Assembly (NCBI RefSeq): GCF_003918875.1
Contig: NW_025764970.1
Span: 62,001-126,000, forward strand
DNA from: Haliotis rubra
Lineage: Eukaryota
Direction of reading: 5' to 3'
Length of the DNA stretch: 64,000 nucleotides
Shown here piece by piece: positions 1 to 64,000 of this stretch. A program made the translations under genes and the position numbers. Each line of letters opens with the position of its first letter. Within the stretch, counting starts at the first letter, position 1. The notes beneath the pieces were generated by a model. It saw only the letters and a list, made by a program, of their open reading frames with translations. It made no database searches and was not told where the DNA came from.

Positions 1-151
1 ACCACTACCACCACTACCACCACTACCACCACCACCACCACCACCACCACTACCCCCACTACCGCTACTAGCACCACTACCAGTACATCTACCACTACCA
101 TCACCTCTGCTAAAACTACTAGCACCACTGCCACCACCACAACCACCACTA
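1..151. repeat. (ACC/ACT)n trinucleotide microsatellite running into an assembly gap (N 152-326)
   Basis: Direct inspection. Confidence 0.95.
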
Positions 152-2216
152 NNNNNNNNNNNNNNNNNNNNNNNNNNNNNNNNNNNNNNNNNNNNNNNNN
201 NNNNNNNNNNNNNNNNNNNNNNNNNNNNNNNNNNNNNNNNNNNNNNNNNNNNNNNNNNNNNNNNNNNNNNNNNNNNNNNNNNNNNNNNNNNNNNNNNNNN
301 NNNNNNNNNNNNNNNNNNNNNNNNNNTCGATTTGTGAATAGCGTGACAAAGGTCACAAATGGCAGAAATCAACAGTGACATTCATTTGTCGCCACTCAAC
401 TCTTTCCGAAGCTTGCCATTCGGCCGGGCAGTGTTGTTAGTGGAAGCAGTACGTCGGTTCCACTTTACATACAGAACTCTGGGGAAAAGCCATCCCATAC
501 GTCAGTGTCATCCAGATATAATAAATTATATTTACAGGGAGGAAATGGTGGTTAATTGCCGTCATATATTTATTTACCTAACGATATTTTCACACCTGAA
601 GATGCGCGCGAGGCATCGTGCCCTGTTAACATCTTTGATATATATCTGTACGTGTAACACAACTTCTTAACGCTGGAAAACACCGACTTGAAGAGCGGTA
701 ATTAAGAGTTTGGTAAAAACAAGAACAAGAGTGCTTGTAGTTACATCGTTCCTGGGCAGTTCCAGCATGGCTGGCAGTACGTTATAACAAGGCTTATATG
801 TGTTGACGCAAGGTTTCGGCACGCAAGAATGTTTTGAAATATCATATCTGTTGTTTTTACATTTGTTTACGATGAACTGACGCTGCATTTTCAGAGACAG
901 AAAATATGTGTAGCCTTCAACTGGCATCAGTACCTTCCCGTAATTGTACATGTGTGTCAAAACATAGAGGTTAGACTGTCTGACAGGACCGAAACAAATA
1001 TATCCAACACAGCCCATGCAAAACTGTAATACATTACTGCATTTCCTGGAAATGAAGATAACCTCATAGGTTCTTTTTATTCCATAAACTTTTCGTCTGT
1101 AAAATATGTTCATTTCAGAAAGTAGGCGCATGCAAATTCTCAAAGTTGTGTCTGTGTTGTGTTTCTACTAGTTTACAAAAAAGGCCAAGCAATTACGCCG
1201 AAATAGTTTAGAAATTTGAGGATTTTCATGCGATTTTTTATCTACATTCGTACTTCCTTGTTTAAACCCAAAACATTGCACACAGCTCGTATAGGATACG
1301 GTCTATAGTTGACTGTTGTAAACTGACGCCCGGGTAACAACATTACTGTATTCAGCTTTCTCACGTACACGAATGTGTTCCCCACTGATGCCTGCACAGT
1401 GTCATATAGAAAGTGGTCAGGTGTTACCTAAGTTAGATTTGGGATTACACTATCTCAGTAAAGTACAGATTATAGAACCTTTTCGGGGATTGAGTCCTAT
1501 ACATGTTTCGAACCCACACTCTCAAGAGTCAGGCACCAAATCGCAAACACACAGAGTCAGCGATCAGTGGCTCAGTGGAACTCTCAGTGTACTTGAGTCT
1601 GCAATTTACTGAGAAAAAGTAATCCCAAATATGATACATGTTATAATATTATATTCATTGACCACCAAACCAGCGTAAATACCATTGTACAACCATGAAT
1701 CTGTGACACCATAAACTGTTGCATATCTTCTACAAGCTTTCACAGAGGATAAACGTTCCTATATTTAAATTAGGCAAAACACATTAGATGTTCAAAGGAC
1801 ATTCCTTTCATAGGAAGGCACTTTTATGCACTTTTATGCACTTTTATTGTGCCTCATTTACCTCTTTCCATTCTTTAAGGTTTTCTTCGTGAATTGTGAA
1901 CATCGACATCTACGTTGCATGTCGGTCGGCTACGATGGTTTGTTTGACATAAATCGTGTGTAAGATTGAACTACGGTTTGCAGCAATGTAAGTGTTTGTT
2001 TATCTCGGCAACATCTAAATAGAATCGATGGGAAGACGTTCCTTTGAAAATAAATAGCCAGGGCATGATATAGTTGATATACTGGATAGAGAGATTTCTA
2101 CACTTGCATTTCATTATCGTATTTGTTTTATCTATAGTCTACTACAGACAGCCATGTGGTGTGGCTATTACAACAATGTAGGCTATGTGGACTGCAACAG
2201 ACGGTCATGTGATGTC

Positions 2217-2233
2217 CAGCGCCACCTGGCGGT
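2217..2233 (-). promoter_or_regulatory. Candidate CTCF-binding motif
   Basis: Minus strand ACCGCCAGGTGGCGCTG closely matches the CTCF core consensus; motif match only. Confidence 0.4.
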
Positions 2234-2917
2234 GATAACTTGACATTTGAGAGTTATTGCCCCTATCATAGCCACATGTTCTAGTTCTCGTGATTGCTAA
2301 AGGACGTTTCCATTTGTTACCTTTGACCTTACTTCGTCCAGCGTTTGACCAAGAGAAACATTATCTGCGCTCTATAAGTGAAGAATTTCCCCGGAACGGT
2401 GAGAGAAGAACTAAGTGTTAATTAGTTTTCAGAAGACACTGAGGCGGTTATTTTCAACCTGGATTTGGATTCATCTATACGTACTCATTCTAAGTAATTA
2501 ATGAAGTTTGGAATAAGCTTCATAGGAAGTACACTATGAGTGATATTTCCTTCATGTAGTTGTGCTAGGGAAAACTGCTTCGTCAGCATTACGAGACGCC
2601 ATCCCAGAAGTAGGTCTATGTTGGTCTGTATGGGCGCGGTAATTGTTAATAGCTTTCGGAAAAGGAAGCACGGATAATCTACTTACATGAATATCCAATG
2701 AATTCATCAACATCAAAAGAATGTTTTCATCAGGAATCATATAGACTGAAATTAATGTATTTTCTATGTTTACCCGCTCACCATCTAAGCTTTTGCTAAT
2801 TGTGGGGCTTATGTTGGTGGAGTTGCTAATTGGACAAGAAGAGCCGGGACTCGGAGAGGGAGTGAGAGATTCGGTGTTTATTTACTCTTCCGTCTAACAA
2901 ATATGTGATCTCTTCCC

Positions 2918-4680
2918 CTGGTCAATACACCAAGGTATACAGTACACCGTATGTCAGATACTGCCACTACCTACAACTCCGGTAGATGTGTCTGGTCAAT
3001 ACACCAAGGTATATAGTACACCACATGTCAGATACTGCCACTACCTACAACTCCGGTAGATGTGTCTGGTCAATACACCAAGGTATATAGTACACCACAT
3101 GTCAGGTACTGCCACTACCTACAGTTCCGGTAGATGTGTCTGGTCAATAGACGTAGGTATATAGTACACCACATGTCAGGTACTGCCACTACCTACAGTT
3201 CCGGTAGATGTGTCTGGTCAATAGACGTAGGTATATAGTACACCACATGTCAGGTACTGCCACTACATACAGCTCCGGTAGATGTGTCTGCCAATACACC
3301 AAGGTATATAGTACACCACATGTCAGATACTGCCACTACCTACAGGTCCGGTAGATGTGTCTAGTCAATACCCCAAGGTATATAGTACACCACATGTCAG
3401 ATACTGCCACTACCTACAGCTCCGGTAGATGTGTCTGGTCAATAGACTTAGGTATATAGTACACCACATGTCAGATACTGCCACTACCTACAACTCCGGT
3501 AGATGTGTCTGGTCAATACACCAAGGTATATAGTACACCACATGTCAGATACTGCCACTACCTACATCTCCGGTAGATGTGTCTGGTCAATACACCAAGG
3601 TATATAGTACACCACATGTCAGGTACTGCCACTACCTACAACTCCGGTAGATGTGTCTGGTCAATAGACGTAGGTATATAGTACACCACATGTCAGGTAC
3701 TGCCACTACCTACATCTCCGGTAGATGTGTCTGGTCAATACACCAAGGTATATAGTACACCACATGTCAGGTACTGCCACTACCTACAGCTCCGGTAGAT
3801 GTGTCTGGTCAATAGACTTAGGTATATAGTACACCACATGTCAGGTACTGCCACTACCTACAGCTCCGGTAGATGTGTCTGGTCAATAGACTTAGGTATA
3901 TAGTACACCACATGTCAGGTACTGCCACTACCTACAGCTCCGGTAGATGTGTCTGGTCAATACACCAAGGTATATAGTACACCACATGTCAGGTACTGCC
4001 ACTACCTACAGCTCCGGTAGATGTGTCTGGTCAATACACCAAGGTATATAGTACACCACATGTCAGATACTGCCACTACCTACAGCTCCGGTAGATGTGT
4101 CTGGTCAATACACCAAGGTATATAGTACACCACATGTCAGGTACTGCCACTACCTACAGCTCCGGTAGATGTGTCTGGTCAATACACCAAGGTATATAGT
4201 ACACCACATGTCAGGTACTGCCACTACCTACAGCTCCGGTAGATGTGTCTGGTCAATAGACTTAGGTATATAGTACACCACATGTCAGGTACTGCCACTA
4301 CCTACAGCTCCGGTAGATGTGTCTGGTCAATAGACTTAGGTATATAGTACACCACATGTCAGGTACTGCCACTACCTACAGCTCCGGTAGATGTGTCTGG
4401 TCAATACACCAAGGTATATAGTACACCACATGTCAGATACTGCCACTACCTACAGCTCCGGTAGATGTGTCTGGTCAATACACCAAGGTATATAGTACAC
4501 CACATGTCAGATACTGCCACTACCTACAGCTCCGGTAGATGTGTCTGGTCAATACACCAAGGTATATAGTACACCACATGTCACTACCTACAGCTCCGGT
4601 AGATGTGTCTGGTCAATACACCAAGGTATATAGTACACCACATGTCAGATACTGCCACTATCTGCAGCTGTGGAAGATCG
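2918..4680. repeat. Minisatellite, 74-bp unit, about 23-24 copies
   Basis: ctggtcaat recurs at 2918, 2992, 3066; two interspersed variants (acaccaagg and agacttagg). Confidence 0.97.
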
Positions 4681-5201
4681 CCTGGTAGTGCACAACACAG
4701 TAGTACACCATGCACCAGGTGATGCTTCTATCCACAGCTCCCTAGGATATGTCTGTGAATCTTTTGATATGATACATTACTGTGTTGTTTGTTTGTTTGT
4801 TGTTTGTTGTTTGTCCCAGCTGTATAGTACATTATACTCTACGATGTGAACATGAACATATGCAAGCTGTTTGAGGTCTCAGTACATCATTGTCCATTTT
4901 CTGAGAGTCTATCGTGAGTCTTCAGAAGTGACATGCTAAAGTTGACAACATTTCAAACTTGGCACTGGTTAAAAAGTTAGCTTTACTTAAACCAGAGAAC
5001 ATATAATAGACATGTAAATCGTACGCAGCCGGTCGAGCGAGCAGAACATCCGCCTGTGTCGTACAGCACCCAGTTCTGCTTCCACGTTTACCATCAGGCG
5101 CGCCTAGCTTGGTTGTTTAGGTTCAGAAGATCAGACTGGGATAGTACACTGTTCACAGTCAGGAGTTTAAACCCGGCAGCTGTGGTGCTCGTGCAAAAGT
5201 C

Positions 5202-5396
5202 TGTTCGTTTGTTGTTTCACGCCGCACTCAGCAATATTCCAGCTATATGGTGGCGGTCAGTAAATAATCGAGTCTAGACCATACGATCCAGTGATCAACA
5301 TTATGAGCATCGATCTACGCAATGTGTCAACAAAGTCAGCGAGCCTGATGTCACCTTGGTTGCTGAAGACCAATTCTAACCCGCATGACCACGGGT
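5202..5396 (-). mobile_element. SINE-like family B (about 250 bp, no tRNA head, tail shared with family A), internally deleted copy
   Basis: Matches other B copies (gactcgattattta...ccgccaccatatagctggaatattgctgagtgcggcg). Confidence 0.8.
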
Positions 5397-5399
5397 CTT

Positions 5400-5690
5400 C
5401 GAGCAAAGGTGTACAGGAGAACGTTTCCACCACGCTTGTGGTTCCAAGTGTTGTCAGTATAGAGGTGGAGGAGTCATGGTGTAAGGTAGCATCATAACTC
5501 AAAGGGAAACACAACACATCATTGTTGACGAGAATTTGGATTGCGTACGCTTCATGACATCGTTCAAGGTCACGTTCTACCATGTGTACAATGTTGGGAC
5601 GTTGCAGCAGTATAATGCCCGGCCACGCGTTGTTCATGTTGTAATAGACCTCTTGAGGCAGTATAACATTGCTGTACTGTCATAGATTTA
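5400..5690 (+). mobile_element. Tc1/mariner transposase relic
   Basis: Degenerate GGGVMV(W)G at about 5463 and LQQYNARPR (cf. FQQDNARPH) at about 5600. Confidence 0.55.
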
Positions 5691-8556
5691 TGTTCCTACA
5701 GAAAGACTACCCTGTAACCCTAGAACAGATTAAATATTATTCACCAGAAATAATTCACTTAAACTGGAAATAGGGCGAAATTAGCCTACACACTAATATA
5801 GAAATCACAGGCTTCAAAATACACCCGTCATAATCAGAGTTGACCTCGTAACCGATGTTACTAGACTGGGTAGAAACTTGTATAACAACATGAAGTCATG
5901 AAGTTTTGGTGATTCTAGGATTCTACACTCTGGTACACAGTGTTTCTGTGCTTGTCTAAGGTTTAGTATTACCTAAACTCTGTTTGCCGACACTTCCTTG
6001 ATACTCTTGGAAAATGCCGTACTGTACCTCACTATGGCTTTATCCTGTGTTCCAAGCCCTACTCGACCCTCCCGTCTCCCCGCACCTTTCCTCCCCACGT
6101 GGGACACATTGCCGTTGCCCTTATGACCACCATGTTGGTCCTGGTATATAGGTGTGTTATCCCAATGCTATCATTCCATATATACTATAAACACTGGCCG
6201 CCGGGTACACCTCGTGTCAGCAGCAAGTGTTCCACCTCCCTGAACCAATGAGAAGTGGTATCAAGTGATCAAAGTATTGGACGAAAACAAGAATCAACAT
6301 CGGCGTGTGCTCTGACATCTGCCTCTAGTCATCCCGTCAGTAGAGATGCAGGCTTCTTCCAGAGGGAGATAATCGCATACAATGTGCCAGAGAGTATATG
6401 ATTACTTTGTACTAAGACCAGTACACAGTGAGCGGTTCCTGAAGTGCAAGAACCGGACCAGGGGACTCATTCAGCGTAGTTGAGAGTCGCTGTGAACAAT
6501 ATTCAGTTACATTCTTGTAGTTCAACTTGAGAGGAACTCCACTTGGTGTTAGACGTTGGCCGCTTTGAAGAAACTAACCACTGACTCCAACCCAAGTTCA
6601 TTACACGGTAATCTCATTAACATCTTCAACACTATATGGAAGCTCTCCCCTGGACATGCGGAGAGGTACGGTATCGGTGTTAAAGATCCTACTAACATGT
6701 CATTTCTCCTGACGGACAACTATGGGAACGCCCCACCCCTCCACCTATAGGTGGCTCGGGGGTGGGGGTAGGGGAAGGGAGGAGGAGCGCTGTGTATTAC
6801 ATGGCCATTGAAACTCTCGTGAAAACGGGTGAAAATGAACACCCCACACTCCACCCCTTGCTCAGAAAGCTGTATCCCCCCCATCCACCTACAGCTACAT
6901 ACGTCACTATATGCATATGTCTCTTATAAATCCTGAAACACCGAGGCAACCCGTGTTCGTGCTTCTTTGATCCTTAAGATAGAGCACTGGCACTTACACG
7001 TGCAGTTTACAGCTACTTGACTGGATCTAAAAACACCCAAAACAGTGCTTTATCAAATATCTAGTGCCTTGACTAGATGAATGGTAACATTCATTCACTA
7101 CCTAAACCCGAATATCTCCACCCACTGTTAGAGTAGGTACAATATCAACAGCTTGGGGTGATATATTAATGGCTTTAGTCTCAGATTGTTATACGCTAAT
7201 ATCAATGGAGATTTGAACTCATTTCGTTATATCCAAAACACGCTTTTCTAATCAGCGATCTATTTACGTTGTCTAATGATTACTGTATAATTAGTAAGTT
7301 TAAATTTGTTTATTTTATTTTCATTTCGGTAACGACTACATGTTAACAAGATTACCACAGATCATGAGAAATATCCCCATCATGAGTTCTTATGTAATTG
7401 TTTTACTAAAGAAATGCGACTTGAGGCGGATTCCAGTAACTATCCATTAAGTGTGCAGAGTTAGGTAGAATTTCCATCATAATATTTTGTTCATGTATTC
7501 TGCCAGCCTAATCAGTAGCGCAAGCACAGCATACTCAAGAAACACGACATGTTGGGTCCTCATTTTCGTGTAACGGATCACTAGTAAGTGAGCAATTCCA
7601 GTATGTTGAGCGCACGTGTCCACCATATCCCATATGAATCATAGGTGTTTGCTCTAAAACATAACACGTGGAAGTAACCTACAAAATATGAACGGTAAAC
7701 ACGTCAAAATACCAGACCACCTGACAAGAAAAATGAGTCCGCCAATTATCTGATCCTGAAGAGGATAAATACTTTACCTCTGAAGGATAACTATCAAAAG
7801 AGAGATCTATTAGTCTCTGAGATTTAATTAATCCAGCATGTTGAGGTTAATCCTTTACGCCCATTTTCTACTCCTTACGGTAATTGGAAATGACTGCGCA
7901 GCTTTCATTAACTGGCGCACCAGTCTCAGATCATTACGCCATGTAGTCATGCTCCACGAAAGAAACAAGTCCACGTTGTGTGTGCTGTCTGTCTGGAAAT
8001 AAGTTATGAGAGGGCTGAGAAGACTTCATTACCTAGTGCTTGGAGGAGCACTTCTTCACTTCAAAACACATATTCTTTCCAAAAAAGTGAAATCGGAAAT
8101 GCGTTTTTGTACATGTACTCTTGTAAAACAAGAAACATCCCATCGATGGCGACTCTGGCGCGACCCGTGGGATGTGGGGTTTTAACAGTAGTGTACGCGT
8201 ACGAAGAGATTTGTTCAGTCAACTATTTACACTGTTGTTACTGTCTACCCGAAACAGATGCCATGTATAAACTTATAGCTCTTAATAATACTGAATAAAT
8301 AAATACTATAAACCTATAACTACAATAGTGCTGATAGTGCAACCCACTATCCCAGGTGGAAGCGTGTGTTCAGCACCTCATGCTTGTCATATAAGGTGAT
8401 TAAAATGATGATGTGGTTGTTTTGGCCTGTGCTTAGGTTTTCATCTACCTTAACCTGGTAGAACATTTAGTTATCAGCTGCTGTTCTGAATGTCACAGAC
8501 GTGGTTATTTAGCCGCTGTGTTGACGCTGGATTGTTGACGCCACGTCCTGACATGT

Positions 8557-8630
8557 CATTGGCGGATCCAGGGGGTTTTCAGGGGGTTCGAACCCCCCAA
8601 CCCCTTTGAAAATTCTTGGATCCGCCTAAG
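8557..8630. mobile_element. MITE-like element with GGCGGATCCA/TGGATCCGCC terminal inverted repeats
   Basis: Inverted termini, internal GGGGGTTCGAACCCCC palindrome, catgt direct repeats at 8552-8556 and 8631-8635. Confidence 0.65.
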
Positions 8631-9332
8631 CATGTCCATTATGCATGTCCACTATTTCCTACTTCCAGATGATTCCAAGGGTTGATTTAAGTTATAGTTG
8701 TGAGGAATCTGAGGGCACCTGCGTAAATGCGTCGAGTTATCCGATAATCGACACAACCGCAAAATGATTACTTACATGAAGAATACGCAGTGACCTAACA
8801 TTGAGACAACCGTTCGACACATCCGGTTCCACACAACAATGTTTGACTGTATAGAGATGCAGTCTAAACATTATTGATAGTTCAACCCATCATGGAGGTT
8901 TTGTCATCAGAACAGTCTAACCCGGATTAAAGGATGAGGTTTACCTAATTTTATAGGTACTGGTGAATGAGGTTTGACGGTGGCAACAAGCTGAAACGTG
9001 TGATCAGTAATGATGCACGAGTGAGAGAGGCGTACATACAATCTCGGCCTCGCCCACAACCGTGCTTTCTACAGTACGGAATGGAGTCGCTCAGTTGATT
9101 GCAGGTACCTCCGTAGATATTATCTCCTTGGACTATACACCACAAGCATGAGGTGCCATAAATATTACCTCCGGGTCCATGACTACAACAATCATTAATA
9201 TTAATATATATAACACTCATAGTATGTAATATGAGAAATTATCTACAAGGACTGTACACTACAGGTATGAGGTCCCATGTGTATTACTTCCGGGTCCATG
9301 ACGAGAACAATCAGTATGTAGACCACATACTG

Positions 9333-10326
9333 GTTTACCAATGTAGGGGCTCCCATGGGCTCCCCACTATCCCCCATCCTAACAGAAATTTACATGGCCG
9401 ACCTGGAAGAGAAGGCCCTAGAAACTGCACCCTTCAAACCGTCCTGCTGGTACCGCAAAGTGGATGACACCTTCGTCGTCCTCCAACCTCAGCAAGATCC
9501 AAAGCAGCTCCTCGCTCATCTCAACAGCCAACATCCCCGCATCAAATTCACCATTGAAACAGAGCAGAACAACCAACTACCTTTCCTTGATGTCCTTGTG
9601 TCCCGCACCTCCTCCAACCAACTCCAGACCTCCGTGTACAGAAAACCAACTCATACGGATCAATACATCCACTACAACTCCAACCACCCACCTAAAGTCA
9701 AGACCGGCGTCATCTCTACATTGACCAGAAGAGCCAAAAACATCTGCTCAACAAACCTACAGGAAGAAATTGAACACCTGAGGAAAGTCTTTGTGGAACG
9801 CAACCACTACCCACCTGAAATAGTCAACAGAACCATCGAAGCAACGCTTTCACCTCCTGCCAAAAGGTCTAAACCAGAATCAGCCCCCATCAAGATATCC
9901 ATTCCCCTACATTGGTAAAACCATCACACCAAATCAGCCGACTCCTGAAACAACAGGCAGGAATAGACACTACCTTCTCAGCGTCCTCCAGCCTCAACAA
10001 CCTCCTCCATGCCAACGGAAGAAAACAACCCACCGTCAACAACAACAACCCGAAATGTGTTTATTTACAAAATAGACTGTGATTGTGGACAATGCTACAT
10101 AGGTGAAACATCCCGACCCATCAACACCCGAGTCAAAGAACATCGCACCTCTGTTGCTAATTCCGACACCAAATCAGCTATCTCTGACCACATCAAAGCC
10201 AACCCCAATCATCAAATAGAGTGGTCCGACATCACCATTCTCGCCAACAACCAAACGGACTTCACTAAACGCAAGCTCACAGAAGCCATTCACATCAAAC
10301 GCCACAAGCCTACCATCAACCGTGAC
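9333..10326 (+). mobile_element. Penelope-like retroelement internal fragment (C-terminal half of RT plus GIY-YIG endonuclease), frameshifted
   Basis: GAPMGSPLSP, WYRKVDDTF, LPFLDV, VYRKPTHT (ORF 9355..9918); IYKIDCDCGQCYIGETSR (ORF 10009..10356); 25-bp direct repeat flanks at 9308-9332 and 10327-10351. Confidence 0.95.
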
Positions 10327-11415
10327 CAATCAGTATGTAGACCACATACTGTGTGATATGAGGCATTATGTACTACGAACTATACGCCACAGGCATGTTG
10401 TCCTATATTCATTACCTCCGGGTCCATGACCAGAAAAATCAATATATACCACAGATATTATATAATATGAGCGAGTGCTGGTCATATATAATATCAGAGT
10501 ACGAGATGGAGGCTGGCTTCTGCGTCATACAAGAGGTAGGTTATAGATGCGATTGGGCGCACTTCAAGTACACTATCAACTCAGGGTGGTCATTTATTAC
10601 CCTTGCTGTATAAGTTACCAGTAACAGAGGGCCAAACCCACACAGCGAGGAAATTAGAATACACAGAGCACGACTTGCAATAGCTATGTAATAAAGTGTT
10701 CCTGTAAACTATATATATCGGAAGTAGGTGTCTAGAAAAGGTAAGAGGGCAAAGGTACCAATTCCGAAAAAGGTAAGGTGTTTCTTTCAGATCACTATAG
10801 TTCACCTTTAAAACGGATGAGAGGGCACGTCATGATGTTCAAAAATGTGAAGGACCACCTGTTAATTTCTCATCACTAAAGTTCGTCCTTCAAAACATCC
10901 TTTCATGCTCCTCAAGTCAGTATCTTATCCGATCCTCTCAACAGCAAATCTTTGTTTATGCCAGCATTCACACTGATGATTTATCTGTTATTCAATGGCA
11001 AGTGGTCGGACATAGTCGGTCAGGCCATCCTATGTTTATGTTCAATGAGTGGAGTAATACCGACAAGGAACCTCTGACATAGGCTATTGCAGTTTGTTAC
11101 TCTAGCCATGATAGTACAGTCTAGATTGGTGCCTAGTTGTATAACTACGGTAACCTGGATGACATGTTGTAAGTGGTACAAATATGAATTTGTAGCAGCA
11201 AACGTAATAATCTATCATGCGATATTTACAAACAACCCGCATGCAGTAGACATGCTCTGACAAGATGAAGATGCACAATAACAGATGGGACTACACGGGG
11301 AGTAGATTACAGGGGAATGGTTCATATGTGTGAGTACAGCTAAGCTTTAAATTAACGTCGACATGTTTTACGTGAGCTACTGCACCGACAGATGAGGCTC
11401 ACAGACTTTCAGGAA

Positions 11416-11431
11416 ACAGCAGATGGCGCTG
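11416..11431 (+). promoter_or_regulatory. Candidate CTCF-binding motif
   Basis: ACAGCAGATGGCGCTG matches the CTCF core; motif match only. Confidence 0.3.
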
Positions 11432-11866
11432 ACGCCATCAGGACACAGAAATGTCGACCTTCTCCTTGTCGTCCTTGGCATGTGAAAATACAGGTCAACC
11501 TGATTCTAGAGAATAGATTAAATGAGTCCAAACCATTGCCTTTGGTCTAGACTAACGCTTATTCCCAGAATATATCTATATATTTTTTTATAGTAACAAA
11601 TAGACCCATTTAAATTGAAAGGAGTCCCAGTGAGGTGGTCCCTGAACCTGGGGAAATCTAGACTTGCTTCATTTTAGGGCTTTAGCATTGCAGGGAGGGC
11701 TAAGCAGTATGGAAAATAATGTGGTTCAGGGACTGTGGGACAGACTACTTTTGATCAAGAAATACGTAGTTGTTCCGGGCTCCTTGTAGATTGTATTATC
11801 TTCATCTTTCTTACAGATGCATGTTTTAAATGAGATATATTTATTTTATATCTGGGATTAAATGCA

Positions 11867-12055
11867 TTGTTTGTTTGTTTGTTTGTTTGTTGTTTAACAC
11901 CGCGTTCAGCAGTATTACAGCTACATGGCGACGGTCTGTAAATAACTGACACTGGACCAGACAATCCACTGAATCCAGTGATCAACAGCATGAGCATCGA
12001 TCTTTGGAATACGATGACGTGTGAACCACGTCAGCGAGCCTGACCACCCGATCAC
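11867..12055 (-). mobile_element. SINE-like family B, 5'-truncated, (AAAC)n tail
   Basis: Similarity to other B copies. Confidence 0.8.
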
Positions 12056-13341
12056 GTGTTAAAAGATGAACACATACAATAAAACAGCGAATGAGAATAA
12101 CCGGAGTCCCTTTCTCTAAATAATAATCGTGTTGTAAAATACACAAGGCCTGGTTGGTTTTTTGTTGTTACATCGATTCTGCGACTCAGACCAAATAAAG
12201 ACGTTTTACCCCCAGCACATCATGTGGTGGTTAATCTAGATATTATGATGAACCAGTTTACTTCATGAATTATTGTCGAATCTGAAACTGCATGAAACAC
12301 GCCATCAGGTCTGAACAGTGGGTACCTCAGTGATTAATAAAGCAGATAATACAGCAAAGGAAACCGTTACGGTTTAAAGAATTATTCAAAAGTCACTAAA
12401 CAGCATGTGGATGTGTATACTGATCTTGTAAGCATCAAATTTAACATTTAGATACAGTCATGAGGAATCCGCTCTGTTGGACTTACAGACTTTAGCGCGC
12501 CCCCCAGCTCGCAAGCCAACAAGAGTTACATCCCTTGAACTATTTTGACAGCGATAGACGGTGTTCGCGTTTCCAGCCAGGCTGTGTGTGTGGTTTAAAC
12601 TTTGTGAATTACCATAAGTGTAACAACTAGTCTCTAAAATGTACATATTTTACAGATAAAACAGTTCATGATATGAAAAAAAATGAAATATAATGAAAAG
12701 GAGCCCTGAGATTTTCTTCATTCTCAGAAGCAGGAGGTCTTAGCCCAGTGTGGCGTCTTGAGGAGTGGTGGGGGGGGAGGCTCCCCATGAGTTAATATGA
12801 AACACTAGAGATCAGCTGATAATTACAAGCTCTGTGCTCGCTTGTGAATTCAGCATATTGGTACAGAGCCTGAAACTGTGGAAATCTAGACTTGCCACAT
12901 ATTCTAGACTTGCATGGGCTTTCTTGGATATATTTGCTTCAGGGTCTGTATGGAAGACTAAATTACCATCTGTACGTATACGTATACGGCGTATTTGTGA
13001 ACGAAAACGATAACAAAATACCCATTGCTATTATCGTTGAATTAATCCTCATGACGATAAGCCCAATAACATGGCGTTGGTGACGAGTGTGTCATAAAAT
13101 CAACCGCGAGTATCGGGGTCCAAGTTTATGACATTGTTGTCAAGGGTCTCCAATACTCTGTATCCAGGGCACTGAAATATCAAACCATCAATCTTACGTT
13201 AACTGCAGCTGACAAAGTGTTTTCCCATACTGTGAATGTCACAGGTGACCGTTGTTCCAGTGCACAGGACACAGGTCGATCGAGCTGAGCAATGTTGTCC
13301 ACCGAGAGTATGCGGATGGGTGATTCCTGATAACCAAGAGG

Positions 13342-13500
13342 GAGTGAGTAAATATGGTTCTTCGCCGATTTTAGCAATATCCCTGCAACATCACGAAGGG
13401 GGACACCAGAAATGGATTTTACATATTGTACCCATGTGGGGAATCGAACCCGGGTCTTTGGCGTGACGAGCAAACGCTTTAACCACTAGGCTACTCTTCC
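13342..13500 (-). mobile_element. SINE family A (tRNA-derived head, about 165 bp, (TCAC)n tail)
   Basis: A box TAGCCTAGTGG and B box GGTTCGATTCC on the minus strand; matches 16 other copies. Confidence 0.85.
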
Positions 13501-13730
13501 TCCTCTGATATAAAAGAGGGTTTCAGTTAAGCCTTACCCAATATTCATCAAACACGTTACATGTAGTGTTTCCTCAGGCAAGTACGACATATGCGTCTTT
13601 TCTTCCAGGAGCGAAAGGGTACCGGTAGGAAGAGATGGTGAAACCTTTACCTCGGATTTGGAAGACTCCATTGATGTAGGAATGCAATTTGATTGCGCGC
13701 TGATCCACTGTGAAGGGTTCGTCATTGTTC

Positions 13731-13901
13731 GTCTGTAAATAATCGAGTCTGGACCAGACAATCCAGTGGTCAACAGCATAAACGGGGATACGATGACATG
13801 TGTCAACCAAGTCAGCGAGCCTGACGACCCGATTCCGTTAGTCGCCTCTTACGACAAGCATTGGCTACTGAAGATCAATTGTAATCCGGATCTTCACGGG
13901 T
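13731..13901 (-). mobile_element. SINE-like family B, tail missing
   Basis: Similarity to other B copies including the head. Confidence 0.8.
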
Positions 13902-14257
13902 CTCACGGAAAGAACCTGCGGTTTGAACACAGGATCAGCAGTCCTAACACGCCACCTAAGAAAATACTTCGTTACATCAGCTTTCCACCTCTGTCTGAAA
14001 CATATGATCTTTCTTGGAGCATGGTGTACGTCCTGCCATGCCACCCACAATGTGTGGTAAGAGTTATCGGCCTTTTCTGGAAAATATCTGGATGTGAATA
14101 TCTGAAATCTGACACATGAGATGCAGTTTGGACATTTGATTGGTTCTTTCCTATTTGTATGCGAGGTTACCCATCGACTCGCACAGTTCTTTGGGTGTGT
14201 CAGACGCAAATCTATCTCGCCTATAAGTAGTGTTTGGAAGAATGGACTACCCCAAAA

Positions 14258-14458
14258 GACCAGGGTTAGAATTGGTTTTCAGCATGCCATGCTTCTGGTA
14301 ACGGGCAGTTAACTGGATCAGACCAGCAGTCTTAATTGATACACTTCCAGTTGCGTAGATCGATGCTTCTGATGTCAATCACGGATTGTCTGATCCACAC
14401 TTGACCGTCTCAAATACCTGGATTGTTATTGACTGAGGTGTTCCAACAAACAGACAGA
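14258..14458 (+). mobile_element. SINE-like family B, old diverged copy
   Basis: gggttagaattgg...ttgcgtagatcgatgct...ggattgtctg. Confidence 0.6.
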
Positions 14459-16060
14459 TTGAAGGGTGCATTGATTATATTTAGTGAGTGGGTAGGTGAG
14501 TGAGTTTGATTCAAGCAGTAAATCAACAAGTAAAATCCGAATAGAGGCAAGTCTCAAACGTTGTCAAGTTTGATGAAACAAAAATGAGAACGAATATGGT
14601 GAAGACAAAGCTAGGAGCATCATCAAAGTGAATCTGGGATTCAAGCCAACAATTGTAGGTTTCCGCATAAACGAAATGGGATTCGAACCCGCGATCACAG
14701 GTTTATGGGTTGCCCATTGTATGCAGCTCCACTGAACGAATTGTGATGCCTTTTGGCGACTTGGCCGGGCAATGCAAGTATTCAGCTTCATTCATTACAA
14801 CACATAGCAGGGATAGTGTGAGCAAAACCAATTAAATGTTTAAAATTAAATGCTCATAAACGCCTAAACCTGCATTTTGGACACCGGAAGAAAGCCGTTT
14901 CCTGCTTTGAGCAAACCCATCTGACAAATCTCGAAACAAAATTGGGCCGATGTTAAACCCAATCATAGGTTTATGGCGTGCCCACGGGACGAAACTCTAC
15001 ACACAGCGAATAGCGAAGCCTCTCACAACTGGCCACCTGACGGCTGTGGTAGAGCATGGATTACAGAAATACTGCTCGGCAGAATGAAGGTCAGATATAT
15101 ATTTTTGGCTTGATGTGGGTTAATGAGTTCCGGCATGTCAATGTTATGTCATGATCTTCCCTGCTGCAGCAAATGTGATCAAAAGTAATCTCCCCTTGCC
15201 ATCTTCGTTCACTATCCGCCTTGGCAAACAAATGAGAGATTGCCAATGCGATAATTTCGGCGAAGCCACGTCCATTATCTGAGTAAACATAGTGATGATA
15301 CGCTTCCGAGCGAATCAATGCTCCGCTAATTGCTAAAACAATAGGAGGTGGACTTGGTCGTCGTCGGCCAAGATGTCAATATGCAGCGCATGTCGTGCAT
15401 GATGTTGCACGCTTCCGAACTCGACGTCGGTCACAATGTTAACGTATCAGATAATTCTCAACCATGTTATACGGGATAAGAATCGCATCAGATCAACATT
15501 GAATTTTACATCGCTGTGCTCAATGCAAATACACCCACCCACGTCGACAGCATTGCTGACGATAATGGACCTTGCATTTCTCAATACAAGCCTGAAGCGT
15601 GTACATGTGATCGCTAATGACTGTGATACGAAGCAGCTAGCGCGTTCATATAATACGATCCGATGATATTATCGGTTAGTTATTAATCTTTCTTTACACA
15701 CATATTAATGACATACATTCATGTGTCGCCATATCACAGCAGCAACTGTTTGTGTTCCCCTGCAAGACAGCGCCGTCGGAAGCTTCAGTGAGTGGGTTGG
15801 AGGGTGGATGGGTCTGGTGGCGGAATGAGTGAGTTTGCGGGCATGAATGAATGGGTAAGTGGGATGGTATAATTGTATTGGTTGTGGTTGTGTTGGTCGA
15901 TGTGTTTTGATGAGTGGATGGGTGGGGTTTAAGTGTGTGAGTAACTTTATCACACATGTTCCTTCTCTTCTCTCAACCATATTAATCAGACCTACATTCA
16001 AGGCATGACAAAGTTTTCCATTATACAATTCAATTGTATATTCAATATAATATATAATAC

Positions 16061-16227
16061 TGAGTGAGGGAGTGAGTCCAGTTTTACATCGCTTTTAGCA
16101 ATATTCCAGCAATATCGCGGCGGGGAACGCCAGAAATGGGCCTCACACACTGTACCCATGTGGGGAATCGAACCCGGGTCTTCGGCGTGACGAGCCAACA
16201 ATTTAACCACTAGGCTACCCACTGCTC
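16061..16227 (-). mobile_element. SINE family A
   Basis: A/B boxes and shared tail. Confidence 0.9.
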
Positions 16228-17069
16228 TATAATATATAATACATGTACATAATATATACTAATGATGAGATCAATATAAAAGTGAATTAGTTCAGCGTGA
16301 CTTACATTTCTTGCGCTTTAGATATCCCAAATAATTCGTAGTTTAACGAAATAAAAGGTCATATCGACCTTGTGAAGCGTAACGGTAAAATACCGTCACG
16401 ATGTCTCCCGAAATACCACACCACCTGTAACTGGTTCCATATGTCGCACTGAGGCAATAAACCCGGCCCTAGAAACTGTACGGCGCCCGACCCCCGATCC
16501 CCCGATCCACTCATCCCGCACTTCGATCTGTTCCAATGCCTCTCGGCACAGGGTGATTTATTCGCCTATTTTACCCAATTTAAGAGATGCATCCAGCGCG
16601 TCGCTATTTAGATTATCGAGTAAGACGACAATGTGCATTAGCCCATCAACTACAGTACAAGTACGGAAAATGGGGGCTGTTTGTAATGCCGAATTAACCA
16701 AAGTCTATGGTCTGGAAAGCTAAAAAGGGAGAAATCTATCTCCCGTAGACTTGGAATAATTGGGTTAATTCTTTAATATACTCACGATTTCCATGAGTTT
16801 GGATGTAACTGGAGTTGCGCTTGTTTAAAGGTTGCGTGATGGAGAACTTTTCTTGGAATGTACGGAAAGCGATCGAAATGTTATCCGCTTGTGAGTTTAC
16901 GTAATGATCTTTCGTGTTTATCCCTGAGAGCAAGCATTTGGTTTTCAGTTTAGGGCCGGGATTCTGTGTGAGATCAGAATGTTTTTAAGTCTTAAGGGGC
17001 TCGATTGTTTTTGCAAAAATTACAGATGACGAATTATCATTTAGTTAATAAAAATAACGAACTTTATAC

Positions 17070-17234
17070 TGAGTGAGTGAGTTTAGTTTTAAGCCGCTTT
17101 TAGCAATATTCCCTCAGTATCACGGCGGGGGACACCAGAAATTGGTTTCACACATTGTACCCATGTGGGGAATCGAACCCGGGTCTCCGGCGTGACGAGC
17201 GCACGCTTTAACCACTAGGCTACCCCATCTCCCC
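17070..17234 (-). mobile_element. SINE family A
   Basis: A/B boxes and shared tail. Confidence 0.9.
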
Positions 17235-17277
17235 TTTATTCTTCGTACACTCGAAAGAAATGAATACACACATTGTT

Positions 17278-18024
17278 TGACTTCTTTGAGTGGCACCCAC
17301 AAACCAAGAAACCCAGCCCCAAAAGGCGTACCCACAAACCAAGAAACCCAGCCCCAAAGGCGTAATCTACAAAATTGACTACAATTGTGGACTCTCATAC
17401 ACAGGAGAAACATCCAGGCCCGTCAACACTAGAATCAAGGAACATCAGACTTCAACCATCAAATCGGACCAGAAATCAGCCATTTCAGGCCACATAGCAA
17501 CTCATCCCAATCACCAAATCAACTGGACTGACTTCAACATCCTCGCTACAAACCAATCAGACTTTACCAAACGCAAGATAACTGAAGGAATTAACATCAA
17601 ACGATACCGACCACTGATTAATAGAGATCAAGGCTTCTTTATCCCCACTGCATACGATGAGCTCATCAATCAACCATAGCCTCTTGTAGAAACATCACTG
17701 GCTTCTACTGGCTTCTATGTGTATCCCCGTAGTCCTCTCCTACCCTTTATTCACTATCATCACATTGTTAATCGTGTACACATTCTATGCTCTGTGTATC
17801 ATTGGCTTCCACTGGCCTCTATGTTTATCCTTGTAATCCTCTGTTATCCCTTTATTTGTTATCATCACATTGTTATTCCGCCTTGCCTTGTTAATTAGTC
17901 TTGTTGTATATATATCACCTGTTCTCTCCCTGTACCATTCTCCCTTGAAAACGATGCAAGAACCTGTATCGAAACGTCGTGCTCTAGAATAAATAGAAGT
18001 TGTCATCCGTATATGCTTGTTCTA
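17278..18024 (+). mobile_element. 5'-truncated Penelope-like element: GIY-YIG C-terminus plus 3' pLTR/UTR with hammerhead-like motif
   Basis: ORF 17290..17679 GVIYKIDYNCGLSYTGETSR...INRDQG, similar to ORF 10009; 3' GAAACGTC...AATAAA; near-perfect TSD acacac(a/c)ttgtt at 17266-17277 and 18025-18036; tandem duplication of about 38 bp at the 5' end. Confidence 0.9.
17945..17978 (+). ncRNA. Minimal type I hammerhead-like motif (U3:A8 core variant) in a Penelope 3' repeat
   Basis: TTGAAAA-C-GATGC-(8 nt)-GTATC-GAAAC-GTC; stem II pairs, stem I weak. Confidence 0.5.
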
Positions 18025-18585
18025 ACACACCTTGTTGTCTGAAAGTGACAAAGGTTGATATGGACTAAGAAAAAGTATCAACAAAGTACGTTCGACTTCG
18101 GAGAAGAAATTGACGTCTCTTAAAGTCAGTTTACATTCACCGGGCTCCACTAGAGCTGAGGTGAAACCGGTGTCAATCAAAAGATAAATCACTTCGTCAG
18201 TGTTAAGCCTTATTTCATCTCTCGCTTGGGACTCTCCGAGACAAGCAATTAACGAATACATGATGAACTAAAGCAAGTGGAGGTCTCCCCACTGGTGACA
18301 TACATCCAGACTGTTGCTGGCAAACAGGTGTCAAATGCAACCAGGTGTCATGTGTCTTACTGCGGTTTTTGTCACTGGGCTATCAATCGTTCATTTCAGT
18401 GTGTAATTTCACCTTTCCACTTTGAGTTTGACGTCGTCGTTTTTCATAGACACATGCCATTAACAGTATTTTAACATTGATGTGCAATCTGTCAACTTCC
18501 TCTCTGGCGTTTAAATGTCTGGACTCACGCTGAAGTCATCTACAACTAACTTCAGAAAATGTTTTGCATCTTGTGACCATTAAGT

Positions 18586-18826
18586 GAGTGAGTGAGTGAG
18601 TTTAGTTTTACGCTGCTCTCAGCAATATTCCAGCTATATGGCGGCGGTCTGTAAATAATCGAGTCTGGACCAGACAACCCAATGATCAACAGTATGAGCA
18701 TCGATCTACGCATACGATGACATGTGTCAACCAAGTCAGCGAGCCTGACCACCCGATCCTGTTAGTCGCCTCTTACGACAAGTATGGGTTACTGAAGATC
18801 AATTCTAACCCGGATCTTCACGGGTT
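18586..18826 (-). mobile_element. SINE-like family B, full length
   Basis: Head acccgtgaagatccgggttagaattgatcttc; TSD gaccattaagt at 18575-18585 and 18829-18839. Confidence 0.9.
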
Positions 18827-18991
18827 GCGACCATTAAGTTATCTGTTACATTAGGTACTGGTGACTTTCAAATCTCCCAAGCAAAAGCTTCTACTCGAAA
18901 ACAATCTCCGAGGGAAAGCCCCAGCAAGCTACGTGCTTTCTGAAACCGAGCAGTACTACTTGTGGGGTCAGTGCCGTTCCTGAACTCAGTA

Positions 18992-19153
18992 ATGAGTGAG
19001 TTTTGTTTTACGCCACTTTTAGCAATATTCCAGCAATATCACGGCGAGGAACACCAGAAATGGGAGTCACACATTGTACCCATGTTGGGAATCGAACCCG
19101 GGTCTTCGGCGTGACGAGCGAACGCTTTAACCACCAGGCTACACCACCACCCC
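18992..19153 (-). mobile_element. SINE family A
   Basis: A/B boxes and shared tail. Confidence 0.9.
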
Positions 19154-19584
19154 TCACGCAGTAGAGGTTCACGTGTTCGTATGGAAACTCAGAGAAGTGC
19201 TGAACGAAAACCAAGTAAGGACGAAAAGCAACAGGACATAGTCATTCCGAGTAATTTCAGTGCTATGGACGTTCTAGCCTCTGCTTCCATTGGGTTGGGA
19301 CATAACTCTCCCAAGTGCCACTTCCAGTGCTTGTGGTAAGAGCAGACTAAAACGGGTATCGGTTGACCCCACGACGTGACCTCGACTAAGGTCCACGTGG
19401 AACGACTACGGTCCCAGCACTCATGAATGCATGTTTTCAGATGACACCAACACAATGGCGTGTCATAATCACAGCTTCCTTGTTGATGACATAACACAAA
19501 ACAAGAGTTTATTGTAATTGCCAGAAATTTCCAGCATTTAATAAATATCATCACATGACAATAGCATTAAGCATTTTGAAAGTA

Positions 19585-19747
19585 TGATCTGGGTATTTTT
19601 AGAAGATGGTGAGTAAGAAGAAAGTAAGATACTTTAGGATAACAACTTCTTTATTATAATGATACCATTATTATACATGAATCTATACCGAAACGTCGCA
19701 TCATATATAATAAACAAGTTGTTATCCATAAAGTGTCTTACTTTCTT
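19585..19747. mobile_element. Short Penelope-end hairpin insertion (tail plus inverted pLTR ends)
   Basis: Inverted arms at about 19618-19657 and 19706-19747; CCGAAACGTCG...AATAAA; TSD attttgaaagta at 19573-19584 and 19748-19759. Confidence 0.75.
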
Positions 19748-19836
19748 ATTTTGAAAGTACATCTTAAAATAACACACAAACCTCCCCAAGTATTTTGGAG
19801 TACTGGAACCCCATCAGGTCTATGGGTGGGATATAA

Positions 19837-20070
19837 GTGAGTGAGTTTAGTTTTACGCCACACCCTGTAATATTCCAGCTATATGGGGGTGGTGTGTAAA
19901 TAATCGGGTCTGGACCAGACAATCCAGTGATCAACAGTATGATCATCGATCTACGCATACGATGACATGTGTCAACCACGTCAGCGAGCCTGACCACCCG
20001 AACCTGTTTGTCGCTTCTTACGATAAGCACGGGATATTGAAGATCAATTCTAACCCGGATCCTCACGGGT
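19837..20070 (-). mobile_element. SINE-like family B, full length
   Basis: Similarity to other B copies. Confidence 0.85.
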
Positions 20071-21869
20071 TGGTGATACAAGACGTACCACCCACGACGG
20101 AGGTAAAGTGTATCTGTGAGTTTTCCCTGTGTGCTGGGGTGCGACAAGCGTCCCCGAGCGGCAGCCTCAAACGTTAGAATGTTCCCGTGGTGTACGTTCT
20201 GCTGAAGATACAATCACTCAACTAGTCATCTGGTTTACACGCTGGATCGTTCAAATAACACTCCTGGGGGCATATCTGACTAAGATACATGTAATTATGT
20301 ATATACGAATGGTTGTGCGGTGGTAATCCCACACAGTTTCTTTGAAAGTATCATTATACCATGTTCAGCTACATACGTATAACATAACCTTTGTGTGTTT
20401 TGTAACCTGACAGCCCATTGCAACAACTTGACATGAGATTCATGGGACTCAAACACAAACTAGGCATTTCACTTTTGTTTGTCATATCAAATCGCCACCA
20501 TGACATAATACCAGACTCCATTCAAATACAGCAGGTTGTAATTACTTGGTATTCAACATGGCTACTGTGGAGGCCATATTGAAAGTAAGTCCGGTTTTCA
20601 AAATGGCCAAGATTACTTGGTAATGGTCTTTTTACTTAATTCGTGATGTTGATAAAGTCGCTTTGCTCGGAAACTATAGGAAGATGAACATAACCGCAGA
20701 TAAAGGTAGAGAAGCTGACAGGGTCTTATGAGTAACAGTGGTAAGGGTATGTTTTATAGCAACAGGGCAAAAAACATCCACAGTAGCGGGCAAGCTTGAG
20801 ATAAGAAAACATGCTATTATTTCACGTGGGAATTAATCTTTAGTTTTGGCAGAGACGTGATACACAGGAGAAATACGGCCATTGGACACCGTGATACGGA
20901 CGTTTGAAATTAATATTTTATATTTATGTTTATCAAAGCACACTGAACGGAATAACGAGCACAAGGCGATGTATGACATTGAATAAATAATCTGTTATGA
21001 AAGTCATAATACAGTATGTTCTACAATTACCAAGCATGCGCCATTAGATCAGGACAGAGCATACTGATGCATAACGATATAGCCTTATGTTAATAACTGT
21101 GTCCACACATTTATGAATCTCAAAGACCTCCACTTAAAACAACATCTGTGTTTAGTTCAACTAAAGAATCCCATTCATACCTCTACGCTGTGAATACGTC
21201 ACGAGCACAACTGAAATATATCTCACGCAAACAACCAAAGAGTACCCGACAAGTAGGTTATATTCTGCCTGAAATGCGTCACAGAAAGGTATCTACAAAT
21301 AACTCAAACATCTATTTCCATCCCTGTTATCGAAGCATACAAAACGTTTCTACTTGTGGAATTACAGGTGACTGGGTATAAAGTAAACTTACTGTACCAC
21401 ACCACCAATAACTCAATTGTCTTGTCAACGTGAATGACATAGGTTAAAATATGCAGCTGTCGTCGAATTGTATTCACGTGTGATCAATGCACCACTCTTT
21501 CGGAATAAACAATTTTCCGCGTTTGACCTAAGTTATAAAGGCTTTATTATGCACCTGGGAAAACATTAAGTGCCCCTACTCATGGTCGCGCGACCGAAAC
21601 TGTAATTGTGTAAAATCCATTTGTTAATGACACACGACACGAACGGTTATCCATGCCTTCGTTGGGAATGTCTTCCGGCGATAATGGCGCGCAAAGCAAG
21701 TACATGTAACAAGCCAGTCTCGAAAGCTGAAAAGAAGCGCAGTTGAATATTATCCTGGACTTTAGTCTTCATTCAACATGGCTTGTAGCGGATAATCAGG
21801 GGCGAACATTAGCGAATACTGGGTTTATTCACGTTGGATACTACGTCACCGCTAGGTTGCCGTCATTCA

Positions 21870-22480
21870 ACCATCAACATATTGGCAGAAGAAACATCGG
21901 CACACGTATGAGGTGAAGGTGCGTGCAGCAGTGACCTGCTCGCTTCGTGATGCGACAAACACTTCCCACAAGCTGCTCTCCAAATAAAGGGACGCCACTC
22001 AAACAACTGCCACCACATGCATTGAGAAATGGACATAACGTGATGTTTGACGTCATGGTTTTCCTATGGCGTATATTCTGGTGTTACAAAACTTCACAGG
22101 CCTCCCTTGGTAGCAGATCAGTCATGGTGTTGGGTTGCCAATCCCCTGACCTCGAGCTTGACATGGTCACTCAGCAGTGGAGGGACGGGTGGCAGGTACA
22201 TGCGTTAATGGACCTGCTGTGCCACAACGGGACAACAACGGGAGACGACACCGTTCTCGACAGGTAACATAGTTCCTCCAGAAGACGTCATCAGCCCTTC
22301 AGTGCCCACGGGGAGAGAAGCTGAACTCGTCAGTAACCAATGTAGAGGAACTGGAATGGCAAAAGTGACCCCAGGAACTCCCGAGGCATCTCACAAGAGG
22401 TTCTAAAAATTTGCCCGGTTATCCGGGCACGTGGCAGCTTTCACGCTTTCAGCAATAGTGGGACCATAACGGACACTGTT
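21870..22480 (+). mobile_element. Tc1/mariner transposase relic
   Basis: Degenerate SVMVLGC (cf. GSVMVWG), QRDN..RRH (cf. QDNARPH) and later DLSPIE/GGHTRY-like remnants in the expected order. Confidence 0.45.
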
Positions 22481-23448
22481 ACCTACAACTCACCTGCCAC
22501 TCTATCATTCACTTTACGTACCAACTGTCCAACTTACGAACAATTAAATGTCCATCAACAAAAACCACTTTCAAAATGTCATGACGGCTCTCCAAAAGTT
22601 CTCTTCAAGAACACATGTTCTGGTTTCTATACCATATATACAATATATGTGTGAGGGAATCTCATTGCCAAAATAGCAAGGTGAAATTAGTAACAGAATA
22701 TCCATAGTCACATGAAGACACACCCGACCATGTCGCAGAAGGCACTACCTTTATACACTCTCAAATGTATTTATCTTTTGTATTTGTCATGACAGCGAAA
22801 AAGAACGTGATCCTAAACCTCGTTAATATATCCAATGTGTATTTCAGACTGTAGTCACAGATAGCGACTATTGAGAGTTCGCTAGTTGTAAAATGTTTGG
22901 AAATTGATATTTTTCCTGGTGACCATTAACTTGTCTACAGTAACTGACACGTGACAAGATCCTTGACATGCCATATCCAAACGTCTTTCGCCTTACGCTT
23001 GAAACACTTGACTTGTCTGTAAGACGTACTGTACTGTCTGTTTGCATTAATGAACCTGTAGCACAAATATCTTGTCTTTGGTTTCAGACACGGCACATCC
23101 TTAAGAGTTGGGTCAAAGGATGTGTGTCCGGTTGCAGGTGGCATTTAGCAATGACATTATTAATACACAAATGATGGCACCAATGGCACAGTGGCACCTT
23201 TAATTGTGACTGCTGGACAAGGCGAAATGGCTACAGTCTGGATAACTGCACTGGTCTTTTAATTAACCTAAGACGAATAACTTCAATGGTATATTACGAC
23301 GACAACAAGAGGCTACAACAGTGGCCTTGTCGGTTGTATACGGTTCTATTGCAAGTGCATACTAAATGACAATGCTGTTTCTTCTGTTTCGACTGGTTTC
23401 AAGCACCTCCGCGTCAGTTTAGCAGGCAAACACTGTTATGTGGACGTA

Positions 23449-23535
23449 TCAGAAAGGTGATATTCTCTCCATGAAGCTGCCCGTCCGGTGTAGTCGTTCT
23501 GGCTCTGAGGAGCTGTGGCGCTTGTACATAGGGGA
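23449..23535 (-). CDS. ksr3: Terminal coding exon of the KSR3-like gene: SPMYKRHSSSEPERLHRTGSFMERISPF*
   Basis: Acceptor tctatttcag, phase 0, RAF-type C-terminal 14-3-3 motif (cf. BRAF RSASEP), TGA stop. Confidence 0.88.
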   Translation of the reverse strand, partial: SPMYKRHSSSEPERLHRTGSFMERISPF

Positions 23536-26500
23536 CTGAAATAGAATAACCTTTCTATTACCATTGCTCACGACTGAAAATGTATAACGAAATCAGCCGC
23601 GCTTCATATTTTCCTCTTGGTCAAGCAACGATGAGTCGCTGAGTAAATTTGGTTTATCGCGACTTGCAACAATTTATCGGTTATTTCTCATATTGTGGCG
23701 GGAGGAAAGGTAAAGCAGGTTGCGAATGTCTACAACTCAAATAATAACAAGAAACGGTCAATGGTAATAGCACAGTGTGTCCCAGTGCAACTACGCGCTT
23801 TAGCCCACAAACCAACATAAGAACGACCACGCGATCTGCAAAATGTTAAATGTTTGAAGGAATGGCCCAACGACACCGTCGTTACAGAACCAGAAAAGAC
23901 AAGGGAAGCGACCTTTCTGGGGTGTTAGGTTTGTTAGCATTCTACCAATCCAGGTGGGTTCCACCAAAGGAATCGGGTTTAACACCGCCGTGCGTGGGTG
24001 CGTGCGTCCGTAATCTCTTTGGTATAAAGTGGGAGGTAAACCCCGAATAGTTCGCAGGTCACCCGAGTCGCCTCAATGTACATAAGTTAACAAGGCATAC
24101 TGTATTCAGCTGTCAAACCTTATTAGCTAGGACGGTAAAACAAAACCCCGCAAAGAATCATACAAATATATGTTCCCTCTCATTTTGTGGTTATATGTGT
24201 TGTTTTTGCTCCTCCAACTTACATTCTTGAGTAGTTCTTTACTGAGCTCGGGAAAGTCCGGCCGATAGCAAGGTTCGTGGGCCCAACAGTCCTCTATCAA
24301 ATCCTGCAGCAGAGTGTTTATCCAAACAAAATCGTTAGTTTGTAAAATATGAGACAGAGCCCTAGAGATCTGAACACCTACTAAAACTTGTTACGAAGTG
24401 GAAACTCAAATTGATTATCCTGAAAGTATCATGTACATGTATTTCAATACTGCACATAAATATAATAACATGTGACGCCTGGAGCTGCACAGGGATTTAA
24501 GGGACAACTCACTGGTGCCTTGTCATCCGAGACATTCCAAGAGGCAATTTACAACCACCTTTCACTGTATAACCAGATTATTTACAGACCGCCCTCATTA
24601 AGCTACATAACTGCTGACCGCCTCCGTAGTGTTGTGGTTAGAGCGTCCGCCCGGAGAGCGGAAGGTCGCGGGTTCGATCCCCGACCGCGTCATACCAAAA
24701 GACGTTAAAATATGGTACTTGTTGGTCCCTGCCTGGCGCTCGGCATTAATGGGTACAACGAGGACTGGTCGGCTCGGAGTCAGTATAATGTGTCTTGAGT
24801 GGGGTATTCATGCTTCACTGCGGCATGGTATCTCAGTGGGCTAGCACTATAAAACCAGCTTCAGTCTGGGCTAGTACAAGCAGCCACACATACACATACA
24901 CACGCATGCACGTCATCATATGAGCGAAATATTCTCAAGCACGACGTTAAAACCCAATTTCACCTCACCTCACATAACTGCTTAGATGACTTTTCAACAG
25001 GAAACAACAATAAACACGGTGTTATCAAGCCATCCGATATTATTCATGACTGGAAATGTGAACCACAAACCTTCAAGGCGGAAGAACAGGTGAGGTTGGT
25101 CAGCCCCTGCCGTCGACCCTTGCACACCTGCCAAATGAGGCTCTCAACCGGCACGTCATTGTAGGGAAAGCGCCCACTCAAGACCTCATACATCACGGTT
25201 CTGGAATTAGCAAATGTTTCATTGATTGCTACATTTGCGTTAATTAGCGTTTATTTTTTCTACCATGATTTTGTTGTAAAGCAATGCATTGTTGGAAAAA
25301 TAATCTGAAAATGCACTAGTAATTTTGCATTTGAGCGATTCAACTGTGACTAATTGTTGTTGTACGTTATTCCTCGTCCACTTACAGTGACCCCAACCTG
25401 CACATACATAACTACCACAACCCCGACAAGGCGAGGAACAGAACATGTCGATGTACGATAAAGCAGTCTCTTAAGTTTCAAACAAATCCCACAGTCTTGC
25501 TTGTACCCTGAAATTATGCAATCATGCTTGAAATACCCCATAAAAGACACACATATCTGAGGTTCCGTCAAACAAATGCTTGAATCATGCATGTCATATG
25601 TACACAATACATACACCCAACCTGCAGACCTAACCAAGTGAGTGAGGGAGTGAGGTTTGAAGCTGCTTTTTAATGTATTGTAATTATATGACGGTGTCAG
25701 TGTAATGTGACAGGAAAACCCATAGTGATGCAGGGTCCCGCTTCACAGAGCTATCGTAACGCTACGACTGTCGTACCTCCAGTACTGCAACATAGACTTA
25801 CGGCAGTAGCTTTCTGAAACGAGGCCCAGGTCTCTGATCTTTACCAATTTGGTGAAACCCAAAGCATGAATGGTTGTGACAGCCTAAACATAGGAGCGAA
25901 CAGGAATTCAAACCCCAAATCAGGTTCTTTTGTCCCCCGCAGCTAAAGAAGAACGAAATATTAATAACATATTTACTACTTTTTATATTTTTGCCAGGTA
26001 AAAGATGCCTGAAACGACTGGTGTCTGTATAATCACCCAATGTAGGCTGTCAACACAATTGAAGACACTTGGTGCAACGTTTTATGACATATTGCGTTAA
26101 CAAGAGTTTAAAAGGTGGTCAAAGTAGCGTGTTGACCTTGAAAATAAGGTCGAGGTCACCATAATGTGACTGGTGTCTGCGTAATCCCTCAATGTAGGCT
26201 GCCACCAAAGTTGAAGACATTGGGTACAACAGTTCATGAGATATCGCGTTAACAAGAATTGGGACGTACGTACGGACGGGAAAAGTTATGAGACAAGAAT
26301 ATACATACTGAAGGGTACATACTGAAGGGTACATACTGACAGGGTACATACTGAAGGGTACATACTGACAGGGTACATACTGAAGGGTACATACTGACAG
26401 GGTACATACTGAAATATACATACTGACAGGGTACATACTGACAGGATACACTTGAGGTCCACGGAAACTAGCTCACGGTTAAGATGACCTAAAAATCCAT

Positions 26501-29500
26501 TAATACAACACTAAGTCTTGTACACAGAAATGTCACTGCTGACCTCACCTGTCATAATAACGTTTAATAAATGCACTACTGAACTGAATACGGAGGCTGC
26601 ATTTATACTGGCACTGAAAACGTGAAAACGGGTGAAAAAGCTGTATCCGCCCCTGATAAGGGTATCCATTCGTTTGACGGAAGTCACTGACAGGACTACA
26701 AACGAGCCATTCAGTGAGCATTAGACACAGCTGATGATGCATCTGATTACAGACGAATTATAACCGGAACAACAAGACTGGTATCTGCGCCATCGCGCTG
26801 ACGGAAGTGACGTCCCAGTTCCAGAATGTCATACCGCTCATACTTCTCAGCAAGGATACGTGTATCAACTCTTTAACATCTGAAAATAACGTGTGCCACT
26901 TCCTGCTACTAATCTGTCACAGTTTGTCCAGATCAGGTTCATAGGACTGAATTAAACAGTTTACGTGATCACGTTGTGGAGCCAAGGCATCTTTACTTGA
27001 AGTACTGGTCCTTGTACTGGATATAGTCCCTATGTTGTCTACGTTCATTATTCAGACGGCTTTTACTTTCGTTTTCGATGGTGTGAAGTTTACATTACAA
27101 GATGTCAGATACTTCTGCACCGTCGACTTCTGACTGCTCACCCTTGGTCGCTGGTATAGGGTCGTTGTTGTAATTGGTTTTGTCAATGACTCTGAGACTG
27201 GATTGACCTCTACAATCTTTGAAACATTCACCATAGACCCCCTTGTGACAGGCACCACATTTATTTTCGACTCATTTCATGTATGAGAATGAGTGAGTGA
27301 GTATGGTATTACGCCGCTTTCAGCAATATTTCAGCAATATCACGGCGGGGGACACCAGAAACGGGCTTCGCACATAGTACCTATGTGGGAAATCGAACCC
27401 GGGTGTTCGTGACTAGCGAACGCTTTAACCACTAGGCTACCCACCGATCCAGTTAACCCGATCGCGTACATGTAACAGTGTAACAATGCATGTTTCGACA
27501 TGAAAAGGTCAGCTTCGTCTAAATCGGCGAATGTTCCATATTTGGTACACGAAATGTATTTTAAATATTTCCAGCAGTTGAAGTACATATTAAAGGCGTA
27601 ATTCATTAAACAACGGTATACGGTATTTTCAAAACTGAAGTCATCTTCCCACAGCAGCCGTGGACGCTAGCCTGTATAAAGCCAAGAAGAACGAGACACC
27701 GAAGGAGACAAGCAGTTTTCAGCGATGGCATCGATGTATACCCAAGTGTTTTGTACAGGAAGAGGGTCACATCTGCTAGTTCAAGTACAGAACCATATCT
27801 TTGAGCTTCCAGAAGTACGCATGGACTCTAATCTAGTCTAATCAGTATAGTACAGGTTTGAGACGGAGTGAAGGAAGAGGGTCACATGCCGGAAACATCT
27901 TTCATTAGTCCAATTACAGAATCATAGAGCTACCATAAGTACACAACTCAGGTCACTCTAACGGGTTCATCTGACCTTGTTGTTCTGGCAAGGGCGTATT
28001 TTTTCAAAGATTTTTCCAAAGATTTATACTTCACAGAAACACCAGCGAAAACAAAAAGAGTTAAATTAGAGTTTTGGTAATAAATTAATTTTGTGAGGGA
28101 AGCCGGACGAATGAACGTCCGTGTGTGTCTCGATACAGCTTTCAAGATACGTTAAGTGTTTCTTGTTCAATGCCGCGCTATTCCAGTTATATGACGTTTT
28201 ACAGATCGGAGATTTCGATTGACGAAAGTGTTCCTTTGAAAACGACAATAACAGCATGCTTTTGACATATTTTTCAGTGTAATGTTGTTCACGACATAAC
28301 AAATATTTATCTGTTTATTCATCTTATATTACTATTGATTCTTAAAGGTCTGTTTTTACGGATTGCGTAACCTTATCGCACGACAACAAGGGAGGCGTAA
28401 TCAATATCGCTCTCAAACAGAAAAACTGCACAAACACTGACAAGTCTCTACGGAATCGCATAACACAGAGACAAATGTTTAACACGTGAACATGTGAAGG
28501 AGACGCTGATGTTCGGGACTACAAACTGCGCACTGAAGTCGTCAGCGCCATGTTCAGCAAATGTCATAGAAAAATACGACGTGTTTAACTGATGATTACA
28601 AAACGTCAAATAATTGAATGTGTTGCATAATGTCCACCTGACGAGGACCAATGCAGCCATTTGGAATACCCCTGTAAAAGGTGTGTGGGCACATATGTGT
28701 GTGTGAGGGGTTGTTTAAGAAATTCATGCATTTCAAATATTGTTTGGTTTTTCGCTGCTTTTAGCAATATTCCTGCAATATCACGGCTGGGGACACCACA
28801 AATGGGCTTCACACTTTGTACCCATGTGGGGAATCGAACCCGAGTGTTCGGCGTGACGAGCGAACGTCTAGGCCATTAGGCCACCCCACCGGCCCTGTTT
28901 ACAGTGTCAATGCAGTTTTACCACATGTGTTTCACACGTTATCACTATGTTGTCAGTTGTTCGGTTATATTGATAGCGAATCTTACTTCGTAAAATGTCT
29001 TGGAAATTTGTTAAAACAATTAAAGGGAAGCTGAGCCTTAATCCATGGGGTTCCATCAGTGTACCTAAACTTTGAAGGGAGGTAACCGCACGTGGCATGT
29101 ATGGGCTCTTACTGCGGAGATAGCGTATGTTAAGTTTGTGAAGGGCGTGATCGCTAAGTAGTGAAAAGCATGGTGTGCATGTATAACAGGGAATGAACTA
29201 AAGCTAGTATTGTTCATATTGCTTTAATCACGAACCATGTTGGTTAGTATGGGAAAACTGTTTCAGTGTACATTAAATTTGTCAGCTATTGTAATGGAGA
29301 CATGCTATCGTGTTACCGTCGCGTTGATTCCTCGTGTAAGGAAAGTAGCCCCATGGGCCTGTTGCAAACACTAAATATCAAACGCCTACCATACTTCCAT
29401 TTCACCAATAACTTAGCAGAAATGATCATTTTGTCAAATCGATTATATTCTTTCATTATTTGGCACCGGGACTTACCCAAAAGCATATACGTCCGCCTCA

Positions 29501-32500
29501 TTTGTGTACGGAGAGGATGTGACGAAACGAGGAGGAAGTGTAACCATCGTGCAAAGGATTTCGGGAGCCACGTAGGTCATGTGACCTCGAGGTATTGACG
29601 AGTGATTGACTCTGTAAACAAAAATAAAATATGTAATTATTGGAAATGATTATCCAATATCTCTCGAATAACTTGGGTTTAAGGCCGCTTTGAACAGAAT
29701 TCAAGTTATTTCACGGCGTGAGGGAGGAAAGCCCGAGAATGGTGTAGTTCTATTAACATGTTGACGACTTTGGTGGAATCGCAAGCACGGAAATGGTCCT
29801 GATAAACCTTGAAACATCACACTTGACGGGAGATAAATCACAATAGTGAGTGAGAGAGTATGGTTTTACGCCGATTTTAGCAATATTCCAGCAATATCAC
29901 GGCGGGGGACACCAGAAAGGGGTCTCACATTGTACCCATGTGGGGAATTGAACACGGGTCTTCGGCGTGACGAGCGAACACTTTAACCACTAGGCTACCC
30001 CACCTCCCTATATAAGTAACGAGACAATACAGCCACGCTGGTGGACTGAAGTCAACATTCGCCAGGAACATTGTACAGACGTATGCACTGAAGTGGTATT
30101 CAAACTATTCAGATTTTTTTGAAAATACCAGGAATCGTTTAAAGGTTTCCAGTTGGTCCATGCGTCCCTTGAATACGATGTAAGATTGCACGCTCTGCCA
30201 GGGTATCCAAGCCAATTACGATGGTTATTTTACATGTCGTTGCTTTCATTGTCTTCTATGAGAAATTCACTATCAGAGCAATAATTGCACGTACCAATGA
30301 TCTGCTTTGATCAGTTTTACCGACCCATCAGTGTTAAAGTACAATGTCCAAGAATAGAAATGTTATCACGTTACCGTATTTCTACGAAACTACTGGATCA
30401 GCATAATGAAACACAATGTCCCAGACCACGCAGGAAACAACACAACATTGTTGTGACCTACAGTGTTGTGTCCAACCACGAGCAGGACAATGGAATGGTG
30501 ATGTGTCCAACTGTTAAGCTCCATGACACATCACCGTAATATAGTATTGTATCCGGGACAAATAGATCACCGCAATATAGTACAATGTATCCGGGGGCAA
30601 ATAAATCACCGCAATATAGTATAATATGTCCGGAGTCAAATAGATCACCGCAATATAGTATAATGTGTCCGGGGGCAAATAGATCACCGCAATATAGTAT
30701 AATGTGTCCGGGGCAAATAGATCACCGCAATATAGTATAATGTGTCCGGGGGCAAATAGATCCCCGCAATATAGTATAATGTGTGTGGGGGCAAATAGAT
30801 CACCGCAATATAGCATAATGTGTCCGGAGGCTAATAGATCACCGCAATATAGTACAATATATCCGGGGGCAAATACATCACCACAATATAGCATAATGTG
30901 TCCGGGGGCAAATAGATCACCACAATATAGTATAATGTGTCCGGGGGAAAATAGATCCCCGCAATATAGCATAATGTGTCCGGATGCTAATACTGACTGA
31001 CTGACTGAGTTTGGTTTTACGCCGCTTTTAGCAATATTCCAGCAACATCACGGCGGGGAACACAAGAAATGGGCTTCACACATTGTACCCATGTGGGGAT
31101 TCGAACCCGGGTCTTCGGCGTGACGAGCCAACGCTTTAACCATTAGGCTACCCCACCGCCCCCCGGAGGCTAATAGATCACCGCAATATAGTACAATATA
31201 TCCGGGGGCAAATACATCACCACAATAGAGCATAATGTGTCCGGGGGCAAATAGATCACCACAATATAGTATTGTATTTAATGTCAGATAATTTGAAACA
31301 GTCTTATTACTCTTCCTTGAGTAATTGCTCCAAATGCAACTATTTTCACTAGTTTAAGTCAGTATGAAATGTCGAATTTTATTTATCGTTTAACCTTTCT
31401 ACCCATTTACGAGCTGCTTTAGCACAATTTAGGTGTAGTAGTTTTAAGATAGCTGTAGAAACAGGGTGTTATATCAACACTGACTATAATAAAAAAAATC
31501 TGTACATCATGTAAATCTAAAGGTCTAACTACATGGAAGACGAATTCCATGTATTGTTCATTTGTGAATCCTATTCACAACCAAGAGAGAGGTAAATTAC
31601 TCAATTGCCTTACAGTTTATATTCTTCAGGTAATCTTCTCCGTAATACTAACTTAGATACTGTAATATCTGCTGTTTCATATCTGTTTAATGTTAAAAGG
31701 ATCATTACAAACACTCTTGAAAGATCATTGTGCTCCTGAAGACACTGTTTTCTTTTTATTTTGGCCCTATGGTCTTTAACTGGAAATAAACTGGAGACTG
31801 GGACACACAGATCACCGCAGTATTGTATATCCGGGGACAACCTAGGCTACAGCATTAAGGTGTCGTGTGATTATGCTGCAGTACTGTGTGGCAGATATAC
31901 TCATGGAAACGAATAAGGGAACACATGAAAAAGTACAAGTGTTCCTTTATTCTTGTCCAGGTGTCTTCACAAGGTGTGTATTGCACTGTGAGTGAAATTC
32001 TGGGAATGAATAAAGGAACACTAGTACTTTCACGTGTTGCTGAAGTCTGGAGATATTTTCCAGATATGCATAATATACTGTATACCTATTCACCTGTCAT
32101 ATTTGGCCTCGGCAAAGCCGTAATCCATGGCGCTGATCTTCACCTTAGGGGCAAGGAAGACGTTCTTAGTGTTAAGCTTTCGTAGAACAATGCCCTTGGC
32201 GTGGAGGTAGCCCATGCCCACTGCGATCTGCCTCAGTATCTGGAGCTTGCTGTGGATGTTCAGCTTCTCCTTCTTACAGTGGAGGTTCTCGTACAGCGAC
32301 AAACCGGCAGGAGCACTGAAAGCAAAGATCAACTAGTTATTCCCTTTGTTCAGTCACAAGACCGCCTCCGTGGTGTAGTGGTTAGACGTCCGCCCGGAGA
32401 ACGGAAGGTCGCGGTTTCGATCCCCGACCGCGTCATACCAAAACACGTTAAAATATGGTACTTGTTGGCCCCTGCCTGGCGCTCGGCATTAATGGGTACA

Positions 32501-35500
32501 GGACAGGTCGGTTCAGAAACTAATTCTAACCCTGGTTAAATGCATATTAGGTTCAGGGTGACAAGAGGGTACCCACAAGACTATATCATGACAAGTGGGT
32601 ACCCACAAGACTATATCATGACAAGAGAGTACCCACAAGACTATAGCATGACAAGTGAGTACCCACAAGACTATAGCATGACAAGAGAGTACCCACAAGA
32701 CTATAGCATACCCACAAGACATGACAAGAGAGTACCCACAAGACTATATGCATGACAAGAGAGTGATGATTGAGTAACCCAAGGTCTATCGACAAGAGTA
32801 CCCACACAGCATGACAAGTGAGTACCCACAAGACTATAGCATGACAAGTGAGTACCCACAAGACTATAGCATGACAAGAGAGTACCCACAAGACTATAGC
32901 ATGACAAGAGGGTACCCACAAGACTATAGCATGACAAGAGAGTACCCACAAGACTATAGCATGACAAGAGAGTACCCACAAGACTATAGCATGACAAGAG
33001 AGTACCCACAAGACTATAGCATGACAAGAGAGTACCCACAAGACTATAGCATGACAAGAGAGTACCCACAAGACTATTGCATGACAATGACAAGAGAGTA
33101 CCCACAAGACAAGCATGACTAGAGGTACCCATGACTATAGCATGACAAGAGAGTACCCACAAGACTATAGCATGACAAGCATGACAAGAGAGTACCCACA
33201 AGACTATAGCATGACAAGAGAGTACCCACAAGACTATAGCATGACAAGAGAGTACCCACAAGACTATAGCATGACAAGAGAGTACCCACAAGACTATAGC
33301 ATGACAAGAGAGTACCCACAAGACTATTGTGCATGACAAGAGAGTAGCATGACAAGAGAGTACCCACAAGACTGTACCCACAAGACTATTGAATGACAAG
33401 AGGGATGACAATAGTTATCTTTCCCTTTCGGCTGTTCACCTTCCCACCACCTTCAGACTTTGGTGTTTACATTTCACAACGTGTGAGGTCCAGTCAGGGT
33501 TACAACATTAAATGGCTTTAGTGGAGCTTTTAAAAAGTAGACATTGCACAGGACAATGCCAAATTGGACGCGAATGTGTCATAAATGATGTAGTGAGTGA
33601 AGGAGTGAGTTTAGTTTTACGCCGCACTCACAAATATTCCAGCTATATGACGGCAGTCTGTAAATAATCGAGTCTGGACGAGACAATCCAGTGATCAACA
33701 GCATGAACATCGATCTACGCAATTGTGAAACGATGGCATGTGTCAACCATGTCAGTGAGCCTGACCACCCGATCCCGTTAGACGCCTCTTACGATAAGCA
33801 TGGGTTACTGAAGATCAATTCTAGCCCGGATCTTCAAGGGTCCACAAATGATGTAAGATGCAGTTCTCTATTTTGATCTGCACCACATGTTCCCGTGTTT
33901 TTTCAGTTGAACAAAGCTTTATCGTGTGCTTGCCACGGGTGTCACAGGCTATCATCACACTCTGATTGTGATTCATAAACACATGCTAATGAAATTGTCG
34001 GAATCGTACGATGAAGATTCTTTTGCTAATGGAAAACGGTTTTGTTGTTTTAATCAACCCTGAATAACCACATGCTTACAGGTTTAATCAATACTGATTT
34101 TTCTTATCTTGTCTTAAGATAACAGATAAATTATTTTGTACACCTAGGTGCATTTAAAACCAAGGTTTCATTGTCGGGTTTTTTTCCTGTTTGCAACATG
34201 ACAACCTGACAGTTCAGACTTAAAAAACAACTACTGTCACAACTGATTGAAATGTATGTGTTAATTCTTACTTGAACAGTACAAATGAACGATTCAGAAA
34301 ATAGTCTATCCGGCTTCAAACGGTGATTTTGTGAGGAAAGACATTTGCATATATCGCACACGAGCATGATACACCTCACATCACCTCGGAGACACACGCT
34401 GTTTACTGTGTTGGCTCTCTCTATCAAAGGAGCCGTTAGGAAATAAAAATGTTTAATTTCAACGACAGCAAAGTAAATACCTGCACTCCCATGTAATGCT
34501 CTCGTAGATGCATGGCCCAATCAATACACCAGCAGTGCCATGTTTGACACGTTTCCTGGAAGCCGATTCCAGACAAAGTGGCATATATATTTTTTAAAGA
34601 GAAAAATTAAATGCGCATTTCCTGAATTCTATTTTCTAGACAAGTTTCGTTTGAGATATTCTCTTTGTGAAATGTTGCTCTTCAAACACCATAACGACAG
34701 GTCTGGTAAAATAGTTTACGTCCATATTTCTTATTGATTGTGTTTCCCTGTACATTGCTACCAGCACGTAAGTTTCTTAGATCGCAGATAAGGATGCGCG
34801 GTCGAACAACTTGTTTGTCGGCATTTGAATAAATACTGTGAAAGTAGTGCTTTGTAGTCATCTAGTTCAAACTGTATCTGTATACTGAAAATATCCCCCA
34901 AACACATGCTATAATATTTATTGAAGCACAGACCTTCCACATGTGCAGTTTCATGACGTACACAGACCTTAACGTTACTGCCACAATACAATATTGTCAC
35001 TGTGGTCTGAAATCAATAGGTTATGGACAAGACTACACTATGGACGCATTTACCCTTTACTGTAAATCATTGGAGATTAGCCATTAACTCTAGCAAAACA
35101 ACAATCTTAGTTTTCGGCGGTACAACAAGAGATATGAGTACACAGATACTAATAAATGGTACACCCATCGAATATGTCAAAGATCATAAGTATCTTGGAA
35201 TCCATTTTACAAACAATAATTCTTTTAAAACCTCTATAAAAGTCCTTTGGGAATCTGCTACTAAAGCAATGTATTTCGTTCTGCAGAAAGGTCGCATCTT
35301 TAACTCCTATCAATCAAATTCCAATTATATCTCTTTGATGCCATGGTTAAGCCAATTCTGTTATACGGCTGCGAAATCTGGGGTTTTGAAAACTGTAAAG
35401 TTATAGAATCAGTTCAAGTTAACTTTTTACCCAAATTACTCCTCGTTAAGAGAAGCACGCCATTATACATGCTATATGGAGAACTTGGAATGATACCCCG

Positions 35501-38500
35501 AATCAACTCTATCAAATGTCATATGGTATGTTTCTGGGCTAGACTTCTATCTGGTAAAGAACAAAAGCTGTCAAGAATTTTATACCAAATGTTAGACAAT
35601 GAAGCCTGTAGAAACAATAGCAATCAAAACATGGATAAACTCTGTGGAAGCCGTATTTAATGAAAGTGGCTATAGCTTCTACTAGCTAAGCCAACAAGCT
35701 GTCTTTCCCAACGAAATTAAACTATTATCTCCTTACGGTTACATGATATAGCAATCCAAACATGGCGCGCAGAGATTTCGAATTCTTCTAAGGGTACCAT
35801 GTATCGCGTATTCAAATCTGAGCTTGTCCTTGAAAAATATCTCACATACATCTCTTTCTCCTTGGCTCATAAAATTCTCTTGTTTAGAACATCCTGACAC
35901 CGTTTACCTATAGAAGTAGGTAGGTGGCACAAAATTCCACCCGAAGAAAGAATGTGTAACCTCTGCGACACGTGTGAAGTTGGCGATGAATTTCATTACA
36001 ATTTTCTCTTCAAACATCATCGGAAAACTTACATACCAAACCCTTATGTTAAAAACCCTAATGTTTTAAGATTTAACGAATTGTTTAACTGTAAACGAAT
36101 TAGTGTGTTAAAAAAAACTGTGTATATTTTATAGTACTATCATGAACACTGTACAATCTTCCTTGTGCACCATCCCGCCATCCCATGTATTCTGTATATT
36201 TGTACCTCTTATGCCGATTATCCCGGCCTGAGCGTAATAAAAGTTCGGTCCTGTTCTGATACATCAGCAACGATCAACGCATAAAGGACAAAGACAAGCA
36301 AAAGAAATGGGCACATATTGACTGTGCAATGTCCGGGAATGGAACGTAGGACGAGCGGACGCAGTCAACATTACCGGGCCCACCTGGAAAGAAAGCCAAC
36401 TTTGACGTGGGCCCGAATATGTCCTAATTATATGATTAGCAATTATCATTTAAAAATATAATTAGCAAAAACAAAAATATTACTTCCCGTTACTTCTGTT
36501 TTTTTGGAACTAACTTAACCATCATAACATGCGTGTTAAGTAGCATGAAAGCAACTGACTAGTGCATAACACCATTTTGTGTTATAATGTATATTTTGCA
36601 TTAAATGCCATGACTGTTATGAGTTGATGCCAAAGTCTTGGGTTAACATCCCTTTGTTGTGATGAGAACAGTGCATGTTGGTAACTTCTGACGAAATATT
36701 CGAAATGTGTGGATTAAACACGTTCGTTTCTCATAACAACTAACCAATAGCACTAAACGTTTGGATGTTTCGTATATTACAATTTTCCGGATTTAGAGCA
36801 ATTTTCAATTTTAAAGTTGCTAAAACAATTTTTCAACAAGCTTTGACAATCCACAGTGCCGTTTGTGTTTTGACGCTAAAGTGTCCACTTGTCATTGTTT
36901 ACCTAGTGGAGGAGAAACGGGGTTTAGTTAGCCCTGCTCACCCCCTTACCCCGGGGCGGTGGGGTAGCCTAGTGGTTAAAGCGATCACTCGTCACGCCGA
37001 AGACCCGGGTTCGATTCCCCACACGGGTACAATGTGTGAAGCCCATTTCTGGTGTCCCCTGTCCTGATATTGCTGGAATATTGCTAAAAGCGGCGTAAAA
37101 CTAAACTCACTCACCCCTTAACGCCAGGACGAGAAAAGTGCATCTTTCAATGTATTTGGGTATAACACGGCCATGGGACTTTAGGTTCAAATGGTTGGAA
37201 AATCAAGTGGTTGAATTTGGTCGAAACATTTCGACCTTCCTACCCAATTCTTTTTAAAACTAGTGCCTAGAAAGAACATTTTAGAGATAGATATTTCATG
37301 GTGAGACTAAATGTATCGTGGTCTGTGTTCCTGATACAGGCCTGGAGCCATTGTGGTGTCATCCGGGCAATATGATATGCAGCACACAAGACAAATTAAC
37401 ACGACCAGTGTTCCCGACGGCTTAATCATACAATACTACCTTCATTATCCAAATCTTCATGTCAAATCGAGGGCTCTTCGTGTCAAATTCATGATATACC
37501 CAAATAAATGGCTTTATTGCCGTATGGAGAATCTGCCATTAGCCATGGCTCGGGTTTGCCCATATATCTAATTATGATTCCTGCATCGGCGCTGATTGCC
37601 GGAGTCTCATTTCCGCTCAGAACAGAACACTCGGTGGATAGGATGATAACAATAATTGGACGGAAATGAATCAAATTATATCAGCAAATACACTGCAGAG
37701 AAGTAAGTACACCTAAGTATCTGTATTTTTCTATATAATGTCGTTTATCAAAGACACCATTGGAATTTTTTTTTTAAGATCATACAATTGGTATACAAGT
37801 TGTTGATTACATGGACAGACGGAATAAATATCGTCTTTACTGAGAAACTCATGAGCATGGTGCTGACAAACCAGCAGTTAAAATCAGATTCATAAATCAT
37901 GGTACGCTCATGTGTGAGTGAGTTGGGGGTTTTTCGCCACTTTTAGTAATATTTCAGCAATATCCAGCTGGGAACACTAGAAATGGGCTTCACACATTGT
38001 ACCCATGTTGGGAATCGAACCCAGGTCTTCGGCGTGACGAGCGAACGCTTTTACCACTAGGCTACCCCACCACCCGGTACGCTCAAGAAATCTAACTAAG
38101 TCAAAATATCTGCTAACAGTCAAACAGGCTCACAATCCCTACCCCTCCCGACGCCATAGACCACTCGAACGCATCATCCCCACCGAACCAGGCACTATCC
38201 AGCCATCCACACACCCTCCCGACTCCCATGTCCCCAGGCCAAGCGAAACCCAACCCAAACACCCATTCCTTTTGACGGATGAAAATTCCACAAACTCGAT
38301 AAACATTGACAATTCTTTGAAGAATTTAGTGTCTGAATAAAGACGTTTTAGGAAACATATCGACGTTTTTCGATTTGCAAAGACATCATAAAATAAATGT
38401 AAACTTATGTGGCTTCTGCAACTTTAGATAACTGAAGTCAAATCATGTTAGCCAGAAAGTTTGGTATCCCTGACAACACATTATCCACTGCACACCCAAA

Positions 38501-41500
38501 GGCCTTTTGGTCATTTATAAAGTCCATACCGACAACGTAATACAGGTAGCGTTTACCTTTCAGCACTATGAGATCAGAACAAACACAGCCAGTATTGCTG
38601 GATTAAAGGCGCAATGTCACATATCTTCGACAATAGTTTGGCCTATATACATATGCACCCACTTCCTTATTGACGCAATAAAAGACTTATTATCCCTTAC
38701 GACCTGCCTTAAATTGATAATTGAAACTTCCACACAAACAGCTTCCAAACAGAGAACACTTGTAGGCCAGTCAAATTAGCAAAAAGGTCGGGGGAAAATG
38801 AAGAAGAAATTAACCTTGGCAGATATGTTCTACAAACCTTCCTACATAACATACTAAAAGTCCCCTAAACTCCCACTTGAGCTAAATCCATAGTGCACGT
38901 ACAAACATGGCTACCCTATGCAACCTTTTGCTAACCTATAAGACCAGTTGTGCTTGATAGAATAGTCACAACTTCTATATTTCTGTACATAAGTACATAA
39001 ATGTTTGACAACCGAGTGAATATATCTCAAGATTGTTGACTATTATTTCAGAAAGATATAAAATTCACATTTCGGAGTTGGGGCCCTTTTTGTGTTAAAA
39101 ATAGAATGTTTAAATGTTTTTACCCTTGGGTGACACAAAGACCTATAGGTATAATGATAAGGCTTAGATATGACCAAAAGACCTTGAAATGTATTCTTCA
39201 ATGTCTTTTTCACCACAAACCACCAAATATAACTTATTAAAATCATATTTTTACATTACGACTCAACATAAACAATTTATGTCTGTGTAAGTATTGTTAT
39301 CGCTCTGGGACAAATCAGTGTAGAATTTATCTCGGTGCTATTGAAACTGAAAACTACCCGTCAACATAAATAGCGTTTGCCCATTCACTCTTAAACAACA
39401 ATTGACTAGCTTTTGTATATGTTTATGACGGATGTAATCGGTGGAATAGGACATGCTCATCATTCTGCGGACACCTGGTGTCATCAGTATGTTTATACTC
39501 ACTCATGAACACTTGCTCAGGGTATAGTCGGAATTGCACAATAGACTCTGCTTCAAGCTGAGGCTTGTTATGGATGTGGAAAGGATTTTATTTTTTCACA
39601 ACAGTCGCCTAAATTCGTCACTGAACATCGGGATACACGGAAATGTCCAAAACTGCAAGCGATATAGTTTCTTGTAATAGCTGTTCCATAATAATGAAGG
39701 AATTGGGAATGCATCACAATCGTTGGTGAAGAGTGACAGTAGATGTGATGACAACCAACAATCTTCAGTAACGATAGGCGGGAAATGCGAAATCTCAAAG
39801 TTGCCAATGGTCATCGCACTTGAGAAAGTTTAAGATCGGTTTAGTGGAGCCTGGTTCAGTGGAGCCTGGTTTCGGATCAATCCCCAACTCTTGCCTTTGA
39901 CCTGGGACGCCCTGAACGAGATTGATCGCCAACAATTTGGGCTTGTTGGCACCTGTTCCTGCCTGTTACATGAAACACTGAAGTATTGGCCACTGCACGT
40001 TTGCTTCTTCCAGTTTCCAGCATGCCAATAGACCATCGCTGGTTCATAACACGGACAATGGACGAAATGAGGTAAATCACAAACTGTATGTTAACAGGAT
40101 CAATACCATTGCCACAACCATCTGTTTGAATGACCGACAGAGATTAACCGACTATCCCGAAAGTGTCAACACGTGAGTCACTTCTGCGAATAGCCTGTCC
40201 AAGCTATATGATAAGTTACGATGGTTACATGCATAAAATATGTTTGTTGTGAAAACATTGTGCTCCGACTTGGCATTTACTTCACATTTCTAGATTTCCT
40301 ATCTTAATGAAGAGGTGGATGTGTTGTTGACAGGGGTTTGTGCATGTACTGGTCTCTCACCTGGTGATGACAGCCCTGTTTGGTGGTACAGTACATGCCC
40401 CCATGAACAGGTTGATGTTTTCGTGACGTATTCGACACAGCTTCGTCAGATCGGACCAGAAGACGTCAGTTTCATCACCTTTCTTGTCACGGAAGAGATG
40501 GATTGTCACTTCACCATGCCAACGTCCCCTGCAAAGAACACACTTCGTTTGTTTGTTTGTTTGTTTGTTTACTATTTAACGCGTGAGTTCTGCAGACATC
40601 TCTACCACGACATCCTGTCAAAATACAAACCAGTTGTGGTGTGGCAAATGTTCAAGCAATATTTCATGATAACACGCGGTCAACATATGGACGGAGCTTC
40701 ACTGCCAGAGAAAATGTAGTCACCCGTTATTAAAGGAACCATAGTGGTGGGGACCTGTTGTAATCGTGCATGGAATTGCATCGAAAACTGCAACTGTGTA
40801 AATTTGTGTAATACGTCACTGTCTAGAACAGCTTCCGTTTTAACAAAATTCGATAACGCACAAAAGAAACCATTTACCATTAGATCCTTCATAATTTCTT
40901 AGCCACAAACATTCCTACAACTTGCCACCCGTGAAGAACCCGGTTAGAATTGGTTGGCAGCAACCAATGCCTGTCGAAAGAGGCAACTAACGGGATTTGG
41001 TGGCTGGCTTGGTTGACACATGTCATCGTATCCAAATTGCGTAGACCTATGTTTATGCTGTTCATCACTGGATTGTCTGGTGCAGACCAGATTATGTACA
41101 GACCATCCTGCTGACTGCGGCGTTAAACAACAACAGACCAAACCTACAACTTGCCAGACACCTTTTTCCAAATGTGTTTGCTGACTCTTTAGTTTTCCCC
41201 CCGTCGTGATTTGGTGCGTACACTAAACAGGCCTTTACCGCACCAGACAGTACTTGGCTGAGATTAGTGACAGACAGTCCTACATCACCAGTACTTGGCT
41301 GAGATTAGTGACAGACAGTCCTACATCACCAGTACTTGGCTGAGATTAGTGACAGACAGTCCTAAGACAGTCCTACATCACCAGTACTTGGCTGAGATTA
41401 GTGACAGACAGTCCTTCATCACCAGTACTTGGCTGAGATTAGTGACAGACAGTCCTACATCACCAGTACTTGGCTGAGATTAGTGACAGACAGTCCTACA

Positions 41501-44500
41501 TCACCAGTACTTGGCTGAGATTAGTGACAGACAGTCCTAAGACAGTCCTACATCACCAGTACTTGGCTGAGATTAGTGACAGACAATCCTACATCACCAG
41601 TACTTGGCTGAGATAAGTGACAGACAGTCCTAAGACAGTCCTACATCACCAGTACTTGGCTGAGATTAGTGACAGACAGTCCTTCATCACCAGTACTTGG
41701 CTGAGATTAGTGACAGACAGTCCTACATCACCAGTACTTGGCTGAGATTAGTGACAGACAGTCCTACATCACCAGTACTTGGCTGAGATTAGTGACAGAC
41801 AGTCCTACATCACCAGTACTTGGCTGAGATTAGTGACAGACAGTCCTACATCACCAGTACTTGGCTGAGATTAGTGACAGACAGTCCTACATCACCAGTA
41901 CTTGGCTGAGATTGAGTGACAGAGAGTGACAGACAGTCCTACATCACCAGTACTTGGCTGATTAGTGACAGACATTACTTGGCTGAGATTGGTGACAGAC
42001 AGTCCTACATCACCAGTGAGATTAGACAGACAGTCCTACATCAGTACTTGGCAGTACTTCACCAGTACTTTGGCTGAGATTAGTGACAGACAGTCCTACA
42101 TCACCAGTACTTGGCTGAGATTAGTGACAGACAGTCCTACATCACCAGTACTTGGCTGAGATTAGTGACAGACAGTCCTACATCACCAGTACTTGGCTGA
42201 GATTAGTCAGTCCTACATCACCAGTACTTGGCTGAGATTAGTGACAGACAGTCCTACATCACATCTGAGATTAGTGACAGACAGTCCTACATCACCAGTA
42301 CTTGGCTGAGATTAGTGACAGACAGTCCTACATCACCAGTACTTGGCTGAGATTAGTGACAGACAGTCCTACATCACCAGTACTTGGCTGAGATTAGTGA
42401 CAGACAGTCCTACATCACCAGTACTTGGCTGAGATTAGTGACAGACAGTCCTACATCACCATTTGGCTGAGATTAGTACAGTGGCATCACCAGTACTTGG
42501 CTGAGATTAGTGACAGACAGTCCTACATCACCAGTACTTGGCTGAGATTAGTGACAGACAGTCCTACATCACCAGTACTTGGCTGAGATTAGTGACAGAC
42601 AGTCCTACATCACCAGTACTTGGCTGAGATTAGTGACAGACAGTCCTACATCACCAGTACTTGGCTGAGATTAGTGACAGACAGTGGCTGAGATTAGTGC
42701 CTACATCACCAGTACTTGGCTGAGATTAGTGACAGACAGTCCTACATCACCAGTACTTGGCTGAGATTAGTGACAGACAGTCTTACATCACCAGTACTTG
42801 GCTGAGATTAGTGACAGATAATCCTACATCACCATTATGCAACGCCACACTCTCAGTAATCATATACATCAACTATGACCTCACACACACTGGCACAGCG
42901 CACCTTAGAGCAACATACATGGAACATTCTCCTAGTATGGAGACAGACCATCTCTCACCTGTGGATGGTGCACCTCCTTCCAACCCGCTCACAGTCAGTG
43001 ACGCTGACGTCTTCGTATGGAATACTGAAATCTTCAATCGACATCTTCCCATCAAGAACACTCCTGAAATATAGGAACACACATTTTTGCCAAAATATTA
43101 GCGTAGTAATGGCCTTTTTAGTTCTAGGTCAAGCAGTTAAGCACACACACACACGCACGCGCGCACACGCACACACCGAGATCACCACTTCATGCTTTAT
43201 TCCCTTAATACTGAGCGCCAGGCAGGATAACAACGCGTGTCATATATAATGACTTTGGTATGACGCCGCCGAGGTTCGAAACACTGACCTTTCGCTCTCC
43301 GGGCAGACGCTCTACCAGCAAGACCACGGAAGTAGTCCTCTCAAGTGACTTCACGAGACGCATACATTAACGAACTTATATCAAAGACCCTACCTCTCTC
43401 TGTCGTGTACGAAAGAAACTGCCAGGTCTTCATTGTCAGCATCTGAATATAAAAGAATCACCACAATTTATACTGGTCAGAAGTAGACGTAACATGATGT
43501 CTAAATCGTTATGCAGTCATTTCCTCTGCTGTACATTATAAGTGAATGATTTGATGTTTTTCAAATATCGTGGTGGTCATCTTCACTGCGTTCATCATTA
43601 CATAACGAAGCGTCATCCTGTAAGACATGGTCTGGTTATAACATACCAATAATCGGCAACAGAGACTCGCCCACGATTCAACCCGAAAGGAGAATGACTG
43701 ATGCCAATTGGAAACAATACACAGATAGTTGTTGAAAACAAATCAGGGATGCCAGAATGATTCTATTGGAAAATCACTCGGTAACTTACAAACAACAGAC
43801 GCTAATGAAGACATCTGTTAACTTTAACCATCCCAGTTCCGCATTCTTACCCTCAGCGTTGACCTTTCTTCCCTGGACTGGCCACGTGGCACATCGACGT
43901 CTGAACCTCGGGGAGACATCACTGGGTTCCGGGCCTTGTTTTGGTGGGCAGCTGATGGTGCCTGTGAGGGGCTGTCGACACCCGGGGCCAGACGAGTTCA
44001 GCTGCTTTTCCCTATGTTTATACCGCGAGGCTCGGAGCAACTGGCGACCAGATATATCCGGAGGCTTCAGCAAATGAGGAACGTCTTCAGGGGGATCGTC
44101 TGGGTTATCCGTATCATGATCTGACTTTGCTTCAGAGTATGTGATTTGAACCACAGTCTTTCCTTTGCTATATATTGTATTTGTCTTTTGGTTGTCCTGG
44201 ACGGAACTGAGTTCATTGTTAGGCACAAGTTGCTCATGGAAGCTAGATCTGTACGACCTCAGGGTCACGTCTTCCTCAAACACCTGCTCCTTGTTCCACA
44301 CGTACCTGTCATCCGCTTGCATACAATCTGTTGGAGAGATCTCGTATTTCCGCTTGGACTGAATCCATTGACGGAACCTATTTGTAAGATTGTGAAATAA
44401 ACCGTCACCCGTCCTTCCAAGGCTTTTTGAACGTCTCTTGCGGTCCCTGGGAGGACTGTTGGGACGGGCACTGTTATGTTGGGGAGAAGGACTCGGGTGC

Positions 44501-47500
44501 CTGGGAATGGGACCCCCAGGGCGTGGAGACGGTGAGCGGGAGCACCCCCGACATCGGAGGTGTCTGGAGTTGGATGAATTGGCATTTACCTGCAGAACTT
44601 TAGTCCAGTGTTCTTCCCCAGCTGCAACCAAACATACGGAGTATTTCACAGGCATACCAGATCCTTAGAAACAGGGTACTGCTCACACGTAAAGCTTATG
44701 CCACGAAACTTAATATACCGAAAGATGCAATGTCCATAATGTCATGTAAGTAAGTGAATCTAAATTCGTTTTAGTTTATTATACGTCTTGTCAACCTAAT
44801 GTGGGAGGAAAGTAGACTTTTGAAGTCTGAGAAGCACAGGTGTGGTTCTGACAAATCATTTGTCTTTGTAATGAATGCCTATTCAAACCTACGACCAATG
44901 GCATTGCGTAATCTAAGATTGCACTTCCTAAAAATATCCTACATTTGTATTTGGTTTTTGTCATGCGAATGATGAAAATGGATCAGATTTTCAGTGAGAC
45001 TGAGTAATCAAATTACAGACTACCGTATATACACTATATATACATTTGATAGATATCTCTTTCTAGTTAATGTCAAAAGCAAGCTCGAAGTTGTAATCTA
45101 TTGCGTGTGTTCGCTACCGTATCAAGTTACCTGGAATTATTCAACAGTTGTGAATTCAAGACAACATCCAAAATACGTTTACGCAGAAAGAAATCACAAA
45201 GCGATTCTTGTACCACTTTGAGTGAGTGAGGGGTTGGGATCACCACCGCCTTGAACAATATTTCAGCTACATCGTGGTGTCAGCTTAGCGGCAGCAGTGA
45301 ATGAGTGAATTTAGTTTCACGCCGATTTTAGCAATATTCCAGCAATGTCACGGCGGGGTACACTAGAAATGGGCTTCATACATTGTACCCATGCGGGAAT
45401 CAAACCCGGGTCTTCGGTTTGAAGAGCGAACGCCTTAACCACTAGGCTACCCCACCGCCCTAACGGCAGCAGAAGTAATGTGGGTCTAAGACGTGTATTA
45501 CTTCGGTGAAACCAACGAGCATACTAGGAATGATGCTGAGAAACCTAGTGGGGATTCGACTCCACGACCACAGGTTTCTGGCATGTCCAAGGGCCGCAAC
45601 TCAGCATAGCGGATTCTGGCGCCTTAGACAAGGCCCATAAAGAAGGCCAATATCGGATTCGAGTTCACGAACCAGCAGATCCAAACAGCAAAGTATAGAC
45701 GTAGCGCTTCTTGGCAACTCTATTCCACCTTACCTTGTTTCTACCGAGTTAGTCTTTAATTGACTACGGGTTGGGAATATGGAAGAGCGTGGGCAAGGGA
45801 ATCGACGACACCTAATACTGAGACGATACCCGTCGTATTTGAAGATCCATGAATCCTTGCAAGCCAAGGCTGTTACTTATTTATATCCCCCAAAGTACAT
45901 GCCATCTTCAAATGCTGTTGACAAATGTATTTCACACCCACTGCCAGCCCAATGTCAGGTCAGTGTAACATTATTCATACCGAGAACATATCACTGACAA
46001 ATGGAATTGCTGTCTTATGTTTTCAATTATCAAACCTCAACTCCTGTATATAGTAGCTAAAATAAAGTGTGACATTTGAGTGAGAGAGTATGGTTTTATG
46101 CCGCTTTTAGCAATATTCCAGCAATATCAAGGCGGGAGACATCAGAAATGGGCTTCACACATTGCACCCATGTGGGTAATTGAACCCAGGTCTTCCGCGT
46201 GACGAGCAGACGCTTTAACCACTAGGCTACGCCCCACCGCCCCAAACTTAAATGAAGGAAATATATCTGAATCGACATATTAACACGATTATCTACTTTG
46301 TAGCGCGTAGTTTGGTCATGTGGAATGGCCCTTCCAATTCACAATCACCTATCGATAAATTGAGCGTCAACATTTAAGTTGTTAACGCGTCACACAGTGT
46401 TACGGGTGGATAGTATGGCCAGTTACTATATTGGGCTTGCTGACTTGGTTGACACGTCATCGTATCCCAATTGCGTAGATCGATGCTCATGCTGTTGATA
46501 ACTGGATTGTCTGGTCCAGACTCGATTATTTACAGACCGCCGCCATATAGCTGGGATACTGCTGAGTGCGACGTTAACCAACAAGCAGCCCACTAATATC
46601 CTGGTCGCACTGTACATATACGTGACAAATCATTTCCATATTTATAAGAAATCTCTGCTTCAAGCAAACTCCCCTGACCGACTATGTTATCAGCAACTGC
46701 AAGATTACAGTTAACTCAGGTGGGTCTTTCGAATCTGGACCCGATAATCCAATGATAAATATCACACACAACGTCCAGGTACGATAAGTATGGAGAGCAT
46801 ACTTTCTGGCTGATGGGGACCTGCGTCTCCTCCAAACCGAAATCCCCACATGGTACATTAAACGTATTTGTTGAATGCTTCAGAATGAGAAAGGTTATGT
46901 TCATGCAGAATCTTACGGCCAACTGGAACATATCCCCATGACCAATCGTGTGACAGTGTGGATGGCGGTTTCAGATATATCCCAGCATTAGGCTACATCT
47001 ATTGAACCTGTAGAACCAGGACCTTGACTCACCGCTAGGATTCACCGCCGCATTTTGTATCCAGAAATATTATCTTAATGAACGCGAATCATCAACGACG
47101 ATGACATAAATTCATTGAATATTCAGCGACAAGACACTCCTTGCCTTCACCACAGATTAACTTCTTGACAAAAGTGTTCACCCATCATGTCAGTAATTGC
47201 CAAAGAATCCAATCTATTTTTTCAGAGAGTTTAGAGTCACTCACCTAATTGACACTACTAGGTTCACACCTATGAGGAGGAGTTCGCGTGTTGAGGAGAA
47301 AACAGGGATGAGGACATAATGAAAACCTAACATTGTTTGTGACAGGCTCTTGGCGGTTGTTGTCCACCTGTACATGGTGAAACTGGGGCTAGAATCAGTA
47401 CCATCCCCTCTGTGACGTACAGTGGTGGGAAATGGCATGGAATGTTCGTTAAGAGCAACGATATGGAATTTCTTTAAACACAGCAGTGAAATGAACATAA

Positions 47501-50500
47501 TCCCGTTTGATTTGAAAACATCTCTTGAAGTCCGTTGTGATGGCTTTGTGGCTTTGATTAATCTGTAAACGAGTCAGCGCTGGATTACAGGCCTGGAGTG
47601 GAGTGTCTATCCTGTATCCCTGTGGTAGGGTCTAAAGGCTCTCTGATAGCAAACTGGAACACTTCATCACAAGGAACTGATCCGATCCCAGTAGACGCCA
47701 AAGGCGATTGTCAGTTCAATGATAAATGGTTTTTTGGATCAGAAATTGTAATAATGGGCAACTTGAAAATAGGTTCACAGAATTTATAAATCAAACATTA
47801 TTCAAACATTCAACATGTGTTTGAGAGGAAACATGCAACATATGTTACAGTGGGAACTTCAATTCGGTTCTATTCCAAATTAGATTGCGTGAATTCTCCC
47901 TGTTCTTCTGTTGAACAATATGGAATTCACAAGTTATGTCTTCGGAGGTTATGTGGAATCACCTGCAACAGTTAGCGTAAGGCATGGAAAGATAAGCAGC
48001 GGTTAGCTCGACCCAGGGCAAAATATGCAGCAGTTAGAGCACCGATGGGAAAATAAGCAGCGGTTACCCCTGACCTACTGACGGGCAAACGTGTATTTGT
48101 GTAAGTTACCCAAGAAACATTGCAGCTGTAATGTGTAATCTGATGAACGAAACGTGAATGCAGCTGTTCATCTGATGAAGGAAACATGTCAACGTAAACC
48201 CAAGAAACATATGCAGCTGTTCATCTGATGAAGCGAAACATGTCAACTGTAAACGTTACCCAAGGAAACATATGCAGCTGTTCATCTGATGAAGCGAAAC
48301 ATGTCAACTGTAAACGTTACGAAGGAAACATATGCAGCTGTTCATCTGATGAAGCGAAACATGTCAACTGTAAACGTTACCCAAGGAAACATATGCAGCT
48401 GTTCATCTGATGAAGCGAAACATGTCAACTGTAAATGTTACCCAAGGAAACATATGCAGCTGTTCATCTGATGAAGCGAAACATGTCAACTGTAAATGTT
48501 ACCCAAGGAAACATATGCAGCTGTTCATCTGATGAAGCGAAACATGTCAACTGTAAATGTTACCCAAAAACATATGCAGCTGTTCATCTGATGAAGCAGA
48601 AACATGTCAACTGTAAATGTTACCCAAAGAAAACACATGCAGCTGTTCATCTGATGAAGCGAAACATGTCAACTGTTAAATGTTACCCAAGGGAAACATA
48701 TGCAGCTGTTCATCTGATGAAACACTGTTAATGTTACCCAAGGAAACATATGCAGCTGTTCATCTGATGAAGCGAAACATGTCAACTGTAAATGTTACCC
48801 AAGGAAACATATGCAGCTGTTCATCTGATGAAGCGAAACATGTCAACTGTAAATGTTACCCAAGGAAACATATGCAGCTGTTCATCTGATGAAGCTCATC
48901 TGACGAAACATGTCAACCGTAACCGTTACCCAAGGAAACATATACTAAATTTATGTCAAGGAAATATATCTTATCTGAGCTACTACAGTAAAGGACAGGG
49001 TTGAAGGCGGTCGATATACTTTACCTGCCCGTAGACAAATTGGTCATGATTCATCATAGAGCGCTTATGGTATGTTTGCTCTGGGTGACATTTACACTGC
49101 TGCTAATTGCCCGTGTTTGTCACGGAATCATCACTGCAACATCCAATTAGCACAGTGCACACTCACAAACAGCACGGGTACAAATAACCATGGAGGCAGA
49201 ACACATAGCTATAAAAGGATCTGCGTCATGAGCATTCTCAAAGGCATATATTTAATCTCGGTTGTTATTTTACGCTCAAGACAAACATATCTATACTTTT
49301 CTAAGTCGGAGTCTAATTAACAGAAGATTTCCCCTTGGAAAATATTTTTATTTGAATATTTATGAGATGGTGTAAGTTTTGTTTGGGGTTGTTTGTGAAA
49401 TCAACAAAGGTTTGGCTTACTTATCAGTCTTCTTCTGTAGGTATTTTCGTCGTATTTTTTCAACTTCCCAGACCTGAAAACAGGAAAACACATGGGAATG
49501 TTCAACATAACAAGGTGAGTGTGTCAAAGGAGATTTATTAATATGTCTCACATTCGTATCCTTTCTTACCCCTCTTTGGCAAAGGCATTCAACGAGCTCT
49601 ACCTCACTCAGCTATCTTTTGTTGATATCAATACTGACTTAACCTACATTACATCGATCTAACTTAGACTTACAATGACACTACATCGTTCCAGAAATAA
49701 GTCCTTATAGCTTGACAACAGGGATGTCTGCGTGCTGTGATGATAGAACGCTATTCCTGGGGATAGTACGCTATTCCTGGGGATGGCCTAGAAGTCTACT
49801 ATTCCTGCATCTATAACTGTCATCGGAATATTGGCCTGACGTACGCGCGCCACAAATAGTTCCAGATCAACCCCAGCTCACATCGCCGGCTATGATATCG
49901 AAGTGGGGCTAAAACCCTGTCTGTTGTTGTTAGCTGAGGGTCACAAAGTCTTACTCGTAAATATAGTAACCTCCTCTACCGCTGAAGATGTCGCCGACTC
50001 TCTCCTTTTTCGTCCCATGATCAGTATTCCTTAATTAACACAAAATGGGATTTGCCTTAAGCTATGCTTGGCTGGGCCAATTCAAAAAGGATTTCTATTT
50101 CAAATTCATTTGGATAACCAGATAAATACCAATTTTGTATGTTTAAGCCTCGGTTTTTAATGTATATTTGTGTTTGGGGTGATACCCATTCTCCGGAGAC
50201 AAGAGCGTCTACTAACCTACATCAAAGCCTTCCTTTGCCATTTCCAGGCACCACAGCAGAACACCTGGCCCATTCGATAACGTAAAGCTTCGAGATTTCA
50301 TCCTCGACAGATAAATGACATATAAATCATTATTTCTACCGCATTCGCTCTTAGGGTAACGGAAGTAACACTGCAGATTGCAATAACATTAAACTCTCAG
50401 CAGTTTTCATCTAACAATAGTACTCATGTGAGCCACTACGACAAGCATTCAGTCGTTCGAGGAAAGGTTTGAACCACTTCGAAAGTATATGCCTTTGTTA

Positions 50501-53500
50501 ATTTTTTTTACAAAAAGCCCATTCAACACAAAATCGACAAGCAATGGCTGTAGACACAGCACCCGCCAAGTTTTCAAACCTGGATACCTGGGTCATTAGT
50601 ATGTGTGGTAGCTCACTCAAACACCTAATTGAAAACTTAAGGAGAGGTGAGGTGAGGTGAAAGGGGTCCTACTAAGAATATTTCACTCATATGACGACGT
50701 GCATGCGTGTGTATGTGTGGCTGCTTGTACTAGCCCAGGCGTAAGCTGTTATTAGTGCTAGCTCACTGAGATGCCATGCCGCAGTTAAGCATCAATACCC
50801 CACTCAGGAACATTATACTGTCTCTGACCCGACCAGTCCTTGTTGTACACATTAATGCCGAGCGCCAGGCTGGGACCAGATTTCTGGTATCACACGGCCG
50901 AGGATCGAACCCGCGACCTTCCGCACTCCAGGCGAACGATCTAACCACTACACCACGGAGGCGGCCTTGAACACTTAAGCAGCATTTAAATGCAGGACAT
51001 GGATTGACACATAGTCGCGGACAGTACGTTATATTACTGTCATTTATAAAGTGAGTGAGTGAGTTTAGTTTTACGCCGCACTCTTACGACAAGCATATGC
51101 ATGGGTTGCTGAAGATCAATTCAAACCCGGATCTTCACTGGTCTCATATATAAAGTAAAATCATGACTGTTAAGCTTAACAAAGACATCGTAAAATGCAC
51201 CCTTTGTCTTTAAAACAGAAACCTGCAATATATATATATATATAATACTACACTGCATGTGCACAAGATCTGTTACTTTTGACGAAATTGTTTTCCACAA
51301 AAAAGGTACATGAACTTCGGCCAGATTGTGAAACCATCGGTTGCGTATGGATCGTGGTCAAATTTTAAGGTGAAAATGCGATGGCCCTTATCAGCTTCCA
51401 TACTTATGAGCCACCATAGTCGTGGAGCTGCCTTACAAAGGGCCATTCTAAGGATGAAAGCTGGGATTCGACTGACTGACTGAGTTTGGTTTTACGCCGC
51501 TTTTAGCAATATTCCAGCAACATCACGTCGGGGGACACCAGAAATGGGCTTCACACATTGTACCCATGTGGGGATTCGAACCCGGGTCTTCGGCGTGACG
51601 AGCCAACGCTTTAACCACTAGGCTACCCCACCGCCCCGCTAGGATTCGAAGCCAGGATCACCGTCCTCTGATATGCATGAGAGAGTTACGACGCCTAAGG
51701 CCTCTTTGTCACGCAATTGTGTGTGCATGCGAGCATATTCATTTACGAATTCAAAGATACAACACGCGTGAAATGAGAAGGGAGCGTACACCCTGATAGA
51801 TAATTTATTTATATACTTTTACGAAATATTTAACTTGAAAGTAGATAAGAAATATAGAGGAAGAAAACAATCTATTTATGTAAGTACATTTTAAAATGAA
51901 TGAGTGAGTGAGTGAGTTTGGTTTACGCCGCTTTTAGAAATATTCCAGCAATATCACGGCGGGGGACACCAGAAATGGGCTGCACACATTGTGGGGAATC
52001 GATCCAGGGTCTTCAGGTGACGAGCAAACGCTTTGATCACTAGGCTACCCCACCGCCCCCATTTTGAAATGAGCATAATCTAAACCTTATTGACGGTAAG
52101 TGTTCATGATTTCTTTCATTTCTTCTGAACTTCTGAAAGTATACATTCAATATCAGGTTATGCATATATTTGTGGGGTCAGAGCAACAGTGTCAAGCATC
52201 CAGTCGTTCGTGACACTCAAATATGTAAAAGTACTTGGAATAGTACGTTTGAACACAAAATCAACACATTACAAACATATAGACAATTCAGTGACCATAT
52301 GTGTGCATTTAACACATTACTGGCCAAAGATATAACCAAAACATCAGTTGGTATTTGAAGTCTACAATTTGAAGCAGTATCAGCTGAAGGAAAACGTGCT
52401 TTCTGAGAGGTATTTATTAGATAACGTTCGGTATAGGCCACACATCCCACACTGTAATGAATAGTTAGTAAATATCAGAACGATTGGGATGGTAGGATCG
52501 AGTGGGGGTTTATTCAGATCAGTCAGTACATACTGACTATCCGATGCCTGACATACCTTATATTGCTGCAACTCAAATCAATATAGTCAAATCACTTTGA
52601 TTTCAAATAGGGGAAATATCAGTGTCGACAGTTGCAATTGTACCTGTGATATCGCGTGACCAATGTAAGGAGAGATTCGTTGTGTTTTTGTGTGGGAGAC
52701 AAAATCAATTTGAACAATTTGGTAACATGATTAAAGCATTTGGAAAAATTAATTTTACATCGTCTAACATTTTGCACTAAAGTCGATGAGAATGAAACAG
52801 TAAACTTGAAAAGTTGACGGAATACGATAATCACGACTGATTGTCTCTGATAACATTAACCATTTCTAAGGGACCGGGAATCTATTACAGGAGAGGGGGC
52901 AGTGACATTTTGGAGAAACTCAGCGTTTACATAGGTCTCGAGAATTTATCACAACAATGTGGGTGAGGACATGTAAAAACTGCTAGTTTCGTTTTTCAGA
53001 AATACACAGGTTAATTTTAGATCTGAATATTTGTAGGAATCATCATTGTGAAGGAAGTGTCATGAAAGGATGTTATATTTATTGTGGGGTTAATAGAATA
53101 TGATAGAGTTTGATAAATTACCAGCCTCCTAAATGACTGAGTAGACACGTCGGTTGGCCAACAGACCAGGATTTCTAGGTTGTCCTACATTTCCCGTGTA
53201 ACGATGTGTACTCAACGTGGACCGAGACTCAATCAAATGACACCTTGACTACATACGAGGCCCTAGGCACTTCTTGAGCGTTAAGGCGCTTATGCGTCGG
53301 TATTAAAGGCGTAAATTCAAGTATGTCTCGCTCCTTGGATCTCGTCAACTGGAAGGTTCCCCATTGATGGCCCAGTGGCTGACCAGAGACGGGAAACTGA
53401 TTAAGCACAACGCAAAGCGGAACCCGATGGTCCAGTTTCAGCATATGTAGAGGGAGAGAGAATATATTCGTACATATTGCCAAAGGTCAACAGTCATTCA

Positions 53501-56500
53501 CGTTCAAATTAAGGCGTAAAACAGGCCGGCAAACGTTGAATGAGTGTAAATGTTAGTTACAACAAGGGTACCTTAATGTTGCACAAGTAAGGAAAACTTA
53601 ATATTAGTGCACAAACGAACCGTTCTCTCGCGAAATATATGACTGAGTGAGTTTAGTTTTACGCCGCTTTCAGCAATATTCAAGCAATATAACAGCAGAG
53701 GCAACAGTAATGGGTTTCACATAGTGTACCCATGTGGGAATCGAACCCGGGTCCTCGGCGTGATGAGCCAACGTTTTAACCACTTCGCTACCACACCGCC
53801 CCGCGAAATATATCATACAACACAGATAACTTGAATAAGACATCATCATCGATTAAGGCAAGAACGATTTCACAAGAGGGTTTGACAGTAAACATACTGA
53901 GGTATCACAATGCCGACGTACAAGTCCACAACATGAATGAAGCAAGTGCATTAACTCGACATTCAGTATGTAAGGGAGGCAATCGCACAGTTGTCTGGAA
54001 CATGGTGTAAGACGTGAACGGAACTGAAACCAAAACGTAGTGGAAACAACTGCAGCGTAAAAAGTTGAAAACTCAAATCAAACAAAAGAATGTTTTCTTC
54101 AGGAATCCCAGTCCGAAATCGAATTGTTGATCTTTTCAGCAGGCCATGAGTGTAAACAGTCTTTAAAAGCTTGTGTTAACCAACTCCAACGCCGCGGGTA
54201 ACCTCAGACAGACATAAAAACCACTGCGTCACCCCAGACAGACACAAACTACTGTGTCACCCCAGACAGACACAAACTACTGCCTCACCTTAGACAGACA
54301 CAAACTACAGCGTCACCTCAGACAGACACAAACTACAGCGTCACCTCAGACAGACACAAACTACAGCGTCACCCCCGACAGACACAAACTACTGCGTCAC
54401 CCCAGACAGACACAAACTACAGCGTCACCCCAGACAGACACAAACTACTGCGTCACCCCAGACAGACACAAACTACAGCGTCACCCCAGACAGACACAAA
54501 CTACTGCGTCTCCCAAAACAGACACAAACTACAGTGTCACCCCAGACAGACACAAACTACAGCGTCACCCCAGACAGACACAAACAACTGCGTCACCCCA
54601 GACAGACACAAACTACAGCGTCACCCCAGACGGACACAAACTACTGCGTCACCCCAGACAGACACAAACTACAGCGTCACCCCAGACAGACACAAACTAC
54701 TGCGTCACCCCAGACAGACACAAACTACAGCGTCACCTCAGACAGACACAAATTACTACGTCACCCCAGACAGACACAAACTACAGCGTCACCTCAGACG
54801 GACAAAACTACTGCGTCACCCCAGACAGACACAAACTACAGCGTCACCCCAGACAGACACAAACTACTGCGGGAGTGCCACACCACCACTTACATGACGA
54901 AGTTGCCCGAAGGAGTGGTGCAATATGAATTATGTCTTTGTTTGTTTCTCGTTTAACGCCGCAGTTATATGGTGGCAGTCCGTAAATAATCGAGTCTGGA
55001 CCAGATCTCATTAACATCGAACTACGCAAATGGGATTCCAAGTCAGTGACGATAACCACCCGATCCCGTTAGTAGCCTCTTACGACAAGCATGGGTTGCT
55101 GAAGACCCATTCTAACCCTGATCTTCACGGGTGTTGTCTGCAGTCAAACAATACGACCGCTGCTGCTCATTCTCCGCCATGTTGGTAACACTGGACGATT
55201 GACGTCAGCTGTACATGCTGTTTGAGAGGCATTTTAGAAGTTGTGAAGTGAAGGAAAACCAAGTTCTATGGATAGTCAACTTCTTTTACAATGAGTGCGA
55301 CGCTTCGGCGTAGGTACTGACACCGTTATCAAGCAAGTGATGATAACGGTGTTGCTTGATAACGGTGTCAGTACCTACGCCGAAACGTCGCACTCATTGC
55401 AATAAAGAAGTTGACTATCCATAGAACTTGGTTTTCCTTCGTCAGCTGTACAGTATCTAACCCATTCGTAACTACTCGACGAATAGTTTCGAATGTATGC
55501 ATTCGTGACCAACTCGTGTTATTCCGGGGCAAGCCGAATAGCGAGGTTACGGATAGGGGCGATTGGTGACGAATGGAATGTATGGAACCGTCTGAATACT
55601 GGACTCCGTTGTCTGGCTTGCAGCTGTTCCAGCATGCTCATATAGGTGATGGAAACACTAGTTTGAACTTAGTCGGAAAACACATCACACCGTACAAGAC
55701 AGCAACACAGACCGTCATTCATGTTTACATTGGTGAGTTCGACCATCCAACGCACTTGTGGAATAAGTGCCACGTGATTAAACTGAAATCGATATTTGTA
55801 CACAAACAAATATACTTATTTATTGCTGCATGAGTTAATGGATAATTACACAATTGTACGGATAAAACAATGTGACTAATTTCACCATCATTTTCACAAG
55901 CCATACCATTGTTTAATTGTTACTTTGTTTCAAACAAACTTGTCTCTTAGGGCACATCAGGATGCAGGAATGACAGCAGTACATTCTGTCAGTTAGCTGT
56001 GTATCAATCGTACGTTCGGCATTGTATCTTAGGGCACATCAGGATGCAGGAACGATAGCAGTACATTCTGTCAGTTAGCTGTGTATCAATCGTACGTTCG
56101 GCATTGTATCTTAGGGCACATCAGGATGCAGGAACGACAGCAGTACATTCTGTCAGTTAGCTGTGTATCAATCGTACGTTCGGCATTGTATCTTAGGGCA
56201 CATCAGGATGCAGGAACGACAGCAGTACATTCTGTCAGTTAGCTGTGTATCAATCGTACGTTCGGCATTGTAGAAAGGTTTAGAAAGTTTGTTCTATTCC
56301 CACTTAACAGTGCTTAAGTACAGCTTTACCCCGAACCTTCCCAGTCCCCTCCCCCAGTTTTAAGTATTAAAGATGAGAGTGAGTTTAAGTTTTAACTTTA
56401 CGCCGCACTCAGCAATATTCCAGCTATATGGCGGTAACGATGAGAGAGAAAATATACATTTATACACAATACATGGAAGTAGAGCAAACGTCCGTGACAG

Positions 56501-56686
56501 AATATTTAATTTAATATAACAATATCAAAGATTATCAGATTATACAAACTATTCGAATAAAAACGTTTAGTGACCCAATGAGGTAACAGATGTCACAGTC
56601 AACAGATTCCACGGCCAGTCTCTTCCTTGTCACCTGTATGAATGGCGTGAGGGTGAGGTGGACTTTCTACATCTCGGGGATTTCAT
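23449..56686 (-). CDS. ksr3: KSR3-like RAF/KSR-family pseudokinase, spliced gene model of 11 coding exons (1854 nt, about 617 aa); 5' end uncertain
   Basis: Exons joined by hand with consistent GT-AG phases: 56686-56634, 49473-49421, 44621-43851, 43442-43394, 43063-42959, 40528-40361, 32315-32094, 29611-29477, 25200-25071, 24303-24223, 23535-23449. The product has RAF/KSR signatures (GRWHGEV, RHENINLFMG, IAVGMGYLHAKGIV, YVAPE, DVYAFG, CW..EP..RP.F, RHSSSEP) with degenerate catalytic motifs. The KSR3 label is inferred from motifs, not from a phylogeny. Confidence 0.85.
24223..24303 (-). CDS. ksr3: KSR3-like exon, kinase subdomain XI: DLIEDCWAHEPCYRPDFPELSKELLKN
   Basis: ctgcag acceptor, GTAAGT donor, phase 0/0, CW..P..RP.F motif. 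Confidence 0.93.
24616..24971 (+). mobile_element. SINE family C (tRNA head, central body, (TCACC)n tail), full length
   Basis: A/B boxes gtggttagagcg / gggttcgatccc; TSD acataactgct at 24605-24615 and 24972-24982; body resembles V/Meta-type mollusc SINEs (from memory, unverified). Confidence 0.85.
25071..25200 (-). CDS. ksr3: KSR3-like exon, subdomains IX-X: TVMYEVLSGRFPYNDVPVESLIWQVCKGRRQGLTNLTCSSALK
   Basis: ttccag acceptor, GTTTGT donor, phase 2/0, KSR-like LIWQV.KG. Confidence 0.93.
25733..25830. mobile_element. Probable MITE
   Basis: Imperfect TIRs gggtcccgcttcac / gaaacgaggccc. Confidence 0.4.
25899..26290 (+). mobile_element. Probable non-autonomous Helitron/Helentron-type element with internal tandem units
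   Basis: Two related units (tgtaggctg...ttgaagaca...atat(t/c)gcgttaacaag), tgaccttga...ggtcgaggtca hairpin, terminal gacg-type microsatellite. Confidence 0.45.
26300..26450. repeat. Minisatellite, 14/15-bp unit gggtacatactga(a/ca)
   Basis: Direct inspection. Confidence 0.9.
27290..27446 (-). mobile_element. SINE family A
   Basis: A/B boxes and shared tail; small internal deletion. Confidence 0.85.
28742..28896 (-). mobile_element. SINE family A
   Basis: A/B boxes and shared tail. Confidence 0.85.
29477..29611 (-). CDS. ksr3: KSR3-like exon, subdomains VIII-IX: VNHSSIPRGHMTYVAPEILCTMVTLPPRFVTSSPYTNEADVYAFG
   Basis: tttacag acceptor, GTAAGT donor, phase 2/2, APE and DVYAFG motifs; this reading frame is not in the ORF track. 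Confidence 0.95.
29846..30008 (-). mobile_element. SINE family A
   Basis: A/B boxes and shared tail. Confidence 0.9.
30531..31275. repeat. Minisatellite, 39-bp unit, split by a SINE A; a stray unit lies near 31800
   Basis: atgtgtccgggggcaaatagatcaccgcaatatagtata; 13-aa periodic pseudo-ORFs. Confidence 0.95.
30993..31162 (-). mobile_element. SINE family A inserted into the 39-bp minisatellite
   Basis: A/B boxes, (TCAG)n tail variant, flanks ccgga(t/g)gctaata. Confidence 0.9.
32094..32315 (-). CDS. ksr3: KSR3-like exon, subdomains V-VII: APAGLSLYENLH...IAVGMGYLHAKGIVLRKLNTKNVFLAPKVKISAMDYGFAEAKYD
   Basis: ctttcag acceptor, GTGAAT donor, phase 2/2; lies within ORF 32090..32332. Confidence 0.95.
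32360..32514 (+). mobile_element. SINE family C, 5' half
   Basis: Near-identical to 24616-24770. Confidence 0.85.
32560..33410. repeat. Minisatellite, 30-bp unit atgacaagagagtacccacaagactatagc
   Basis: 10-aa periodic pseudo-ORFs on both strands. Confidence 0.97.
33593..33842 (-). mobile_element. SINE-like family B, full length
   Basis: Similarity to other B copies; TSD aaatgatgta. Confidence 0.9.
35020..36245 (+). mobile_element. Decayed 3' end of a non-LTR retrotransposon (L2/CR1 group): RT thumb plus C-terminal Cys/His region
   Basis: W.L.IN.SKT, KYLGI.F, PILLYGCEIWG, LYGELG, HRLPIEVGRW...ERMCNLC...GDEFHY spread over frameshifted ORFs 35023, 35343 and 35952; AATAAA at the end. Confidence 0.85.
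36951..37115 (+). mobile_element. SINE family A
   Basis: ggggcggtggggtagcctagtggttaaagcg...ggttcgattcccc...aaactcactcac. Confidence 0.9.
37914..38075 (-). mobile_element. SINE family A
   Basis: A/B boxes; TSD ggtacgctca. Confidence 0.9.
39880..40200 (-). mobile_element. Tc1/mariner transposase N-terminal relic
   Basis: IGMLETGRSKRAVA...DQSRSGRPR in ORF 39877..40080, typical of the Tc1 HTH and GRPR motif. Confidence 0.6.
40361..40528 (-). CDS. ksr3: KSR3-like exon, subdomains II-IV: GRWHGEVTIHLFRDKKGDETDVFWSDLTKLCRIRHENINLFMGACTVPPNRAVIT
   Basis: ctttgcag acceptor, GTGAGA donor, phase 2/2; RAF/KSR WHG.V and RHEN.LFMG motifs. Confidence 0.95.
40927..41135 (+). mobile_element. SINE-like family B
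   Basis: Similarity to other B copies; flanking direct repeat cctacaacttgcca. Confidence 0.8.
41248..42834. repeat. Minisatellite, 41-bp unit cagtacttggctgagattagtgacagacagtcctacatcac
   Basis: Recurrence at 41248 and 41289. Confidence 0.97.
42959..43063 (-). CDS. ksr3: KSR3-like exon, NtA region and P-loop: SVLDGKMSIEDFSIPYEDVSVTDCERVGRRCTIH
   Basis: atttcag acceptor, GTGAGA donor, phase 2/2; aligns to RAF SSDDWEIP...GSGSFGTVYK. Confidence 0.9.
43190..43337 (-). mobile_element. SINE family C-related, diverged 5' part
   Basis: gagcgccaggcagg...ggtatgacgc...tcgaa...gacctt..gctctccggg. Confidence 0.6.
43394..43442 (-). CDS. ksr3: KSR3-like 49-nt linker exon: DADNEDLAVSFVHDRE
   Basis: tatattcag acceptor, GTAGGG donor; phase 1/2 exactly bridges the flanking exons. 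Confidence 0.75.
43851..44621 (-). CDS. ksr3: KSR3-like large N-terminal exon (disordered, Ser/Pro/Arg-rich; RRSKSLG and RRRCATWP motifs)
   Basis: Inside the 289-aa ORF 43786..44655; ggttgcag acceptor, GAGG/GTAAGA donor, phase 1/1. Confidence 0.75.
45297..45460 (-). mobile_element. SINE family A
   Basis: A/B boxes; TSD-like cggcagcag. Confidence 0.85.
46077..46243 (-). mobile_element. SINE family A
   Basis: A/B boxes and shared tail. Confidence 0.85.
46432..46587 (+). mobile_element. SINE-like family B, 5'-truncated
   Basis: Similarity to other B copies. Confidence 0.8.
48105..48943. repeat. Minisatellite, 61-bp unit containing CTGATGAAGCGAAACATGTC, about 13-14 copies
   Basis: Core recurs at 48225, 48286, 48346, 48407 and onward. 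Confidence 0.95.
49421..49473 (-). CDS. Probable KSR3-like upstream exon: SGKLKKYDENTYRRRLI
   Basis: Strong acceptor (ttcctgttttcag) and GTAAGC donor; phase 2/1 fits the 44621 exon. Confidence 0.55.
50644..50965 (-). mobile_element. SINE family C, near full length
   Basis: Reverse complement of the 24616 copy, (GAGGT)n tail. Confidence 0.85.
51051..51143 (-). mobile_element. SINE-like family B, head fused directly to tail (body deleted)
   Basis: tttacgccgcactc joined to ttacgacaagcat; flanks tataaagt. Confidence 0.7.
51471..51637 (-). mobile_element. SINE family A
   Basis: A/B boxes, (TCAG)n tail variant, TSD gct(g/a)ggattcga. Confidence 0.9.
51899..52060 (-). mobile_element. SINE family A
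   Basis: A/B boxes; TSD atttt(a/g)aaatga. Confidence 0.9.
53641..53803 (-). mobile_element. SINE family A
   Basis: A/B boxes; TSD cgcgaaatatat. Confidence 0.85.
54200..54870. repeat. Minisatellite, 28-bp unit cagacagacacaaactac(a/t)gcgtcaccc
   Basis: 28-aa (3-unit) periodic pseudo-ORFs. Confidence 0.97.
54935..55132 (-). mobile_element. SINE-like family B with small deletions
   Basis: Similarity to other B copies. Confidence 0.8.
55216..55440. mobile_element. Short Penelope-end hairpin insertion with near-perfect inverted arms of about 87 bp
   Basis: Arms 55250-55336 and 55352-55440; TSD cgtcagctgtaca at 55203-55215 and 55440-55452; contains GAAACGTC...AATAAAGAAGTTG as in the 17945-18010 region. 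Confidence 0.85.
55353..55392 (+). ncRNA. Minimal type I hammerhead-like motif (U3:A8 variant); mirror copy on the minus strand has GAAG instead of GAAA
   Basis: TGC-TTGATAA-C-GGTGT-CAGTACCT-ACGCC-GAAAC-GTC-GCA: 3-bp stem I, 5-bp stem II. Confidence 0.55.
55945..56272. repeat. Tandem repeat, 82-bp unit, 4 copies
   Basis: tcttagggcacatc at 55945, 56027, 56109, 56191. Confidence 0.97.
56634..56686 (-). CDS. Candidate first coding segment MKSPRCRKSTSPSRHSY, in an exon probably spanning 56634-56860
   Basis: ATG with an in-frame upstream stop; CAG/GTGACA donor, phase 2, fits the 49473 exon; acceptor ctctctcag at 56861. Confidence 0.4.
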
Positions 56687-57207
56687 TTCGCTAATGGAAA
56701 TGCTCGCCGTTGACGGCCCCAGGGCAAGCTGTAGTTGCCGACAAACACGCCCCCTTCACAGACAAACCTAACGTCGTGGAGGGTCTGAAATGTTGTCTCC
56801 CAGTTCTGTAGCCCCTCATGCAGCCTCCGCATCGGCATTTGCCCAGACGATCTCTTTTATCTGAGAGAGTTTATTGGGTTACGTAATCATTAATATTGTA
56901 CTTTGAAATGTTAAGTGGAATTTTGACATTTTTGCAGATTCCGTCTGTTTGGTGGTCGTGGGTGACTTTGATCATTTCACGAGTCTTTCTCACAGTCCCT
57001 GTGGGCGAGCGATAGTGTACTTGTTAAAGCGTTGGCACGTCACGCTGTCCCCGCCGTGATATTATTTTCTCAACTGCCTACCCCTTCCTGCAATGACAAA
57101 GCCTTAAATAAAGTAAGTTTTGTCTGAATTTCCCATTTCACTGGGTCTCATTTTCAATTAAAGGGGATTATTTGTTACTATCAAACTCATATATGTTCAG
57201 ATACAAA

Positions 57208-57374
57208 GGGGCGGTGGGGTAGTCTAGTGGTTAAAGCGTTGGCTCGTCACGCCGAAGACCCGGGTTCGAATCCCCACATGGGCACAATGAGTGAAGCCCA
57301 TTTCTAGTGTCCCCCGCCGTGATATTGCTGGAATATTGCTAAAAAAGCGGCGTAAAACCAAACTCAGTCAGTCA
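57208..57374 (+). mobile_element. SINE family A
   Basis: A/B boxes; TSD tcagatac. Confidence 0.9.
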
Positions 57375-57454
57375 GATACTAAGCGTCAGTCTAAACATTT
57401 CACGAGCACTTCAGTGAGTAAATGTATCGTGGTCTGCGGGTAAAACCAAACTCC

Positions 57455-57505
57455 AGTGAGTGAGTGAGTGAGTGAGTGAGTGAGTGAGTGAGTGAGTGAG
57501 TGAGT
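57455..57505. repeat. (GAGT)n microsatellite, an expanded SINE tail
   Basis: Followed by atggttttac as in family A tails. Confidence 0.85.
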
Positions 57506-58284
57506 ATGGTTTTACTAAGCCCGGACGGTGCTGATGCTGTCAACCACTGATCACAACCCAACACTCATTCAGGGTATCACAACATGTCCATACGCCTGGA
57601 TCAGGCAAACTGGAGTCCGTTAGTCGATAAGTCAAAAGTAGCTGGAAACCGAGTACAATCTTATTTCCCTGAACAGCCGACAACGACAGTATAGTCATCA
57701 CCAGCTTGGAATAACGAGACCACTCTGCCCAGCAATACCCACGGGGCAAAAGAGTGGCTTGGACAAGATACTGAGATGGTTTGACATGGATGAATAACAC
57801 AAATTGGATGTCAGAAATCAAATTTCCGCCGATCTGGGAATGTCTTGATAAGACACAAGTTATAAAATATCTCTCATGACTGGGTGGTCTGACAAAATAA
57901 TCAATCACGCTCGAACCGATAATATGATCAAGTATGATAATTTATATGTATTATTGAATTGGCAAGACATGCCAAGCACAATTCAAAACACAGCGTGAAT
58001 AATTAGTAGACAGTGTAGAAAAAGCATTTTAACATCGTCGGCAAAAAGACAGCCTACATCAGCCGATGAAAATTAAAACGACAATTACAAGTCTTTACTG
58101 ACAGATCCCCCTTCCTCCGCTCAAGCCGATGTCACAAACTGAACTTGAATTGATCGGTTGTTACATTAGTGCAAGAGTATAGGGTTCAACTATGTACTAC
58201 AGGAATTTAAGCAGTATCAGCCAGCAAAACACAAGAAAAAGCACTTCACCCATGTGAGGAATCGAACCCGGGCGTCAGGGTGGC

Positions 58285-59676
58285 AAGATATAGCTATAAC
58301 CTGAAACTATCCAGTGTGACTGATGCCGTGTTGGTATATACTGGTAAGATATAGCTATAACCTGAAACTATCCAGTGTGACTGATGCCGTGTTGGTATAT
58401 ACTGGTAAGATATAGCTATAACCTGAAACTATCCAGTGTGACTGATGCCGTGTTGGTATATACTGGTAACCTGAAAAGATATAGCTATAACCTGAAACTA
58501 TCCAGTGTGACTGATGCCGTGTTGGTATATACTGGTAAGATATAGCTATAACCTGAAACTATCCTGTCCAGTGTGACTGATGCCGTGTTGGTATATACTG
58601 GTAAGATGTAGCTATAACCTGAAACTATCCAGTGACTGGATGCCGTGTTGGTATATACTGGTAAGATATAGCTATAACCTGAAACTATCCAGTGTGACTG
58701 ATATACCGTGTTGGTATATATGCCGTGTTGGTATATACTGGTAAGATATAGCTATAACCTGAAACTATCCAGTGTGACTGATGCCGTGTTGGTATATACT
58801 GGTAAGATATAGCTATAACCTGAAACTATCCAGTGTGACTGATGCCGTGTTGGTATATACCGGTAAGTTGGCTGGTAAGATATAGCTATAACCTGAAACT
58901 ATCCAGTGTGACTGATGCCGTGTTGGTATATACTGGTAAGATATAGCTATAACCTGAAAAACTATCCAGTGTGACTGATGCCGTGTTGGTATATACTGGT
59001 AAGATATAGCTATAACCTGAAACTATCCAGTGTGACTGATGCCGTGTTGGTATATACTGGTAAGATATAGCTATAACCTGAAACTATCCAGTGTGACTGA
59101 TGCCGTGTTGGTATATACTGGTAAGATATAGCTATAACCTGAAACTATCCAGTGTGACTGATGCCGTGTTGGTATATACTGGTAAGATATAGCTATAACC
59201 TGAAACTATCCAGTGTGACTGATGCCGTGTTGGTATATACTGGTAAGATATAGCTATAACCTGAAACTATCCAGTGTGACTGATGCCGTGTTGGTATATA
59301 CTGGTAAGATATAGCTATAACCTGAAACTATCCAGTGTGACTGATGCCGTGTTGGTATATACCGGTAAGATATAGCTATAACCTGAAACTATCCAGTGTG
59401 ACTGATGCCGTGTTGGTATATACTGGTAAGATATAGCTATAACCTGAAACTATCCAGTGTGACTGATGCCGTGTTGGTATATACTGGTAAGATATAGCTA
59501 TAACCTGAAACTATCCAGTGTGACTGATGCCGTGTTGGTATATACTGGTAAGATATAGCTATAACCTGAAACTATCCAGTGTGACTGATGCCGTGTTGGT
59601 ATATACTGGTAAGATATAGCTATAACCTGAAACTATCCAGTGTGACTGATGCCGTGTTGGTATATACTGGTAAGAT
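58285..59676. repeat. Minisatellite, 61-bp unit aagatatagctataacctgaaactatccagtgtgactgatgccgtgttggtatatactggt, about 22 copies
   Basis: Recurrence at 58285 and 58346. Confidence 0.97.
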
Positions 59677-59958
59677 GCTGACACTGGTAACTGGACATCC
59701 AGCAATATAACGGCTGGAGACACCAGATATATGGTAAGATGCTGACACACATGCAATATCGCTGGAGACACCAGAAAACACTGCAGGAACTCAAGCTACC
59801 AGACATGTCACCTGTCTAAGGACTCTCCACGACCAACGGATCTTATTTCAACTGGTTTCTGACCTGTGCTCTTTGTACAAGATCATACACCACCACCACC
59901 ATCAGCAGCAGCATGTATAACAGTTTGAAAGCTAAACCCAGCCTCAGTAGTGACTTAC

Positions 59959-60031
59959 TTCCACCCACACCATCATCACCAAGCCAACTACTTGTCGTGT
60001 ACACAGAAAATAGGTCAATCCGTTGAGCCAT
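59959..60031 (-). other. Candidate alternative 5' exon or uORF (MAQRIDLFSVYTTSSWLGDDGVGG) ending in a GTAAGT donor
   Basis: ATG-initiated frame followed by a consensus donor; no homology recognised. Confidence 0.25.
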
Positions 60032-60439
60032 ATAGGTTACGCCATGTATTTAATATCTTCCCAATAACTCCTATATCTGCTTATGAAAACATTATTGATA
60101 AAAGTAGAAGTTATCTGATCTTATTGAGTGTATGTGTGACACGTCTTGACAGAACATCGACCAATTACTTCTTATAGCATCGTGGTGTCGTTCAAACATA
60201 CCGAAACACAGTCAGCAGTGCTCTGATATAGCCAGCGACGTCTTTCATGACGTACACGACCCTCTAGAATCAATCACAACTATCGTCTCCTCCATACCAC
60301 GCGGTCACCTTGACGGTATGACATGTCAAACAGCTGCATGCATCACTATAAGTATGATTATGCCCGTCAGTCGTGTTATCTATGTCACAGTATCTAAGAT
60401 TCACCAACATTGCTGGTTCTACTAAAGCTGCAGCATCAC

Positions 60440-61256
60440 TAGTTTGTACACAGACTACGGGTAATGGTACTAGTTTGTTGTGCTATAGGGCAAGAGTAAT
60501 GGTCCCCTTAGTTTGATCTGTATATAGTAAGGTTAATGGTATTGGTGGTTCCATGTTGTGATATATAGTATCATTATAATCAATGGTACTAGTTTGATAT
60601 GTGGGGAATTACAGGTGTTGGTACTAGTTTGTTCTGTATATACCTTGAGTAATGTTTGTAGTTTGTTCTGTATATAGACGAGTAATGGTACGGAGTTTGT
60701 TCTGTATATAGTACGAGTGAATTTACTATTCTTTGTAATAGTACTAGCTTGTTCTGTATATAGTACGAGTAATAGTACTAGTTTGTTCTGTATATAGTAC
60801 GAGTAATGGTACTAGTTTGTTCTGTATATAGTACGAGTAATGGTACTAGTTTGTTGTGTATATAGTACGAGTAATAGTACTAGTTTGTTCTGTATATAGT
60901 ACGAGTAATAGTACTAGTTTGTTCTGTATATAGTACGAGTAATAGTATATATATACGAGTAATAGTACTAGCTTTGAGTAATACGAGTAATACTAGTTTG
61001 TTCTGTATATAGTACGAGTAATAGTACTAGTTTGTTCTGTATATAGTACGAGTAATGGTACTAGTTTGTTCTGTATATAGTACGAGTAATGGTACTAGTT
61101 TGTTGTGTATATAGTACGAGTAATAGTACTAGTTTGTTCTGTATATAGTACGAGTAATGGTACTAGTTTGTTCTGTATATAGTACGAGTAATAGTACTAG
61201 TTTGTTCTGTATATAGTATGAGTAATAGTACTAGTTTGTTCTGTATATAGTATGAG
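60440..61256. repeat. Minisatellite, 34-bp unit, diverged on the left and homogeneous on the right
   Basis: gtttgttctgtatatagtacgagtaat(a/g)gtacta at 60781 and 60815. Confidence 0.93.
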
Positions 61257-61264
61257 TGGCTATA

Positions 61265-61497
61265 GTTGTTGGTTTGTTGTAGTATGCCGCAATCAGCAAT
61301 ATTCCAGCTATATGGCGGCTGTCTGTAAATAATCGAATCTGGACCAGACAATCAAGTGATCAACAGCATGAGGATCGATCTACTCAATTGGGATACGATG
61401 ACACGTGTCAACCAAGTCAGCGAGCCTGACCACCTGATCGTGTGAGTCGACAAGCATGGGTTACTGAAGATCATTTCTACCCCGGATCTTCACGGGT
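61265..61497 (-). mobile_element. SINE-like family B, followed by an older degenerate copy to about 61650
   Basis: TSD atgagtggctata at 61252-61264 and 61499-61511. Confidence 0.85.
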
Positions 61498-61663
61498 AAT
61501 GAGTGGCTATAACAATTTCAGCAACATTTAAGCAATACTGGTTCGGAAAAGCTAAGCATACGGTTGTTAATAATGGAATCTGGACCAGACAAACCAGTGA
61601 CTGATAACGTAAACTTGCAGTCAGCCAAGTCAACACTGCCTAGCCACCCGATTGAAAGCTTAC

Positions 61664-61718
61664 CTGTTCACATGCTCCATACTTCCAGTAGTCTGTGTCC
61701 AGTTCCACACTGTACATA
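61664..61718 (-). other. Candidate 55-nt upstream exon of the KSR3-like gene (5'UTR or alternative start MEHVN)
   Basis: gtattgtcag acceptor and CAG/GTAAGC donor; MEHVN frame is phase 2, compatible with the 49473 exon. Confidence 0.3.
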
Positions 61719-62165
61719 CTGACAATACACTTTAGAAACTGAATTGAAATGTGATTTAACAGCCTGTCTAATCAGACAAGAGAAACTCGTATACAGGAAA
61801 AGAACTCCACATGGTTAATAGTAATAAGTTCAAACTATAAGTAGGTTTCATCAGACGAAGACGATAGGTCTTATGTGTCAAGGCTTGGAGATACCTATTG
61901 GAGATACCTATTTCTTCGTGCATCACAATCCATTTTGACATTACTAGGACGCACTTTCTGCCGGCAGGCTTGGTCGTCACATCACCGCCCACCAGAAGCT
62001 CTATACCTAGAGCGTCAATTGTGGATTGAAAATTCTAGGTCGACAAGTTCTAGTAGATGCTAGTGAGGTACACTGTTGTGGTAACGACCCTATACACATG
62101 GGTAAAGTTATGTCGATACAGCTAATGTACAAGCTGATATTAATTGCTGTTTACACGGTAGATGA

Positions 62166-62333
62166 GTGAGTGAGTGAGTATGGTTTAACGCCGCTTTTAG
62201 CAATATTCCAGCAACATCACGGCGGGGGACACCAGAAATGGGCTTCACACATTGCACTCATGTGGGGAATCGAACCCGGGTCTTCGGCGTGACGACCGAA
62301 CGCTTTTTACCACTAAGCTACCCCACCGCTCCG
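62166..62333 (-). mobile_element. SINE family A
   Basis: A/B boxes; TSD cacggtagatga. Confidence 0.9.
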
Positions 62334-62346
62334 CACGGTAGATGAA

Positions 62347-62608
62347 CTGAGTGGGTGAGTGAGTTTAATTTTACGCCGCACTCAGCAATATTCCAGCTTT
62401 ATGGCGGCGGTCTGCAAATAATCGAGTCTGGACCAGACAATCCAGTGATCAACAGCATGAGTATCGATCTGCGCAATTGGGAACCGATGACATGTGTCAA
62501 CCAAATCAGCGAGCCTGACCACCCGATCCCGTTAGTCGCCTCTTACGACAAGCATAGTCGCCTTTGTGGCAAGCATGGGTTGCTATTCTACCCCGGATCT
62601 TCACGGGT
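62347..62608 (-). mobile_element. SINE-like family B, subfamily with a duplicated head hairpin
   Basis: atgcttgccacaaaggcgact-atgcttgtcgtaagaggcgact on the minus strand; TSD cggtagatgaa. Confidence 0.9.
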
Positions 62609-62794
62609 CCGGTAGATGAAGTTGCAGTACAAAGTGTGATTGTTTACACAAAAACAATTAGATCACTGCATATATATCACACCGTGAACTGAGTCAGGTT
62701 AGAGTTTAAAATCTATTAGTACGGTGACATCAAGTTCAGGCTATCTGTTAATCAAACCCACTGTAAGAATACAAGATAACCGCTACACTGCAAA

Positions 62795-63471
62795 CACAAT
62801 CATACGTGCCAATACCACCCGACTGATACATACATATACCGAACGAGATGACAAACAGAATCATAAGTGCCAATACCACCCGACTGATACATGCATATAC
62901 CGAACGAGATGACAAACACAATCATACGTGCCAATACCACCCGACTGATACATACATATACCGAACGAGATGACAAACAGAATCATAAGTGCCAATACCA
63001 CCCGACTGATACATGCATATACCGAACGAGATGACGAACAGAATCATAAGTGCCAATACCACCCGACTGATACATGCATATACCGAACGAGATGACAAAC
63101 AGAATCATGAGTGCCAATACCCGACTGATACATGCATATACCGAACGAGATGACAAACAGAATCATAAGTGCCAATATACATGCATATACCGACTGACAG
63201 AATACATGCATATACCGAACGAGATGACAAACAGAATCATAAGTGCCAATACTACCCGACTGATACATGCATATACCGAACGAGATGACAAACAGAATCA
63301 TAAGTGCCAATACTACCCGACTGATACATGCATATACCGAACGAGATGACAAACAGAATCATAAGTGCCAATACTACCCGACTGATACATGCATATACCG
63401 AACGAGATGATAAACAGAATCATAAGTGCCAATACTACCCGACTGATACATGCATATACCGAACGAGATGA
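62795..63471. repeat. Minisatellite, 61-bp unit, about 11 copies
   Basis: catacgtgcc/cataagtgcc at 62801 and 62862. Confidence 0.96.
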
Positions 63472-64000
63472 CTTAGTGCATATCACCTCATGCAATCTTG
63501 CAACTTAAGCAGTTCCCAATATTAAGTTGTACCTATCTTCTGGAAGTTCGGCCACAGGAGTCATGGCGAGTTCACCTTTTCGCAAACACCTTGTTGTATC
63601 AATGTCAGATAGGGATTCGTCGAGGTATGCTTATAGTGTTGTTGGAATCGAACACTGAACTCATTTGGGCACAGATCTCTAATGATCAAAAACATGGGGC
63701 AGTCGCTTTTAACTTACTTTAGTTACACAATAAACCATCAGTGGTAGGGAAACAACATTCCAGTTACACAATAAACCATCTGTGGTAGGGAAACAACATT
63801 CCAGTTGATGGAAGACATTATACCAATGGACGTTTAATTATATTGAAAATTCAAAAGATTTTCTGTCAACGTATTAAAAGACGATTACATTTTATAGTAC
63901 AAGCGGTCTGATGTCTCAATTTATCCCACGTTTCTGGAGGCGAATGGACAATAACGACTGGCCAGGACATAATGAGTCTCTCACCTACTTCCAACCCATG

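Follow-up and report, generated by a model that had tools for sequence, protein, structure and literature searches.

A KSR3 orthologue in the abalone Haliotis rubra, proposed as a RAS-independent activator of RAF/ERK signalling

The KSR3 family, molluscan members included, has already been described (Chessel et al., 2023, Nat Commun 14:3970; PMC10322840), and the statement in the initial annotation of our locus that KSR3 proteins of non-chordate metazoans are kinase-dead allosteric RAF activators driving RAS-independent ERK signalling agrees with that work. KSR3 accounts for ERK being switched on by transcription alone, with neither receptor nor RAS, and the substitutions that occur naturally in it parallel oncogenic changes in BRAF. 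According to the same study, KSR1/2 take part in RAS-dependent signalling only and, overexpressed alone, do not activate ERK. Mutation of Cys37/Cys40 in the C1/CRD of sea urchin KSR3 strongly lowers ERK activation; most KSR3s carry Arg at the position of BRAF L485, with R343L cutting activity strongly; the beta3-alphaC segment is three residues shorter in most members; and the C-terminal sites that were mutated read HSLSEP, HSQSEP and GSHSEP (PMC10322840).

We analysed a window (the whole stretch of 64,000 nucleotides) that is collinear with the H. rubra assembly contig. The initial annotation had placed a KSR3-like gene at 23449-43063; its seven kinase-domain exons were recovered on the minus strand from 43063 to 23449, with GT-AG introns, AG/GT borders and compatible phases, and every motif that it named was present on that strand where it had been located. 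As a gene extent, however, the span was too small, since coding continues upstream of exon Ea through exons M, U and N2 inside the window and N1 outside it. The gene comprises 11 coding exons, ten of them in the window, over ~58.6 kb and yields a 623-residue product. It is already in RefSeq, where XP_046571156.1 (623 aa) bears the product name "A-Raf-like" and contains the translations of all ten window exons as exact substrings; across four Haliotis species the RefSeq names are A-Raf-like, B-raf-like or KSR1-like. Exon N1, with which the coding region starts (residues 1-23), is found ~18 kb past window position 64000, at 10001-10071 in the collinear H. rubra locus sequence. The introns are long and repeat-rich. 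In the direction of transcription, the features within the window are:

49421..49473, minus strand: exon N2, XP_046571156.1 residues 25-41 plus split codons; AG/GT borders, exact protein match
43851..44621, minus strand: exon U, large, residues 43-298, a Ser/Pro-rich linker, for the most part disordered; exact protein match
44619-44584, minus strand: GEEHWTKVLQVN motif in exon U, conserved among KSR3 homologues
44403-44344, minus strand: GLFHNLTNRFRQWIQSKRKY motif in exon U, conserved among KSR3 homologues
43968-43939, minus strand: LTGTISCPPK in exon U, conserved KSR3 motif and candidate CR2-like phospho-site
43893-43879, minus strand: CATWP in exon U, conserved among KSR3 homologues
43394..43442, minus strand: exon M, 49 nt, residues 300-314, DADNEDLAVSFVHDRE; AG/GT borders, exact protein match
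42959..43063, minus strand: exon Ea, acidic NtA and remodelled glycine-rich loop; exact protein match
43041-43027, minus strand: SIEDF, the acidic NtA
42987-42970, minus strand: RVGRRC, the glycine-rich loop
40361..40528, minus strand: exon Eb, beta3, shortened beta3-alphaC, alphaC and dimer interface
40509-40498, minus strand: VTIH in beta3, Lys483 replaced by His
40464-40447, minus strand: VFWSDL in alphaC, Trp at K499 and Asp at E501
40437-40423, minus strand: CRIRH in the dimer interface, Arg509-His510 kept
32094..32315, minus strand: exon Ec, catalytic loop and start of the activation segment
32191-32162, minus strand: IVLRKLNTKN, the catalytic loop (His574Leu, Asp576Lys, Lys578Asn)
32125-32102, minus strand: DYGFAEAK, replacing DFGLATVK
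29477..29611, minus strand: exon Ed, remaining activation segment and start of the C-lobe; exact protein match
29574-29560, minus strand: YVAPE in exon Ed
25071..25200, minus strand: exon Ee, C-lobe, alphaF-alphaG region; exact protein match
24223..24303, minus strand: exon Ef, end of the kinase domain (DLIEDCW...RPDF); exact protein match
23449..23535, minus strand: exon Eg, last coding exon, C-terminal KRHSSSEP and stop codon
23520-23500, minus strand: RHSSSEP, a 14-3-3-type site

BRAF numbering was re-derived from a MAFFT alignment with horseshoe-crab RAF as the ruler, which recovered K483, E501, R509, D576, D594 and V600. Relative to BRAF, the glycine-rich loop of the abalone protein carries G464R, S465V, S467R, F468R and G469C with G466 kept, the N-lobe K483H, L485F, K499W and E501D, and the dimer interface R506C, K507R and T508I with R509 and H510 kept; the catalytic and activation segments carry H574L, D576K, K578N, G593M, F595Y, L597F, T599E and V600A, with Asp594 and Gly596 retained (DYG). 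With no beta3 Lys, no catalytic Asp, no Lys578 and an Arg-rich glycine-rich loop, the domain is predicted to be catalytically dead, that is, unable to catalyse phosphotransfer. The beta3-alphaC segment is two residues short, as had been noted, with 25 residues where RAF and vertebrate KSR1 have 27 and a 2-residue HMMER gap against KSR2, and SIEDF aligns without gaps to S446-W450, where horseshoe-crab RAF reads SIEDW. KSR3 can probably do without acidic residues or phosphorylation in its activation loop, according to Chessel et al. (2023; PMC10322840), so the Glu at the T599 position is weak evidence.

Database matches of the kinase domain were far above chance level. Exon Ec alone matched BRAF (E=1.9e-11) and Pfam PK_Tyr_Ser-Thr (3.4e-11), and the best PDB matches of exon Eb alone were KSR2/KSR1 (E=1.4e-9), with RAFs at 1e-4 or weaker; exon Ea alone gave no significant match against the PDB. 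The AF2 model, with pLDDT >90 across the kinase domain and BRAF, KSR2 and KSR1 as its best structural matches (target-normalised TM-score 0.80-0.91), predicts a well-folded, RAF-like domain.

In a kinase-domain tree of 69 sequences (IQ-TREE, LG+C20), the abalone protein and Lottia XP_009044189.1 fell in a KSR3 clade with support of 100/99, in which a gastropod subclade including the Lottia KSR3 received 100/98. The KSR1/2 clade (99/95) was sister to the KSR3 clade within a KSR branch that separated from RAF at 100/100, the RAF sample being ecdysozoan only. The tree, which held RAF, KSR1/2 and KSR3 sequences, showed no grouping of the abalone protein with canonical KSR1/2, and the KSR3-like assignment made there holds: the clade stands apart from both KSR1/2 and RAF, the diagnostic residues and N-terminal motifs agree, and membership in the KSR3 family is supported at the sequence level.

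None of the 38 sequences of the KSR3 clade has Lys at position 483 or Asp at position 576; R509 and H510 are invariant (38/38), and position 599 is acidic in 28. Position 499, which is Lys in all KSR1 and RAF, is Trp in 21, Leu in 11 and Met in 3; position 508, Thr in RAF and KSR1, is Ile or Val (I508 in 35/38); and position 485 is Phe in 21, Tyr in 8 and Arg in 5, with Arg only in echinoderm-like sequences. The abalone protein has the clade's majority residue at almost every one of these positions, and Trp499, Ile508 and Met593 are its KSR3-specific residues. Next to Arg509 it also has neighbours of the KSR3 type, Arg507 (Lys or Arg in KSR3s) and Ile508. The ATP-site positions (P-loop, VAxK, HRD, DFG) are non-canonical throughout the clade, and most of its proteins conserve [KR]HSxSEP. 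Orthologues of KSR3 with conserved non-catalytic motifs were found in many phyla, and the N-terminal motifs of the abalone protein are conserved across its homologues.

Upstream of the kinase domain, which was the only domain returned by a Pfam scan of XP_046571156.1, the same method found no RBD and no SAM_KSR1_N or SAM_KSR1 (CC-SAM), for which the KSR1 controls in the same scans were positive. Neither a Pfam match nor a Cys/His pattern for a C1/CRD was found in the protein, residues 1-42 contain no Cys, and no C1-like exon turned up either within the window or across the locus between a point 10 kb upstream of the ATG and exon U. The C1/CRD was likewise missing from all gastropod and bivalve homologues examined, including the Lottia KSR3 of PMC10322840, and was present in nemertean, tick and crinoid KSR3 members. 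The Arg at the L485 position, a criterion given for 'most' KSR3s (PMC10322840) and not strictly defining, is Phe in abalone. Three conserved elements of gastropod and bivalve KSR3s are candidate substitutes for the CRD: the GEEHWTKVLQVN helix, the basic and amphipathic helix GLFxxLxxRFRxWIxSKRKY, and residues 233-251, which are also helical.

The gene appears to be expressed. Contigs X1 (2428 nt) and X8 (1326 nt), whose RNA status is a guess and whose source may be another Haliotis species, lie on exons U and Ea and skip the U-M-Ea introns. Their exon U part covers 43851-44613/44621 and breaks off at the GTAAGA donor, and 50 unplaced letters between their U and Ea pieces fit exon M; the X16 DNA contigs run unbroken through the same stretch. 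Of the 40 differences listed between X1 and the window, 24 are synonymous, and proteins from four Haliotis species share 90-97% identity. Among gastropods the 'dead' motifs are conserved at 0.86-1.0 (GRRC) and 0.71-1.0 (LRKLNT), against a domain mean of 0.60.

We consider it probable, at roughly 0.8, that this region is an expressed Haliotis rubra KSR3 orthologue, a RAF/KSR pseudokinase proposed to activate RAF/ERK independently of RAS. Constitutive RAF transactivation by the protein is what we infer from homology, the mechanism being based on experiments with sea urchin, hemichordate and cnidarian KSR3 (Chessel et al., 2023; PMC10322840). Once transcribed, abalone KSR3 would dimerise with RAF through the Arg509-type interface, aided by 14-3-3 bound at HSSSEP, and would serve as the allosteric 'activator' protomer whose acidic NtA transactivates RAF, which in turn would phosphorylate MEK and lead to ERK activation. 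As no RAS input would be needed after transcription, regulation would act chiefly on transcription, and the conserved TISCPP site may add negative control.

A true KSR3 orthologue need not be a constitutive activator: after loss of the CRD the protein might be a cytosolic modulator, a regulated MEK/14-3-3 scaffold or a dominant-negative titrator of RAF, and ERK output would then depend on other inputs. The CRD is needed in sea urchin KSR3 (PMC10322840) and is missing in abalone and its gastropod and bivalve homologues, Phe occupies the L485 position where Arg is functionally important, and wild-type sea urchin KSR3 was active in embryos only after removal of N-terminal phospho-sites (PMC10322840), with TISCPP conserved in abalone. 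We nevertheless regard such a role as distinctly unlikely, since the other activity determinants of PMC10322840 are all kept (no CC-SAM, a short beta3-alphaC, Trp499, Ile508, Arg509, the acidic NtA and the C-terminal 14-3-3 site), conservation of the remodelled motifs extends across gastropods, and the new conserved helices of the N-terminal half could stand in for the CRD.

The names 'A-Raf-like' and 'B-raf-like' imply a canonical active RAF, and among solved structures BRAF is indeed the nearest both to exon Ec and to the predicted fold; yet the RBD and C1 are missing, the protein has lost Lys483, Asp576, Lys578 and its glycine-rich loop, exon Eb is far nearer to KSR1/2 than to RAFs, and the protein falls outside the sampled RAF group, so that the sequence refutes this identity and we give it virtually no credence. 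Identity with KSR1/2 was also rejected, the protein having neither CC-SAM nor C1, reading LRK and DYG for HKD and DFG, and being placed as sister to KSR1/2, not inside. Destroyed catalytic motifs and long introns full of repeats could suggest a decaying, functionless pseudogene or an annotation artefact, but we find this very improbable, as it is contradicted by a frame intact over 11 exons with canonical splice sites, by the protein identity among the four Haliotis species, by the excess of synonymous differences, by the spliced RNA-like contigs and by orthologues across phyla that conserve the non-catalytic motifs.

With the KSR3 reading preferred, the abalone gene is one more correctly identified member of a family described in 2023, molluscs included, and what is new lies in the comparison: the KSR3s of gastropods and bivalves do without a CRD that is essential in sea urchin, while the other activity determinants, except the Arg at L485 (Phe), are kept under purifying selection. 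It is possible, though not probable, that these proteins constitute a subtype that is independent of membrane lipid or targeted differently, in which other conserved elements replace the CRD. If so, a KSR3 controlled purely by transcription could act in gastropod embryos as the cell-autonomous MAPK trigger of the 3D organiser macromere, a role that Wu and co-authors (PMC10730015), citing the KSR3 paper, posed as an open question. Conserved KSR3s without a CRD offer a defined gene with which to test directly what the CRD contributes to RAF transactivation and what activates organiser MAPK in spiralian embryos.

The nearest member listed by Chessel et al. (2023; PMC10322840) is Lottia gigantea XP_009044189.1, to which the Haliotis rufescens orthologue aligns across 98% of its length at 40% identity (E=1.6e-130). 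Abalone KSR3 shares with the family the absence of CC-SAM, a remodelled P-loop, the loss of the beta3 Lys, the HRD Asp and a canonical DFG, a short beta3-alphaC, Trp at K499, Ile at T508, the Arg-His interface, the acidic NtA and HSxSEP. Unlike sea urchin KSR3 it has no C1/CRD, as is also true of Lottia KSR3, and unlike most published members it has Phe for Arg at L485 and a beta3-alphaC that is two rather than three residues shorter than in RAF. KSR1/KSR2 (e.g., Gigantopelta aegis KSR and vertebrate KSR1; PDB 2y4i, 7juw) are the sister clade, to which its N-lobe exon is most similar; they have in common with it a RAF-type dimer interface and a pseudokinase logic, but possess SAM_KSR1_N, SAM_KSR1 and C1 (Pfam), retain the HKD Asp576, Lys578, DFG and GxGxxG, and usually have Lys or Arg at position 483. 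The likeness to oncogenic BRAF extends to substitutions at G464, F468, G469, L597 and T599 and to the shortened beta3-alphaC, the beta3-alphaC-deletion mutant 5hi2 matching the abalone model with a target-normalised TM-score of 0.91 and an rmsd of 1.9. BRAF differs in having an RBD and a CRD and in belonging to a separate clade (100/100), whereas the abalone protein appears dead through several independent losses; the likeness to oncogenic BRAF mutants is positional and does not reflect common origin.

A motif search in the three minus-strand frames recovered every peptide quoted in the initial annotation at its position, and the DNA read around these motifs gave seven kinase-domain exons (Ea to Eg) with AG acceptors, GT donors and compatible phases. 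The span 23449-43063 proposed there held at both of its ends, which are the Ea acceptor and the Eg stop codon, while the gene itself extends further upstream through exons M, U, N2 and a first coding exon.

Coding exons of the abalone KSR3 gene in the window
49473-49421, minus strand: exon N2, exact P0262 identity
44621-43851, minus strand: exon U, 771 nt, exact P0262 identity
43442-43394, minus strand: exon M, 49 nt, exact P0262 identity
43063-42959, minus strand: exon Ea, AG/GT borders, phase, exact P0262 identity
40528-40361, minus strand: exon Eb, AG/GT borders, phase, exact P0262 identity
32315-32094, minus strand: exon Ec, AG/GT borders, phase, exact P0262 identity
29611-29477, minus strand: exon Ed, AG/GT borders, phase, exact P0262 identity
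25200-25071, minus strand: exon Ee, AG/GT borders, phase, exact P0262 identity
24303-24223, minus strand: exon Ef, AG/GT borders, phase, exact P0262 identity
23535-23449, minus strand: exon Eg, terminates in TGA, exact P0262 identity

P0262, the stored database protein on which all full-length analyses were run, is RefSeq XP_046571156.1, "serine/threonine-protein kinase A-Raf-like [Haliotis rubra]" (623 aa). By tblastn and an exon-by-exon substring test, the ten exons are exact consecutive stretches of it, with gaps at split-codon residues only. The first coding exon (residues 1-23) lies outside the window, ~18 kb past position 64000; window and locus are collinear in assembly contig QXJH01000107.1 (GCA_003918875.1), the coding range is 58.6 kb, and an in-frame stop stands seven codons 5' of the ATG. 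Searched singly, exon Ec matched BRAF/RAF1 kinase domains (E=1.9e-11), with LRK opposite HRD and DYGFAEAK opposite DFGLATVK, and exon Eb matched KSR2/KSR1 (E=1.4e-9; beta3-alphaC aligns with a gap of two residues) versus 1e-4 or weaker for RAFs. Exons Ea and Ed had no significant match alone in Pfam and PDB searches, nor did Ee and Eg in Pfam, because they are too short or too diverged; exons without a match of their own were assigned from their phase and position and because their translations are identical to P0262. An alternative exon U donor at 44306 (CAG|GTACGT) was ruled out, since RNA-like contigs and P0262 set the donor at 43851 and expose the 49-nt exon M.

A representative search with exon Ec returned P0001, a Haliotis rufescens protein of 625 aa, at 95% identity across that exon; its 90% cluster comprises orthologues from four Haliotis species, including P0262. 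RefSeq calls this one orthologue "A-Raf-like" in H. rubra and H. cracherodii, "B-raf-like" in H. rufescens and "kinase suppressor of Ras 1-like" in H. asinina; none of these names reflects KSR3, and they are misleading.

The introns carry tRNA-derived SINE copies throughout. One of them, at 38007-38065 on the minus strand, has an Rfam tRNA match of 29.4 bits, with similar copies near 27340-27606, 29925-30071, 31048-31233 and 36765-37067, and the element yields a recurrent pseudo-ORF, "...GRWGSLVVKAFARHAEDPGSIPH.GTMCEAHF", in both orientations. Eight satellite-like tandem arrays with units of 28-61 bp all lie within introns of the gene; the array at 48198-48895 has a 61-bp unit, and an Rfam scan of it found no hammerhead at gathering score. 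A very high-copy repeat in the N2-U intron (45294-45464 and 45978-46661) reaches a summed contig depth of 1e6-1e7 in the DNA run X16; it is plentiful in the RNA-like runs too, and shows numerous variable joints that lead from 45460 to about 46077-46138. Downstream of the gene, ORF translations read by eye show a fragment of reverse transcriptase with GIY-YIG-like ORFs after it, an arrangement that looks Penelope-like. A run of N occupies 152-326.

Repeats and retroelement remains
30530-30983, 32559-33402, 41248-42834, 48198-48895: satellite-like arrays
54201-54871, 58281-59676, 60735-61257, 62791-63472: satellite-like arrays
9355-9918, 10009-10356, 17290-17679, plus strand: retroelement remains downstream of the gene, by eye
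35023-35660, plus strand: LINE-type RT C-terminal fragment in intron Eb-Ec, by eye from ORF translation

None of the sequencing runs is recorded as RNA, and the evidence for splicing is contig structure in three small runs presumed to be RNA (X1, X5 and X8), covering the U-M-Ea junctions among the ten junctions. X1 record 1 (2428 nt) and X8 record 23 (1326 nt) align to 43851-44613/44621 and 42958-43062, and the 50 letters between these pieces fit exon M plus one base. The extra letters of the X1 contig (90 upstream, 1420 downstream) and of the X8 contig (356 upstream, 44 downstream) do not fall on the introns next to them. At 43851 a short X5 contig breaks off as well; this point is a GTAAGA donor, and 44621 follows a TTGCAG acceptor; X16 DNA contigs run continuously through the same stretch with no intron skipping. 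The X1 contig shows 40 listed differences from the window, 24 of which are synonymous, and H. rubra and H. rufescens are 93-98% identical in the kinase exons versus 89% in the linker exon. We therefore conclude that the contigs of these presumed RNA runs have the structure expected of spliced transcripts, that the gene is expressed, and that it is under purifying selection.

The P0001 search returned graded matches of 530-725 aa from gastropods, bivalves, a chiton, a nemertean, ticks, spiders and a crinoid, with canonical KSR1/2 ranking only below them. P0007, among these matches, is XP_009044189.1, the protein named as Lottia gigantea KSR3 in Chessel et al. 2023 (PMC10322840). A maximum-likelihood tree was built from 69 kinase domains, with the window protein, 41 candidates, 11 KSR1/2 (picked by name or SAM_KSR1 domains), 12 RAFs (by RBD, C1 and kinase) and 3 other TKL kinases. 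No RAF was found by motif among the first 150 representative matches; P0135, picked out by its RBD, was used to gather them. In this tree, whose RAFs are all ecdysozoan and whose outgroup is not one branch, KSR separates from RAF at 100/100, KSR1/2 is supported at 99/95, a 42-member clade holds the window protein and Lottia KSR3 at 100/99, and a gastropod subclade within it reaches 100/98. The KSR3 membership proposed in the initial annotation is thus borne out, apart from both KSR1/2 and RAF. A basic amphipathic helix, LTxTxSCP and [CS]ATWP are N-terminal motifs common to the family, so the orthology extends beyond the kinase domain.

Residues were compared on an alignment ruled by a horseshoe-crab RAF, which reproduces BRAF K483, E501, R509, D576, D594 and V600.

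Kinase-domain motifs of the window protein
BRAF 446-450, NtA (acidic N-terminal motif): SIEDF
BRAF 464-469, P-loop: RVGRRC
BRAF 480-485, beta3: VTIHLF
BRAF 497-502, alphaC: VFWSDL
BRAF 505-510, dimer interface: LCRIRH
BRAF 572-581, catalytic loop: IVLRKLNTKN
BRAF 592-600, DFG region: AMDYGFAEA

Across 38 KSR3-clade sequences, Lys at 483 and Asp at 576 are each absent from all 38, position 578 is N/T/S, 499 is W/L/M, 593 is M/L/T, 508 is Ile in 35 and 599 is acidic in 28, with R509 and H510 invariant; KSR1 and RAF have different residues at the first seven of these positions and the same ones at R509 and H510. GRRC, LRKLNT and CRIRH exceed the domain average of 0.60 in gastropod conservation, and KRHSSSEP at the C-terminus represents the [KR]HSxSEP motif that most clade members share. 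The beta3-alphaC loop (484-510) is indeed short, at 25 residues versus 27 in RAF. The kinase fold is enzymatically dead. The dimer interface is intact, as are the NtA and the 14-3-3 site, and all three are conserved. RRSKSLG was dropped as a CR2-like 14-3-3 site because it is not conserved, and LTGTISCPPK is the conserved candidate. K443/V444 of Chessel et al. map tentatively, through the sea-urchin-like P0079 with its offset kinase-domain numbering, to the conserved KV of PKVK.

In the AF2 model of P0262, whose closest solved folds are BRAF, KSR2 and KSR1, pLDDT exceeds 90 through the kinase domain. Over most of residues 1-320 it stays under 50, and three helices stand out there (44-55, 116-131 and 233-251). 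Protostome KSR3s share the basic amphipathic motif that forms the predicted helix 116-131 (window 44403-44344), and helix 233-251 (44055-43999) has a pLDDT of about 85 inside an otherwise disordered N-terminal half.

The protein lacks the autoinhibitory CC-SAM, the RBD and the CRD (the cysteine-rich domain, or C1). P0262 has no Pfam C1 match and no C1-type Cys/His pattern, and no C1-like exon occurs in the window or in the part of the locus that starts 10 kb 5' of the ATG and ends at exon U. Candidates from a regular expression and from tblastn with C1-bearing KSR3 N-termini, over the window and the 78.6-kb locus, were all at chance level (E at least 0.017), on the wrong strand or in the wrong place. 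None of the gastropod and bivalve homologues examined has a C1, and Lottia KSR3 is among them; a Cys-rich remnant persists in the chiton homologue, and nemertean, tick and crinoid homologues have a full C1. Where present, C1 directly precedes a conserved G[DE]xHW[ST]K[VL]LQ, the motif that starts exon U in abalone.

Chessel et al. report an N-terminal CRD in KSR3, with cysteine mutations in it strongly lowering activity. Because the CRD is lost, a RAF-activator role is not to be assumed in molluscs, and this loss favours a regulated or non-activating partner, which we consider unlikely for the abalone protein. On the activator reading, which we hold to be the more probable, by analogy with PMC10322840, side-to-side dimerisation would make abalone KSR3 an allosteric activator of RAF, which would in turn lead to RAS-independent ERK activation, and its control would be mainly transcriptional. 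A gastropod embryology paper (PMC10730015) poses cell-autonomous KSR3-type MAPK activation for the 3D organiser as an open question.

The KSR3 family, its mechanism, its likeness to oncogenic BRAF and its molluscan occurrence are already published, and the abalone gene is already in RefSeq; a literature search found no paper that connects Haliotis to kinase suppressor of Ras. The only new point is that gastropod and bivalve KSR3s have lost the CRD, a loss that the main text of PMC10322840 does not discuss. Relative to the KSR3 proteins of Chessel et al. 2023, abalone has Phe at L485, whereas that paper reports Arg in most KSR3s, and its beta3-alphaC loop is 2 residues shorter than that of RAF, compared with the paper's 3.
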